DNA from: Lingula anatina | Lineage: Eukaryota > Animalia > Brachiopoda | Assembly: GCA_051362555.1 (NCBI GenBank) | Contig: CM120646.1 | Span: 1,364,001-1,428,000, forward strand | Reading direction: 5' to 3' | Length of the DNA: 64,000 nt | In this document: positions 1-64,000 of the stretch, piece by piece | How the letters are laid out: each line of letters opens with the position of its first letter | Position numbering within the stretch: position 1 is the first letter of the stretch | The notes under the pieces: model-generated | What the model was told of the DNA's origin: nothing | Database searches by the model: none | What the model saw: the letters and a program-made list of their open reading frames with translations, nothing else | Program-made: the position numbers and the translations under genes

Positions 1-836
1 ATTTGACTCAATATTTTACACTGATAAATAGTATAAATGCATGTGCAGAGTTACAAACTAGGTATCATGCGGACTGTCTGTTTATGAAGCTGGCAAGTGC
101 TCAAAAAATTATTTCAAAAATATATAAGTGCTTCACTAGGTAGAATAATTGAGTTTTTTATGTTCAAGTTTATCTTTAAATTGCAGAGGTACAATTTTTA
201 AAGAAGTTTAATTGTTGCAATTAATTGCAGCATTGTCTAGTAATAACAGCATATTAAAAGAAATAACAGCTCACATTTAACAAGGCTTTTATGATAAATA
301 TAATATATTTTTCCAACTTAATTATTTCAACTGTGAAATTATAACTTTCTACATACAAAGATTAATAAAATGCCATTCGAACAGGAACACTTAAAGTTTT
401 GCAAATGGATTTTAGGTCTAAGAAAGCAGGCTAGCAATACCATTTTTAGAGCTAAGCTTGGCAGTTACCCTATTATTTCAACTATAACTAAACCTGTCTA
501 AAGATTAGTCTTAGACTGGAACAACTACTAGTAGATAATAGAACTGTAAATCAGGTGCACAGTCTTGAGCAAGATACAAAGGGAAACACATGGACAGAAT
601 CTATCCGAAGATAACAACCCACCAAAGAAATTATATCAAATAGAAAACCTTTTAGAAATATTGAACATAAAAATCGAAAAACATTTCTGGCAGGAATTAA
701 ATAGCTCAATCTCAAACAAATTAAGGGCATACAAAACAATAAAAAAAATATTATGAATGTGAAAATTACATCAAAATGAGTGTCTCCCCATTAAATATCA
801 AAACACTTGCAAAAATTAGACTAAGTGACCACAACT
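1..836 (+). mobile_element. Degenerate LINE ORF2 3' relic (RTEX-like)
   Basis: Broken frames read KFCKWILGLRKQASN...KLGSYPI (~395-475) and LAKIRLSDHN (~805-835), the same C-terminal motifs as the fragment at 14295-14879. Many stops and frameshifts. Confidence 0.6.
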
Positions 837-2100
837 TTTTTTTTTTTTTTTACAAATAATGCAGATAGCTGGCAGCACTGGTGACTTTGATATACCAAAC
901 CCTGAGACTGATCTCAATTTCTTGGGAGATGGACCTTGTATTTTGGGAAGAGTACACCTGGTTGATGGTTCTTTAAAAGAAGCAAAATAACATTTTACTT
1001 TTCATACCATATATATTAGTGCATTATAATGTGCAGATACTGACTACTACAGAAACAACTTTAACATTGGATAAATATCCAAGTGGGTGTAACAAAGATA
1101 TGTAAAAATAGTAATGTGCTCAAAATTCAGTTATAAAAACAGTTGCCCTGTATAAATAAAAAGACAACATAGAATACATATTTCAAATAAAAACATCTGG
1201 ATACCTGGATACACAAATGATTTAGCAAATACAGAGCAGACCGCAAATCCTTGATTGTTGCAAGTGCTATTGCATATACAATCACTATGATTTAATTATA
1301 AAATAAATAAATAATAATGAAATAAGATAAGACAGTCGCATGTGAGTTTATCACATGATTGACACCAAGTGATATTAACAACTATAATTACATATATCCT
1401 CATGATTCAAAGGGCATAGGGTAGGTATAGGATTCAATGTATTAGTGGCTCAACATGTTCCTTTTATGAGGAACTAAGCTGTAACAAACTATAGGCAAAT
1501 GAGACCCACTGTTTAATATTTGTTGCAACTAAGACAAATAAATCAAGTTTAAAGATCTAATAATTAATAGGGAGCCCACTAGCATTCTGCTGCCCAGATT
1601 AATATCAGATGCTTTGAATAAAAGTGACTCTTCTCTTTAAACTGAACTACATCTACCAGTCACCCTACTCATTATAATTATTCCTTAATTGATACTGTTT
1701 GTCAACGTATTTCTTTATTGATACTATTTATGTATACCTTTACTGATTTTATTCATAAGGGAAAGTTACAAGGATTATTCCTAACAGTCCTAATTAAATT
1801 AATCACATTGCAGCTTGTTCTGTGAAAAGCTATCCTACTTTTTCTGGCTCACAAGATACAGTAAATATTCCCTAAAATACATTCTCATTGAAGTTGGGCT
1901 TAGCCTATACATATTTATATTCACTAATGGTTGCACATGAGCAGCAATGTAACTGGGGGGGAGGAACACTCCACAAATAACATAAAAGATTCTACCATGA
2001 TACTTAAGCCTCTGTCTCATAAAATCCCACCATAACATTTGTTTGTATATCTTGTTGTGTGAAGCCTTACATTATTTTGTGTAAATGCAATGCTAATATG
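836..2100 (-). mobile_element. Probable highly decayed LINE 3' fragment
   Basis: Poly(T) at 836-851 (poly(A) tail on minus) interrupts the upstream relic. Only vestigial RT-like peptide pieces; boundaries approximate. Confidence 0.3.
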
Positions 2101-2150
2101 GATGAACTAATAATGAGATGTTAATCATGGCAAGAACATACAGCTAGCTT

Positions 2151-2348
2151 AGGCTGTATTCCCAGAGCTTTTAGATTGATCTGTCCCCGCAGGGAGTCTC
2201 ACTAGATTACTGTCAGATAATCCGGCTTAAATGTCCGTCCCGCCTACTACAAGCTGTAAGGGGGTATTTAACTTTCGTGTCCGCCCCACTGACAGCTGTT
2301 TAGCGTGAACCCCTAAAGTAGATATATCTAATCTCTGGAAATGGGGTC
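2151..2348. mobile_element. ~200-bp MITE-like element
   Basis: Imperfect inverted ends (tattcccagagcttttagat ... atctaatctctggaaat). An opposite-orientation copy lies at 7188-7215 + 8421-8608 (shared gggagtctcactagattactgtcag and tttagcgtgaacccc). Confidence 0.6.
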
Positions 2349-2567
2349 TTATTCAACAGAGAATGAGTTGTTTCATATCTTAAAACCTCTAAGTATTTAC
2401 AAATAAAATAATAATAACACTAATAAACTTTTTTATCATTGTCTTTTTTTTCTTTCTTTCATATCACTTTTATCAGTCACATATTGTTATGTAACATCAG
2501 CCACGTACAATGTAAACATCACACGATCAGGGCTGATTTAAAAACAAATTACAATATGTTGACATAC

Positions 2568-2769
2568 CTTCTTCAGCAGGACTGCCTTGTTTCCCAGCTT
2601 TCTCATACTTCTTTGCCGCCTGAGATAGCCCCTTCTTGTTAGTTAGCTTTCTGTAGCAAGAAAAGTGACATCGTGGTTTGGCTTCCAAATCGTCGAATCC
2701 TTTATCTAAATCCGTACTGTACGGATCCACTGAACAGCAGCGGCTTCTCTGCTGCCAAATTTCCGCCAT
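2568..2769 (-). pseudogene. Isolated putative first coding exon, possibly from a DNA-transposon gene
   Basis: ATG at 2769 in good context (acaATGG), open frame with a CHxxCYRKLT motif, ends at AAG|GTATGT donor at 2567. GC-richer promoter-like sequence upstream; no downstream exon found. Confidence 0.3.
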
Positions 2770-3231
2770 TGTTTCGCTGCGACTCTAAAATTTTCCCAGC
2801 GAACACGTGTGATGGTATCTAGAGTCTCTTAATTAGCTACCTTCTTCTATGTGCATGCAACACGAAAGATGAGAATTTGGCGAAGATTTCGCGTCTCCCT
2901 CCTCAGACTCTTCATTACAGCCGACCATGCTGCTTTGTTTACATGGCATGGCCTGGTGGGAAGGTGACGTGACCCCCTTTCCGTTGCTTTGATTGGTTAA
3001 TGTGATCTGAATCTGATTAAAAGGCTCGAACGGCGGGGCTATTTATTTTGATGTTTCGGCATAAATACTACCGCAATTATCTATATGTTGCCGCACCTCT
3101 CGGTTGCCGAATTTATTGTGGATATTCTTTTACTGTTTATCTTAATGCACCGTGAAAATTGTTTGGCCACATCACATATTGAAGGAAAGAGCTTTTCTAA
3201 ACGCTTTTATGCATATCAGGTGGGGGACTAT

Positions 3232-6200
3232 TTGTAACCGGTAAGCATGCCCTTTATACTTCAGCTTCTGTTTACTTTCTCCATGGCTACAGATTCGAAA
3301 CATTTCTTTTCTTAATGCGGGAATTTTTCTGACGCAACATCACATATATGTGAATGTCAATTTATATATCAATGACTAAATAAACTCTTCTCTTATCTAG
3401 TATGAATGTTTTTCGGCTTGTGTTTGATAATTTTCACTTATGATCCAACTACCAAGCTAATGAACATTTTTGATCAAACTCTTATATTACCAATTTTGAG
3501 CACAAAAAATAAAAATGAGTTGGAAAAAAAAAAAAAAAAACATCAAGTGTGCGTTCCTTCTGTAAAAGAAGAGACGCTTTAAAAGAAATCGCCCGAAAGA
3601 GTTCTTAAATTGAACAAAGCCTGAAAAAGAACTTACAAAACAAGAGTCATTTAAACTTAAAAGGACTAAGTTTTATTAGTCCAGTGACTTATTGTGTTTG
3701 TTTTTTACGTCTTATTATGGTCGAACATTGAGTGTATGTACAAATACACCGTCTCGAATACATGGTGCTGATAAATTTCACTCAGTATTCCAATCATTGC
3801 AGCACAATCAACGTGGTGTGAGTTTGATCCTAGCATAGATCAAAATGGGGGATTTTCCTAACGGATTTCGTCCATAAAGTGGTCTCGGGTGTAGATCTAA
3901 TGTGAAAAGTGGACACGGGCGCGCAGATATCTGTAATGTGAGGAAGATAATCATTTTTATGTTACATCATCCTACTGTCTCTTGCCGCAAGGAATGAAAA
4001 AAAAAAGACGGGGTTGCATCAAATTTCGTTGTAAGAGTAATTCTTTTACATGTAGCACCAATGATGGTTGAAAAATTAATGCATTTGTCCAAATGGATTT
4101 TGGGTTTTCTACAAGAAACTCGTGTATAAGTAGAAAGAAACTTGACGAGTAATTTGATACAAATATTGATCTTCGTCGAGAGGGAGTGGGCTCGATTTCA
4201 AATGTACACACATCGTATACAATGCTCAAGATAAAACAAATAATAATGAGAGAAAAAGCGAGAGAGAATGAGAGGGAGATGAAAGAAATTACACCAGGCC
4301 TGTAACTTAATGCAATGATTGGTGTTTGGTGGACCCCCACCAACCTGACATTGAACAAACAAACTGTTGATAAAGAGAACTTGTTGTCGCAATAACTGAT
4401 GTCCCACGGACACAAGATTTAGATAACTTAAACTAACAACCTAGATAAATTGTCAAACAAATTCAATATTAAAGCTGATTTTCTTATCTTTTTAAACATT
4501 TTGCTGTTTATAGGAAAATTTTTCTTCTCGACAACGATTTGGTTTATACAGACTAAGGATGAGCCAAACAATCAACCTAGACAATATGTCAACAACAAAA
4601 AAAAAAAGATAAATAAATAAATAAATAAATAAATTCAACTGACGCCCCGGGCCCCAGCTTGTCTAAATCTCTCAAAATATTACATTAAAGAATATCTTAT
4701 AGCAAGCTTACCTTTGGCTATCCTCTCTTTCCATGGTGAAAACTAAAATAAGGCCCTTGAATTTGGAGATAGATTTTTACTGCGTAATAGCTGTATGTTG
4801 GCGTGGAAATGGCCTCTTTTTACCGATAAGTGCACCTTTTATCCCATCAGCTTCTGTTTATTGCCTCCATGGCTACAGTTTCAAAACATTGGTAATTTCT
4901 GAGGGGAATTTTTCTGACGCTACATTTTCCAATTAAATACGTTACTTTGGATAAATATTGATAAAGTATTTGCTGTATACTTATCTTATCATTTACACAT
5001 GTATATACTTTACTTACCAAACAGCAATCAAATCTCCGTTTAAGATAAATCATCACTTTTAAGTAACCTGGATCTAATGTGTTTTGCTGCAGCCAATGAA
5101 AAAATATAAAGACTGGCTTGCAACCAAATTTAGTTGTAAGATCAATTATTGTACATGTAGCACCAATGACGAGTGAATATTTAATGCATGTGTCCAAAGC
5201 AATTTGGGTTTTCTGAAGATTGACAGGAAATCTAAAAATACTGAAGAAATAAAAAAAAGCACAAGTAAATGACGCAAAAAGAAAAAGGCAATGGTATCCC
5301 TGGAATAAGCTGATGAAAAATTCACGTCATCAAAAGTCGTAAAATGTGGTCAATGATTCAGGAAAGCCTTATGTATGAAATTCCGATCAATTTAGAAAAC
5401 TTGAAAATAAAATTCATGCCAGTGTGTCATGTGGTAGCTAACATAGCAAATACCATTTGGAAACACGTAAATCAGATTTTACTTCATGTCAAAAAAGGCG
5501 GAAGGGGGGGGTCTAAAATAAAATGATAATAAAAAACCCCTTGCTGAGACAACATGAATCAATCTACTGTCGGAAACACCTGAATCTATACATAAAATCA
5601 TTTGCACCTACAACTGTTATCGAATCTGAAAATATGCTTGTTGGATTTAACCTACTAGTGGAGGTTTTCATTCACCTTCCTATAACTGGTGACATCCCTA
5701 GAACAAGTGTACATCCGGACCAGACTCAACTTGTGGGATTAAATTCTGAGCGAGTTTCAAGTGGTAGTACTACTAATTTTGAGAATATCCCTATAATAAC
5801 TGGTAAGTAACCAATGGAAAAAGGACTAAATATCACTGTCTCTAAAGTTGGTCACAGGGTTATTTAAGTGCTCCATTCACTGGGAAGAGATTTATTAAAC
5901 AAAATCAACACAAAACTACTGGTAGAATAACATCTTTCAAGACTTTGAACACTCGGAATTTGACTTTGAACACTCGGAAAATTTCCGAATTTATATATAA
6001 TCACTAGTGACGTACACTTCGGGCTAGACTCATCGGGTTACATCTCTAGTCAAACATAAGCAATCCTTAAATATCTGGTAGCAGCGATTGAATCATCTAA
6101 ATTGGATAATTTAGAATAACATTTAGAAAGGGCATTTTCGAAATTGGAAGGTGTTTTTACTTCAGACGAGCTTGATCTTGGTCGGTCTAATTCCATTGAA

Positions 6201-8383
6201 CATAACAATGATGCCGGGAGTGCCTAACCTCTTATGTCACGTATGCAGTGGCAAGTAAATTGTGACAGACATGACACATAATTTAAACAGCTGCTCAAAA
6301 TTACTAAATCTAACGCCTTTCAAGCTATGTATCTTACTCATAATACAACCTAACCCTATTACCGACTCCTTTCGCCAACTTTCAGCATTATGTGCAAACT
6401 ATTCTGATTAATGGAAGGTAACACCAGTATAGTTGTATCAATTTCAACAAGGAACAAACGGTGAATTTGGTGATGATCCATTTATTGCAAAGGGATGGTT
6501 ACATAACCAAACGGTTATTGTTCGGTTTATCTTCTGCTATGCATCTAACCTAACTGAGATTTTACTTTTCATCTATTTACCGCTGATGGCAGATTCTTCC
6601 AGTGATGAATATTACAAAAGTTAGAGCGTCCGTTTTTTATTCACAAGCCATAGGCCAAAACTCTGAGCTGTGTAAAAAGAGAAGGGAGAGAGACATATTA
6701 AAAAACCTCGGGTACAAGTGAAAATCAACTTTGACAATTACATGTAATTTGATAGAGAAAAAAAATTGATCTTCATCGAGAGGGAGCGGGTTCGATTTCA
6801 AGTCTACACATATTGTATACATTGCTAAAAATAAAACATATAATAATGAGAGAAAAAGAGAGAGAGAATGAGAGGGAGATTAAAGAGATCACACCAGCTC
6901 TGTAACTTGATGCAATGATTGGTGTTTGGTGGACCCCCGCCAACCCTACATTGAACAAACAAACTGTTGATAAAGAGAACTTGTTGTCGCAATAACTGAT
7001 GTCCCACGGACACAAGATTTAGATAACTTAAACTAACAACCTAGATAAATTGTCAAACAAAGTCAATATTAAAGGTGATTTTCCTAACTTTTTTTTAACA
7101 TTTTGCTGTTTATAGGAAAACATTCTTCTTGATAACGATTTGGTTCATAAGGACCAAGGATGAGCCAAATAATCAACCTAGACATTATGGGTGTATTTCC
7201 AGAAATTTAGATCGATCCATCAAACTGCAAAACTGCAATTGTTAGGCCATTACTTAAAAAGCAAGGGCTGTGTAAAAATGTCCTGAAAAACTATAGACCA
7301 ATATCAAATCTACCATTTTTAGGTAAATTTCTTGAAAAAATGACACACAAGTATATATTACATGCAAGAGCAGCCAGTCTGCAACAATCACTTCTATGGA
7401 GACTTGTCTTGCAGAGATTCGAGAATGGATGAAAGTGAACATGTTGGCTTTAATGATAGTAAGACTGAGTTGATATGGTTTACATCAAGGTTCAAGGCAA
7501 ATAGAAAAAATGTAGCAAATGCCAACATTTGCATAGGAGATGTTCTTATAAAACCATCTAGTTCTGTAAAAGATTTGGGAGTTACCCTCGATGAAAATGG
7601 CACTATGGGCAAGCGTGTATCTGAAGTGTGTAAATCAGCATCTTATGCACTATGGCGCATTGGAAAAATAAGGAAAGTGTTAGATAACAAAATCACTGAA
7701 AAAATTGTACATGCATTTATATCATCAAGATTAGATTACTGCAATAGTCTCCTCTTTGGTATTTGTGACTATCAGATTAAAAAGTTACAAGTTATTCAAA
7801 ACTCAGCTGCAAGACTGGTTTGTCAAATTAAGTACAATAGTACACACCATATCACTCCCATTCTGAAAGAATTACACTGGCTGCCTGTGAAGCAGAGGAT
7901 TGATTTTAAAGTACTTTGTATTATTTTTAAGGCGATCCATTCACAATGACCATTATATTTATCTGATCTTATCTGTTTTAACTTACCACGGCGGTCCACA
8001 CGTTTTAATACTGAGAATGATTTTATTTTAGAACATTCTGTTTTAGAGAAGGGGTGCCTCAAAAGTTATGGAGATCGTGCTTTTGTAATCTACGCCCCAA
8101 AAGTGTGGAATGGTCTCCTAAATTTTATTAGAAAAACAGAAGACTTTGACAATTTTAAATCTCTTTTAAACACCCACATTTTTAATTCTGTCTATATCTC
8201 TTAGTTTTTTTTTTATAAAATATATATATGTATTTTAATAAGATTGATTTTTAGTAGTGTAAATTTTAAATGGTTTCCAATGAGAGTTTATGATTAAAAT
8301 ATTGTAGTCATTTTAATGATTTTAGTATATTAGCCTTTATTGTAAGGCGCCTTGAGATAGAATGTAAGGCGCCATAGAAGAAT

Positions 8384-8421
<38 letters not shown>

Positions 8422-11400
8422 AATTTAGATCGACCTAACTCCCTGGGGGTTCACGCTAAATTGCAGTCAGACGGGCGCGCACCATAGTTAATCACCCCCT
8501 TAGAGCTTTTAGTAGGCGTGACAGACGCTTGAGCCTGCCAAGCTGACAGTAATCTAGTGAGACTCCCCACAGGGATAGATCGATCTAAAAATCTATGGAA
8601 ATGGGGTCTGTGTCAAAAGCATTCAACTGACGCCCGGGCCCCAGCTTGTCTAAATTTATTAAAATACTACATTAAAGAATATCTTGAAATAAGCTTACCT
8701 TTTGCTATCCTCTTTATCCATGGTGAAAACTAAAATAAAGCCCTTGAATTTGGAGAGAGATTTTAAGGCAAAATAGCTGTATGCCGGCGTGGAAATGGCC
8801 TATTTAACCGATAAGCATGTACTTTATACCCCTGCTTTTGTTTATTGCCGGCTCTATGGCTACACTGTCAAAACATTTGTAATTTATGAGCGGAAATTTT
8901 CTGACGCAACATTTTCCAGCGTTACCTTGGCTAAATATTGATAAAATATTTGCTATTTACCTATCTTATCATTTATAAACTTTACCTGAACAGCAGTCTA
9001 ATTTCCGTTTAAGATAAGCCATCACTTTTAAGTATCCTGGATTAACTGCGTTTGGCTGCAGGCCAAAAAAAAAAGAAAGACTGGGTTGCAACCAAATTAA
9101 GTTGTATGATCAATTCTTGTTCATGTAGCACCAATGACGGTTGAACATTAATGCGTGTGTCTAATGTAATTTGGTTTTCTGCAAATTGACGGAAAAGCGA
9201 AAAAAAAGAAGAAATAAATAAAGCACAAGTACATGATGTAAAAAGAAAAAGGCAATGGTATCCCTGGAATAAGCTGATGAAAAATACACGGTTTAAAATA
9301 AAATGATAAAAAAACACATTGCTGAGACAACATGAACTGATCTACCGTTGGGAGCACTTGGACTTATTCATAAAATCAGCTGCCCCTAGAACCGCAATCG
9401 AATCTAAAAATATGCCTGTTGGACTTAACTTATTAGCGAAGGTTTTCGTGCATCCTCCTTTAACCGGTGACATCCCTAGAACACGTGTACATCCTAACCA
9501 GACTAAACGTGTGGGATTAAATCCTGCACGGGTTTCAAGTGTTTATACCCGTAATTTTGAGAATATCCATAGAACAAGTACCCAATAGAAAAGGACTAAA
9601 TGTCACTGTCTACTGAGGTGGGCGGAAGCACTAAGGGTCCTTTAAGAGTTCCTTTCACTGGGAAGAGGTTTGAAAAACTAAAAATTAACACAAAACTCAA
9701 GCCCGTCTCATAATACCACCCAAACCTCTTGCTGACTCATTTCGCCAACTTTCAGCATTATATGCAAACTAACCTGAGTAATGGAAGGTAACACCAATGT
9801 ATTTATATCAATCTACTTTCTTTAGAGTTCAAATTAATGTTTTTTATACAGAGCTTTTTTCATACAGATATTGATACATACAGAGCTAATGAAACTGTTC
9901 TCTGCTTTTTTAGCAATGCTGTTGAGACAAAGACAAGATCATCGCGTGATCTATATTCTTTAGAATTCAAACTATTGTTTTTTATACAAGAGCTATTTTC
10001 ATACAGATATCGATACATACAGAGCTAATGGAACTGTTCTCTCCCCTACTTTCTTTAGAGTGTGCTTATCAATGGTGAAGATTTGATTTCGTAGCCTTGC
10101 CATTTGAGTTTTTTTAGCAATGCCGTTGAGACAAAGACAAGATCACGTGATATATATTATTTAAAACCGTTTTGCAAAAAGTTATGAACGGGATTTGATA
10201 ACTTCTCAGGTATTGCCAAAATTTCACCAAGGAACGAACGGTGAATTTGGTGATGATCAATTTATCGCGAAGGGATGGCAATATAACCAAACGACTATTT
10301 TCCAGTTTATAAACTGTTATACATCTAACTTAACTGAAATTCTTCTTTCATTGATTTACCACTGAACTTTTTAGGGAGAATAATTGATGCCCCACAGATG
10401 CGGGGTTTATAAAACTCAAACTACCAACCAAGATACTTTGTCAAATAAAGTCAATATTAAAGCTATTTTCCTATCTTTACAAACATTTTGCTGTTGATAG
10501 GGAAATGTTCTTCTCGACAATTATCTGGTTCATATGGGTAAGGATGAGCCAAATAATCATCCTGGACAATATGTCGTACATATTCAACTGGCGCCCCAGC
10601 TTGTTTTAATTTCTGAAAATACTACATTAAAGAATATCTTGAAAAAAGCTTACCTTTTGCTATCTTCTTTATCCATGGTAAAAACTCAAGTAAAACCCTT
10701 GAATTTGGATAGATAATTTTAAGGCGAAATAGCTGTATGTTGGCCTGGCAATTGCCTCTTTTAATCGATAAGCATGTACTTTATACCCCCAGCTTTTGTT
10801 TATTTCCGGTTCCATGGCTACACTGTCAAAACATTTGTAATTTATGGGCGGAATTTTTGTGACGCAACATTTCCCAGCGTTACATTGGATAAATATTGAT
10901 AAAATATTTGCTTTTAACTTATATTAACATTTATAATTCAATTCTTAATTAAAATTGTGAGATCAATTCGTGCACATGTAGCACGAATGGCGGTTGAACA
11001 TTTAATGTATATGTCCAATGCAATGGTTTTCTGCAAATTGATGGAAAAACGTAAAAAGAAAAAATAGAAGAAATACATATAGCACAAGTAAATGAAGCAA
11101 AAAGGAAAAGGCAATGGTATCTCTGGAATAAGCTGATGAATTTGGTAATGATCCATTTATTGCAAAGAGGTGGCAATATAACTATCATCGAGAATGAGTG
11201 GGTTCGATTTTAAGTGTAAACAAACATTGCACATACACTGCTAAAGAAAAAAAAACAAATGATAGTGAGAGAAAAAGAGAGAGAGAGAGAATGAGAGATA
11301 TCAAAGACATCACACCAGATTAATAACTTTAGTCAACACTAACAGTCAATTACATGTATTAGATATTGGAAATGTAAGACGGACCCCCACCAATCCGACA

Positions 11401-12570
11401 TTGAACAAACAAATTGTTGATAGGAAGAACTTTTTGTCGCAATAATTGATGTCTCACAGACACAGGATTTAGATAGCTCAAACTAACAACCTAGATAAAT
11501 TGTCAAACAAATTCAATATTTAAAATGATTTTCTTATCTTTTCAACAGTTTGCTGTTGATAGGGAACCTTAATTTCCTCCTCGACAAAAACTTTACACTT
11601 TATCTTCTTTTTATTGCCGCTCTATGGCGACAGTGTCAAAACATTTGTAATTTATGAGCAGAAATTTTCTCACGCAACATTTTCCAGCGTAACCTTGGCT
11701 AAATATTGATAAAGTATTTGCCACTTACTCATCTTATCAATTATACATTTTACCCAAACAGCAATCCAATTTCTGTTAAAGATAGATCATCACCTTTAAG
11801 TAACCTGAACCTACTGTTGTTTTTTTTTTTTTTTGGCTGCAGGCAATGAAAAAATAGAAAGACTGGGTTGCGACCAAATTTAGTCGAATTCTTGTACATG
11901 TAGCACCAATGATAGTTGAACATTTGTCCAATGCATTTTGGGTTCTCTGTAAATTGACGGGAAAACGAAAAAAAAAAAAAAAAAAACAGAAGAAAAAAAT
12001 AAAGCACAAGTAAATGACGCAAAAAGAAAAAGGCAATGGTATCCCTGGAATAAGCCTGATGTATGAAAATTCCGATCAATTAAGAAAACTTGAAAAAAAA
12101 AAAAAAAAAACTCATGCCAGTGTGCCATGTGGTATCTACCGCAGCAAACACAATTTAGAAACACGTAAATTAGATTTTACTTCATGTCAGAAGAGCGAGG
12201 TGGTGTCTAATATAGAATGACAATAAAAACACATTGCTGAGACACTATGAACTGATCTACATGTACCATTGGAATCACCTGAACTTATTCATAAAATCAG
12301 CTGCCTCTAGAACCGTTATCGAATCTGAAAATATGCCTGTTGGACATAACTTATTAGTGAAGGTTTCCATTTACCCTCCTATAACTACCCTCCTAGAACA
12401 AGTATACATCCGAACCAGACTGAGTTTGAGAATATCCATAGAAAAAGTAACCAATGAAAAAGGGACTAAATGTCACTGTTTCTTAAGGTGGGTAAAAGTG
12501 CTAAGGGCCCTTTAACTGGGAAGGTTTGTAAAACTAAAAATTAATTCAAAACTACTGGTACAGTAACATC
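3232..12570 (+). repeat. Cluster of ~4 diverged, rearranged copies of a multi-kb mosaic repeat family
   Basis: Recurrent blocks: gacattgaacaaacaaactgttgataaagagaacttgttgtcgcaataactgatgtc (~4347, ~6947, ~11397); aaaaaggcaatggtatccctggaataagctgatg (~5282, ~9246, ~11105, ~12026); ttgctgagacaacatgaa (~5541, ~9319, ~12234). Confidence 0.85.
7216..8420 (+). mobile_element. 5'-truncated, internally deleted L2/CR1-group LINE with (TTA)n tail
   Basis: [13 protein letters not shown], then ORF 7362-7949 with KTELI, VKDLGV, SRLDYCNSLL, HITPILKELHWLPVKQRIDFK. (TTA)n tail 8387-8420; 13-bp TSD aaatttagatcga at 7203-7215 and 8421-8433. Confidence 0.9.
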
Positions 12571-12639
12571 TTTCAAGACTATTTCTGACTATTTTTGGTT
12601 ATTTTAAGGCCCAACAAGCTTAAGTTAAAATTTACTTCA

Positions 12640-13040
12640 AAATGTCACTTTTAATTTCTAAAAGTTCAGGTAGCGTTTCGCCGAGCTCACTTGCTTTTCC
12701 AAGTACGCTTAAATTACCATTAAGTTTAATAGTGAACTACGACAGTTAAGACAAAGTTAAAGTCTTAAGTTTCAATGACGACGTCTTTAGTAGCCTTTGG
12801 ACTTCTGGTAGCGTTTGGTCTGGAGACGGATCTCGTAGGCTGATATTTGCATGGGAACGTATGCTGACACTGCCCGTCTACAATTTAGTTTCATGCTGAC
12901 TGCCACACAATCCTCCTGGTCGAGGACATCACCACTGGGGACCGGACTTACTGGGTGGGTTTTGCCAGTCGCTCAGCGAGTTGCCAAGGGACTCTTCGGA
13001 CTTCATCCGGAACTACAATTTCCGACACACAGTCGGTACT
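12640..13040 (-). mobile_element. Possible Penelope-like element 3' remnant
   Basis: Locally GC-richer. Minus strand has VLDQED-like and RDPSPDQTLP-like vestiges and a gaaaagcaagtgagctcggcgaaacgc end motif reminiscent of Penelope termini. Decayed. Confidence 0.3.
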
Positions 13041-13149
13041 ATTAAAAAAATAGATAAATGAATAAATAAAAATTCCAACACACCGTCAGCACTCTTCAAA
13101 GGAAAATAAAAACACCAGACCCCAGGTCTGGAACCGCTCATCCGACTGT

Positions 13150-15852
13150 TTATTTATGAAAAAGATGCTATTATTGATTGAAATAGTAGGTGTATACGTA
13201 AGATTTGAAGGGATATGTGTATGTTGTAGTTTGTCATTGAACAACAATACGCGCCGTTGTATTGATCTAAAAAAGAGGTGGTACACGGTTTAGTTGAACG
13301 GTTCGAAAAAATGTAAACAAACAAGGGTCCGCTAACACACAGGTAAGAGTAGAGTAATTCACAAAGAGAGGTATGCAAACCAAATACCTAGAGTATTGTG
13401 ATATTGAGTGTTTCGTAAGCACTTGGTAGATTGGCTTTGCCTTTTTCTTGAAGTAATTTACATTTGAACGATAAAGCGTCCAGCATTTAATGAATGACGG
13501 ACTTATAATATGAACCAGGTACGTTATATAGTAAAGCAGTTTTGTTTGCTGGTTAAGCAACTGTTGTGGTGGCCTATTTGTACTAAAACGGTCGTAAACA
13601 ACCTGTTTTAAGCAGGGCCTTTCATTACCACAGCCATCATTTCACAACATTCGTCAGATTCAAAGCTAAACATTACTACTCTTCATCTTTAAAAAAAATA
13701 TGTGTATTTTTTATTTTTCTAACTCAAAAAATCTCAGTATTTTTCTGATCCAAAGCTAAACAAAATTACAAAAATTTTCTGCTCGTTTTTTAGATTAAAT
13801 TTTATCCATCAGATGAATCACTTTTGTTTTTTAATTCAATTCAATTCAATATTCAATTCAATTTATTTCTGTAATGGTACATAGATTGTCATGACCTTGT
13901 ACAATATGATATACAAATGATGATACAATACAGTTAGTGCATTACCATCTTTATATAATGAAGATAAGTACTAGTAAAATCACTCATAGAATATTCTATC
14001 TAAGCAATGAGATAAACCTTGGTGTGATTATAAATTTAACATAAACATAGTATAAACATGTTACACAAAAAGAATATGTTTTTTTTTTTTAAAAACTTAA
14101 AACCACCGTTATATAGCTGTTTACATGGCTGTTCAAAGCCAGTTTGATGACATTGATAATTACGATTAATGACAATTACATAAGACAGATAAGTAAATAA
14201 GTTACACAGATATAAATATTGTGCCATGTTCAGTCCCACTGCCGAGTCACTTCTCACAACAGTGGCACCATACACTGACATTTTAAGGGATATGCTAGGA
14301 GTTACCAAGCAGAGCAACCACTTCACTTCTTTTCTTGAATGATTTGATTATAAAGTTGGAGAGGGACACTAAAGTATCTTTGTTGGCACTGTTAAATACA
14401 TGGCATAATTGACTGTCTAGTGACCTTGAATCAGCTTTTAGGAATGAGGTTTTACTGAAAAGGGTGACTCGGTCTGTTTTGTACATTGGGCATTGGAATA
14501 TAAAATGGTATTCATCCTCAATTACCCCTTGTGTGCACAGGTGACAGATTCTGTCGCACCTTTCAGTTTTTGGCCTGGTGTGCCGCCCAGTTTCGATGTG
14601 GAGTTTATGGTCACTCAGACGTAGTTTAGCAAGGGTTGACAATGTGTCGTAATTTGTTATTTTATCAACATAAGTTGCCCTTTCACACTTTTGGTTAAGT
14701 ATACGGAAGAGAGATAATTTACTGTTGGCTTGAAGTTTGCTGTTGCATATTTGGGTAAAGTGGTCAGTTTGTCTTTGTTTGAAAATTGTGGTGAAGTTTT
14801 TTGGAGGTGACTGGCTAAGCCACACATCACCAAGGCCAAATGTGAAAAGGATTTTTCGAATACCCTCAGACCATGACATACTAATGTTATGACATTTTAA
14901 TGTTAAAATGAAATGTATGATTCACTTCAAATTAAAAAAAAAATCAAAGTTTTCCACTATAAAGTTAACCAGCACAGAATATTTCCTGTTTGTCTTTGAA
15001 TATCAGAAAATATCCAAATAAAACAGAAACATTAATGTATTATGTAGAAATATTTTTCTCTTTAGTGCAAGAAACGACATTTTTATGATTGTTTGTAATG
15101 ATAAACATTACGGTATTCTTTTTCTTGTTCGACTGTGAAAATCAGTTTTTTTTCCTTGTTAAAATGATCGAAACACCAACCTCATATGCATAAGTGTTTT
15201 TTTATCTCTAGTGCATGAAACAACAGGTTTACTTTCTGATTTAAGTTTATTTTTTTATGTTCATCTTTGATTCTTAGAAATTTCCCAATGAAAATGACAA
15301 ATATTTGTTCTCCTTAGCGCAATAAACAACAGTCATTTTGTCTGTTTAAAGTTAAACAGTGCAGTATTATTTTCTGATCAGAAATCGGTAATCTCCCGTT
15401 CAAATTGAAACGCCAATATGGAAGTACTTTTCTCTTTAGTGCAGACAAGTTTTTTTTGTTTAAGCTAAACAGTGCAGTATTTTTTTTTCCTGTTCGACTG
15501 TGAAAATTATTTTCTTTGTAAAAATGAAATGCAAACATAAAATACAGATGTATTTTTATCTTTAGTGCATGAAACGGCATGTTTGAACAGAAAGAGAAGA
15601 AGGAAAGTGAGTGAATCACATTTAGTGGAACATCCTGCCTCTTTACCAGTTGTGCTTTTGCTTTTCCGTCACCTCAGCGGCTTCTTCATTTACGGAAGGG
15701 ACACACACTTGACGTTTTAATTTAAACAGTGCGGTATTTTTTCCTGTTCGACTGTGAAACTTAACATTTTCCTTGTAAAAATGAAACACAAGCCTTAAAT
15801 ACAGAGGTATCTCTAGTGCATGAAACAGCAGATTTTTGTCGGATTTTGTTCA

Positions 15853-15893
<41 letters not shown>

Positions 15894-18790
15894 CTAGAGA
15901 AAAAATAAATGTTAATTGTATTACTTATGTCATCGCTTATGTTTGAACAGAAAGAGAAGAAAGTGAGTGAATCACATTTAGCTGAACATCGTGCTCCTTT
16001 ATCAGTTGTGCTTTTGCTTTTCCGTCACCTGAGCGGAGTCTTCATTTACGGAAGGAACACACACTTGACGTTTTAAATGTGGACTTTCTTATTAAATGTT
16101 CAACCGGCTTTTTCAAGTCAACTTTTTTCCAAGCATGTCTATGATGTTGCGTCAGAAAAATTCCCGTATAAAAATAGAAATCTTTCGAATCGGTAGCAAT
16201 GGAGAAAGTTAACACAAGCTGAAGTATAAAGGGCATGCTTACCGGTGACAAGTGGCCATTTCCACTCCAACATACAGCTATTGCGGACTAAAATTCTCTC
16301 TTCAACTTCACTTCAAAGGTTTCATTTAGTTTTTACCATGGATGAGGAAGATGGCAAAAGGTAAGCATGCTTTAAGATATTCTTTAATATAATATTTTGA
16401 GAAATTTAGACAATCTGGGGTGTTAGTTGAATTTGTTTGACATAATGTCTAGGTTAATTATTTGAACAACCCTTGGTCTGTATGAACCAAGTTGTTGTCG
16501 AGAATGAAGGTTTCCCTATCAACAGCAAAATGTAAGAAAATCTGCTTTAATATTGAATTTTTTCCACAAAGTATCTAGGTTGGTAGTTTGAGTTATCTAA
16601 ACCCCATGTCTGTGCGACATCAGTTATTCTCCCTATCAACATTTTTTGTTTGCTCAATATGGGGGTCCGTCAATCATTTTAATTATGAAATACATGTAAC
16701 GGAATGGTATTATTGCGTCGAGTGCAAACCTGGTGTTATCTCTTTTTAAATGATTAAAATCTCTCTTTTTTCTCCCCCCCCCTCTCTCTCTGTTATTTGT
16801 TTCATCTTTGGCAATGTATACAATGTGTTTACTCATGAAATCGAACCCACTCCCTCGCGATGAAAATCGAAGATGTTCTTTATCAAGTTACACGCCAAGG
16901 TTCACTTCTTTTTATACCCGAGATTACTTAACCTGTCTCTCTTTATTCTTTTTTTACGCGTTTTTGTCTGCGGCTTGTAAATAAAAAAGCGTACATTTTA
17001 ACACTTGTAATATTCATCACTGGGAGTAGTAAAAAAGAAGACGCGAGAGGTAGTTAAAAAGTGGCAGAGCTATTAAAACATATGAATTCTGAATTCACAA
17101 AAATGGAGGTAATTTAGAATATATAATTGCTATCATTTTCTTGGCAGATAAGGCTCCAAAGTCCACATTTAGTATTAGATTATTCAAACATACCCCCCCC
17201 CCCCTTGCAGAAACCCCTTTGGCGAGAAACATGGAAAATCCAAAGTAGTTGTTTAACAAAAAAATTAAAATAATAAATAAATAAATAAATAAATAAGTAA
17301 ATAAATAAATAAATAAATAAATAATAAAATAATAATAATTAATAAAAATTAGATTAAAAAAATCAGCTGAAGAAAAAATAAATGTTGATTGCATTACCTA
17401 TGTCATCACTTATGTTTGAACAGAAAGAAAAGATTGAAAGTGAGTGAATCCTTTATGAGTTGTGCTTTTGCCTTTCCGGCACATGAGCGGTTTCTTCTTT
17501 TACGGAAGGAACACACACTTGACGTTTTAAATGTGGACTTTCTTATCAGATGTGCAACCGTTTTTTTTTTCAAGTCAATTTTTTTCTTAGAATTGTGCTC
17601 AATTTTGGCTGCTGGTTAATGCGCTTTTATAAGAAAATATAAGAGTTTGAGGAAAAATGTTGTTGTTAAACTGATGCCAATGCTCTTTACTTTTGGTGCT
17701 TGATGTAACCCATGCCAACAGGTACATTTATATGCAGGCATGTAGAATCAAGGTATAAACGCAAATACTCCTATCCCCATGGAAGGGAAGCAACAATGTG
17801 GTTGGACTGGATCGCTCACACCACTGGGCTGAAAATCCGTTAATAGCTCTGTCACTTTTTTTACTACGTCTCACGTCCTTTTATTACTACTACTGGAAGA
17901 ACCTGCCGTCAGTGGTGAATTAACGAAAAGTATAATTTCAGTTAAGTTAGATCGATGCATAATAGTAGATATACTGAACAATAATTGTTTGGTAATATTA
18001 CCATCCCTTTGCGATAAATGGATCAGCACCAAATTCTTCGTTCATTCCTTGGTGAAATTTTGGCAATATCTGAGAACTTACCAAGTCCCGTTCATAACTT
18101 TTTGCAAAACGGTTTTAAATAATAAAGATCATGCGAAGATCATGCCTTTGTTTCAACAGTAGCGTTTATTGATCTACAAAACTGATTTGATAACAAAGAT
18201 ATATTTTGTTTAAAAAGTTTTGAATAACTGGGGTGGACAGAAAATTGTATCGATTGTTGAAAAAAAATAAATACCATAAAGCAAACGCTTGTGTTAAAAA
18301 CACTGGTACGTATATAGATTGGCTCTAATGTCGCACTGGTGTGAGGCAAGGCTTTATTTTCCATTTTTGCAAATGCTTAAGTATATTAAAATGATCTAGG
18401 ATTTGGAATAACGTATGTGGACAACCAGGTTCTCCTCTATGCAGATGACATTGTACCGTCAGCACATAATATACAGGTGATGCTAAACTGTTCTGTTGGC
18501 CGGTGGAAATGCTGGAGAGCTTCTAGATATGAAACTAAACGGAATCTTCATCATTGATAAGAACACCCCAAGGAAAGTAGATTGATATAAATATCTTGGT
18601 GTTACCTCCCATTACTCAGTGCAGTTTGCACATAATGCTGAAATTTGGCGAAAGGAGTCAGCAAAAGGGTTAGGTGGTATTATGAGTAAGATACATAGAA
18701 TGAAAGACGTTAGCTTTACTGCTTTTGAGCAGCTGTTCAAATAATGTGTCATGCCTGTCACAGATTACTTTTTCTCCTCATCAGGTTATA
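13150..18790 (-). repeat. Minus-orientation copies of the mosaic repeat family
   Basis: Blocks are reverse complements of 54070-58970, 63361-63630 and 9716-10370. For example, 17661-17882 matches 54070-54281 almost exactly. Confidence 0.85.
13836..14894 (-). mobile_element. 5'-truncated RTEX-like LINE (ORF2 C-terminus + 3'UTR)
   Basis: ORF 14295-14879 has LAKLRLSDHKLHIETGRH...RICHLC...IEDEYHFIFQCPMY (CCHC finger). AATAAA plus (TTGAA)n tail at 13836-13868; TSD ttttaat at 13829-13835 and 14895-14901. The empty site is visible in the paralogous repeat at ~56900-56925. Confidence 0.85.
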
Positions 18791-18960
18791 GGTCAGTCAG
18801 AACTTTTGGCAATTTGCAAGTGTGAGCTATTAGGTATTTCATGGACAGATTTACACCAATATTAGCATTTTACTGAGAAGTTTGGTTGGCTGGCATTACT
18901 TTACACGCAATTAGTGCGTGATTATAGATACTGGGATAGATAAATAGCAATGAATATATA
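18380..18960 (+). mobile_element. Decayed LINE reverse-transcriptase fragment
   Basis: VLLYADDIV at ~18428-18455 and YKYLGV at ~18586-18603; frame disrupted. Confidence 0.6.
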
Positions 18961-20436
18961 GCAATATACTAATCAAGAAGTTGTTTTCTATTATTATCTT
19001 GAGTAATACTATCCCTTCTCAAGTATATGCAGCTGGTATAACGGGATGTGTGTAACGGGATAGGGAATGATAACAACAACACGGGCTACATGTAGCAATA
19101 ATCTTGTCCCCTATCTAAGGGTTGTGTTTTAGTCTGAAGGAGAGGGGCAGTATGAAATCCACAGACTAAACTTCATACCCTCTAACAGATTGATTGATTT
19201 TTTCACAAGATTTTTGACAGATCTGTCTTTAGATAATTAGAGATGTAGGGTTATTCGATTCCCTGTCATTCGATTCTCTGGCTTTTTGAAAAGTCCATAC
19301 AATATCTGCCCCCCCCCCCACCTCCCACCCCCACCCCCACCCCCCACCCCCACCTGCTGAAACCAGTCTGGTGATTACAATGGGGTCTGGAAAGCGCTTT
19401 TTGGTGACAATTTGTCCCTCATTCAAAAAGTAGCTGGTTGTCTTTATTTATTCGTAGCAGAAAAAAAGATTAAAACAATGGATCCTGTTTCCCTGTGGTA
19501 AGTTCAGGATGCCTTGAACGTGGCCTCTTTGAACTGTAGATACACCAGACTGGGCATATCTCTGTAAATCTGTGCGGAGCCTTCCCTGTTTTAACTGACT
19601 ACCTTGTTAGTGACACACCCGACCACGCATTTATCTTTCTCATAATTCACACGTTTAAGAAACAAATAACACATTTTACCTAGACATTTTTTAAACTAAA
19701 AAGTCTGTATGAGCTAAAAGAACTTTTTAATCATTGTTTTGTATTATTGTATACAATTTATTAATCACTTTGTGAGTTTCCTGAACATTATTTACAACTA
19801 GATTACTGTTTTATTTGTAGTAAGAGTCGCAAACATGCGCTTAAACAATGTCAAAGATCCATACCATGTAGCCTATTATATTGAATGTAGCCTATCAAAA
19901 TAGGTGTCAAGTAAAAAAGAGGAAAAAAGTAAAAAAAAAAAAAAAATCCACGTTTAGGATTAAGGTGACTCGGGTCACGAATCCAACTATCGAACAGAAA
20001 ATCATGTCACATTAGGTCGGTGTTGTTTGTGTCATCGTAACCGCCGTCGGAAGGATATATAACAAAGGCAAGATTGAAATCCAGGCGTAGATGGTACAAA
20101 TTATATTGCTAAAAGTCACATTATGAGGGTTGAAATATTTGGTAATGCAGCTCAGTGACAAATTGTCATAATTATTGAGATATAAAACACTTAATATATA
20201 AACAGGATTATGGCAAATAAAAACTATATAGTAATTAAGGATTATGGGAAATCGAAACTTTACCCAGTTTGTATTAATTTTCAAATTCAGACATCGTACA
20301 AGCTGGATCTGCATCTGCGGGGATACTCGCTAAAGTGGAGTCAATGAACGGAATATTGTCGGACACGCCCCCTCGAGCAGCTAGAGGGAAATTACTCTCG
20401 TGTGCGGTCGTGAGGGGACGCGTAAAATACTGGGCT

Positions 20437-21290
20437 GGTTAGATAGATAGATTTTTTTACCAACTCCGAGTAGAATACAATATTTAACAGAACAAACAAA
20501 ACAACAAGTACATATACAATTAATCATCCGACTTTTCCATCTCCGACAACTCTTTTAACTGTTTCTTTTTGGACAGAAACAAATAACATGCTCTTCCGTC
20601 TGAACACAATTTTCATCAGTTTCGCACGTGCATAGTCTCATATTTCTAGGGCGGCGTGGCCATCTCCCCGTTTCAATAGCTTAACTATGAGTTCTTAGCC
20701 GTCACTGTGACTGTATGATGAATACATATCGTGTATCGTTAAGTTAGGATTCATCTTTAAGTATGTAACAGGTTTAATTCTGATTGAATTTCTAATTCGA
20801 TTCTTTATTTCGGCTCTATTAGCCTCTATAATGGTATCAGAATTAAGGATCTCCTAGTATGGGGCTCCCCTGGCGCCGTTGTCGTTACAAAGCCGACACA
20901 CATGCATCAAAGAATCGTGCACCATGCACCATGCCAAATCGTGACTGAAGAATCTTAGTCATATAGGATCTTTGTGCAGCACGTACCCTGGCGCACAGTT
21001 CGGGTATCCCTTGTTCGGCTAGTATTAAGTCATTAGGAGTGCTCTGTCTGACACTCATTAAAGTTTTGATTATTGCGAAATATGACGACTGAGCTGTTTG
21101 TAACTTGAGCCTAGCCAGGACTCACATTCATACAGTACCGAAGACATTAATGCTTTTTTCTTTATAGGAAATGGGAAGTCCGCGTTTTTTAAATAAAAGA
21201 TACAAACTTTAAAAGTTGACAGCACTTTAGCGAGATTAGCCTCAGGTGCGCTGTCTAAATCAAAAAGAAACTTAATTGTTATTGACAAGC
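20437..21290 (-). mobile_element. Decayed RTEX-like LINE 3' fragment
   Basis: Minus strand vestiges SSVLYECESWL, AIETGRW...LCTCETDENCVQTEEHV and an (ATCT)n tail near 20440. Confidence 0.6.
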
Positions 21291-24232
21291 TTAGTTATTC
21301 TTGTCGTCATAGTGTTCATATATATATGTATATATAATTTACCAGAAACCATTTGGATCGTATTAATATATTTCTTTTTAAGTTTTGGAGAACAGAGGGA
21401 AGTATAAAGAGGTCGGTGTTAAAAAATTACCTTGATAAGATTAAATGAAAGGATCTTGATTAAGAATATGAAAGTGGGACATTAAAAATTATCAGTAAAG
21501 ATGATTCAAAAACAACATTTAATTGTAATAAAAGGACTGCTCGATTATGCTGTCCTAGTAATGGTCACTGGAGACTACTACATACGTATGTATTTGGAAA
21601 TATTTTAGAAATACCCAAGTGTATATTATCTGCTACTATATTAACCCCCCCCAAAAAAAATTGAATATATACTGTTGTAGAGACTTTGATAAACAAGTTT
21701 TATAGAGATGGGTTATAGTCATTGTTAATGTAAAGGTACATCGATTTCATGATTGAAGAAAGGCATCATTTATATGGGCGACGTGGTTTAAGAAAAATAG
21801 ACTGAATACATATAAAGAAATACTACAGGTGTTGGGACACAATTACCTTTTATATATGTGGGATATCAAGTTTTAAGATATTGTGTTGATAATCAGTTAA
21901 TTAAGGATTATGGCAAACCAAAACTATACCTGCACCAGTTTGAATTAATTTTCAGAGGAGTGCGTCTTTAAAAGAAATATTTGACTTCCAGAGCAGAAAG
22001 TTTGAAACTTTTCTTCAACAAATAAGAATGCATTCAATTCCCAGATGAAATGTACCATATGCAGTCAATCGCATCACAGCAGTTCTGTGCGATCCAATCT
22101 GAATGTCATCAATTAAGCAGAAGAACACGTCACCTTTTGTTTTTAACGTACTATTATAATCCCCATACCGGGAGGAGGTGTTTTCAGAATCCGTTGACTT
22201 GATTGTATTCAGCGGGAGTCTCAACTGAGTTATATCAATCCATGTAGAACGATGGCTTCATTGGGAACGAGTCCACATGTTCTCTTTCCATGTATTTAGA
22301 TAGTCGACTACTTCCCCTCCATTCAGAAATATCTTAACCGGATAAATCCACGAACACACAAAAAGTTCAACTTATCCACCTTCTACCTGGTTTCCAAATT
22401 TCAAAAGTTTGTAAAACGGAAAGAAAAAACGATATAAAATTTTGACTATATATTTGTAGAGTATTAATTCTGGGGTCCATGAATCTATAAAACTTTTTAG
22501 TTCTAATTTTTAACCTTGGCTCCCATGCTTAATAAATTTGATCTTATTTCTTAATGTAAACCCTTGGCCTGAGCTTCTCCATTCCCACCGCTGTCTGGTT
22601 CTCATCTACAGCAATGGTATACCTGCTGGGGTGCATGCAGACATGCAGTTTGGGTGTGGTAGGGGAGGGGGGTATGATACCCATGAACAATATATACTGT
22701 ACAACTATATTAATAGAGGCTGTTCTGTAGAGTAATAAAGAGGGGAGTATGAAATTTGTAGCGCATGGTTCATAAACCACGAGCTTAATTCCAAACTTTT
22801 CCTGGTCTGTTTTGAGAAATGCTTATCTACGATCCCATGTTCTCTTCTCATGAATTTGAATGGATGGCGGTCTGAAATAAAAAATGTAAATCCCAGTCAT
22901 CCATAAGAAGAACAGCCTACTACAAAAGTAATGTGATTATTTACTCGGTTAAAAAAATTCATTGTGACGAAATATTGGATACCCCACTGCTAGATCTCAA
23001 GTAAGTGATGTAGGTAACCCTATTTGTTTACACAGTCATGACATACAGGTAACAATGCTCCTGTAAGGAGAACTTAAGGCTGAAGTTGAAAATGTGGGCA
23101 AACTGTACCCCTACCAGGTTCACAGATTGATTTTTCACTAGACATCCACAGATATATTTTAGGTAAACCATGGCAACATTTTCAGCTGACCAACGGGGTT
23201 TAGATATAGAATAAATTATCATCAGTCAATTGGCCTTTTGTATAGAGTAGGGAGACAGCGGTGAGGGCGAATACAGTTGCTGTGTATCATTGTGTTTCAT
23301 GAAATGCTTTATATAATGTGATGTTAACGTTTCACTGTACCTCCAAATACAGAAACTAGACAGTATGCTTACTTGTACCGTACTGGGTCTTTTCAATTTC
23401 TTTAAAAAAACTCATTCATTCATCCAAATATTCATTACTTTTATTCATTTGATCATATGATCGTATTTATAAGCTCTTTCAATTCGATTTAATAAAAATT
23501 TAAGTAAGTGCTTAAAAATGAAAATAAAGGTACATCACCTTCCCTTAATACAAAAAGGTTCAGAATGTGAAAAAATAATAACCCGGCTTATATCTTCAGC
23601 GAGATCTTCAAATTACAAATCAGTGTCTTCTACAGACGATATGGGAAGTTCTCATAAACCAATCGTACTATCTGAATCGATTTACTTCGCAGGGATTTAG
23701 CTAAATTGCATTCATTGTAAGCGGCTTATTTGACTGGCACGCCTACTCAAGCTGGTAGGGGATAATTAACGATAGTCAATTACCCCTTTGTTACTCAAGG
23801 GGGCTTATGGGAACGCAGTTTCAAGTTTCAGAGGTCACTGGAAAGTCACCCCCTACATTATCAGCAGGACTCCGTCGTTTCCAAGAACCATTGTGGTATA
23901 GTGGTAGAAGAAAGGGAGTTTTGAGGGACCCCCGTAATTCAGTGTTCCTCGGAATCTACGTAAACATTTGTGTTAATTAAGCTACACGTAGGAAAGAAAA
24001 TAATTGTGGGTAGAAACGAAAAAAGCATCATATTTTAATGTTTTACACTTTCCTATCGTCCGTGAGAATTTCTGAAAAAAAAATAAATAAAATAAATAAA
24101 CATCTTCTAAATTCACAGACATGATTGTCATAGTGGTTATATTCTACGGTTAATTCAAGGGTTAGTCCTTCCACGGAACTTTTTATAAAGCCTTTTTTTA
24201 ACTGGGTCAGTTTGCATATAGACCTTTTATTC

Positions 24233-26599
24233 ATGTTTACCTTCAATTTTAGATATCCTCCGTGTGAACGACGACCGGGACGAAACGTTGAAAATAATGA
24301 AGATATGGAAAAATTCTCAAAATACTTAGCAGAAATGCTACCTCAGGAGATGTTTTCCATGAAAACGTTTCACCAGGCAATTAAAAACCTATTTGGGATT
24401 GATTTAGAACAGGATGAAAAGAAAATGTGTAAAATTCTCTATCAGGCAATTATCAGATCCAGTGGTGAAGATAAAACATCAGAAAATGGACTACTTGCAC
24501 TTATAGGGAAATATTATGGTGAATCTGTATTTACAAACGTCGGGTGTTATAATCATTATCCTCATGAATATATCGAACAGATTGGCCACAATATAGTTCA
24601 AAAGTTATTAGGGCATGTCTTTCCAGAGATGAAAGATGCGAGCAAAAGCTTACGGATCAAGTGTCTGGGTAGCTCATTTGGCGGCCTTGGGGTCCCATAT
24701 TTGTATGACCGGGAGCATGAAGCTCACCTTGAAATATCAGATGCAGATGTCATGCTAGTGTTAACGTCGCCAATTTTTCCCGCAGTCACGTCTCGTAGAG
24801 AGCAAGTGACAACAACAGAGGCAACGCTGTTCGTGGATGGTCATGGCTGTCATCCCGGTTATGTCAAACTTAAGTTCCAGGGCGAACAGCATTGGCTTCG
24901 TGTGCCAGGCATTTTGGAACGTGATCAAACTGGGGATGTATATCTGAGCAACAGAATCATGCAACATTTCGTCCAAAACCCGATGCTCGGGTTAGAAAAA
25001 GTGAAATTACTTTGTAAAAAGCTAAATGTCAGTTTTAATGGTCCTGCGGTATCATACAAATTGCCAATTTTTTCTGGTGTCAAACGAAACATTGTTCTGA
25101 CAGGCGATATTGTAGGGTCATTTCAGTGGAATGAGTTTCCTCAAGAAGCAGATGAATGGCTTGGTCGCGAGAGACCGAATAATTGGCCCAATGAGGAGCA
25201 AATCAAAGCTGTGAAAGCACTTGGATGTCATCTTGTTCCAGTTGCCAATCCTGGTGATCGAGATTGCCCAACCGAATGGAGGATTGCTTTTGTTTTAGCT
25301 GAGCGTCATCTTGCCTTGTCCTTAAATCCAGTTCAGTGCCATGTTTACCGCATCATAAAACTGGTACACAAGCAACGATTAGGAGGACTCGGCGTCCTTT
25401 CTACGTACCACTTAAAAACAACGCTATTCTGGTTATGTGAGCGCATTCCACAGGACAGCTGGACAGATGAAAAGAGGGGACAGCGTTTTTACGATTTTCT
25501 CGACCTCTTGATTGATTTTCTCTCCAGCAAGTGCATCCCAAACTACTTCATACGGGAAAACAACATGATAGATTACATGGATGAACAATTTGTCAATGAA
25601 AATGTTAAATTTTTGTGCGAGATCCGCAAAAATCCAAAAGCAATCCTCGACGAAATCCAAGCAACATATGACCTCCACTTTGATCTAGTGTTTTACTTGC
25701 TGTCAAAAACTCCTTTCAGAGATGTTTTGAAGGAGCTTGAAACACAGCAGGTGCGCGCAAGGTCACCAGAGGGTGAAAGTCCAGGAGGCTTGCTTAGAAC
25801 CATGAGAGAGATACTGGTCGACTCGTCAGAAAATGACTCAGACAGTGCCATGGGGGCAATAGGGGGAGCAGTAGACGCCTTTTGTTGGAAAGACTCAAAC
25901 AGTCCCTTTAAACTAATAAAAGAAATTGGAAAGGGGTTATTGAAAATCGCCTTGAAAGATAAAGTCGAAGAAAAATCAAAACGGACAACTCACTCAGTTT
26001 GCAATGACCAGCGTGGGACGGCAGCGAGAAGTAAGGTGGACAGTCCCCAAACAACAAACAATGCAGAAAACACAATACAAAGAAAGCATGTAATAGTGAC
26101 TGACTCAATAGGACAGTACCTTGATGGCAACAGGATGGACAGATCCTACGTGAAAGTACTCAGAGATAAAACTATTGCAGACGCACATGACTATATAATC
26201 AAATCAAACCTGGGAAATCCAGAATCTTTGACTTTTATTGTAGGAACAAACAGCATTGATCACCAAAGTGTTGCAGACACCGTCTCAGAGCTACACCAGC
26301 TGCGAGAGACAGCAGAAACGAAATATCCTGACTGTGATATATATTTCACGGGGATCCTGAATCGGCAACAAAACCAGAGTTTTAACGAGAGAGCAAAGCG
26401 GTACAATGACACTGTTGAGGCTGAACTCAGAGGTCATCTTAAAGCACATTTTATCGCAGTAAATGAGGTGATAAGCTCCCCAGATCACTACAGGGAAGAT
26501 GGATTTCACCTCAGTAGGAGGGGCACAAGCCTACTAGCACAATGTATTATGGCTTCACGCATCACTGCTCCACCGCCATCTTCTACCGACCGTCCATAA
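24233..26599 (+). CDS. Mab-21/cGAS-like nucleotidyltransferase (cGLR) fused to C-terminal SGNH/GDSL hydrolase, copy A (~788 aa; may be a terminal exon)
   Basis: Uninterrupted ORF. NTase motifs CLGSS, SDADVMLV and third Asp in GDIV; Mab-21 signatures GCHLVPV, EWRIAFVLAER, LSTYHLKTTLFWLCE, CIPNYFI.ENNMI. SGNH blocks VIVTDSIG, VGTNSI, DGFHLS. Start uncertain: ATG 24233, ATG 24305, or acceptor ttttag| at 24252. Confidence 0.9.
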   Translation: MFTFNFRYPPCERRPGRNVENNEDMEKFSKYLAEMLPQEMFSMKTFHQAIKNLFGIDLEQDEKKMCKILYQAIIRSSGEDKTSENGLLALIGKYYGESVFTNVGCYNHYPHEYIEQIGHNIVQKLLGHVFPEMKDASKSLRIKCLGSSFGGLGVPYLYDREHEAHLEISDADVMLVLTSPIFPAVTSRREQVTTTEATLFVDGHGCHPGYVKLKFQGEQHWLRVPGILERDQTGDVYLSNRIMQHFVQNPMLGLEKVKLLCKKLNVSFNGPAVSYKLPIFSGVKRNIVLTGDIVGSFQWNEFPQEADEWLGRERPNNWPNEEQIKAVKALGCHLVPVANPGDRDCPTEWRIAFVLAERHLALSLNPVQCHVYRIIKLVHKQRLGGLGVLSTYHLKTTLFWLCERIPQDSWTDEKRGQRFYDFLDLLIDFLSSKCIPNYFIRENNMIDYMDEQFVNENVKFLCEIRKNPKAILDEIQATYDLHFDLVFYLLSKTPFRDVLKELETQQVRARSPEGESPGGLLRTMREILVDSSENDSDSAMGAIGGAVDAFCWKDSNSPFKLIKEIGKGLLKIALKDKVEEKSKRTTHSVCNDQRGTAARSKVDSPQTTNNAENTIQRKHVIVTDSIGQYLDGNRMDRSYVKVLRDKTIADAHDYIIKSNLGNPESLTFIVGTNSIDHQSVADTVSELHQLRETAETKYPDCDIYFTGILNRQQNQSFNERAKRYNDTVEAELRGHLKAHFIAVNEVISSPDHYREDGFHLSRRGTSLLAQCIMASRITAPPPSSTDRP

Positions 26600-29579
26600 A
26601 TTTATACCAATGCTGAATATCAAAGGCTAATATTCAAAACATTTGCGTCAATTACAGACTGAAGATTTAGCGACAAATCGGGAACAATAGAAACAAAATG
26701 GGGATTTTTTGTACCATCTTTTTGAAGAATTGAACATTGTCTAAAATCGTGCTTCTGTCCAATTTATCTAAATATGGAGCTCGCAGCCTCATTGCGAGGA
26801 ACACTACACGCCATACTCTTCATGTTTTAATACCAAATACTTCAACGCAAATTCAAAAGAGATTTTTAAATATTTTTTTTTTAATTTTTAATTTTAAATA
26901 TGTTGTCTGCTATCTTTCCATTATTGGCAATACTGTATTGCATTGAAAAAGAAAAAAAAGCGATAGACTTTTTTTTTCTTTTTTTCTCTTGGTTTTTGAC
27001 CAAATTATTTATGAAAATTAAATGAATGATCACGAGAAATGTGCTTCGTGTATTGTTAACATTATTCGTCTTTCTAAAATGCTAAGCATTAGATATAAAA
27101 ATATGCATTTTTTAACCTGTGCCTCATCAGTCTGTTTACTACCCGTTTGCCCTTCAAAGCAAACAAATAAACAAAAAAAAAAATGAGGTACTCAGATAAT
27201 TGAATTTCAATCCGATAAAAAACGTATCTATTTAGTGTTCAGTAAAACAATTATATTTATAGCAGTTGCATTCAATTGTGTATAGACAAAGCAAATAGTG
27301 CGTCAAATAAAATGAATGTAAAGCAAGTACATGTATACGGCTAACCCTTTATCAATATCCTCTAGGACTTAATGCATTTTATTGAGAAATATCACGTCAA
27401 AACTATCCGCATTAAAATAGAAACTTGGTCTGTATGAACAAAGATAAAAAAAAGGTGTTTCCAGGTCCAACAGGATAATATTTGAAAAGTTAGACAAATC
27501 ACTTTCATTACAGTTGACAATTACGTGAAATATGCGCATCCAAGAACAAACCAGCAGATGACGAGGAAGCGCACATCATGCTGACGGCTATGAAGCCTCA
27601 ATTGGCTATACACCGCTAGTAGGTTAAGAATGCCATATCAGTAGAGGAGAGGATCGTTGCAATGTATAGTTTATGACCGTCCCAAAATAAACTTTAACTT
27701 CAAAAAACGTATAGTAATATCCCATCAAGTAGATGAAGCATGGGTCTTATCAACTGGGAACAAAAATCTGGTTTTGATACCTTAATTTAAAGTAAGGTCT
27801 ATACGAACATCTTTAATCTTTAGAACAACAACACATATTATTCAAATATCAATTGTTCATCCTAACGCTTTTCAGATAATTTAAAAACAACCCCTTCTTT
27901 ATTATTTTGCATTTGATTGTATTGAAATAAAGCAAATAGTGCGTTAAATAAAATCACCGTTTAGAATTATCGGGCGTATAGTGCTACAGGTATATACGGC
28001 TTTCATACATGTACAACCCAACACGGCATGCCGTATTATAAGCGCTGAAGGTTATCAAATGAACGAGCATCTTTCTCTTTCTGAACAGGAAAAAAACTGT
28101 TTAGAACCCCAAGTGTTGTGTGTATAGCGGGGAGACAGCAGGTGGTACTGACTTCTTAAAAGAACACAATGGGGCATATACTACTCAAAGGGGCTCTTAT
28201 CCGACTACAGAAGATTCTAGATTCGGTTCATGATTTCCGACTTGGGTTATGCCCGGAGAGAAAAGAAACACAACACCACTGCTTCCTTAAAAAAGCCAAA
28301 ACTGCTTTTATGCAAGACATTGGAGTGACAATTAGTAAACCAGCTATATAATGCATTGGCCATAAATATTTATTAAACATGCCGTTACATACATTGTAGT
28401 CCTACTGTACATGTACATATGAATTATGAATTCACAAGTCTGGTTAATTAGAATATATAATTGTTATAATTTTCTTGGTGGAAAGCCTCTAAACCCACCT
28501 TCTTGCTTCAGATTTTAATTTATTTAGAAATCTGTCGAAATCTTAGCAAAACTGAAAATAGCTCATTTTTTAATTTTGGCCCAGGATGTATTACATCATC
28601 GAGGCATAGCTCTTGGTACTTTGCGGATACAATTCTAGTTTTTGTGGTGGGTTTGTCAGGTCGTAATACTGGGAAATGAGGCAGGAACCATATTTGTTTA
28701 TTTTGCTGTTTTAAGTTTGGATCTCAATTACAAGGTGAATCACGTTTAGTTTCTTTGTTTGTGTGTGGATTTACTGTACGAAAATGTACCTTAATGGAGG
28801 CAATGCAGTCGACTATCTGCCTTTGAATTTATTCTTCCTGGTGTTTTCAGTACAATAAATCCGTAAAACTGATATAAATATTATCTGTGTTCTAGCCAGC
28901 CAGTGAAATAAAATAACAATTTAATCTTGTCAGTTTTTTATACACCATATGAACATCCACCTCTTTGGTGCAGTCTGTCTTTCTGTCTGTCTTATAGCAA
29001 CACTATGCAAAAGGTTATAGGAGCGTTTTGGTGAATTTTTCAGAAACTGCCAAGATTGGGCTAAAGAACAAGCGATTTTATTTTGGTTATGCTCATTCAA
29101 TTTTTAATTTATTAACCAAACTATTAACCTGTCAATCAACCAGTTAATTAACTAATTAATGAATTAATTTTTCAATCAACCAGTTAGTTAATTAATTAAT
29201 TAAGTAATTATTTAATTGAGTTTTCTGGGCTGAGGTAAGAGCTCTCTTTGTGTTTTTCATACACTATATTTATCTGAGCACGTAGAGAATTTAGGATATA
29301 TTTGGGGGTTTGTTGTTGTTGAGGGGGTGTTTGGCGTGAGACATATCTATAAGCATAAGAATTTATTGTTGATGATGGACATATCAAACAGGTATTATAT
29401 ATTGTATCTACGGTTTTACGAGTTTCCAATTTTCACTGACGGAAGGCTGTTTCCGTGTTTTAACACTTACAATTCTTTAAAGAATAGCCGTTTTAATTAT
29501 GATCTCAGGGCCAATGACGGAAGAGAGGAAGAAAAGTATTTATCATCATGTTGAAAGATCGATCCGTGTCCGTTATTGA

Positions 29580-29613
<34 letters not shown>

Positions 29614-30370
29614 CATTTATTTTGAGTCTAAAATCCATTAAAACATGTTCAGAAGACTTTACATATACATGAAACTATTACTTAAGAAATCAATTCTTAG
29701 GAATAGATAGATAAAAAATACAGAGCTTAACTACAAAAAAATTAAGTATAATTTAGATAAAACATACGGATACTCATATAAAAGCACTAAAGTTTAACAC
29801 TACATAACTAAAATATGTTTGTTAGGAAAAAATGATCAATTAAAGGTAAAAAAACAGCCTTATTTACACACAGAAAAAATTATAAGTAGCCTTATTTCTT
29901 ACAGTGCACAAATGCAATTATTATAAAATTTGTAGAATCAATTTAAAAGTCGATTAGTCAAAAAAAAAAAAAAAGAAAAAAAAAAAAAAAAGAAAAAGGC
30001 CTGAATAGGTATGTCTTCAATTCTTTTTTAAAATGATCGGATTTGCAGTGGCAATAAATTCCATTCTTTTGGACCTGCTGATTTAAAAGTAATGTCACCA
30101 TCAAATTTTACCGGCTTACTGAACAATTTGTCTACAGACCGCAGGCTTTTTGCTGGAACATAGTGAGTGACTAATTCACTTAAGTAGATCGTAGCAACTT
30201 TGTAAAATGCATCATGAACAAAGACTAGAAATCCAAATAAAATCCTGGCTTTCATAGGTAGCCAATGTTACTATTTCAAAACTGGGGTGATATGGTAACT
30301 CATGGATGTACGGGTTAATAATCTAGCTGAGATGTTCTGAATACGCTGCAGTCTTTAATCTGGATCAAGT
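29580..30370 (-). mobile_element. Degenerate L2/CR1-group LINE 3' fragment
   Basis: LQRIQNISAR, HITPVLK, WLPMKARILF and GPKEWNLLPLQIRS vestiges; (TTA)n tail at 29580-29610. Confidence 0.75.
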
Positions 30371-30916
30371 TCCTTTAGAAGCATATAGTGTAATTACGAT
30401 AGGAAAATAAGCACAAGTGAAGTGAATCGTTTCTATTGTCTATATACAAATTACCAAGGCTCATAGTGGTCTACATGTAGTTTGAACGGACACTATATAC
30501 TGCTAGCATATTGGAAATGATATAATTCTTTTACGGTACGTTAAGTATCAATACATGCTAAGTGACACACCAAGTGACACTGGGTTTATATCTTTAAATA
30601 CATCGCATGAATGTGATATTTAAACCAGAAAAACTAGACATTTCTGCCATCTGTCTTGAAAAGAAGCGATACATAAGTCAAATCATTTCACTCGGCAAGA
30701 CCAAAGTAACGGAAGTTGAAGATGTGATAAGGCGCAACATGTACCCGCTACTGCATAAATCCACAATAACTACACTACAGTGTAGCAAAGCACAATACAA
30801 TACATGTACAATACAATACAATATAATACAAAACAAAACAATACAATACAATAATGTTGACAAAGCAGTCAAAAAACCATGACCTATTTTAATTTGCTAA
30901 GAATCTCCTGTTAAAT

Positions 30917-33148
30917 CTATGGAGCAGTAGTGCGTGCAGTCATTATACATTGTGCAAGTAGGCTTGTGCCCCTCCTACTGAGGTGAAAACCATCTTCCCT
31001 GTAGTAATCTGGGGAGTTTATTACCTCATTTACTGCGATGAAATGTGCTTTCTGATGGCCTGTGAGTTCAGCCTCAACAGTGTCATTGTACCGCTTTGCT
31101 CTCTCGTTAAAACTTTGATTCTGTTGACGATCCAGGATCCCCGTGAAATATATTTCACAGTCTGGATATTTCGTTTCTGTTGTCTGTCGCAGCTGGCGCA
31201 ACTCTTTGGCGGCGTCCTTAACACTTTGGTGATCAATGCTAATTGTCCCCACTATAAAAGTCAAAGATTCTGGATTTCCCAGGTTTGATTTGATTATATA
31301 GTCATGTGCGTCTGTAATAGTTTTTTCTATCAGTACTTTCACGTAGGATCTGCCCATCCTGTTGCCATCAAGGTACTTTCCTATTGAGTCAGTCACTATA
31401 ACATGCTTTCTTTGTATTGTGTTTTCTGCATTGTTTGTTGTTTGGGGACTGTCCACCTTACTTCTCGCTGCCGTCCCACGCTGGTCATTGCAAACTGAGT
31501 GAGTTGTCCGTTTTGATTTTTCTTCAACTTTATCTTTCAAGGTGATTTTTAACAACCCCTTTCCAAATTCCTTTGTTAGTTTAAAGCAACTGTCGACTGT
31601 TCCTACTATTGCCCCCAAGACACTGTCCGAGTCATTTTCTGACGAGTCGATCAGTATCTCTTTCACGGCTCTAAGCAAACCTCCTGCGCCTTTATCCTCT
31701 GGTGATCCTGCGCGCAAGTCAAACACCCAACCAAAGCAAAACGTTGCTTGGATTTCGTGGAGGATTGTTTTTGGATTGTGACGGATTTCATGTAAAATGT
31801 AAACGTTTTCACTTACTAATTGTTGATCCATGTAATCTATCATGTTGTTTTTCGGTATGAAATAATTGGGGATGCACTTCTTGGATAGAAATCTAAGCAA
31901 GAGATCGAGAAAGTCGTAAAAACGTTGTCCCATTTTTTCATCTGTCCACCTTTCCTGTGGAATGCGCTCACATAGCCAAAATAACGTTGTCTTAAGGTGG
32001 TAAGTAGAAAGGACGCCGAGGTCTCCCAGTCGGTGTTTGTGTATCAGTTTTATAATACGGTAAACATGGCGCTGAGCTTGATTTAACGACAAGGCAAGAT
32101 AGCGCTCAGCTAAAGCAAAAGAGATCCTCCATTCAGTTCGGCATTCTCTGTCACCAGGATTGGCAACTGGAACAAGATGGCAGCCAAATTCTCTCACGGC
32201 TTTGATTTGCTCCATATTAGGCCAACCACTCAATCTCTCACGACTAAGCCAATCAGCTGCTTCATGGGGAAATTTCTTCCAAGGAAACGAAAAAACAAAA
32301 TCCATTCTTATTAAAGCGTGGCCTTTGCGACCACAAGGAATGGAGACTTTTATTGATTCGGCAGGACCTTTATAACTTAAATTTAACATTTTCCGCAATA
32401 TATCCTGGATTTCAAACCCTGGCTTCGGGGTTGGGACGTAACTTTGCCTGATTTTGTTGCTCAGATATACATCCCCAGTTTGATCACGTTCCAAAATGCC
32501 TGACACACTAAGCCGATGCTGTTTTCCCTGGAACTTAAGTTTGACATAACCGGGATGACAGCCATGACCATCCACGAGCAACACTGCCCCTGTTGTTGTC
32601 ACTTGCTCTCTACCTGACATGACTGTGGGAAAAAATGGCGGCCTCAACTCTATCATCACATCCGTATCTTGCATTTCATGGTAAGCTTTATCCCCCCGCT
32701 TATACATAGGTTCGATCCCAAGGCCGTCACAAGAGCTACCCAGACAAAAGATCCCTAAGTTCTCTGCAAAAGAATTCCCAAATATCTTTTTTAATCCATA
32801 GCCCAACGTTTGTTCCATATGTGCAAAATTACTATACCAATTGTCTGTAAATAGCAAATTAACAAAATATTTTCCCATAAATGCAAGTAGTCCATTTTCT
32901 GATGTTTTATCTCCACCAATGGACCTGATAAATGCATCCTTGAGAATTTTATACATCTCTTCTGTTTTCTTATCATTCAGACCTAAATCAATCCCAAAAC
33001 CATTTTCAATTAATTTCAGCCCAATCATATTTTCCTGAGGTAGCATCTCTGCTAAGTATTTTGAGAATTTTTCCATATCTTCAGTATTTTCAACGTTTCG
33101 TCTCGGTCGTCGTTCACACGGAGGATATCTAAAATTGAAGGTAAACAT
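30917..33148 (-). CDS. Mab-21/cGAS-like nucleotidyltransferase (cGLR)-SGNH fusion, copy B (743 aa)
   Basis: Paralog of copy A. CLGSSCDG, QDTDVMI, MDFV, GCHLVPV, EWRISFALAER, LSTYHLKTTLFWLCE; SGNH VIVTDSIG, VGTISI, DGFHLS. Same candidate acceptor (33129) and internal ATG (33076). Confidence 0.9.
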   Translation of the reverse strand: MFTFNFRYPPCERRPRRNVENTEDMEKFSKYLAEMLPQENMIGLKLIENGFGIDLGLNDKKTEEMYKILKDAFIRSIGGDKTSENGLLAFMGKYFVNLLFTDNWYSNFAHMEQTLGYGLKKIFGNSFAENLGIFCLGSSCDGLGIEPMYKRGDKAYHEMQDTDVMIELRPPFFPTVMSGREQVTTTGAVLLVDGHGCHPGYVKLKFQGKQHRLSVSGILERDQTGDVYLSNKIRQSYVPTPKPGFEIQDILRKMLNLSYKGPAESIKVSIPCGRKGHALIRMDFVFSFPWKKFPHEAADWLSRERLSGWPNMEQIKAVREFGCHLVPVANPGDRECRTEWRISFALAERYLALSLNQAQRHVYRIIKLIHKHRLGDLGVLSTYHLKTTLFWLCERIPQERWTDEKMGQRFYDFLDLLLRFLSKKCIPNYFIPKNNMIDYMDQQLVSENVYILHEIRHNPKTILHEIQATFCFGWVFDLRAGSPEDKGAGGLLRAVKEILIDSSENDSDSVLGAIVGTVDSCFKLTKEFGKGLLKITLKDKVEEKSKRTTHSVCNDQRGTAARSKVDSPQTTNNAENTIQRKHVIVTDSIGKYLDGNRMGRSYVKVLIEKTITDAHDYIIKSNLGNPESLTFIVGTISIDHQSVKDAAKELRQLRQTTETKYPDCEIYFTGILDRQQNQSFNERAKRYNDTVEAELTGHQKAHFIAVNEVINSPDYYREDGFHLSRRGTSLLAQCIMTARTTAP

Positions 33149-34214
33149 GAATAAAAGGTCTATATGTAAACTGACCCAGTTAAAAAAAGCTGTATAAAAA
33201 GTTACGTGGAAGGAATTACCCTTGAATTAACCGTAAAATGGAGCCTCTATGACAAACATGTCTGTGAACTAAGATGTTTATGTCTTTTTTGTTCAAAATT
33301 TGGAAAATGTTTAAGAAAGGTCATCTACCGGGTAAATATAATGCCGGTACATTCCGTCAATTCTCACGGAATATAGGAAAGTCTAAAACATTAAAATATA
33401 GCGGTTTTTCGTTTATACCCAAATTTGTTTCCACTCTGTTCATACGTGTAGCATAATTAACATAAATGTCAGCGTGATATCAGGTGATCCCGAGGTACGC
33501 TGAATTACGGGGGTCCCTGAAAACTCCCCTTCTTCTACCACTATACCACAATCATTCTCGGAATAGACGGAGTCCTGCTAATAATGCAGGGGTGGCTTTC
33601 CAGTGACATACAGGTATGAAATTTGAGATTGCATTTCCATAATCCCACTTGAGTAACTGAAGGGTAATTGACTATCGTGCCAGTCAATTAAGCCTCTTAC
33701 AGTGAATGCAATGTCGCTAAATCCCTGCAAGCCAGATAGTACGATTGGTTTATGAGAACCTCCCTTAACGTCTGTAGAGGACACTGAAGATACACTGTAA
33801 AAACAGTGTTTAGCGTTAAAATACATACAACACACGTTAGGCACCTATACGCATTTAGAAATACGGTATGTGTAAAAGCTAAGCACGTATAGCTTTTCAA
33901 GCGTTTCACAGAAGAAAAAGCTAGACACGTTGGCAGTATTACACGTTTAGCTATATGCTAAGCTTCACGGCATATAATTCTATAACAAGTCTATCACAAG
34001 CTAACGGCTCTTTCACAATCGGGGTGAACAATTAAATGTAGTTAATGTTACAAGTGTCTGATAAATTAACAATTTATGATTGGAGATTGCTGATAGACTA
34101 ATATCAAAGACACTGTTCACAGGAGCAAAATTAAAAAGAATTTTTATAATCGGATAACAATTTACAAAAATATAGCCAATTATGTGTTCAAAAGGTACCT
34201 ATTTTTAGCTGAAT

Positions 34215-36681
34215 AGCCATTCCACGAAAAGGGGTACGATTCCAAAATAAGAAATGCAGCGATATGAACTTTGCAAAACTGGAAAACTTTTTATATTATT
34301 TTGATGAAGAGGTATTCAGAGAGTAGTAGAAGAATTTTAACCCACACCATTACTGTATTTAAAGAAATATGCACGTGTAAACATGGTACAGTATGTTTTT
34401 CGTTACGGAGGTTAGGTAACATCTAAATTAGGTTATATTTCAATCATGCCAAAGGTCACAGGCCACATATTTGATTCAATTATTAAGATTTTGTATGTAT
34501 TCAAAATATTATTGCCCATTTAAGATTTCTCTTCAATTATAGAAAAATGCGGTGCAGACACATTGGTAATAAGTGGCTCGTTTTCTAAAAATACAAAGGC
34601 TGAGATATTCCAATTTAAATATTTTATATATCGTTGGGGACAGACTTGCTTTTTTACCATACCATTTGTCTATGAACAAAGTGCTATCAATCTATTATGA
34701 TATGAGCATTGACCAAAGAGCACACACATATCCAGTGTTCAAATGAAAAATGAGTAATTTCGTAACGGAGGTTAGGTTATTCTACATAGGTCAGCGATCA
34801 TATATTTGTTTTGGTACTTTTAGCTTAAGGTAGACTTTAGAAGATGAATTTGGAATTTATAGTATTGTAGATACGACACATTTACATAATAACATAGAAA
34901 AATTGATAAAACATGTTTATTCAAACCATTAAATGGCAAATGGTTACAACGGGTTGTTTTGCTTACTTTCAAGGACTACATAAATACATTTACCACTACT
35001 GGATACATTTCACCGCTAATATGTTGATCTTTGTATCTGTAGAATTCACATTCCATATTTTACCAAAGTAAGAGTTTAATTTATAATCTTAGTAACAGAG
35101 GTAAGGTAAAACTCTAGTCTAAATTATGTCATACATTTAAACCGCTCAAAATCTTTCACAAGAAAAGCTTCGCGGTCATAAGATTATTTTTCTTTCTCTG
35201 TAGTGTTTTTGTCGATCGCTCTGTATTTGTAAGTGGCATATTGGTGTCTGTATAACAAAACATTAAACCAACATGCACATGATCGCAGTTATAGGCAAAA
35301 ACAACAAAATACCCGAGAAAGTTAATGCATACAATCAAGTAGGCCGACAATAGACACGTGTTTGCCAATAACTGTCCAATTAAAGTTACTGGAAGCATCT
35401 AGAAGATGATAAAAACTATTATGTGCTACTGAAATAATAAAATAGGACCTAATAATCCCGCAGTTCTACCTGATAAATGGAACTATTGCTTCAAAGCTTC
35501 TCACGCGAAAATAAAGTCTGCTACATGCACGTTAGTACTGATGTCAGCTAGTACCACTTTTCTTGCCAAGACAGTCCTAAAAACTACTCATTTCGCTTAG
35601 AATCAGAATGATAAGTTCAAAAAGGCATCTTCAAGTGACAAATGGAAATCAATTCGATAAAACAAATCACGATTTACCCTCGATTTTATAGCAAACTGGA
35701 GTAAAAACTTAAATCATTAACCTTTCTTGATAGAATTATCAGCTATATATGTATATTATATATCTATATTAATGCGGGGTAATGTCTTTAACAGCAAGCC
35801 GTATGAATGCATACTACATCAGAACATAGAAGTAGAACTACTTATATGCTCAGAATTAACTCACAAAACCACAGAAATAACGTTTTAATGTATTAACAGT
35901 CATTTTTATAACAGTTAACTTATTTCGTAACGGAGGTTAGCATAACGGACGTAAGGTGACACGCATTCTTTTTTCAGTTTTTATCCTCGGGATAACTTTG
36001 CATAAATATTGAATGATTGTTGTAGGAAGAAGTTGGTCCTTGCTTAACAAAAATGATATTTTTAACTTTCTAAAGCAACATTTTCTTCAAATTTGGTCCG
36101 TTACTGGGGTTAGGCTCTTAAATGCGACACCCCGACTTTTGTGAGATAACATTCTCTATGATGGAACGCATCATTCAAAATTAACAAATAGCACTGTTTT
36201 ATTAAACTTCATGTATTATGAGTTTGAAAAATGCACAGGAAGTCCATTTAAGAGCATTTTCTTTTATTCTTACATTGACTTAAAGAAGCGTTACGGAGGT
36301 TAGGGGTTACTGAGCGACATTGATTAAACTATGACAGTGACGTAACTAACCAACAAATTCGACAGAGAACACCATGTATGATAAAAAAGAAACATGAATT
36401 CAAATTAGTTGAGGACTAAAAACACTAAAACACGAGAAAATATAAACTTTTTCTTGTGGCAAATCAGCTATAATACTGTTTAAAATCGTGGTTTTTGCGG
36501 CATATAGACCCCCGGGGTTCCCGTCAAAGCAAGTGGTACTATATTAATTGTTGTTTTTTAAGTAGAACACATCGGTTCCTGCTAAAAAGGCTAAAAAAGG
36601 CAAAATTGCAGATGCTTTTACTACCGAAAATAAGCTGCGACAGGTATTATTCAGAATTGTACCCTTTTTCGTGGAATGGCT
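34215..36681. mobile_element. Non-autonomous DNA transposon with 23-bp TIRs (superfamily uncertain)
   Basis: agccattccacgaaaaggggtac (34215-34237) vs gtaccctttttcgtggaatggct (36659-36681), 1 mismatch. Internal motif cgt(a/t)acggaggttag repeated at ~34401, 34761, 35926 and 36289. No transposase ORF and no clear TSD. Confidence 0.7.
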
Positions 36682-37162
36682 GTGTTACGGTGGGTCATTT
36701 GCAATTTAGGTCATAAAGATAATGCACTAACTCTTTATGTCAATGATTTATGGTGAATATGATATTGGTATATAATTTCCACAACATCTGTCTTCTCTTC
36801 TAGCAGGTTCATCCAAAGATATGTTCTGAGAAAAAAAACAAAAAAAAACAAAAAAAAAAACATTTTAACCATTTTGCAGAAACGGGCTTTGATACACATT
36901 TCACTTATTTTTGATAATACAATGAGAAACATATTTGATAAGGCCAAATATTACTTTGAAATCACCTACGTGATAATAAGATGAATTTACCATGTTATGA
37001 CTTAAACATAATAAAGGAGTTGTGCATATGTAACCATTATTATTAATGCTATGGTATTTATAATCATGAGCCCCTTGGTGTCTCCTGCTTTTTGTACTGT
37101 CCGTACCCACCTATCTGTTTTTTTAGGAATCACAGCATAGTCTGTCTGTCCGTACCCCCAAG

Positions 37163-37301
37163 AGTAGTAAGAGGGCACTTTGGCGTAACAAAGGAAATGA
37201 CGTTAAATGACGTAAAACCCATTGTTTTAATGACGTAACAGGACAAAGAAAAATTATAGCGTACAATGGGACATGACGTAACAAGTAAACAAATATGTTT
37301 A
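37163..37301 (+). repeat. Left terminal inverted repeat (139 bp)
   Basis: Exact reverse complement of 52093-52231 by eye; begins AGTAGT; contains several TGACGT(A/T)A motifs. Confidence 0.97.
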
Positions 37302-37573
37302 TGTTTGTATTGCCATGGTAACGGAATTTTGTTGTGACAAAATGATGATGTCGCTGGACACGTCTGGACATGTGGGACGTTTGTTTATGTTTTGCTATGA
37401 CGTCACAGGGCAAGTCTGATCATGTTAATTTCAATTCTTTAATGCATATTTATTAATAGATACAAAATAAAGTAAAGCAAAACAACATAGAATTGTATAC
37501 ATAATTTTTATTGAAATAAACACACACACACACACAATATGTACAATAATACTACAAATTATCTAAAAATTTC

Positions 37574-38371
37574 TTAATAACCATATGGTAATGTGTTAAT
37601 TCCGTCTGGCATTATTGCTCTCTTTGTATAGACCATTCTGTAGGTCTTTTCTTCTAATTTTGAAGTGAGTTCTTTTGTAGCAACGTTACGCCTAATATTG
37701 TGATTGGTCACAGTGACTTTCTCTGGACCTTCTTTGTGTATCATTTTCTTTAATGTTTCAAAATTTACTATTTGTGATGTGGTATAATTAAGACTGATAC
37801 CACGCACTTTGCAAATAGTTTTGCCATTGAAAGTCTGGTAGGCATAATTTTTTGGACCCCCAGACACGTACGTTGTGATGTAATCACCGTCTTCAAGCTC
37901 GTCTGTGTAATCGCCTAAATGTGTGCCCATAATAGAATTTAGATAATTTTTGGTTTCGTCACTGCCGTCGTCAATGAAAATGATACTATCAGTATCAAAA
38001 TACAAAATATTTTCACCAAAAAATTCTAAAGATTCGTATAATTTGAGCCTAGCGTGTGCGGTGGTGTAAGCCGCAATCACAACGTTCGTGTTATCGGAGG
38101 ATATTTCGGCGGGATTTGTTCGATGATAACGTATTTCGGCGACGTCATCGTTTAAGAACATAATGTTGCTCACTTCGAGTTTCTTATCAAGTAGAATTTC
38201 GAAATACTCGTCGACATCGCCCACGTATTCTGTTTTGTCCATGTTTGTCTTCTGACCAAATTTACCTGAAATATAGAAGAAGAAAAAAATAAGTAAATTG
38301 TAATAATCATGACGCATCATAAAACAAAATCACAATACGCTAGTGTGAGCCTCTTGTGTATGTGTGTGTGC

Positions 38372-38408
<37 letters not shown>

Positions 38409-41400
38409 TATGACAGAATGACTTACCCCAGAAGCTGTTCAGCATGAGTTTGGCCAGTGCTCGCAGACCAGGATTTTTCTCAATTTTCTCAGGGTCCATT
38501 TGAATACCCTCGTGCATGGCATAGTCGTCAATGTATTGTTGTTTCTGCTCGTCTGTCTTACACCAAGAAGGGTAACCTGATGCTTGTTGTTTTACTTTCA
38601 GGAACGTGTTGATATATTCTGCAAAAAGACCACCTGTAACGATAGAAAATGAATAATGAGATACAAAATATAAACATTTTGTCAGCTCATGGGGAACCAG
38701 CAAACAAAAATTTTACATCATTATAATTATTGAACAGCGCAAGGAGAGGCATTGAAAAAAATTTACTGATGTCATAATTAAAGAACAGGACAAGGTGCCC
38801 AGATTAAAAATGACAGATAGTCGCAAGAAGATTCTTACCTGTTCTCGTCCCTGCGTCATAGCGGCTAACGGTGTCATAATGCCAGACTTCGTGGAAGGTG
38901 ATGATACGATACCCCTTAGCGACTGCTTTTTTAAGTTCAGCAGTAACCCATGCACCCGTGAGAATTCTTTCCTCATCGGTGTGTTCGCATTGTGATTGTT
39001 GCATACTTTCAACGCAAGTTTTGCACAAGGGGAATGTTAATTTGCCATTACTTCTGTAGGGCAATACGGGGTGAAACAATCCGCGAGGGGGTAACACACT
39101 GACCTTGGCTATCCCTTCATATTGATCAAGACCTACAAAATTGTCTGTGATAACATGGGGGTGATGGACGGGGTACGAACACATTTTGTTGGTCCACGGA
39201 TACAAACTTGTTATATCTATGTACCGAATTTTCTGGGCACCCTCTGCCGTGCAAAACAAACGCGCCGCATTTGTTCTCCCGCCATAAAACGCTTCCCTGG
39301 GATTTAATGGGTCTACAATGTCCAGGGAATCTACGAAAGTTTTCATTTCTGAATTTTCTTTTAGATTTCTCTCAAACTCGCATTCCCATATCTCTTCGTA
39401 CTGTAACCCTCGAGATTCTATATAGTGTCTAGCATTCATTGTTTTTTCAAACAAATTACCCATGGTCATGTTACGCACACTGTTCATGTTCCAGGGATCG
39501 TAACAATCGCGACAACCGTGCCAGTAACAGCCGTGAAACTGAAAGACTTTATTTAGGGTGGGGCAAAAACCATCCACCCTATAATTGCCGAATTTTCTTT
39601 CACCGCCATTCCGTGCGTGTTCTAAATGAATGTCACGGCTATGAGCAATGTATGCTAACCATCTTATGGCTTTTGCAGAGGTAGTGTGTCTAGGATTGTA
39701 CCCACCCTTTGGCATAATGCCGATTGTTTTGTGAGGGAGAAACAGGGTGCGATACACAACATTACAAGCACTTGCAATGGTTATTGCTGATCGAAACACT
39801 TCTATTTGCTGACCCTTTTCGCCCGTGATCTCTAAAAACAGTTGTCTGAATTTCAAGCAAGATCTGCGTAGAATGTCGACGTCCATTCTGCAATACTTAA
39901 CAATTTCAGACTGAAAATCAAAGACATAATTCTGTTTTACGAGATCGTCGTACCACTTAAAGAAGTCGGACCGTGCATTATCGGTCATGGACTCCACCCC
40001 GTAATAGTTTGAAGGGGGTAAAGCACCGATGTAATTTTGATTGTCAGGCGTGTTAAACAAGTGTGGAAAGTAACCTTTGCTTAACCCTTTGTCCAATGCA
40101 AAAGCCGACGGTAATTTGCTCAAAGCCATGGGAAGGAAATTGTAACTGTCAATGATTTTAATGTCTCCAATTTCGATAGAAATGCATTTAGCACCTCTAA
40201 GTATAACTTTTGGCAGTAGACCCTGATTCTTTAAATATTGTAAAATGTAATACGAATCGTAACCGCTAGCATAATGGGCAAGAGCAATACAACCGCAGGA
40301 AATATTCTCAAGTTCGTCTTCGACAGGGTCTTCGTCATCGATATAATTTTCGCCTTGCAAAGCGTGTAGACGTTCTTTTTCTTTTCTTGTGACGATACGT
40401 TTTTGTTTGCGCCTGTTTACAATTTCTTGCCCTTGTCCTTCAAATAGCCAAAAACAAAATTCGTCTCGCGCGTTTGCCCCACTAAAAATCCTTTCATTTT
40501 TGCCACACACGATACATTCGCTTGTGGGCGTGACCTCTTTATCGATGCAATGCCTACACACCTTGTGTGCGACCACTAAATTTGCCTTATGATCGCCATT
40601 CTCTTTTTGCATTGCTTCGAAATCAAAGAAAACGTAGGGCATGTCTTTTTCGACTTTTCTCTTTTTCTTTTTAGAGGTGCTAGATTCACCTTGTGCAGGA
40701 CCACTTTTACTTTGCAAGGGTTGCATGTAGCACAAGTGTCCTTGTTTAACACGTGCTTTGCACGTAGTGCAGTTATACGTGAAGCAAATGTGATCTTTTT
40801 CTTTCGTTTTAACCACAAATTTGCTGCACTTCTTGCAAGTAAAAAAAGTGTTGCAGGTTGACTTCCCATTCTCCACATGTTTATGATATTCAAAACATGC
40901 GCGGGAGAGAAAAGCCCTGTTGCAGTCTTCACACCGCGTCCAATTTTCAAAAACACACTCGGTGCCCTTTCTGCAGTACCTGCATTTGTTTGCACAAAGA
41001 TGATCGGTTACCATATTGTACCCTACGTTACAAGAGGCGCAATAATACGAACGCGACATGAAACCTTTGACAGAAGTGATCACGTCGTAGTGTCCGTTAT
41101 GATGAAAAAGGTTAAGCTGTTGTAGTCGCGTGGGGCCTTTGTGTATAATAGAATTAAAATGATCGCCAGAAAAAACGATAATTTGAAAGTCACGCAAATG
41201 ATCTTGGAATTTTTTAATTTCCTCCAATCCGCATGGACCTTCAGGTACACCGGCTGCCGCGTGAAGAGCCATTGCTCTTTCTAATTGAATCGTGCAACGA
41301 GGGTCGGCGATCTCTTTGTAATTTGGCAAGTGATCAGCCCTCGCTATAGCAACGACTAATGCCCTAGCTAGGCAGAGTTCATCGCTATTACGAATAGTTA

Positions 41401-41992
41401 CGACAGATTTCTTATTTTTCAGGAAAGATTGCACCCCCATAGAACCTCTACGTCTGTGACCGAGGCCTGGCTGTGGCATAGCTACGTGACATATAGTTAA
41501 TATCACTTTGCTGTCTAACCTGAAATCTTCGTGACTTTGCAACACACGCATCAGTATAGACAAAAATAGGTCTGCGGATAATTCTGACACGCGAACAAAG
41601 GGTATGGACACAGGGTGTTCTAAAGTGTCACTCTGAAGGACTACTCTGATTAAATCGTAACCCTGAAATCCAGTTGTTATTTCTGAGAAAATACTGTCAA
41701 AAACAGCACGTACTAATGGCACTGCAAAAGTAACGGGCACCCTATCTAGGCGATTGAACCCTAAACGATAGTCACGGCAAGTGGTGCGGAATTTTTGAAC
41801 GTAACGTTCGCCTATGCTATTCAACACATAGTAATCTCGAGGGTTAAAGTGTTCCCTCTCTATTGCATCGACGCGTGACAAAAAATCAGCGTCGTACTCG
41901 TCCTCCCTTCCCCATAAATGGGCTAAAGAATTGTTTCCCTCGTCTTCCTGTCCATCACCCCCTTGTAAATAGGAATCGTTTCTTTCAGTCAT
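37574..41992 (-). CDS. Protein-primed family B DNA polymerase, 3 exons (41992-38839, 38633-38427, 38265-37574), ~1350 aa
   Basis: Exo FFDFE, AHYASGYD, YCRMDV; Pol A YIDITSLYP, Pol B KLMLNSFW|GKFGQ (restored only by splicing), Pol C YFDTDS. OTU-like DELCLARA...GHYD, Cys-rich fingers, Vsr-like RVDGF...FHGCYWHGC, NLS-like KKKKRKV. Both introns GT-AG, phase 1. Confidence 0.95.
38266..38426 (-). other. Spliceosomal intron 2 of pPolB (161 bp)
   Basis: TGG G|GTAAGT ... polypyrimidine TTTCAG|GT AAA TTT GGT CAG; contains a (CT)n(CA)n microsatellite. Confidence 0.93.
38634..38838 (-). other. Spliceosomal intron 1 of pPolB (205 bp)
   Basis: ACA G|GTAAGA ... TTTTCTATCGTTACAG|GT GGT CTT. Joins YDAGTRT to GGLFAEYINTFLKVKQQASG; in-frame stop at 38804 if unspliced. 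Confidence 0.92.
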
Positions 41993-42121
41993 CGTCAACG
42001 CAATGAAATATGAAACCGACCCTACTAACTTGTAAAAATTCTACTACTGCAATCTCAACTAAAGCAACGAGTAATCAATGAAAAGATTGCACAGACAAAT
42101 TGAGTTTTTCGTGCGCGCTCA

Positions 42122-42439
42122 CTAGAAATGTCCACAAAAACAATCTTCTCTAATGTCTGCTAAATTATCTAATACGAGATCCAATAAAAGCACCCCGTGA
42201 TCGGCTATTAGCTCTTTTTTTTCTTCTTTCGGAAGATAGGAAAATGTCCTTTCAATGTAGCGAACAACTTTATCTAAAAGGTAATGGTCTCGGAGTTGAC
42301 TAGCTATGTTGATAAGGTCTGATAAATTGTAATTTTCAATTATATGTGTCTGATTTACAATGGCTTTTGATGCTAACAAACTTAGAGATCTGGGGTTATT
42401 ACGACGTCTTAACCAAACTGTATAATAGTTATCTCCCAT
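42122..42439 (-). CDS. Maverick accessory protein, 105 aa, with N-terminal BC-box/SOCS-box-like motif
   Basis: ATG-initiated ORF immediately upstream of pPolB. PRSLSLLASKAIV fits the [STP]Lxxx[CSA]xxx[ILV] consensus. Confidence 0.6.
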   Translation of the reverse strand: MGDNYYTVWLRRRNNPRSLSLLASKAIVNQTHIIENYNLSDLINIASQLRDHYLLDKVVRYIERTFSYLPKEEKKELIADHGVLLLDLVLDNLADIREDCFCGHF

Positions 42440-42672
42440 AACTAGAACTACTGACGTACAAAAATATGCAACATAATACTGAAGTTAAAGGCAAGTCGCA
42501 TTAGGGGGGGTATCGTAAACGAAATATCTCTGCAACGTTCCCACTGGAAATTAAGAAATTAAAAATGAAAATAAGTTCTAACCCACTTAATGAATCTAAT
42601 AAAAAATTTATAAAACGAAAAGTGAAAATGATAGTAATAACATTACGAATGATTATTTACCTTATCGTAGAA

Positions 42673-42796
42673 TCTTGAGCAGCCACTGAATTCTTGATCA
42701 AAGTCGCAGCAGAGCCTTCATATGCTTTCTCTATCTTATTGCAGTCTTGAGCAGCCACTGAAGTCTTGATCAAAGTCGCAGCAGAGCCTTCATATG
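42673..42796. repeat. Direct repeat, 72-bp period x2
   Basis: tcttgagcagccactgaa(t/g)tcttgatcaaagtcgcagcagagccttcatatg at 42673 and 42745. Confidence 0.9.
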
Positions 42797-42909
42797 TTCT
42801 CTCTCTCTCTCGCTGATTTCAAATTTGTTAAAATGTCGAAGGAATGGTCAAATTTATAGAGAACGTATCCTTTATAAATTTGAAATGACCAATTGCAGTT
42901 CACTTTCCA

Positions 42910-43340
42910 TGATCGTCGGCCAATTAAAAAAGTTGTTTATTTCTATCGACCAATAAAATTTAAAAATCGTAGATGTAAATTTCAAAATTGTGTTTATTAG
43001 CTACGTATATGTGTTTATATGGTCGCTATGATCATCAGTTTAAAAACGTTATATTTTTGTCGACCAATGAAATTTAAAGACCGTTGACGCATATTTCAAA
43101 ATCGTGTTTATTAGTTACGTATATGTTTTATTTGGTTACTATGATTATCATTTAAAATTTATTTATTTCTAACGATCAACGAAATTACATAAATCGTAGG
43201 CGTGGATTTTAAAATTTGTTAATTAATTACGTATATGTGTTTATATCAACCTCGACGCATCAGTTTAAAAATTATTTATTTTCATCGATCACCGAAATTT
43301 TAAAATTCGTAGGCAAGGATTTTATAACTTGTTTATTGAG
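42910..43340. repeat. Degenerate ~113-bp tandem repeat (~3.7 units) in the divergent intergenic region
   Basis: Anchor cga(c/t)ca at ~42946, 43060, 43172 and 43285; shared tacgtatatgt; CCAAT in the first units. Confidence 0.8.
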
Positions 43341-44180
43341 CTTGGTCTTCAGTAGTCAAATTCCATTTAAATTCCCTCTATAGACATCGTGCAGCATAAT
43401 TGCAGGGTAATTCAAAATCCATCGTTAGTAATATAATCATTTTATTTGCTCGAGACACATTATAAGGTGGATACGCACCATGTGTTATGTAAGCAAGGGG
43501 TAAGGGTGAAATATTTGAACATGTGTTGATAATACACTAGGCTTTCAAACGCTCTAATGCAAATAGCCGTTAACGCCTTTGGACAAACTGTACTTTCAAA
43601 AGAGTAATAAACCGGGCGCATCAAAGGCAAAATCAGTCGCAGATGTCAATCCTATCCACGGTCCTAATGAGTTTCCCGTCACACTGACAGTGCAGTGCAA
43701 AGATAATCCTCCTAACTATCAACAAAAGTCATGGTTGTAAATTTTATAACAGTTTCCCTATTTTACAAGATACAATCCTCATTTTCACTCTAGCTTTCAT
43801 CGTAATCACATGCAAAATGTTTCCCCTGTTTGTACTGCTCACACTTTTCAGCACTGCGTTTGCTGACTGTATGACAGAAATTCCTGATTATATCGTCAGA
43901 TGTACAGGAGAGATCGAAAACGGCCAGACATATTATGGTAAGCAAAACTAACACTTTACGTGCTCTGTGGTAAAGCTTATTACACAACTCTATAGGTTTT
44001 AATGCACACGTTGGCAGCCATAGCGTTACAATCAAAACACTGCACTGTTTGCTGGGTCCATCATGTGCAATTAAGGGTTATATATTTAAGAAAGTTTACA
44101 TAGGTGTCGATGAATATCATCATGCATTAAGTTATAAAATAAACCCTTCAAGTAAGTACAGGTCAATTTAACAATTGGCA

Positions 44181-44843
44181 ATGTACGAGATACACCTAAA
44201 ACATCCTTTTACAGCTCTTATAGCCGGCCCAACTGGCTCCGGAAAGACGATGTGGGTTAAACGATTGTTAGCAAATACTGACACGTTAATATTTCCCTCG
44301 CCACAAAAGATAATGTACTGTTATGCAATTTGGCAGCCGATCTACGACGACATTCAGAGTGAACACCCTGACACAATAACTTTTTTTAAAGGTATTCCGA
44401 CAGACCTTAGTGACGAAGCCTTTTTTGATTCTCAATTGAATAATCTGATAATTCTCGATGATCTCTTTGCTGAATGCGGGGACGATCCCCTGATACGTGA
44501 CCTTTTCACAAAGGGGTCTCATCATCGTAACATAAGTGTAGTGCTGATTGTGCAAAATTTATTTCCCAAGGAAAAACATGCTCGAACTATATCGCTGAAC
44601 TGTCATTATTTGATCCTTTTTAAAAATCCTCGAGATTTGCTGCAAGTCAAAACGCTAGGAATGCAAATGTACCCCAATGACCTTAAGCCGTTTATAGATG
44701 TTTATAAAGACGCCACAGTCAATGCACATGGTTACTTACTGATAGACCTTCGTCAGAGCAGTTCGGACAACATTCGTCTGCGAACAAATATCTTTCCAGG
44801 AGAAACGCATTACGCATACACTCGCAGCTCTGATGTACCATGA
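44181..44843 (+). CDS. A32-like (FtsK-HerA) genome packaging ATPase
   Basis: Walker A GPTGSGKT, Walker B LIILDDL, KGSHHRNISV, FKNPRD, RLRTNIFP; first ATG at 44181. Confidence 0.95.
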   Translation: MYEIHLKHPFTALIAGPTGSGKTMWVKRLLANTDTLIFPSPQKIMYCYAIWQPIYDDIQSEHPDTITFFKGIPTDLSDEAFFDSQLNNLIILDDLFAECGDDPLIRDLFTKGSHHRNISVVLIVQNLFPKEKHARTISLNCHYLILFKNPRDLLQVKTLGMQMYPNDLKPFIDVYKDATVNAHGYLLIDLRQSSSDNIRLRTNIFPGETHYAYTRSSDVP

Positions 44844-45160
44844 AAGCCGGGTCTGAGAAATTGTATAACGCTCACGTAAAATTGCTTTTAATTGCCGACA
44901 AGAAACTTATAAAAGCTATAATACAGAATTCTCACTACGACCTTGTTCGCATATTGTCTAATTACGCATCTAATCTACTGTATAATACGGATATTAACCT
45001 GACTTCGAAAGAAAAATTGTCATTGCGCAGAGTTAAACGCGTCATCAAACAATTGGCTTCTAAAGGAGTTTCCGTACATCATAAGAAAACATTATTGTTA
45101 CAAAACATTCCTGCGGTGAAGGCTATTGTCACATCTATAACGCGAAATGTCGGTCTTTAA
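44840..45160 (+). CDS. Small basic Polinton protein of unknown function (106 aa)
   Basis: ATGA overlap with the ATPase stop; helical Lys/Leu-rich pattern like the ORF typically following the ATPase in these elements. Confidence 0.7.
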   Translation: MKAGSEKLYNAHVKLLLIADKKLIKAIIQNSHYDLVRILSNYASNLLYNTDINLTSKEKLSLRRVKRVIKQLASKGVSVHHKKTLLLQNIPAVKAIVTSITRNVGL

Positions 45161-45860
45161 GAAAATGGTATTAATTAACGAGGGCGAACTAAATGCATTA
45201 AAACAGAGAGTTAGTAATAATTATTCCCCCCTATTGGAAGAAACTGTACGCCTAGAAAATGAAATGACAAAGACTATGCAAAGGACTGATATACCTTTTG
45301 ATGAAAAAATGAAGCGGTACAACGAATTACAAGTCCAGTACTTGAAAGTCGCACGAAAGAAAGAGCCGGTTGCAGTTGTTGTGCAAAATACGTCACAACC
45401 CTCGGAAGCACATCTTGGAGCTGACACCACTGTCGCAACCGTTACACCTGACGTCAAGTCAGAGCCTGCTTCTGTAACATCGCATCTTCATGACGAGATT
45501 TTGGATTCAATTCCACAGCGTATGCGACGGAAGGCTAGTGTTATTTTGAGATACATGTCCAATCGTCCTAATGTGTTGTCATATAATGATCAGGGTGAAA
45601 TAAAATTCGAAGGAAATGTCATTCGAGGAACAAATATAATAGATTTATTCCACGATCTTTATGTACCGCGCAAGAAATACAAACCTCAAGGACTAAACAC
45701 CTTTTTACAGGGTTTAAAAAGTCTAAATATACCGCTGAGTAACATCTCAAATGTAACGAGACGCAAACAAATGATGGCGGGGGAGACTTCTTCAAGCCCT
45801 ACCCAGCGAGGCACGGGACATGCGGTCAAGTCCAAATTGTCTTTATTTAACATCTATTAA
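45147..45860 (+). CDS. Conserved Polinton protein (PZ-like), 237 aa
   Basis: KKMVLI...LENEM...KMKRYNELQVQYL and YNDQGEI...GTNIIDL...PQG...F...NIP motifs recalled from Maverick ORFs; AATAAA follows at ~45914. Confidence 0.7.
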   Translation: MSVFKKMVLINEGELNALKQRVSNNYSPLLEETVRLENEMTKTMQRTDIPFDEKMKRYNELQVQYLKVARKKEPVAVVVQNTSQPSEAHLGADTTVATVTPDVKSEPASVTSHLHDEILDSIPQRMRRKASVILRYMSNRPNVLSYNDQGEIKFEGNVIRGTNIIDLFHDLYVPRKKYKPQGLNTFLQGLKSLNIPLSNISNVTRRKQMMAGETSSSPTQRGTGHAVKSKLSLFNIY

Positions 45861-45924
45861 AAAGTTTAGAACGCAAAATATATTGTCACAAAGCTTTATT
45901 TTTATTTCAGTCGAATAAATGTGT

Positions 45925-46452
45925 TTAATACAACAATCCTAGTGTTTTCCTTGATCTACACACCTGAAAATTCGTATTTACAAGATCGGATATGATGAAA
46001 TGTGCGTGAACGTAATCATACACTAATATATCGTTAAACTGTTTATCGTTCGTAAATATGCTAAGAACTTGGTCTAGCTTTTGCCCTCTAGATCGGTTTG
46101 ACAAGTAATATATACAATACTGCCCACACACTTTGGTATATACGCTCTGTAATGCTTTGGTATTACAGGTCCACGCAGAGGTAGAGTTATCGTCCAAAAA
46201 ACGTTTGAATTTGTCGTTATAATGATACGGTGTCTTAGCATAGGAGTCGAAAAATTCTCCCGCTCCATATTGGTCAAAGTAAAAAGCGACCCAGTGCGCT
46301 CCAGGTTTGTCGTGTGGATCCGTATTAGCTACGACGCATGCAGGATACGTCCATATCTTGACGGGTAACATATCTGACGCAAACACTCCTTTAAAACAAG
46401 CGCTTGTAATAGGGTCACCCTTAAGAATGCACTCAATTTGTTTCGTGTTCAT
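45925..46452 (-). CDS. Adenain-like cysteine protease (capsid maturation)
   Basis: NTDPHDKPGAHWVA (His), FFDSY (Asp), LQ...CGQYC (Gln/Cys); ATG at 46452 just after the MCP stop. Confidence 0.93.
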   Translation of the reverse strand: MNTKQIECILKGDPITSACFKGVFASDMLPVKIWTYPACVVANTDPHDKPGAHWVAFYFDQYGAGEFFDSYAKTPYHYNDKFKRFLDDNSTSAWTCNTKALQSVYTKVCGQYCIYYLSNRSRGQKLDQVLSIFTNDKQFNDILVYDYVHAHFIISDLVNTNFQVCRSRKTLGLLY

Positions 46453-46454
46453 CT

Positions 46455-47777
46455 TCAATATTCCACGTATACGCTGCGACGTTGGTCAATTTTTATAACG
46501 GAATCGAATTCGGCCATTACAATCAACACGCTGTTGTCTACAGCTTGTCCAAACTCGAGTAAAATGTTTAACGAACCCTGCTTTGTTGGTGATACATAAT
46601 TGTCGAAATTCTCGTCGGAGGTCAAGTCGAAACCAAACAACATAAAACCGTTAAGATACTCAGCTCTGTCAATGTCGTTATCTTGCTCCGAATTTACAGC
46701 GCCGACTGCCGACAAAAGGTCATAGTACGCTCTTATATAGTTTAACCCTCCGTTAACAGTAAAATCTAAATTGTAAGGTTTAAAAGGTATTTGTTCCCCC
46801 GCCACCAGTAATCGCAGCTGCCTTAAGAAATTATGTTTAAAATTAAACGGATTCTTTTCAAAATTTCCGGAAAATGCATCATCATCAACCATTGCGATAA
46901 TGATTCGTTTAGGCATAGTGCCTATGTAAACGTTATCCAGGTTTACATTTCTAACTCCGTTGGGTAGGTTGATAACTTTCACTTCCCTTCTAGTCATAGG
47001 ATAACAAGCTAAATGTTTCGCTAATATGTTTTCGTGAGCCAGTTTCAGACGGTCAGAAACTTTGACCCTCCTTACAAAAAGAGATATATTTTTTATCAGA
47101 AATTTTTCGTCTTTTGTCGCCGTATCGGACATCAAACAAAATGCATGGGATGTTCTTCTCAGTTTAATTCGTACGTCAACGTTGTTCAAAAGTAGTTTAT
47201 CTTGGTTTGCCAAATCGATTTTTAACGCCCCGTACATCTCCACCGTTCTACTTCTCTGGAACCAGGAACTGCGTGCTTGTAATCCCTCATTGCCAGGGTC
47301 TCCGTCAATATCCGTATCGTCCATCTGACCAAAAGTGTCCCTATACCACATTTCACTTGTCATCCACGTTTCTTTAGCATTTTTCCCACGATACAATAAA
47401 TTTTCCAGGTACGCACGATAGGCATACGTGTTTTGACCTAGGGTTATCAAATGATCATTCAGCTCCACGTCCACTGCTGCAAATAAGGAGTGAAGCGTAT
47501 TGTTCACGACTGCCGTGTCTTGCCCTGGATCGAGGTCGGATCCATCAGCCTTGACGATTTTACCCTCCACATATAAATTTATTTTTGTTGTATCGATGTA
47601 TTCGTCGGGAGTGCCTTTAATGACAAATTCTATCACAGGGCTCACGTCTGATAAAGAGGAGACAGGGCGTATCTCCTCCATATTACTAGACAAAATTTCC
47701 GTTTGAAAATGTTGACGGGCATTGCTAAATAAATCAAGCTCCGATTTTACGATTGTGTCGTTCGCGGGGTCAATCAT
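46455..47777 (-). CDS. Major capsid protein (double jelly-roll, PY), 440 aa
   Basis: KSELDLF, YAYRAYLENLL, QDKLLLNNVDVRIKL, PKRIII, NPFNFKH, FGFDLT; size and position typical. Confidence 0.92.
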   Translation of the reverse strand: MIDPANDTIVKSELDLFSNARQHFQTEILSSNMEEIRPVSSLSDVSPVIEFVIKGTPDEYIDTTKINLYVEGKIVKADGSDLDPGQDTAVVNNTLHSLFAAVDVELNDHLITLGQNTYAYRAYLENLLYRGKNAKETWMTSEMWYRDTFGQMDDTDIDGDPGNEGLQARSSWFQRSRTVEMYGALKIDLANQDKLLLNNVDVRIKLRRTSHAFCLMSDTATKDEKFLIKNISLFVRRVKVSDRLKLAHENILAKHLACYPMTRREVKVINLPNGVRNVNLDNVYIGTMPKRIIIAMVDDDAFSGNFEKNPFNFKHNFLRQLRLLVAGEQIPFKPYNLDFTVNGGLNYIRAYYDLLSAVGAVNSEQDNDIDRAEYLNGFMLFGFDLTSDENFDNYVSPTKQGSLNILLEFGQAVDNSVLIVMAEFDSVIKIDQRRSVYVEY

Positions 47778-47779
47778 GT

Positions 47780-48142
47780 CTAAAAATTTGTATCTCGTGC
47801 CTTGTACGAACGTGTCCGCTTTGTCTTCTTAATATTTGTACTTCTGGCTACTTTCGGAGTGTTGTGCCTTTTTATAGTCATGGAGTTTAATGTTTTTCTT
47901 ATGACGTCACCATTAACATACAATTCTGGTTTCGAGGCAGGTCGCTTTTTAGCCTTTGTTTTTGAAGGGGGGTGCTCAGTGTGCTTCGACTTTGTTAGTC
48001 TATTTACATGCAGTACTTCTGCGTGTCGAGGTTGCACCAATCGTCCCCCTCTCTGTAATCGAGCTCCTCGGTATTTACTTATCGAACCCCCACCTGTCTG
48101 CGCCTCGTATCTTTTCACAAGCGCTTCATACACAGGGTCCAT
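47780..48142 (-). CDS. PW-like basic core protein, 120 aa
   Basis: Lies between mCP and MCP. YEAQTGGG...YRG...QRGG resembles protease cleavage motifs; Lys/Arg-rich tail. Confidence 0.75.
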   Translation of the reverse strand: MDPVYEALVKRYEAQTGGGSISKYRGARLQRGGRLVQPRHAEVLHVNRLTKSKHTEHPPSKTKAKKRPASKPELYVNGDVIRKTLNSMTIKRHNTPKVARSTNIKKTKRTRSYKARDTNF

Positions 48143-48144
48143 TG

Positions 48145-48876
48145 TTATAATAAATTCTTTCTGCGAAAATGAAGTGTTGCTATCGCTTTCCCACTATCAA
48201 ACTGTACTAACTCACCCGTGTCACGACTTATATCTATTCGAATTGTATCGATTTGACGACAATTCAGAGGGACGTATATGGGATTGTCAAATGTTTTTGT
48301 GACTATCTGTCCGTAGTCCCCATTAATATTGACGATCCTCAGTAAATTTGCGGAAGCGTCACCAACCATCTGATTTTGAATAACATCTGTATACACGTAA
48401 AGAGAATTGAACCCTAGTGTCATATTAGGAGGAAAGGGAGCTATCGTATCTGAATTAAGTCTAGTGTTAGAATTAAATCCAAGCAATTTCGCCATGTCTC
48501 CCGCAACATCAATATATGCTCCAGATTTCAAGTGAACTGTCACTCGTCTGCTGATAATGTTATAGCCTAAAGTGATGTTTGTTTTCCCGATAACTGTCAG
48601 CTGGTTGTGAATTTCTGTTATTAGATCATTAATTGTCGGATAGTATCCTGCAGAAATTCTCATTGTGTTCGATTTTAGACCGTCGTAATAACCGAGTGAA
48701 CTATCCTGTACGTTATTCCACGAATATGGGTACTGCAGTTCGATCAATGCTACTTCATAATCACCTTCTAGATTTAACGACGACGACAATTTTGTTTGAA
48801 AAGACTCGGGTCTATTGTTGGGGAAATACTTGAAGCTGCTGTTGGATGGTAAGATAACATGAAAAGACGACGCCAT
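48145..48876 (-). CDS. Minor capsid protein (penton, PX)
   Basis: FHVILPSNSS..YFPNN, YEVALIEL, LYVYTDVI..QMVGD..ANLLRIV, TLHFRR; first ATG at 48876. Confidence 0.9.
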   Translation of the reverse strand: MASSFHVILPSNSSFKYFPNNRPESFQTKLSSSLNLEGDYEVALIELQYPYSWNNVQDSSLGYYDGLKSNTMRISAGYYPTINDLITEIHNQLTVIGKTNITLGYNIISRRVTVHLKSGAYIDVAGDMAKLLGFNSNTRLNSDTIAPFPPNMTLGFNSLYVYTDVIQNQMVGDASANLLRIVNINGDYGQIVTKTFDNPIYVPLNCRQIDTIRIDISRDTGELVQFDSGKAIATLHFRRKNLL

Positions 48877-48914
48877 GGTTTCAAATGATATGCACAACTG
48901 TTTACAGTTTGCTT

Positions 48915-50045
48915 TTATGCTTTTTTAATATCAGTAGATCGTACCCATGAATTAAAACGGTTAGAGTAGCCTGCCCATTTCACAAAATGCTGTCTTGAGA
49001 CACCTTTACCTCTAGATTTCAAAATTTTTTCTACGCGGTACACATCGTCCTTTTTAATAACCCTTGTCAATTCTGGTTCATAAAATACACCTTCAATTTG
49101 CTCTCCATTGTAATCCACCACCCTGTACACAGGGGGCTTTCTCTTCAGTTTTGCAGATATTGTGAATATTTCCTGTGTCCAACCCTGCTCGTATCCTTTC
49201 GCAAAAGGAGTGCGTGTTTTACTTAATCTTACGGTGTCGCCCACTTTAAATTTAAAGTTTGTCTTCCCATTCTTTACTTTCCCATACAAATTTTCCCATA
49301 CGGTATTTGCATTTCGTGGATTGACATTAACAGGTGCCATATTTATGCTGCGGTGTCTTGCATGGTTATATCCAGACAATAACTCATCCAGTACTGTCAC
49401 ATATGTTAACGTACTATTTGCTGTGAAATATCTGAACAAACGGGCCTTCAAAGTTCTAATAACACGCTCAACCACAGAGCTTTTTCTTTCCGATTTTGTT
49501 GTGAAAAAAGCTATGCCTTGGCTCTTGAGGTACGCCTGAAATTTCCTATTTGTGAATTCCGTCCCTGCATCTGTTTGAAGAACTAGTGGTTTTCTGCCTT
49601 CGGATACAATGTTTTTAAACGCATCTAATACATTATCAGCCGTTTTCGATTTGATGGGTACGGCCCACGCGAATTTTGAAAATATATCAATCACGGTTAG
49701 TAAGTATTTCATTCCTTTATTGTATTTTGCTAATTTGCTTACGTCAGCCAAATCTCCCTGCCACTGGTCATCGATATAATTGACCATCACACGATTTGTA
49801 CTGAAGTGTTTTCTAACAGGCGCATGCAATGTATACACATCTTGGCTGGCAAGGAAATCTTCTATTTCCCGTCGACTAATCTTCCTGCCGTCTTTTCTAA
49901 CCGCATTATACAATTTTAACACGCCTCCAAAACTAGCGGGATCTGACGGATTGGTATACAATCCATGCAAATATGTATTGTTTTTAATCGGTCCTTTCTT
50001 TTTCTTCATTAATTTTTTGGAATCGCGTAACCCTTTCTTATACAT
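48915..50045 (-). CDS. Retroviral-like DDE integrase with C-terminal chromodomain
   Basis: QWQGDL, IDIFSKFAW, QTDAGTEF, VVERVIRTLK; chromo-like YRVEKIL...VKWAGYSNRFNSWV; first ATG at 50045. Confidence 0.96.
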   Translation of the reverse strand: MYKKGLRDSKKLMKKKKGPIKNNTYLHGLYTNPSDPASFGGVLKLYNAVRKDGRKISRREIEDFLASQDVYTLHAPVRKHFSTNRVMVNYIDDQWQGDLADVSKLAKYNKGMKYLLTVIDIFSKFAWAVPIKSKTADNVLDAFKNIVSEGRKPLVLQTDAGTEFTNRKFQAYLKSQGIAFFTTKSERKSSVVERVIRTLKARLFRYFTANSTLTYVTVLDELLSGYNHARHRSINMAPVNVNPRNANTVWENLYGKVKNGKTNFKFKVGDTVRLSKTRTPFAKGYEQGWTQEIFTISAKLKRKPPVYRVVDYNGEQIEGVFYEPELTRVIKKDDVYRVEKILKSRGKGVSRQHFVKWAGYSNRFNSWVRSTDIKKA

Positions 50046-50083
50046 CCCTTGTCTCAATCGATAACTAAATGTTTTTTCGATTC

Positions 50084-50557
50084 CTACGGATACTTATAGT
50101 TGTCATCAACCTCATCGTAAGGGGTATTGAGTAGTGTCATCACGGTACTCGGGGTACGTACAGCGGGGGTTGTATGACCCACGACAAAATTATCAACGAA
50201 TTTAAGGCGTTTTTGCGGTGTAAGTGGAACGTTAAAACGATTATTCAGTCTCTTTTCGACGGTATTCATAGTGCAGTGAGGCGAGTGTCGTTCGTGTTCG
50301 ACATCTGCCGCATCTCTCAGTGGATCCCAATTCTTTAGGTTTAAATTACAATAAAAACAATGTACCATATCGTTATGTTTAGGCGTTCGAGGATCTCTGT
50401 AAAAGCCGCTAATGGCTAAGGGTATAGGATTGACCAGTAATTTGCAGGGCCAATTGAGAAAGCTCAGTATTCGATCTTCTTCATTTGCATAAGGCATGCT
50501 CGGCCCATTTAGCTTTTCCCCCACCCCTGCATCCGATTCTAGATGTCCATCATCCAT
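50084..50557 (-). CDS. Single-BIR-domain (IAP/survivin-like) accessory protein
   Basis: EEDRILSFLNWP, LAISGFY, DMVHCFYC...W...EHERHSPHC (CxxC..H..C zinc ligands); no RING; first ATG at 50557. Confidence 0.88.
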   Translation of the reverse strand: MDDGHLESDAGVGEKLNGPSMPYANEEDRILSFLNWPCKLLVNPIPLAISGFYRDPRTPKHNDMVHCFYCNLNLKNWDPLRDAADVEHERHSPHCTMNTVEKRLNNRFNVPLTPQKRLKFVDNFVVGHTTPAVRTPSTVMTLLNTPYDEVDDNYKYP

Positions 50558-50834
50558 ACCAGATAATGAAATAATATAAAAAAAAGTCTGCAATCACATT
50601 ATTTTATTTGCTCTTTTTATAGTTAATGTGTCCAATATTTCAACCAATCAAACTAGTTCTAATATTTTTATACAGTTATTTCAACCAATCAAACTTCTTC
50701 TTATTATATTTGATACAATTACTTTATCCAATCAAATGTCTTTTTCTGTTATACATATTTACATACATTGTCTTAATGCATTTCTTAATTTTCATTCACA
50801 TCCACAATGCCAATTGTCTTTTACTGTTCAGTGT

Positions 50835-51692
50835 TCATTGTGGGTTTCGTTTGACACAGACAGTCTCACACGCATCGTAAGCAAGTCTTGCGAGGATAGT
50901 GTCAGGGACTAACACATGGTTTGGATCTTCCACGTCTTTACGAAAATCTTCCAGCAACGCAGCGGTCATGATGATGGAAAGGATGTACGGGTTTTCTGGT
51001 TGATTCAATTTTTGCTTCACCAGTTTGTAGGCCTTCAGTATTTCCCCGTGGCTCACAGCAGCTTTTGCCCTGGTGAAGTAGATGTGCACCGAAACCGCCC
51101 AGTCTGCCATGCATCCATCCATATGATGCTTTTGGGATCCGTGATCGGCTATACATCCAGTGCAGAACCTTCCTCGCATGGCCAGTAATTCTTTCACAAT
51201 GAACTTCACGTAGATGAGACGAACTAACGCTACGTCTGCCTCTACGTCGTTCTCTGCCCCGAACATTTTATCGTCGCCCGTTTTGGACTCGGCACTGGTC
51301 GATGTCAGAGGGATTACGCCCAATGCCTCGTTTATTTCAGGTACTTTGGTCAGCAGTGCCTCCCATGTGCTTTTATCAAGTGTTACATCGTATATTGGAG
51401 CATAAGCCTGACTTACTGGTTGGTAAACTATCTTCAACAGCGATTCCTCCTTCTCGATGTCGTACATCACCCGGACGCCATGGTTTTCTCCCACCTGCTG
51501 GTCTATTTCAGTGTCCTCTGTCATAGCAGCTTGAACAACGGGGACAATCTGTTGGAAATCTTGCCATGCCTCTCTCAACAGCCGAATCTTGTTCATTGTA
51601 TTCAATTCGCTGAATACAATCAAAGCAACCCCTTGCTTGCTCTGACATACAGTGACCATGATATCATCACTGAGTTTGAAGAATCGAGACAT
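50835..51692 (-). CDS. Accessory protein with two PC4/Sub1-like repeats and a CxxC-H-H-C motif
   Basis: Two beta-rich units ending IRLLREAWQDF and VTLDKSTWEAL; CTGCIADHGSQKHHMDGC; first ATG at 51692. The PC4 fold call is by pattern only. Confidence 0.6.
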   Translation of the reverse strand: MSRFFKLSDDIMVTVCQSKQGVALIVFSELNTMNKIRLLREAWQDFQQIVPVVQAAMTEDTEIDQQVGENHGVRVMYDIEKEESLLKIVYQPVSQAYAPIYDVTLDKSTWEALLTKVPEINEALGVIPLTSTSAESKTGDDKMFGAENDVEADVALVRLIYVKFIVKELLAMRGRFCTGCIADHGSQKHHMDGCMADWAVSVHIYFTRAKAAVSHGEILKAYKLVKQKLNQPENPYILSIIMTAALLEDFRKDVEDPNHVLVPDTILARLAYDACETVCVKRNPQ

Positions 51693-51765
51693 TATGCTGG
51701 TGGAACGTACGTACACTTTATGTCAGGATTTATACTGATATAGTCAAATAGCTCTTTCTCTTCTG

Positions 51766-52092
51766 CTTTTATAGAATCTAGTGACGTCATCAAGTTACCA
51801 CGGCAAAACATAAACAATCAATAAACATGTCCATATACGTCATCAAATCGCCATAGCGACGCGTAAACATTCCATTGACGTCATCAAATTACCATGGCGA
51901 CCCGTAAACAGTCAGGAGACATGCCCAGACTCATCATCAAATCGCCATAGCGACGCGTAAACAATCCCGTGACGTCATCAAATTACCATGGCGACCCGTA
52001 AACAATCAAGAGACATGCCCAGACTCGTCACCAAATCGCCATAGCGACGCGTAAACAATCCAGTGACGTCATCAAATTACCATGGCTACACG
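51766..52092 (-). promoter_or_regulatory. Putative promoter: TATA box plus 94-bp tandem repeat with four CRE palindromes
   Basis: TATAAAAG on minus at 51773-51766; TGACGTCA at 51782, 51876, 51970 and 52064 (exact 94-bp spacing). Confidence 0.7.
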
Positions 52093-52231
52093 TAAACATA
52101 TTTGTTTACTTGTTACGTCATGTCCCATTGTACGCTATAATTTTTCTTTGTCCTGTTACGTCATTAAAACAATGGGTTTTACGTCATTTAACGTCATTTC
52201 CTTTGTTACGCCAAAGTGCCCTCTTACTACT
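52093..52231 (-). repeat. Right terminal inverted repeat (139 bp)
   Basis: Reverse complement of 37163-37301; ends ACTACT followed by TSD cccaag. Confidence 0.97.
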
Positions 52232-52569
52232 CCCAAGTTATACATTAACCATTGGATAACTGGCTAGTTATCAATAATGATAAAACATCGAAATATGGTA
52301 CAAAATATTGTTTTAGACTGAATAAAATGCATTCATGTCTTGCGATGTTTAAAAAAAAACAGTGTATTTAAATATATATTCGATAAAGTGATACTGATTA
52401 ATTAGAGTCAGGCAAGAGATTTTGCAAAGAAATAATATCAGTAAAGATGCTACTCTTTGCATTCAAAATGAACAATATTGGTTTGAATATATTGCCAAAT
52501 ATAGCTAATTGCAAAATAATAAACTGGCTATGGATTAATATTCTATGGATAAATATATTTACGAACCAA

Positions 52570-53297
52570 TCTTGTTGGGAGAATGCATCAAGTTAATATA
52601 AATGGTGTGCTTTCTGAACTCTCACAGCTTTTATTTGGTGTTCCTCAGGGGAGTGTTCTCGGCCCGCTTAAGTTTTGTGTTTACACGTTACCCCTTGGAG
52701 CAATTCTGCGTTATCATAAGATAGGTTACCACTTTTATGCCGATGATACCCAGTTGTACACATCTTGTAACATCCATGATCCAGCATTGTCTGTGAACAC
52801 CATTGTTGATTGCATATCAGACCTCAGATGTTGGCTCATTTCAAACAAATTGAAGATAAATGATGGAAAAACAGAATTTTTAGTCATTACTCAACCCCAC
52901 AACGAGGGCCTTGCTCACAACTTAAAATTGGAGCTAGCATGGCATTTTCCTCCCCCCATGTGAAAAATTTAGGAGTATACTTTGATTCTACACTTTCAAT
53001 GGACAAACAGATCTCCAACATCACAAGGTCTTGTTTATTCAACATTCGGAATATTGGCATCATAAGGAAACATCTTAATCATTCATCTGCCGTTATGCAG
53101 TTATGCACTCATTGGTAACGTCCAGGCTAGACTATTGCAATTCTGTATTATATGGATGTCCAGATGACAAGATCAAAAGATTTCAACGCATCCAGAATAT
53201 CTCAGCACGGCTTTTAATGCTACAGCCTAGGGATTGCCATATCACTCCAATTTTAAAACATCTGCACTGGTTACCAGTTAGGCAAAAAATGATTTGA
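52570..53297 (+). mobile_element. Frameshifted L2/CR1-group LINE RT fragment
   Basis: GVPQGSVLGP, FYADDTQLY, LKINDGKTEF, SRLDYCNS, HITPILKHLHWLPV across broken frames. Confidence 0.9.
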
Positions 53298-54069
53298 AAA
53301 AAAAAAGACGTCAAAGAGCTAATATCCGTAAAGATAATCTTGCTGAAGCACGTAAGGAAGACGTTATACGTTGAATGCACGTAACATAGAAGAGAAGCAA
53401 AAAAATGAAGAATCATCCTTGGCTTGGCTTAGCAAGAAAGACTAAAGTAAAGAGAGGAAATTAGGGCATACTGACATAGAGTTAAGGAGAAGCAGAAACC
53501 CAACAATCATGAAAACAGTAGAACAAGAGGTGGAAATTAACGAGAGATGAAAAAGAAGAAAAGACTCCAAAAACAGGAATAAAGACTGAAAAAAAATTAA
53601 TTAATAAAAAAGGTCAGGCAACAGAAATTAAAGTCTGGTGAATGAAAGTCAAACTGAATGACACACAACCAAGCTCCAGCATCCACTGAAAAAACGTGAT
53701 GTGGTGTTTCTCTAAAAAACTCTTTGATTAATGCATGTACTTGTATCCTTTTGGTTAAAGTACTGCTGTTATATCTTTAGTTTGCTATTTCTTAGAATTT
53801 TGGCAAAAATAACTCGTAAACAATATGATATTTCAGTTACAAAAGCATCAGTTACTTGAATGTGTAGTGTCCGTACCCCCAGATCATAGTCTAAGGGGCG
53901 TTTGGCTTGAGCATAGCACAAAAAGTAATTAATATTGTGCTCTAAAAATTGTAGATATCATAGTTAAGATGTTATTCTTTTTATCTGTAACAAAATTAAA
54001 CAAATGCATCAGAGTTCATTTTTTCTCAATGTGACCCCTATTTTGTATCCCTGGTTGTGAAACAGCCGA

Positions 54070-57000
54070 AAAGGACGTGAGACGTAGTAAAAAAAGTGAC
54101 AGAGCTATTTTCAGCCAGTGGTGTGAGCGATCCAGTCCAACCACATTGTTGCTTCCCTTCCATGGGGATAGGAGTATTTGCGTTTATACCCTGATTCTAC
54201 ATGCTTGCGTATAAATGTACCTGTTGGCATGGGTTGCATCAAGCACCACACGTAAAGAGCATTGGCATCAGTTTAACAACATTGAAAAACGCATAGGCTA
54301 CTAACCCCGATTACCTGTTGATGGTTTTTGCTCAGAGACAAACACCGAGTATAAGTACCAAGGGTGTTATTTTCATGGCCACGGTTGTCATTTTAACCAA
54401 AACAAGGACGGCGCATTTAAAGAAATAAACGAAACGGACCCCTACATTGAACAAACGAAATTGATAGGGAGAACATTTTAGGGAGAATAATTGATGTCGC
54501 ATAGACAGTCATATGGCAACTGGCTGCGCGTAGGAAAATATTCAGAACGGAGCACTTGCGCTGAGATGACGTCGCGGTCGGAAATTTGTAAATTTCGCAA
54601 CCATCGCGGAAATTTATGAATTGTGCTTAATCGCCCTCATACGTGCTTGGGAAAAATAAAGACGTGGTAGTAGAGTTCACTACGCATCTCGACGCGTGCG
54701 ATTTACCTAAAAGTAAGCAGAAATAAAATAGCTAGAACTCGACGAAGTCGGCCAACGGGTCAATTTTGGGGTATAGCAACACTGTAACAATTTGAGATAT
54801 CTCCTTTATTAGAAATAACGCATCTTAGACAAGTCCGTAAAATGTGGCTTTTTTAATAAGAAATATAGGCCTAAGTGTCAAGTTTTTTGACCCTATTCCG
54901 CTAGATGTCAGCCCCATATTCTGACGTCATATTCTCCAATACAGAAGCAAGTGAAGGTCTGAAGATTATAATGAAATTTCGAAAAGTAAAATACTTTTCA
55001 CTTATTTGCACAATAAAATGGCCTTTTTAGTGTAATGTATAAAATCTGTGGTGTTAAACAAATTTTACCTTCATAGATGTCTCATTTCAAAAGACGGATG
55101 TTTATCGGTTTCGCACCTGCACAAAACAAGCGGAGAGATGCGAATCCTCCTCGAAATTTGCTGCCATAAGTTTAATCTGCACAATCCTGAGTTACGAGTA
55201 GACTGAACACAACATATTCATTCTGTTTACCATTGCGGACTTCGGCTCTGCTTACACTGTATGTTTTTTATTCATAGTAAATATAATGAAAATTAACCGA
55301 CTTCTTATCATCTCAGAACGGTGAATTGAGAATGGCTTCGATAGTTTTTTTTTCCCGTGGTGTGGAGGAGTTCTATTTGTAGGATATAAGAACAAGAAAA
55401 TTGGGCTTTTAAAGAAAAAGAAGACCTATATTTCTCATGGAAATCCTAAATTTTCCAGCTTAAAATATTATTCAAAAACTCAGTATGTCAATTAAGTCAA
55501 ATTTAAAATAATTTACCCTAAAATCTTGATTCTTCTATTATTCCACACCCTCTTCATTTTGCAACTATCGTATGAACTAAGCTACCGAACTGTTTGAAGG
55601 GATGTGGCATTTGGATCTTTGATACTTTTTGGATACATTTTTTTCTCTTGTCAAACTTGTTTACGAAAAAATTTATAAATAGGACATCGTTCTCAGGTTA
55701 GTTTTTATTATATTTGAATAAAATATTTAACCTTCAGCAGTATCAAGGTCGAGAAATTTCACTGTTTGGCAGAGGTATCGAGAAACGTCATTTTTTTTTT
55801 CAGTTTTATTTCGTTGACTGTTGAATTCGGGAGCAGTGTGACTAGATATATACTAGAGCAATACTTAAGTTTGATAATTTTCATTTATGATCCAACTACC
55901 AAGCTAATAAACATTTTTTCTCAAACTCTTATATTATCTTATAAAGGCTCTTTAACCAGCATCCAAAATTGAGCACAATTCTTTAAAAAATGGACTTGAA
56001 AATAAAAACGGTTGAACATTTGATCAGAGAGCCCACATGTAAAACTTCAAGTGTGAGTTCCTTTCGTCAAAGTAGAAAGCGCAACTGATAAAGGAGCAGG
56101 ATGTTCAACTAAATGTGATTCACTCACTTTCTTTCTTCTCTTTCTGTTCAAACATAAGCGATAACATAAGTAATACAATTAACATTTATTTTTTTCTCTA
56201 GACATTTTTTTGATGAACAAAACAACTTTGGATTCTCTGTTTCTCGCCACAGAGATTTCCGCAAAGAGGGGAAGGGATATGCTTTAATAATATAATGCTA
56301 AATGTGAATTTTGGAGCCTTATCCGCCAAGAAAATGATAGCGATTATATATTCTAATTTACCGCCACTTTTGTGAATTCTGAATTGATATGTAAAGTGTA
56401 TTCTAGTACTTTAGATGAACTGACAAATTTTAAATTACATCTGACAAAAAAAAAAAAAAAAAAAAAAAAATGCTGTTTCATGCACTAAAGATAAAAAATA
56501 CCTCTGTATTTTATGTTTGTGTTTCATTTTTACAAGGAAATTGCTTATTTTCACAGTCGAAAAGGAAAAAAATTCCGCACTGTTTAACTTAAAATAAACA
56601 AAAAATGTTTCCTGCACTGAAGAGAAAAGTATTTCTATATTGGCATTTCAATTTGATCAGGAGATTTCTGATTTCTAAACAGAAAATAATACTTCACTGT
56701 TTAACTTTAAACAGACAAAATAACTGCCGTTTATTGCGATAAGGAGAACAAATATTTCTATAGAATACATTAATGTTTCTTTTTCATTTGGATATTTCCT
56801 GATATTTAAAGACAAACAGGAAACATATTTTGTGCTGTATAACTTTAAAGTTGAAAATTTTTAAATTCTTAATTTGAAATGAAACATACGTGCCATTTCA
56901 ACATTAAAAAGAAAAGTGATTCATCTGAAAGAAAAAAAATATTCAATCTTAAAAACGAGCAGAAAAATTTGTTAAGCTTTGGATCAGAGAAATGTAGAGG

Positions 57001-57936
57001 TTTTTTTTGACTAAGAAGAAATAATACTATATTTTAAAGATGAAGAGCAGTAAAGCTTAGCTTTGAATCTGACAAACGTTGTGAAATAATGGTTGTGGCA
57101 TAAAAGGCCCAGCTCTAAATAGGTTGTTTACAGCCGTTTAAGTACAAATAGGCCACCACAACAGTTGCTTGACCAGCAAACAATACTGTTTTACTATATA
57201 ACGTACCTGGCTCTTATTATTATTCCGTCATTCATTAAATGCTGGACGCTCTATCAGTCAAATATAAATTACTTCAAGAAAAAGGCAAAGTCAATCTACC
57301 AAGTGCTTATGAAACACTCAATGTCACAATAATCTAGGTATTTGGCTTGCATACTTCTCCTTGCAAATTACACTACTCTTACCTATGTGTTAGCAGACCC
57401 TTGTTTGTTAACCTTTGTGCGACACGTCCAAATAAATCGTGTACCACCTCTTTTTTAGATCAATAAAAATGTGCGTCTTGTTGTTCATTCAATTCAATGA
57501 AAAACTACAAGAAACACCTATCCTTTCATATCTCACGTATACACCTACCATTTCAATCAATATAAGCATATTTTTCATAAATAAACAAAGAAATAAAAGA
57601 ATCACACTGTCACATTTTAATAGCTCTGCCACTTTACTATGGCATTTTAATATCTCTGCCATTTTTTTACTACTTCTCGCGTCCTTTTATTACTACTTCC
57701 TGTGATGAATATTACAAATGTTAAATGCACACTTTTTTTATTTACAAGCCGCAGGCCAAAACAATGAGGCGTGTAAAAAAAGAAGAAAGAGAGACAGGCT
57801 AAGAAAGCTCGGGTATAAGAAGAATTGAACCTTGACGTGTGATTTGATAAAAAAACAAGTTCAACTTTCATCGAGAAGGAGCGGGTTTGATTTCAGCTGT
57901 AAATACATTGTATACATTGCCAAAGAAAAAACATAT

Positions 57937-58003
<67 letters not shown>

Positions 58004-58970
58004 TGATTTAAAAAAAGATCACACCAGGTTTGCAATCAAGGCAACAATACCATTCTGTTACATGCAATACATATTCGAAATGATTGCCGGACCCTCACAC
58101 TGAACAAACAAAATGTTGAAATGGAGAACTCTTTAGGGAGAATAATTGATGTCGCACAGGCACGGGGTTTAGACAACCAACCTAGATACTTTGTCGAACA
58201 AATTCAATATTAAAGCAGATTTTCTTCTCTTTTCATATATTTTGCTTTTGATAGGGAAACTTTCCTTCTCGACAACAATTTGGTTCATACAGACCATTGA
58301 TTGTTGAAACAATTAACCTATACTATATGTCAAACAAATTCAGCTAACACACAAGCTTGTATAAATTTCTCAAAATAATATATTAAAGAATATCTTAAAG
58401 CATGCTTACCTTTTGCCATCTTTCTCCTCCATGGTAAAAACTAAACAAAACCTTTGAAGTGAAGTTGAAGAGAGAATTTTAGTCCGCGATAGCTGTATGT
58501 TGGAGTTGAAATGGCCACTTGTAACCGGTAAGCATGCCCTTTATACTTCAGCTTCTATTTACTTTCTCTACTGCTATCGGTTCGAAACATTTCCATTTTC
58601 ATTTAGGAATTTCTCTGACTCACCATCACATACACTGTATATGTGAATTTCAATTTATACACCAATGACTAAATAAAATCTTATATTATCTTGTATGAAT
58701 GTTTTTCGGCTTGAGTTTGATAATTTTCACTTATGATCGAACTACCAATGGACATTTTTGCTCAAACTCTTAACGTTAACCAGCAGCCAAAATTGAGCAC
58801 AATTTTTAGAAAGAAAAATTGACTTCGAAAAAAAAAAAACGATTGAGCATTTGATAAGAAAGTCCGCATTTAAAACGTCAAGTGTGCGTTCCTTCCGTAA
58901 AAAAAGAAACCGCTCAAGAGATGGAAAAGCAAAAGCACAACTGATAAAGGAGCAGGATGTTCAACTAAAT
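54070..58970 (+). repeat. Plus-orientation copies of the mosaic repeat family, with an unrelated ~1.3-kb segment near 54506-55835
   Basis: Matches 3232-3640 directly (ttgtaaccggtaagcatgccctttatacttcagc at ~58519) and 13150-17882 in reverse complement. Confidence 0.85.
57940..57998. repeat. (GA)n microsatellite
   Basis: Long pure GA run, expanded relative to the paralogous position in other repeat copies. Confidence 0.95.
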
Positions 58971-58971
58971 A

Positions 58972-61900
58972 CAGTGGTCGGAATAATTTTGTTTCCGTTG
59001 TACACCGGTGTAACCACGTTCGAAATGTTTTAATCCCTATCTTGTGAATAGAAGGGGGCGGACAAACAATGGAGGGCCGTATAAATCCCTTCAAAATTCG
59101 AACGCACAAACACAATAGCTTAGGTGGAATAACACAATACTTAATACGTGTGAACCCCATGACGCCGGTTTCTGTGGCCCAGCGCGAGCGTGACAATTCG
59201 CTGTAACTAGGTGTAATTAACAGCAGGATACATCAGCCAGAAGGTCCCTATTGTTTGTTGCGGCGATAGGATTATAGCTTGAAGAGGCTAAACCCATGCT
59301 AAGGCGTGCCACGCGAAGCGAACTGTCCTTTGTTCACTAGTTTGGCACGCGCAGCTGGTTTTTAGTGTTGCTAACAAACTGCTAGTTAAATTTGTTATCA
59401 GTTATTTCATCCTATATGAAATTTCCGCAGTCAAAAATTGAACTAATTATTGTTTGTTTGGTTGAAATGCATGAGCGTCGGCATCAATCTGTCTCAAAAA
59501 ATTCCTATTGCATTAATTTATAAATGTATAATTTATTTATGTACTTACGTTTTAATTTGAAATATCTGCATTCAAGCGTTCAAGTATTTATAAAACATGA
59601 ATGATAATGAAAGAGGAATAAGGAAATAACATATTACTTATATTATGCTTATATTATAATATTGAAATTAAATGAGGTGCATTGACATAGGCGCAATGAC
59701 AATCCAACTACAACGTGCAACAGGGGGAAGTCTGGCTGTATGATCATACAATATACGAAAGTACGGTCAATTAAAAATTGTAAATCATCATTAAATAGGA
59801 GGGGGTCTTACTATGGTCGCTATCTATTGTTAAACCCGACTGTTATTGTCTCTCGAACAAGCTTAAAGCATGCCTATACAATTACTGTGTCTCCGGCTGC
59901 CGTTCAGAAACACCATGTCGAACGTATTTTGCTACAGTGAGAAACATGGTACACTAGCGACTTGTTTTAGATCACTCAAGAAAGGATGCATACGTGCGAC
60001 ACCAGAGGAAAAACAATCAAGTATGCGTCTGATCCATTAATAGTAATTGCACAGTGCATGTTACTAGACCTTTGTCCTAACTCAGTAGTTAGGAATAGGA
60101 TGTTTGGATAAAAAGCTTCTATTCAACTCGCTTAGACCTAGGGCGTGATGCTATCATCCGATGAAACACGTAACTGCACCCTCTACCTGAACCTGAAGTC
60201 CCTTTATCTGAAACAAAAACTGCCCCTTGAACATGTCCATTTTTTAATCGTCAAATGATTTGTGATTTCATTGAACGTCTTTGATCGAAAGCTTTCAAGT
60301 GACAATAACCGAACCGTGTGTTGATTATTTATTAAAGCGTAATTAAGTTTATTCAACATGATCTATTTTGTAAACGATACTTGCCAAGATTGAGCTTGGA
60401 TTGATCACCGTCACTATTTAGCTACTCGCCTATAATGCGTGCTGAACGACAGACAACTTAAAACATTATCTGTGTAACTGTGCAAATGCAAATGTTAAAA
60501 TATAACAAAGCCGGCATCTAATCCATCGAACATATTTATATTTGTTCTTTTTAAACCAGTGTAAGGGTAACGCCAAATCAAAGCAAGCCTTGCAGACTGG
60601 TTTTGTTTAAACTGTCGTGCATCAAGTAAAGCTAAGTAAAGCCTGTTTCTACTTCGCAGTGTTCATCCCAGCCATAAAACTGCATGAAGGATAACAAGAC
60701 TCCGTAGACCTGTGCTTCAGGTTTCCAGGAGTCCCGTGTAACACAATAATATCGAAGGCCTGAGAGTAATACATATGAGGCCGTGTATGAAAGATTTAAC
60801 AAATTAGAAATTCAAGAATTTAAACATGCTAGGTACATGCACATCACTTAATAATTCATTTCACAAAAATCGCATCTAATTGTTTAGATTAACCTTTACT
60901 TTTATCGATCTCATCCCATTGTCTCAACCACCTAAAAGAAATATAGAGAACATGAGGAAAAGTAACACGTTTACATGCAGGCGAAGGAGTTATACTTCAA
61001 TATTAATCGCGAACAATATCAACAGCGACTAAAGACCGTTGCCTGTCTTTCACACTTTTACACAAACACACGAAGGTTTAATAAAGGGAGTCGCGGCGCG
61101 ATATCTACAGGTATCTCTTTCATTCGAACAAGCAAAGGGCTGACCCGAAGTAAGCTTTCTATACTAATGTCCTTTTTATTGTGTATTGTAATTACTCTAC
61201 TTGCTCGCCTACATTGTCTTGTAAAAGTGACAAAGAATGTGTTGTATTCACACACGAGATGAAAGAACTCCTTTACCTTAAGTTGCATAATGTCTTTCTC
61301 AAGGTTATAATCAGTGTGAAGAGGGTGTCTTGCCTCATTTAAAAAGGGTGTTGTTCTTCATACTGGTTGTTGCTTAACTTATGCTAATCTTAAACTTTTA
61401 TGTACCAATATGGTTTTAATAAATCGCTAAAATTATTAATTTAATGAACATTGTGTATCAAACGTTTTGATACGATTTAAATAAATGGACGAGGAGGATT
61501 ACGGTATTAGGTTCTATTTACCTCTGGCTTTAACTTCGCCCTGCTATATAAATGAACAAATGTTGCAGATCGTAACAAAAAACTTTCTTATAGTGTTTTA
61601 TGACATATATGATTTACACATTTGATAGTGAAACACTCCTCGACTTTAACGAATCACCTGACGTAAACTGTCTACCCGCGCTCCCCGAAAAAAACTGTTT
61701 CTTTTAATTTTGAAATGAATTGCTTTTAAGGCAAAGAAGTCCATTAAACCCTTTAGTCTCAATATCATTGTACAGCATGTTGTAATCGATATTTAAAAAA
61801 GTTAATTTTTGTACTCCGCTTTCATCGAGGATACCTCAAGTTGAGGTTACAATTACGTCGCTCGCCTATGCTACTGGAATATATATTTAAGGACAAATTA

Positions 61901-63360
61901 CGCTTTGTAAAGTCCCTATTGTCACACACCATAGATACTTTATTTTGTCTTGAATGAAAAAATAGCCTCAAATTATCGTTTTGTGCTTAAACCTTTCATT
62001 ACTTGAACCAAGATCTGTACTATAGCTACCAAGACGTACATGCATCAAGTTGGGTCTGCTGGGGGAGGGGAGCATTTAAATGATAAACGAGGAAGTCTAC
62101 CTGCAAAAGCAGCAGCAGTGGTTTAAATAATCGCTATCTAGACTCCTTTTTCTTTGACAGCAACATAAAAAGTGTTTAGGGAGAAAGTCACACAAAGACC
62201 CGACGTTGTTTTGTCTTCAGCATTTCCTCTTCCTTGTTATCTGCAATTACTATCGTCAATTAATGAAATCGAGAAAGCAATTAAGTGACGGCACATTGAA
62301 TATAGTCACTAGGTGCATTTCGCTGAGTGTTTACAAGATCTAGCGACACATTTTATCGCCACGCGTTCTAGTTTGATTAGTTTAGATAATTAAACAGTTA
62401 CTCTGTCGGCTCTCCGTCATTGCTATGAATCTGACATCGAATTTAGTCCAAAATATTAGTAAATTCAGAATTATTAGCTAAAACGTAAATTGCCCTAATT
62501 TGTCAGATAATCAAAAATGCCGGTGATCCACGCGGAGGGTACGCTTTCCTGAAGGTAGCGGCGACGAACGGCGACGATATTTTTCTGAAAAGTGAACCTT
62601 TATTAGTTACGAAAAGCCCCCTTTTCAACAGGCGCGTTTTATTAATTACTTCATGTCACAAAGTTAATTTATACAGGCAAAACTTTATTTTAAGGAAATA
62701 GTTTCACGAAATGAACGAGAGTAAAATATTAGTCGGCACAAATATAAGGCATACAACAATGAGTCATGTTATGGATCATGTTATGGGCCATGTCGGATTA
62801 TAATGGCATACCTTGATGCAAAACAGTCTATCGTTTCTTCCACCGCGAGTCCCTTTATTTAATGTAATGTATTACTCATTACCCGTTTCATTTGACACTC
62901 TCTCTTTTTATCTCCCTTCCCCTTTCTCTTGTTAGAAGGAGGGTACATAAGTAAGCACTCAAAATCTGCACCACCAATCTTCAGAAAAACAGAAGTCAAC
63001 GAACCAGTGGGCTGATCCACAACATCTGACACAGCAGAATGAATCAAATAACAGCTAGCACAAATTTATATGCAGTTAGCTATAGTGCCACTACATGTAC
63101 ATACATAATCAGCTGCACGCGCGAAGCTGTTGAACAAAAGGATAGTTCGCTACGGGAGACCGTTTGTTTACGTAAGTACTCTAAGGGGGCGTGGCTACCC
63201 AGGCGACCAAGGGATTAGGCTAGTTACTATATGCCGTCAACAATCGTTTAGCGACCCTATCATTATACACTCTCTCTATTGTATTTTCCACCGCATTAAT
63301 CGCAGTGTAATCTTCAAATGGTCCACGGGGTAAATGTACACATTCTTAATCCGAGTACGG
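58972..63360. mobile_element. 4.39-kb TA-flanked insertion, probable non-autonomous Tc1/mariner-pogo-type element
   Basis: Splits the repeat motif gttcaactaaat|gtgattcactcactttc (intact at ~56103-56131). TA at 58970-58971 and 63361-63362; imperfect TIRs cagtggtcggaataa / ttaatccgagtacgg; no transposase ORF. Confidence 0.7.
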
Positions 63361-63830
63361 TATGATTCACTCACTTTCTTTTTTCTCTTTCTGTTCAAAC
63401 ATAAGCGATGACATAAGTTATACAATTAACCATTTGTTTTTCCTCTAGCCATTTTTTTATGAACAAAACTACTTTGGATTTTCCGTCAAAGGGGTTTTCG
63501 CAAAGGAGTGGGAGTGTGCTTAAATAACCTTATCTTAAATGTGGATTTTGTAGCCTCATCCGCCAATAAAATTATAGCAATTATGTATTCTAAATTACCT
63601 CTATTTTTGTGAATTCAGAATTCATATGTACAGTGTATACTAGTAAGTCTATATACCTATATTTTTAATTAACATCTATACCCAATGCTCTCCACTATAT
63701 ACATGTAGGTGGTTTACTGATTGAAAATTTAAGTTTGTATGCCAACATATTAAATAAAATAATAACAAACATTTTTTTTCTGTGAAAGGAACACTTAAAG
63801 GGCCCTTAGTGCTTCCACCCACCTTAGGCT
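63361..63830 (+). repeat. Continuation of the mosaic repeat after the insertion
   Basis: Aligns with 56115-56410. Confidence 0.8.
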
Positions 63831-64000
63831 TACAGATATAGTGTGTGGGTTTTGTAATACAAACCTAATTGCTCTATACTCGAAATTGCATTTTCAAACA
63901 GCGAGTGCTTGTTCGTACATGTTTATGCCGGCTAAACTGTCCCATTGTCGGAGATACAATTTTCCACTGGTACCTTTCAGTCACCAGCTGATGACCTGCA

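What the first reader, a model, noticed from the sequence alone, without database searches (positions are those of the whole stretch)
24233..33148. cGAS-like receptors fused in frame to an SGNH hydrolase: candidate one-polypeptide sensor/cyclase-effector (or integrated-decoy) system
Seen: both ORFs have a complete Mab-21/cGLR NTase with GS and D-x-D...D, then a linker, then an SGNH fold (about 26084-26560 and 30940-31410) keeping Ser (TDS) and DxxH (DGFH). Both are stop-free in a window where most other host-side coding relics are decayed, which suggests selection. Known: animal cGLRs usually signal through STING and carry death, TPR or ankyrin partners, while bacterial CBASS CD-NTases activate separate lipase effectors such as the patatin CapV. 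Inference: this could be a self-contained cyclase-lipase/esterase, or a receptor with a retroelement-derived bait. I do not recall this architecture being described, but could not search.
Basis: partly seen in the sequence, partly recalled or inferred. Interest (0 to 1): 0.85.

Follow-up and report, generated by a model that had tools for sequence, protein, structure and literature searches.

The report
Immune sensor with captured transposon esterase
Two neighbouring genes, likely from a Lingula brachiopod, each join a predicted cGAS-like immune sensor in frame to an esterase-fold domain that was likely captured from a jumping gene and is likely kept as an accessory part rather than as a built-in effector enzyme.

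Summary
The fusion is real. Two inverted paralogues carry a Mab-21/cGLR core and an SGNH domain in one stop-free exon. The closest named proteins are Lingula anatina: two fused and two unfused paralogues, so the fusion arose once within this family.

The tail is under purifying selection (dN/dS 0.30; 0 indels in 621 nt against 23 in the adjacent intron), while the NTase lobe has dN/dS near 1. A profile of the tail's family matches the ZfL2-1 retrotransposon ORF1 esterase best in the PDB (E 4e-25), so the tail is likely a domesticated ORF1 fragment. The Ser-Asp-His triad is kept, but the oxyanion Asn (141 of 149 relatives) is Ile in 3 of 4 copies.

Sparse RNA reads from related copies cover both domains; none is shown to span the junction. 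The architecture already sits in one row of Li et al. 2023 Table S2, and that protein was screened but was not among the 15 named actives.

Verdict: a new variant of a known kind, likely a STING-type cGLR with an accessory domain. A CBASS-like cyclase-lipase is unlikely (about 10%).

The parts
16338..16360 (+). Likely first coding exon of gene A (7 codons + AG, GT donor), behind a conserved promoter-like block with a TATA-like box
24253..26599 (+). Gene A main exon: cGLR core, helical extension, linker and SGNH tail in one frame (789 aa with exon 1)
24650..25669 (+). Gene A NTase lobe and helical C-lobe; GS at 24668, DAD at 24740, third Asp at 25106
25952..26080 (+). Fusion point and 43-codon linker; similarity to the unfused paralogues ends at about 25960; linker protein identical in A and B
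26081..26554 (+). Gene A SGNH domain: Ser (26105), Asn (26249), Asp (26498) and His (26507) kept; no block II Gly
30917..33128 (-). Gene B main exon, same architecture (744 aa with exon 1)
30938..31411 (-). Gene B SGNH domain: triad kept, block III Asn replaced by Ile
58410..58432 (-). Likely first coding exon of gene B, 25 kb upstream
   Evidence: (16136-17078 matches 58634-57645 inverted, 81%); assignment inferred
37163..52231 (.). Maverick/Polinton-type element lying inside the inferred first intron of gene B; not part of the fusion
   Evidence: terminal inverted repeats, 6-bp target duplication, pPolB, ATPase, integrase and protease hits

Best explanation
These are two duplicated cGAS-like receptor genes whose ancestor likely captured the esterase end of a non-LTR retrotransposon ORF1 in place of its acidic tail; the receptor part is predicted to make a cyclic dinucleotide that would signal through STING, and the captured domain is likely kept as a folded accessory module with weak or no catalysis rather than as a messenger-activated lipase. 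Shown: one reading frame, a single shared junction in four copies, unfused paralogues, purifying selection on the tail, triad kept, oxyanion Asn lost in 3 of 4 copies. Inferred: retroelement donor, cyclase activity, STING as output, and the tail's role. The most likely role is an acyl/lipid-binding or protein-contact module that tunes where or when the receptor is active.
For: Junction and linker are shared by A, B, XP_023933535 and XP_013388617; XP_013388616 and XP_013398736 lack the domain (hhalign probability 0.2% for XP_013398736). The four tails form one clade, support 99 (quick tree). dN/dS A vs B: SGNH 0.30 (bootstrap 0.15-0.59), C-lobe 0.23, NTase 1.00, N-term 1.26. Fisher p is 4e-4 against neutrality and 0.004 against the NTase lobe; 0 gaps in 621 nt of tail against 23 in 633 nt of intron. 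A profile of 41 family members hits 4C1B (ZfL2-1 ORF1 esterase) first, E 4e-25 against 4e-16 for the next. 74 of 149 relatives carry both 'transposon-specific' residues of PMC3905857 (His 76, Ser 107). Relatives carry DnaJ, NADAR, PHD-like and coiled-coil-like regions before the esterase. Asn is present in 141 of 149 relatives, none has Ile, yet 3 of 4 Lingula copies have Ile. All four copies have Ile/Thr at the two transposon-specific positions, whose double mutation kills ZfL2-1 activity. L. anatina has 13 cGLRs and 2 STINGs (PMC9980059 Table S5).
Against: No genomic context of any relative was seen, so a downstream ORF2 was not shown and the donor is not identified. The best relatives are only about 33-36% identical, and single-sequence and fold searches put PAF-AH ahead of 4C1B. 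Cyclase activity is unproven: the 78%-identical homologue was sample 21 of 140 in Li et al. and is not among the 15 named actives (Fig. S3 unreadable). Motif spacings (X22, X~115) exceed their pattern (X8-20, X50-90), though they kept the homologue in the curated list. Gene A keeps Ser, Asn, Asp and His and may be an active esterase; missing block II Gly is a subfamily trait (Gly in 4 of the top 12 relatives), not decay. The tails have pI 5.6-7.2 against 10.8 for ZfL2-1, whose membrane binding is charge-driven, so a simple membrane tether is doubtful. No read is shown across the junction (bin 25950-26041 empty).
Confidence: 0.55

Rival explanations
1. Integrated bait: the ORF1-derived tail contacts retroelement or viral particles, or the proteins that target them, and so brings the cGLR to foreign nucleic acid or triggers it.
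For: Likely retroelement origin; catalysis dispensable in 3 of 4 copies; gene A core pI 6.5 with more acidic than basic residues, and Li et al. suggest that acidic cGLRs respond to non-nucleic-acid ligands.
Against: The ORF1 coiled coil, which does the self-association in ZfL2-1 while the esterase is monomeric and does not bind oligo-A RNA, was apparently not captured: only 43 residues precede the domain. The tail is the conserved part and the NTase lobe the fast part, opposite to a bait in an arms race (expectation from recall).
Confidence: 0.17
2. Constrained passenger: the insertion supplied a new stop and 3' end; selection only keeps the appended domain folded and in frame, and it has no job.
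For: Single lineage only (1 SGNH row among 3,832 rows of Table S2; 0 of 152 SGNH relatives with a cGLR core). The triad surviving in four 87-90% identical copies is expected by chance with probability 0.56. Part of the linker is homogenised (dS 0.04).
Against: A dispensable 205-residue tail should truncate freely, yet 4 of 4 copies keep it whole; dN/dS 0.30 with dS 0.22 and no indels.
Confidence: 0.17
3. Self-contained sensor-cyclase-effector: the cyclic nucleotide made by the cGLR switches on the fused esterase/lipase in the same chain, as CBASS cyclases switch on separate phospholipases.
For: Both modules are in one frame; gene A keeps Ser, Asn, Asp and His; the ZfL2-1 esterase is active and binds phospholipids.
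Against: SGNH fold rather than the patatin fold of CapV (CapV fold recalled). No cyclic-nucleotide sensor domain was found. Asn is Ile in 3 of 4 copies. The ZfL2-1 enzyme is slow (0.92 against 345 U/mg for TAP). STING is present in the genus and unfused paralogues exist.
Confidence: 0.1

Closest known systems
Lingula anatina XP_013388617.1 / XP_023933535.1 (RefSeq; cGLR list and screen sample 21 in Li et al. 2023, PMC9980059)
   Same: Same architecture and junction; 78% and 82% identical to gene A, tails 87-89% identical; SGNH_hydrolase hit at 659-777 already in their Table S2.
   Different: Not identical to either window gene. Both have Ile at the oxyanion Asn, whereas gene A has Asn. The passages and sections I read do not discuss the fusion or its origin.
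Animal cGLRs (Sp-cGLR1 8GJY, MB21D2, cGAS)
   Same: Mab-21 NTase plus helical bundle with GS and three acidic residues.
   Different: Longer motif spacings, an extra N-terminal segment, and an enzyme-fold tail. 87% of cGLRs have no appended domain, and the appended domains named are TPR, ankyrin, death or further cGLR domains.
ZfL2-1 ORF1p esterase and the CR1/RTEX/Penelope ORF1 esterases (PMC3905857, PDB 4C1B)
   Same: Best PDB match of the tail's family profile; same block order and triad.
   Different: TDS for GDS, no block II Gly, Ile/Thr at the transposon-specific His/Ser, near-neutral rather than strongly basic, no coiled coil, and fused to a host gene.
CBASS CD-NTase plus CapV phospholipase (recalled)
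   Same: A nucleotide cyclase next to a lipid-acting hydrolase fold.
   Different: CapV is a separate patatin protein activated by the messenger; here the fold is SGNH, in cis, of likely transposon origin and often missing the oxyanion Asn.

Membership tests
cGLR (criteria of Li et al. 2023) | Active-site residues hGS...[DE]h[DE]h...h[DE]h | tested here: met
   GS, DAD/DTD and a third Asp in both genes. Spacings X22 and X~115 exceed the published X8-20 and X50-90, as in XP_013388617, which they accepted.
cGLR (criteria of Li et al. 2023) | [quoted passage not shown] | tested here: met
   Mab-21 and Mab-21_C above cut-off; 8GJY E 2e-18.
cGLR (criteria of Li et al. 2023) | Predicted structural homology to cGLR | tested here: inconclusive
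   Full-length model failed, pLDDT 35 from 5 sequences.
cGLR (criteria of Li et al. 2023) | Ligand-dependent cyclic dinucleotide synthesis | not testable with these tools
   Homologue screened but not among the 15 named actives; Fig. S3 not readable.
SGNH hydrolase | Flavodoxin-like SGNH fold | tested here: met
   Foldseek top hits SGNH, E 3.5e-6; VIA Z 9.8, rmsd 4.3, 152 aligned, tied with small GTPases; profile search.
SGNH hydrolase | Ser-Asp-His triad | tested here: met
   4 of 4 Lingula copies.
SGNH hydrolase | Block II Gly of the oxyanion hole | tested here: not met
   Asp or Glu in 4 of 4 copies, but Gly in only 70 of 149 relatives and 4 of the top 12, so a subfamily trait.
SGNH hydrolase | Block III Asn of the oxyanion hole | tested here: inconclusive
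   Met in gene A, not met (Ile) in gene B and both RefSeq copies; Asn in 141 of 149 relatives.
Non-LTR ORF1 esterase (Schneider et al. 2013) | Sequence family closest to the ZfL2-1 esterase | tested here: met
   4C1B first by 29 bits with a profile of 2 window domains plus 39 of the 149 relatives; not first with the window domains alone.
Non-LTR ORF1 esterase (Schneider et al. 2013) | Transposon-specific His191 and Ser228 | tested here: not met
   Ile and Thr in 4 of 4 Lingula copies; both residues present in 74 of 149 relatives.
Non-LTR ORF1 esterase (Schneider et al. 2013) | Relatives lie upstream of an endonuclease/reverse transcriptase ORF2 | not testable with these tools
   No loci found for relatives; no donor remnant elsewhere in the window.
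CBASS cyclase-phospholipase (CapV type) | Patatin-fold effector | tested here: not met
   Tail is SGNH; the CapV fold is recalled.
CBASS cyclase-phospholipase (CapV type) | Effector activated by the cyclic product | not testable with these tools
   Needs an enzyme assay.

The most novel reading that the evidence does not exclude
Gene A, the one copy with Ser, Asn, Asp and His all intact, is a one-chain sensor-cyclase-effector: an animal cGLR that domesticated a retrotransposon ORF1 esterase and switches it on with its own cyclic nucleotide, rebuilding a CBASS-like lipid-hydrolase output independently of STING, while its Ile-bearing sisters are non-catalytic partners or baits.
Probability: 0.1. 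Interest if true: 0.9.

Novelty: new variant of a known kind. Interest (0 to 1): 0.5.

Why it matters
It is likely a case of an innate-immune receptor family domesticating a retrotransposon ORF1 enzyme domain, caught with fused and unfused paralogues in one genus and with a natural catalytic pair (Asn versus Ile). That makes two questions cheap to test: what an appended domain does for a cGLR, and what ORF1 esterases do beyond hydrolysis. If the tail were a product-activated effector, it would be an animal cGLR with built-in enzymatic output. The breadth is small: it was found only in Lingula-like sequences, and the architecture is already a row in a published supplementary table.

Tried and rejected
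- No whole genome is held, so copy number and a genomic donor could not be sought.
- No RNA holder was listed in the index; only raw-read runs under the same species label were offered, and 4 of 9 were laid. Run X4 gave 0 reads, which is no test.
- Word-based searches with the tail found only XP_023933535 (1 of 417 candidates) or nothing (0 of 101).
- Metagenome scans gave no relative: 114 stretches, none confirmed; 11 loci, all chance matches. A viral scan could not be seeded.
- The Atlas gave animal GDSL clusters at 0.94-0.95 for the tail of the homologue and no usable hit for the whole protein.
- The full-length fold failed, so domain contacts are unknown. A homodimer prediction was not queued and gives no verdict.
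- NCBIfam gave nothing relevant. The earlier-findings index was empty for sequence, words and place.
- Rejected: start codons at 24233/33148 (intronic); missing block II Gly as a sign of decay (subfamily trait); triad retention as proof of catalysis (chance 0.56); capture from the neighbouring Maverick (no tail-like match outside the two tails); independent captures (same junction, one clade).
- No ISRE-like motif was found near the five first exons.
- Kapitonov and Jurka 2003 was not held; only its title was seen, in a reference list.

Full report
Observation. The two long frames are there and stop-free: A at 24134-26599 (+) and B at 30917-33226 (-), facing each other. Both score Mab-21 and Mab-21_C above Pfam's cut-offs and Lipase_GDSL below it. 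The best PDB matches are Sp-cGLR1 (8GJY, E 2e-18) and MB21D2 for the front and PAF-AH Ib for the tail. The NTase motif is GS-X22-DxD-X~115-D in both. An AlphaFold model of the tail alone (2 sequences, pLDDT 58) finds SGNH hydrolases first in Foldseek (E 3.5e-6; 4C1B at rank 27). In the wide search PAF-AH leads at Z 9.8, rmsd 4.3, 152 aligned, but small GTPases tie with it, so that search alone shows little. The full-length model failed (pLDDT 35).

Gene structure. A polypyrimidine tract and AG end at 24252 and 33129, and 5 RNA reads of run X7 carry a spliced-on piece encoding Met plus six residues at that acceptor. The window holds five homologous 23-nt coding exons ending AG|GTAAG behind a conserved promoter-like block. 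By strand and by an inverted match of 16136-17078 to 58634-57645, the exon at 16338 (+) likely belongs to A and the one at 58432 (-) to B, giving 789 and 744 residues. This assignment is inferred; the read-borne exon is similar but not identical to either. The receptor and the tail lie in the same exon, so the fusion needs no splicing. A Maverick-type element (37163-52231) sits in B's inferred first intron.

Organism and family. Of 7988 candidates scored, 6 passed, and the top three are Lingula anatina. XP_023933535 and XP_013388617 are fused like the window genes (82% and 78% identical to A). XP_013388616 and XP_013398736/7 are close paralogues (60% and 48%) that end in an acidic tail instead; XP_013398736 shows no SGNH similarity by hhalign. 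Similarity to the unfused forms stops at about 25960; the following 43-residue linker and the domain are shared by all four fused copies, which form one clade (support 99, quick tree of 145 relatives plus 4; rows under 120 residues and two probable false hits were dropped). So one capture happened inside this cGLR family and was then duplicated.

Selection. Nei-Gojobori dN/dS between A and B is 1.26 for the N-terminal segment, 1.00 for the NTase lobe, 0.23 for the C-lobe and 0.30 (bootstrap 0.15-0.59; dS 0.22) for the SGNH domain. The SGNH value differs from neutrality (p 4e-4) and from the NTase lobe (p 0.004). The tail has 0 gaps in 621 nt against 23 in 633 nt of duplicated intron. The linker is nearly identical (dS 0.04), which suggests local gene conversion. 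This is one pair of sequences.

Expression. No indexed RNA holder was listed. I laid 4 of 9 offered raw-read runs on gene A only, reading 6-30% of each: X1 3 reads, X4 0, X7 29, X9 2. All 34 reads are 90-95% alike, so they come from related alleles or paralogues and not from this copy. X7 touches 18 of 30 bins, in both the receptor and the tail. No joint skipping the tail was listed, but depth is too low for that to be a test, and the bin at the junction (25950-26041) is empty. The family is transcribed at a low level; read-through into the tail is likely but not shown.

Origin of the tail. A profile search of 1.84 billion representatives gave 174 hits at E up to 0.001; the best 150 were listed, one being XP_023933535, and I analysed the other 149. 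They are distant (about 33-36% at best) and mostly unnamed; the one named among 20 looked up with a species is from Saccoglossus. None of 152 (149 plus 3 cluster members) matches a cGLR profile (best E 0.09), and Pfam found no Mab-21 in 75 at E 1e-4 or 77 at E 1e-9. Pfam found DnaJ in 7 and NADAR in 7 of those 152. Of 73 with 150 or more residues upstream, 7 have a PHD-like pattern (my regular expression). A profile of the 2 window domains plus 39 relatives that I picked, mostly the shorter ones, matches the ZfL2-1 ORF1 esterase 4C1B first (E 4e-25; next 4e-16). The two residues that Schneider et al. call transposon-specific are both present in 74 of 149 relatives. A non-LTR ORF1 donor is thus likely. 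It is not proven: no relative's locus was seen, and the window domains alone rank PAF-AH above 4C1B.

Is the tail an enzyme? Against the ZfL2-1 blocks, the four copies keep Ser, Asp and His, but 128 of 155 columns are invariant, so three given columns survive by chance with probability 0.56. TDS and the missing block II Gly are shared with the nearest relatives (Gly in 4 of the top 12) and are not decay. The block III Asn is different: 141 of 149 relatives have it and none has Ile, yet gene B and both RefSeq copies have Ile; only gene A has Asn. All four have Ile and Thr at the transposon-specific His and Ser, whose double mutant is inactive in ZfL2-1. The fold is under selection while the oxyanion hole is apparently dispensable in most copies. 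The tails are near neutral (pI 5.6-7.2), unlike ZfL2-1 (10.8), whose liposome binding is charge-driven and whose esterase is monomeric in solution.

Mechanism. Most likely (0.55) these are ordinary cGLR-type receptors predicted to make a cyclic dinucleotide for STING (L. anatina has 13 cGLRs and 2 STINGs), with a domesticated ORF1 esterase fold as an accessory acyl-binding or contact module. Rivals are a bait for retroelement or viral particles (0.17), a constrained passenger (0.17) and a product-activated effector in cis (0.10). Every step after the anatomy is inferred. The fast NTase lobe and the different core charge (pI 6.5 in A, 8.8 in B) suggest the paralogues are diverging in activator or product.

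What is known. In Li et al. 2023 (PMC9980059, preprint version; I saw passages, sections 5 and 6, and search hits in supplementary files 1-5), XP_013388617.1 is in the cGLR list. Table S2 gives it an SGNH_hydrolase hit (659-777, E 3e-6), the only 'SGNH' or 'hydrolase' row in that file of 3,832 rows, with no lipase, patatin or esterase row. The near full-length protein was sample 21 of their 140-protein screen and is not among the 15 named actives. The Fig. S3 PDF could not be read, so inactive, insoluble and merely unselected cannot be told apart. Full-text searches found 0 papers for cGLR+SGNH, Mab-21+nucleotidyltransferase+GDSL (42), esterase+ORF1+domesticated+innate immunity+non-LTR retrotransposon (75), integrated decoy+transposable element+cGAS-like receptor (78) and DnaJ+esterase+RTEX (107). 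Lingula+cGAS and Lingula anatina+Mab-21 gave 17 and 2 listings, seen as listings only (33, 62). Subscription journals and supplements are not covered by these searches. Other papers: PMC3905857 (passages, sections 12 and 16), PMC5408684, PMC10792757, PMC10732462 and bioRxiv 2025.09.04.674280 (passages only). CapV, CBASS, decoy expectations and promoter motif names are recalled.

Verdict. It is a new variant of a known kind, lineage-restricted and already tabulated though apparently not discussed. The new points are the likely retrotransposon origin, the single capture beside unfused paralogues, selection on the tail and the Asn/Ile split. Interest 0.5.

Noticed in passing
window 37163-52231: Maverick/Polinton-type element with terminal inverted repeats (97-99%) and a 6-bp target duplication; pPolB, A32-like ATPase, integrase-chromodomain, adenain-like protease and a BIR (inhibitor of apoptosis) domain ORF at 50084-50593. 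It lies in the inferred first intron of gene B.
   Followed up: partly
window 4734, 8721, 10676 (- strand): Three more copies of the promoter plus first-exon unit point out of the left end of the window, probably alternative first exons of another family member; RefSeq isoforms XP_013398736/7 differ only in their first residues.
   Followed up: partly
window 16140-16340 and its four homologues: Conserved block upstream of all five first exons: a TATA-like box about 105 nt before the ATG and GCGTCA / AAAATTCC motifs that resemble CRE/AP-1 and Rel sites (labels recalled, untested).
   Followed up: partly
window 24254-25336 versus 33127-32050: N-terminal segment and NTase lobe have dN/dS 1.0-1.3 between the paralogues, suggesting diversifying selection at some sites.
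   Followed up: partly
proteins P0165, P0167, P0039, P0041, P0047, P0057, P0072: Long unnamed ORFs combining DnaJ, sometimes NADAR or a PHD-like finger, a coiled-coil-like region and the SGNH domain; probably a retroelement ORF1 type. One search (DnaJ, esterase, RTEX) found no paper.
   Followed up: partly
window 7344-7949, 14295-14921, 52553-52963: Short LINE reverse-transcriptase-like remnants (RVT_1 hit for the last).
   Followed up: no

Follow-up and report, generated by a model that had tools for sequence, protein, structure and literature searches.

Maverick (Polinton) elements related to one in Lingula anatina carry intron-like inserts at neighboring bases of a single catalytic motif, motif B, of their DNA polymerase genes, and these introns were likely gained repeatedly. 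The explanation that we prefer, with a probability of roughly 0.45, is that they arose independently as repair insertions at conserved DNA that is repeatedly broken. The window, a stretch of 64,000 nucleotides of L. anatina (assembly GCA_051362555.1, contig CM120646.1, positions 1,364,001 to 1,428,000), holds one clean and complete example. The motif-B intron is not private to this window, which is not the source of the pattern.

An intact Maverick with an interrupted polymerase gene

The element spans positions 37163 to 52231 (15,069 bp) and is intact, with TIRs, a 6-bp TSD, and every core gene open. As expected of a Maverick/Polinton, its TIRs of ~142 nt (AGTAGT//ACTACT) and TSD enclose a protein-primed family B polymerase (pPolB), an integrase, an ATPase, and a protease, and a predicted structure searched with Foldseek points to a double jelly-roll major capsid protein. 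Features of the element are as follows (positions in the window; strand where one applies).

37157..37162, left TSD, CCCAAG (sequence)
37163..37304, left TIR, starts AGTAGT, ~142 nt, one mismatch
37574..38265, minus, pPolB exon 3: rest of motif B, motif C, C-terminus; 692 nt
37985..38002, minus, polymerase motif C, YFDTDS (motif)
38266..38426, minus, intron 2, splitting the motif-B Gly codon; 161 nt, phase 1, GTAAGT..TTTCAG
38427..38633, minus, pPolB exon 2, 207 nt, phase 1 at both ends, closing in the first half of motif B
38634..38838, minus, intron 1; 205 nt, phase 1, GTAAGA..TTACAG
38839..41992, minus, pPolB exon 1: OTU-like, exonuclease, Vsr-like, motif A (PF03175, E 9.5e-28)
39197..39223, minus, polymerase motif A, YIDITSLYP (motif)
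39515..39577, minus, Vsr-like endonuclease core, DG...FHGCYWHG (motif; Pfam Vsr only at E 0.35)
42122..42439, minus, 105-aa ORF without a family (ORF and Pfam search)
44181..44843, plus, packaging ATPase (Pox_A32, E 1.6e-6; aligns to relatives)
44840..45160, plus, 106-aa ORF, PM-like by position (gene order in PMC8097293)
45147..45860, plus, 237-aa ORF, PZ-like by position (gene order in PMC8097293)
45925..46452, minus, adenovirus-like cysteine protease (Peptidase_C5, E 8.8e-4, under the curated cutoff; relatives E 8e-34)
46455..47777, minus, double jelly-roll major capsid protein (predicted model, pLDDT 74.8; best Foldseek match Sputnik capsid 3j26, E 8.9e-16)
47780..48142, minus, 120-aa basic ORF, PW-like by position (gene order in PMC8097293)
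48145..48876, minus, 243-aa ORF, putative minor capsid protein (position and conservation in relatives; gene order in PMC8097293)
48915..50045, minus, retroviral-type integrase with chromodomain (rve, E 3.7e-15; Chromo, E 5.5e-6)
50084..50557, minus, BIR (inhibitor of apoptosis) cargo gene (BIR, E 2.6e-14)
50835..51692, minus, 285-aa accessory ORF, no family over the cutoff
52090..52231, right TIR, ~142 nt, final bases ACTACT
52232..52237, right TSD, CCCAAG (sequence)

The vertebrate (PMC8097293) and nematode (10.1101/2022.07.12.499685) Mavericks, as described in the available excerpts, are likewise 15 kb long, with (AGT)2//(ACT)2 TIR ends and a 6-bp TSD, and they share the same eight core genes in the same order (ATPase-PM-PZ and INT-mCP-PW-MCP-PRO). 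They differ in two respects. The pPolB of the window lies on the strand opposite ATPase-PM-PZ, and it has two introns, whereas the core genes in those excerpts are called intronless, a described trait rather than a formal definition of the group. The remaining genes had also been predicted to be intronless, which is borne out for core genes: ATPase, PZ-like protein, protease, major capsid protein, minor-capsid-like protein, and integrase all give a single uninterrupted alignment to relatives, with no intron. The minor-capsid-like ORF has no Pfam match over the cutoff and is kept in relatives at the expected place. ORF-based surveys that count a Maverick as intact only if its genes are intronless would dismiss entire intact lineages as defective.

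Splice signals and reading frame

The two inserts are likely spliceosomal-type introns, removed by the major spliceosome of the host. The original prediction that three ORF pieces join exactly through phase-1 GT-AG introns (38838-38634 and 38426-38266) was confirmed to the base: the pieces (3154 + 207 + 692 nt) give 4053 nt, or 1350 codons plus a stop, with no internal stop and both junctions in phase 1. The location of intron 2 inside motif B, the G/GT contexts of both introns, and the microsatellite in intron 2, a (CT)n/(CA)n tract at ~38355-38413, were also found as described. The joined product carries Exo I-III and Pol A, B, and C of protein-primed family B polymerases, with motif B whole only across intron 2. 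When the gene was aligned with splicing to a profile of 43 uninterrupted homologs, a check of the kind that had been proposed, exactly these two introns were recovered with no stops and no frameshifts, and the homologs were continuous over both junctions. At junction 2, exactly one residue separates W from KF in all 78 pattern-matched homologs (of 120). At junction 1, the same 14-residue spacing occurs in 74 of 120 homologs; 28 have a shorter 6-residue loop, one has another arrangement, and 17 were unmatched.

As in U2-type introns, both the signals (consensus GT donor, pyrimidine tract, YAG acceptor) and the frame left after removal, which is colinear with homologs, are those of spliceosomal removal. 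G/GTAAG is present at only 2 of the 885 minus-strand GT sites of the element, and these are the two intron donors. Among its 378 YAG sites, the intron-2 acceptor ties for the highest pyrimidine count, and the intron-1 acceptor is absent from the 12 top-pyrimidine sites listed. A branch-point-like CTGAC lies within the last 60 nt of intron 1; a search of intron 2 for a branch-like motif found none. Both inserts contain stops in all three frames, and their GC content (32% in intron 1, 35% in intron 2) compares with 43, 44, and 37% in the exon pieces. The window introns have no match elsewhere in the window or among the fetched loci and so give no sign of an introner family. A tRNA-like intron leader was considered and dropped: its pattern matched a single viral contig (L103), and ARAGORN detected no tRNA there, in the window, or in any of 14 loci. 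Donor patterns searched in viral contigs gave no matches, and a PDB sequence search returned nothing useful.

Recurrence at motif B

Among 99 related loci that reach motif B, 10 have an insert there and 89 do not. The inserts occupy three positions within 8 nt, and the positions confirmed in DNA are the Ser codon in phase 2 (L007 and L098), the Trp codon in phase 1 (L001 to L004, with a degenerate insert in L024), and the Gly codon in phase 1. The last is the site used in the window and is also interrupted in L012, L020, and L099, where the intron of L099 is GC-AG. In locus L099, all three motifs (A, B, and C) are interrupted by introns. In L012 and L020, the motif-B intron is an in-frame insert of 63 to 69 nt, and such an intron is read through without a stop in proteins P0172 and P0196. 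The original prediction had proposed comparing intron positions across copies. On comparison, the Gly-site intron proved common to distant lineages, and motif B was interrupted at several positions, which that prediction had missed; intron 1 was absent from all 96 related loci covering its site. The closest named relatives come from a brachiopod, octocorals, bivalves, and echinoderms, and intronless close sisters are 76 to 86% identical to intron-bearing lineages.

Stored proteins carry traces of the same introns. Of 120 exon-3-like proteins, 69 begin with a foreign leader before GKF. The end residue of the leader can be encoded as NYA, as a YAG acceptor would give, in 68 of these 69, versus 181 of 417 leader positions further up, with many rows being close kin; the single exception (P0177) was uninterrupted on later inspection. 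Other stored proteins end or diverge at LN-R (15), SF-C (4), or SFW-V (5). We found no paper describing recurrent introns in motif B of Maverick polymerases. The 2007 Nematostella genome supplement may mention an intron in an anemone Polinton polymerase.

Phylogeny and clustering of intron positions

Because intron-bearing lineages sit among intronless sisters, the sequence relationships indicate that motif-B introns were likely gained repeatedly. We mapped 12 changes of intron state on a 209-row tree (unrooted, 224 columns, weak backbone), although such counts cannot separate gain from loss. Intronless rows made up 144 of the 169 scored, before one further row was corrected to intronless, and some proteins classed as uninterrupted could derive from spliced RNA. 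The Trp-site group is nested within a clade of uninterrupted copies with 99 to 100% support. Grouping the Ser-site rows as one clade was rejected (p-AU 5e-13 in the strict form; P = 0.011 with intronless sisters included). Grouping the Gly and Trp groups together was weakly rejected (P = 0.041). A single origin of the Gly-site intron was not rejected (p-AU 0.35), so that the position used in the window may be inherited, and two uninterrupted rows within the large Gly-site clade (L008 and P0076) look like losses.

Distinct intron positions were concentrated in the catalytic motifs. Five of 10 (columns 930 to 1388) fall in motifs A, B, or C, which occupy 23 of 458 columns (5% of the domain; P = 6.5e-5), and 3 of 7 do so with motif B counted once and the window-only site dropped (P = 0.004); both P values are optimistic, because the motif windows were defined and the credible introns chosen once the data had been seen, and because the count covers calls from column 930 onward other than those at columns 1198, 1336, and 1070. 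Calls in variable loops at columns 487 to 825 were mostly in frame and had no pyrimidine tract, and they were set aside as loops, except for the shared column 749. At least 90% conservation is found in 148 of 458 columns, yet four positions lie in the top 1% of local conservation, and three lie within four codons.

Origin of the motif-B introns

We suggest that the motif-B introns are repair insertions. Transcription of the element would take place in the nucleus, through the RNA polymerase II of the host, and the full polymerase would be made only after splicing. If breaks strike the DNA of catalytic motifs more often than other DNA of the gene, a candidate for making them may be the putative Vsr-like nuclease carried by these polymerases; alternatively, they could come from recombination of dissimilar elements where their DNA is most conserved. 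An element with a different kind of repair scar in a catalytic motif would presumably not survive, and only inserts spliceable in the local AG/Y, T/GG, or G/GT context would be kept; these inserts would at the same time break up the sequence under attack. Intron 1 would be a separate, lineage-specific gain in a G/GT context, and neither intron needs to be a switch. Parallel intron gains have been tied to staggered double-strand breaks in Daphnia pulex, where, in the excerpts available, introns arose independently at break hotspots, at identical or neighboring sites, as is likely here (PMC4202315). That case concerns host genes of one species, whereas the present one concerns a catalytic motif of a mobile element across phyla. 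The origin of spliceosomal introns and their recurrence at certain places is a long-standing question. The cause is testable here, since apparently independent gains are staggered over a single catalytic motif in different animal lineages and their intronless sisters serve as natural controls.

A Vsr domain has been reported in mollusc-type pPolB2; in mollusc and marine nematode pPolB2 Polintons, a Vsr-like domain lies between the exonuclease and motif A, as here, and the text available from that source does not mention a spliceosomal pPolB intron (10.1101/2023.08.22.554363). Homing-type domains are described in polinton pPolBs (excerpts of PMC11161782). As described in part of PMC3239194, the phage system I-Bth0305I likewise pairs a Vsr-fold (EDxHD) homing nuclease with an intron in a conserved DNA metabolism gene, which the nuclease cuts beside the intron site. 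There, a self-splicing group I intron encodes the nuclease, whereas here the spliceosomal introns lack ORFs and the putative nuclease is fused in the polymerase. It is doubtful that Mavericks cut the polymerase catalytic motifs of rivals with this fused nuclease and that repair-born introns were selected as shields. If true, the phage conflict between introns and homing nucleases would have a counterpart in eukaryotes that relies on the spliceosome, and there would be an example of de novo intron gain whose cause can be named and whose position can be predicted. The Vsr-like motif was found in intron-bearing and intronless relatives alike and is therefore no predictor of intron state. If such a nuclease cut every motif B that lacks an intron, the element carrying it would itself be a target, which counts against the Vsr-like cutter. 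An apparent lack of the nuclease in intron-bearing lineages (strict pattern, 6 of 20 versus 86 of 110) was rejected after variant spellings of the motif were found in both classes.

It is also conceivable, if unlikely, that introns were gained neutrally anywhere at proto-splice contexts after long residence in the host, and that biased survival or detection produced the apparent pile-up in conserved motifs; in variable stretches, introns would be removed inexactly, become part of the reading frame, or escape the alignment. This would accommodate the 5 of 10 positions outside motifs, window intron 1 among them, the three introns common to L088, L092, and L096, none of which is in a motif, and the AG/Y or G-run context offered by every motif site. 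Introners colonize dinoflagellate Maverick-like elements, mostly after integration, and spliceosomal-type introns occur there in full-length elements, as here (excerpts of PMC11957031). However, those are multicopy families that land anywhere, whereas here two unrelated single introns lie in an animal element, with positions that recur in a catalytic motif. Neutral gain also fits poorly with the concentration of positions in the most conserved columns and with window introns that belong to no evident introner family.

A rather unlikely account is that, in Vsr-type animal pPolBs, one old motif-B intron shifted a few bases within the G-rich W-G codons and was lost many times by way of reverse-transcribed mRNA. 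All three DNA-confirmed positions adjoin a G run within their 8 nt, and the single origin allowed for the Gly-site intron and the apparent losses inside its clade would follow. Yet the predominance of intronless rows would require very many exact losses, the Ser-site rows do not group, the union of Gly and Trp groups is weakly rejected, and the motif A and C introns of L099 are left unexplained. Repair insertion remains the reading that we favor over both accounts.

Splicing, retention, and RNA evidence

Replication had been proposed to depend on host splicing, which would allow regulation. The first part stands insofar as the introns are of spliceosomal type in an otherwise intact element, the gene structure implying that a full polymerase would need splicing; if the elements form particles, they would depend on the nucleus and on host splicing. 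Retention of intron 1 does give, as predicted, an OTU-like/exonuclease/Vsr-like/motif A product lacking motifs B and C, a 1062-aa ORF with its stop at 38804. A regulatory role was not supported: intron 1 is missing from every one of the 96 related loci, and no truncated product is conserved, because the motif-B intron is an in-frame insert in some relatives. The intron-1-retention stop lies 377 nt upstream of junction 2, and a stop well upstream of a junction is the typical layout for nonsense-mediated decay.

The key enzyme of another DNA transposon, the Drosophila P element, also needs host splicing, and regulated retention of its IVS3 with a repressor product is proven (excerpts of PMC7776569), whereas for the Maverick introns both are hypothetical. 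We consider it improbable that the Maverick introns form such a switch, with germline or induced splicing and a dead or repressing polymerase upon retention. An intron in a catalytic motif makes retention fully inactivating, selection for a switch could favor repeated retention of introns at motif B, and the few reads in intron 1 are unspliced (two in run X12 and two in X14). Against this, both donors are consensus G/GTAAG, the retention product varies by lineage (immediate stop or in-frame insert), most relatives do without the intron, and the unspliced reads are mostly first-mate minus. In most stranded libraries, this orientation denotes antisense RNA or DNA.

The RNA examined came from six of nine runs with the same species label, in which reads were too few to judge splicing (32, 17, and 122 over 14.4 kb in three runs; 6, 6, and 3 over 2 kb in three others); no spliced junction reads were listed in these sparse runs. 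One read in X13 appears to end at ~38635, the exit point of a spliced read; it was seen as bin depths only, with its other part unseen, and was not counted.

Diverged copies from other studies retain the gene structure. Contigs from one study (X7) carry both introns, as do those from a second (X10), with indels within them. In X10, there were 18 differences over 146 nt that are mostly intron 1 versus 21 over 595 nt that are mostly exon 1, a loose comparison between different contigs. Of 40 differences shown (107 listed), 24 were synonymous, versus 21% of all possible single changes. That the inserts are unspliced and the polymerase is a dead gene, as the missing junction reads might suggest, is very improbable given a frame exactly restored twice, consensus signals, no other stop or frameshift, intact TIRs and TSD, diverged copies enriched in synonymous change, and an intron position that recurs in distant lineages.

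Intron anatomy of the polymerase gene

The two pPolB inserts of the window have genuine intron anatomy, and they lie inside an intact Maverick element. The original prediction had the insert coordinates exactly right. The inserts and the inverted repeats lie as follows:

37163-37304: left inverted repeat, about 142 nt, starts AGTAGT, one mismatch to right copy
38426-38266, minus strand: intron 2, phase 1 in the Gly codon of motif B
38838-38634, minus strand: intron 1
52090-52231: right inverted repeat, about 142 nt, ends ACTACT, one mismatch to left copy

The three coding pieces (3154, 207, and 692 nt) join into a frame of 4053 nt with both junctions in phase 1 and no internal stops, and both inserts contain stops in every frame. 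Homologues run continuously across the junctions: in a tblastn search with 120 homologues, those long enough among the 45 listed aligned as three blocks, colinear and directly adjoining one another in the query. Moreover, a profile of 43 uninterrupted homologues, blind to the predicted coordinates, recovered the identical two introns in a spliced alignment with zero stops and zero frameshifts. G|GTAAG marks the two intron donors and none of the other GT sites (885 in all) on the minus strand of the element. Homologue spacing agreed at junction 2 in 78/78 matched homologues and at junction 1 in 74/120, with a shorter loop in 28. The claim that the element's other genes are intronless held for six other core genes, each of which aligned as one block. 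Exon 2 (38427-38633) is 207 nt long with phase 1 on either side, so that skipping it would keep the frame and remove the first half of motif B.

Recurrence of introns in motif B

Introns recur in motif B of related elements at staggered positions. Some homologues end exactly at motif B. Searching with exon 3, under a length filter that favours split genes, returned 120 short proteins in which a foreign leader preceded GKF in 69, SFW in 7, and G-GKF in 1, while 14 were uninterrupted and 29 had a downstream start. The leader's last residue was codable as NYA, the requirement of a YAG acceptor, in 68/69 cases versus 181/417 nearby positions. Of 150 cluster representatives matched by exon 2, 83 were uninterrupted and 38 fell into a donor-like bin, whose defining pattern was rough and included some copies with frameshifts. 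At the DNA level, 102 loci were chosen by exon-3 peptides irrespective of intron state (the first batch being the best 80 of 450), and motif B carried an insert in 10 of the 99 that reach it.

Motif-B inserts in DNA loci (L) of related elements
Gly codon, phase 1 (the window's site): L012, 63 nt; L020, 66 nt; L099, 62 nt, GC-AG
Trp codon, phase 1: L001-L004, 89-90 nt; L024, degenerate
Ser codon, phase 2: L007, 169 nt; L098, 67 nt

Protein ends hinted at two further positions, SFW-V (5 proteins) and W-Y (1), both absent from the DNA loci examined. None of the 96 loci covering the intron-1 site had an intron there.

One pPolB (L099:33-1170) has four introns, in motif A (Ser), motif B (Gly, GC-AG), at column 1193 of the pPolB profile, and in motif C (Ser). 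L088, L092, and L096 have three introns in common (columns 749, 1068, and 1129), all outside the catalytic motifs; their contigs, filed under a bacterial genome bin, are likely eukaryotic DNA. In the pair P0139 and P0134, a prokaryote-style gene call that stops just past LN-R matches, at 100% identity over 150 aa, a Mytilus edulis model that continues through motif B. Therefore, the Ser-site intron is already spliced, without comment, in public Mytilus annotation. In a large Gly-site family (P0199, P0204, P0215, P0219, P0226, P0256, P0338, and kin), intron read-through yields peptides that, in our reading, resemble a translated tRNA with its A- and B-boxes and a Tyr anticodon. Such peptides occur in 26 stored proteins, and the intron of this family may contain a tRNA gene or tRNA-derived repeat.

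Clustering, history, and mechanism

Columns 930-1388 hold ten distinct credible intron positions. The catalytic motifs A, B, and C make up 23 of these 458 columns and contain five of the positions. This clustering (P = 6.5e-5, or 0.004 with motif B counted once and the window-only site left out) comes from a post hoc test that excluded weak calls at columns 1070, 1198, and 1336. We propose that the element is transcribed in the nucleus and that the host would then splice pPolB. The conserved motif DNA may suffer repeated breaks, and a lethal filter would let only spliceable inserts survive there. In Daphnia, parallel intron gains have been tied to staggered breaks (PMC4202315). A candidate cutter is the Vsr-like domain of pPolB; the Vsr fold also occurs in a homing nuclease whose cut falls in a conserved gene next to its intron (PMC3239194), and polinton pPolBs are reported with homing-type domains (PMC11161782). 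Counting against this cutter, the Vsr-like motif is found in relatives with and without the intron alike. Neutral intron gain with biased survival is the most credible competitor, although we consider it unlikely.

Over an unrooted tree built from 209 rows and the 224 C-terminal columns, intron state changed at least 12 times; gain and loss are not separable from this tree alone. Rows with >80% identity within one state were merged; three short-coverage loci were skipped and seven omitted beforehand. A single ancestral intron that later slid and was lost is a somewhat more doubtful alternative. One origin for all Gly-site rows was not rejected (P = 0.35). The Trp-site group is nested within a strongly supported uninterrupted clade (85% identity to L006), and the Ser-site rows are scattered, with a single clade rejected (strict p-AU = 5e-13; lenient P = 0.011) on a 38-row subset picked after the first tree was seen. 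The row nearest to the window is a Lingula protein (62%). Motif-B introns thus occupy at least three positions, several separate gains are likely, and the window's own Gly site may be inherited or parallel.

Transcripts and other copies

The original prediction inferred that dependence on host splicing would allow regulation and that retention of intron 1 would give a product lacking motifs B and C. Retention does give a 1062-aa ORF, whose stop would fall 377 nt ahead of junction 2, a decay-prone layout. A conserved truncated product found no support, but RNA coverage was thin and regulation may still occur: six of nine RNA runs were examined, with 3 to 122 reads each, and no splice joint was listed in any of the six. 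Four RNA reads fell within intron 1 without being spliced; their orientation usually points to antisense RNA or to DNA. Sparse reads of three RNA runs (X12-X14) across 37310-44029 were predominantly first-mate minus, an orientation that in the majority of stranded libraries corresponds to RNA antisense to pPolB. A switch like that of the P element (PMC7776569) is improbable. Intron 1 is private to the window's lineage, and some relatives have a motif-B intron that stays in frame. Overall, the predicted observation was confirmed and its interpretation upheld only in part.

The pPolB gene was present in ten DNA runs from four studies. Contigs from run X7 had both introns and no joined form. Diverged copies in run X10 also retained the two introns, inside which they show one deletion (7 nt) and one insertion (6 nt). 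Synonymous changes made up 24 of the 40 X10 differences shown (107 listed), compared with 21% of possible changes; X7 was less clear, with 11 synonymous, 15 nonsynonymous, and 3 intronic among 29 pPolB differences shown. That the polymerase gene is simply dead is very improbable.

Relation to published elements

In the main-text passages and abstracts covered, we found no account of spliceosomal introns in animal Maverick polymerases; supplements may contain spliced gene models. Core genes are described as intronless in PMC8097293 and 10.1101/2022.07.12.499685, and the main text of a coral survey (PMC11131425) lacks "intron," "splic," and "exon" altogether. Such an intron is likewise unmentioned in the passages covered from 10.1101/2023.08.22.554363, PMC8502044, PMC11161782, 10.64898/2026.10.13.758929, PMC6431247, and PMC2836005. 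Dinoflagellate elements contain introners (PMC11957031). The significance rests on recurring intron placement in a catalytic motif, not on the window copy alone. The Nematostella genome supplement reportedly may mention an anemone Polinton polymerase intron; if so, a single intron would be less new, and the novelty of the staggered recurrence would be unaffected.

Gene content and surroundings of the element

CCCAAG borders both outer ends of the inverted repeats. The interior holds pPolB, an ATPase gene, PM- and PZ-like ORFs, a protease, a 440-aa capsid ORF, PW- and minor-capsid-like ORFs, an integrase-chromodomain gene, a BIR gene, and two ORFs without a family assignment; the PM, PZ, PW, and minor-capsid labels are based on position only. 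The 440-aa ORF has a predicted double jelly-roll capsid fold (pLDDT 74.8), with the Sputnik capsid as the model's best match (E = 8.9e-16). Gene arrangement agrees with the Maverick layout in PMC8097293, with one exception: pPolB and the ATPase module are divergently oriented.

The BIR (apoptosis inhibitor) cargo gene (50084-50557) adjoins the integrase. The 1.7 kb between pPolB and ATPase (42440-44180) lacks any ORF of 100 aa, contains short direct repeats at about 42690-42810 and at 42930-43290, and matched none of the ORFs in related loci. A 94-nt tandem repeat (51770-52098) lies within the right end of the element, and a reverse-transcriptase fragment (52583-52963) just beyond it. An inverted pair of host Mab-21/cGAS-like genes, 24233-26599 (+) and 30917-33148 (-), bears a C-terminal GDSL-like domain and lies 4 kb away from the element.
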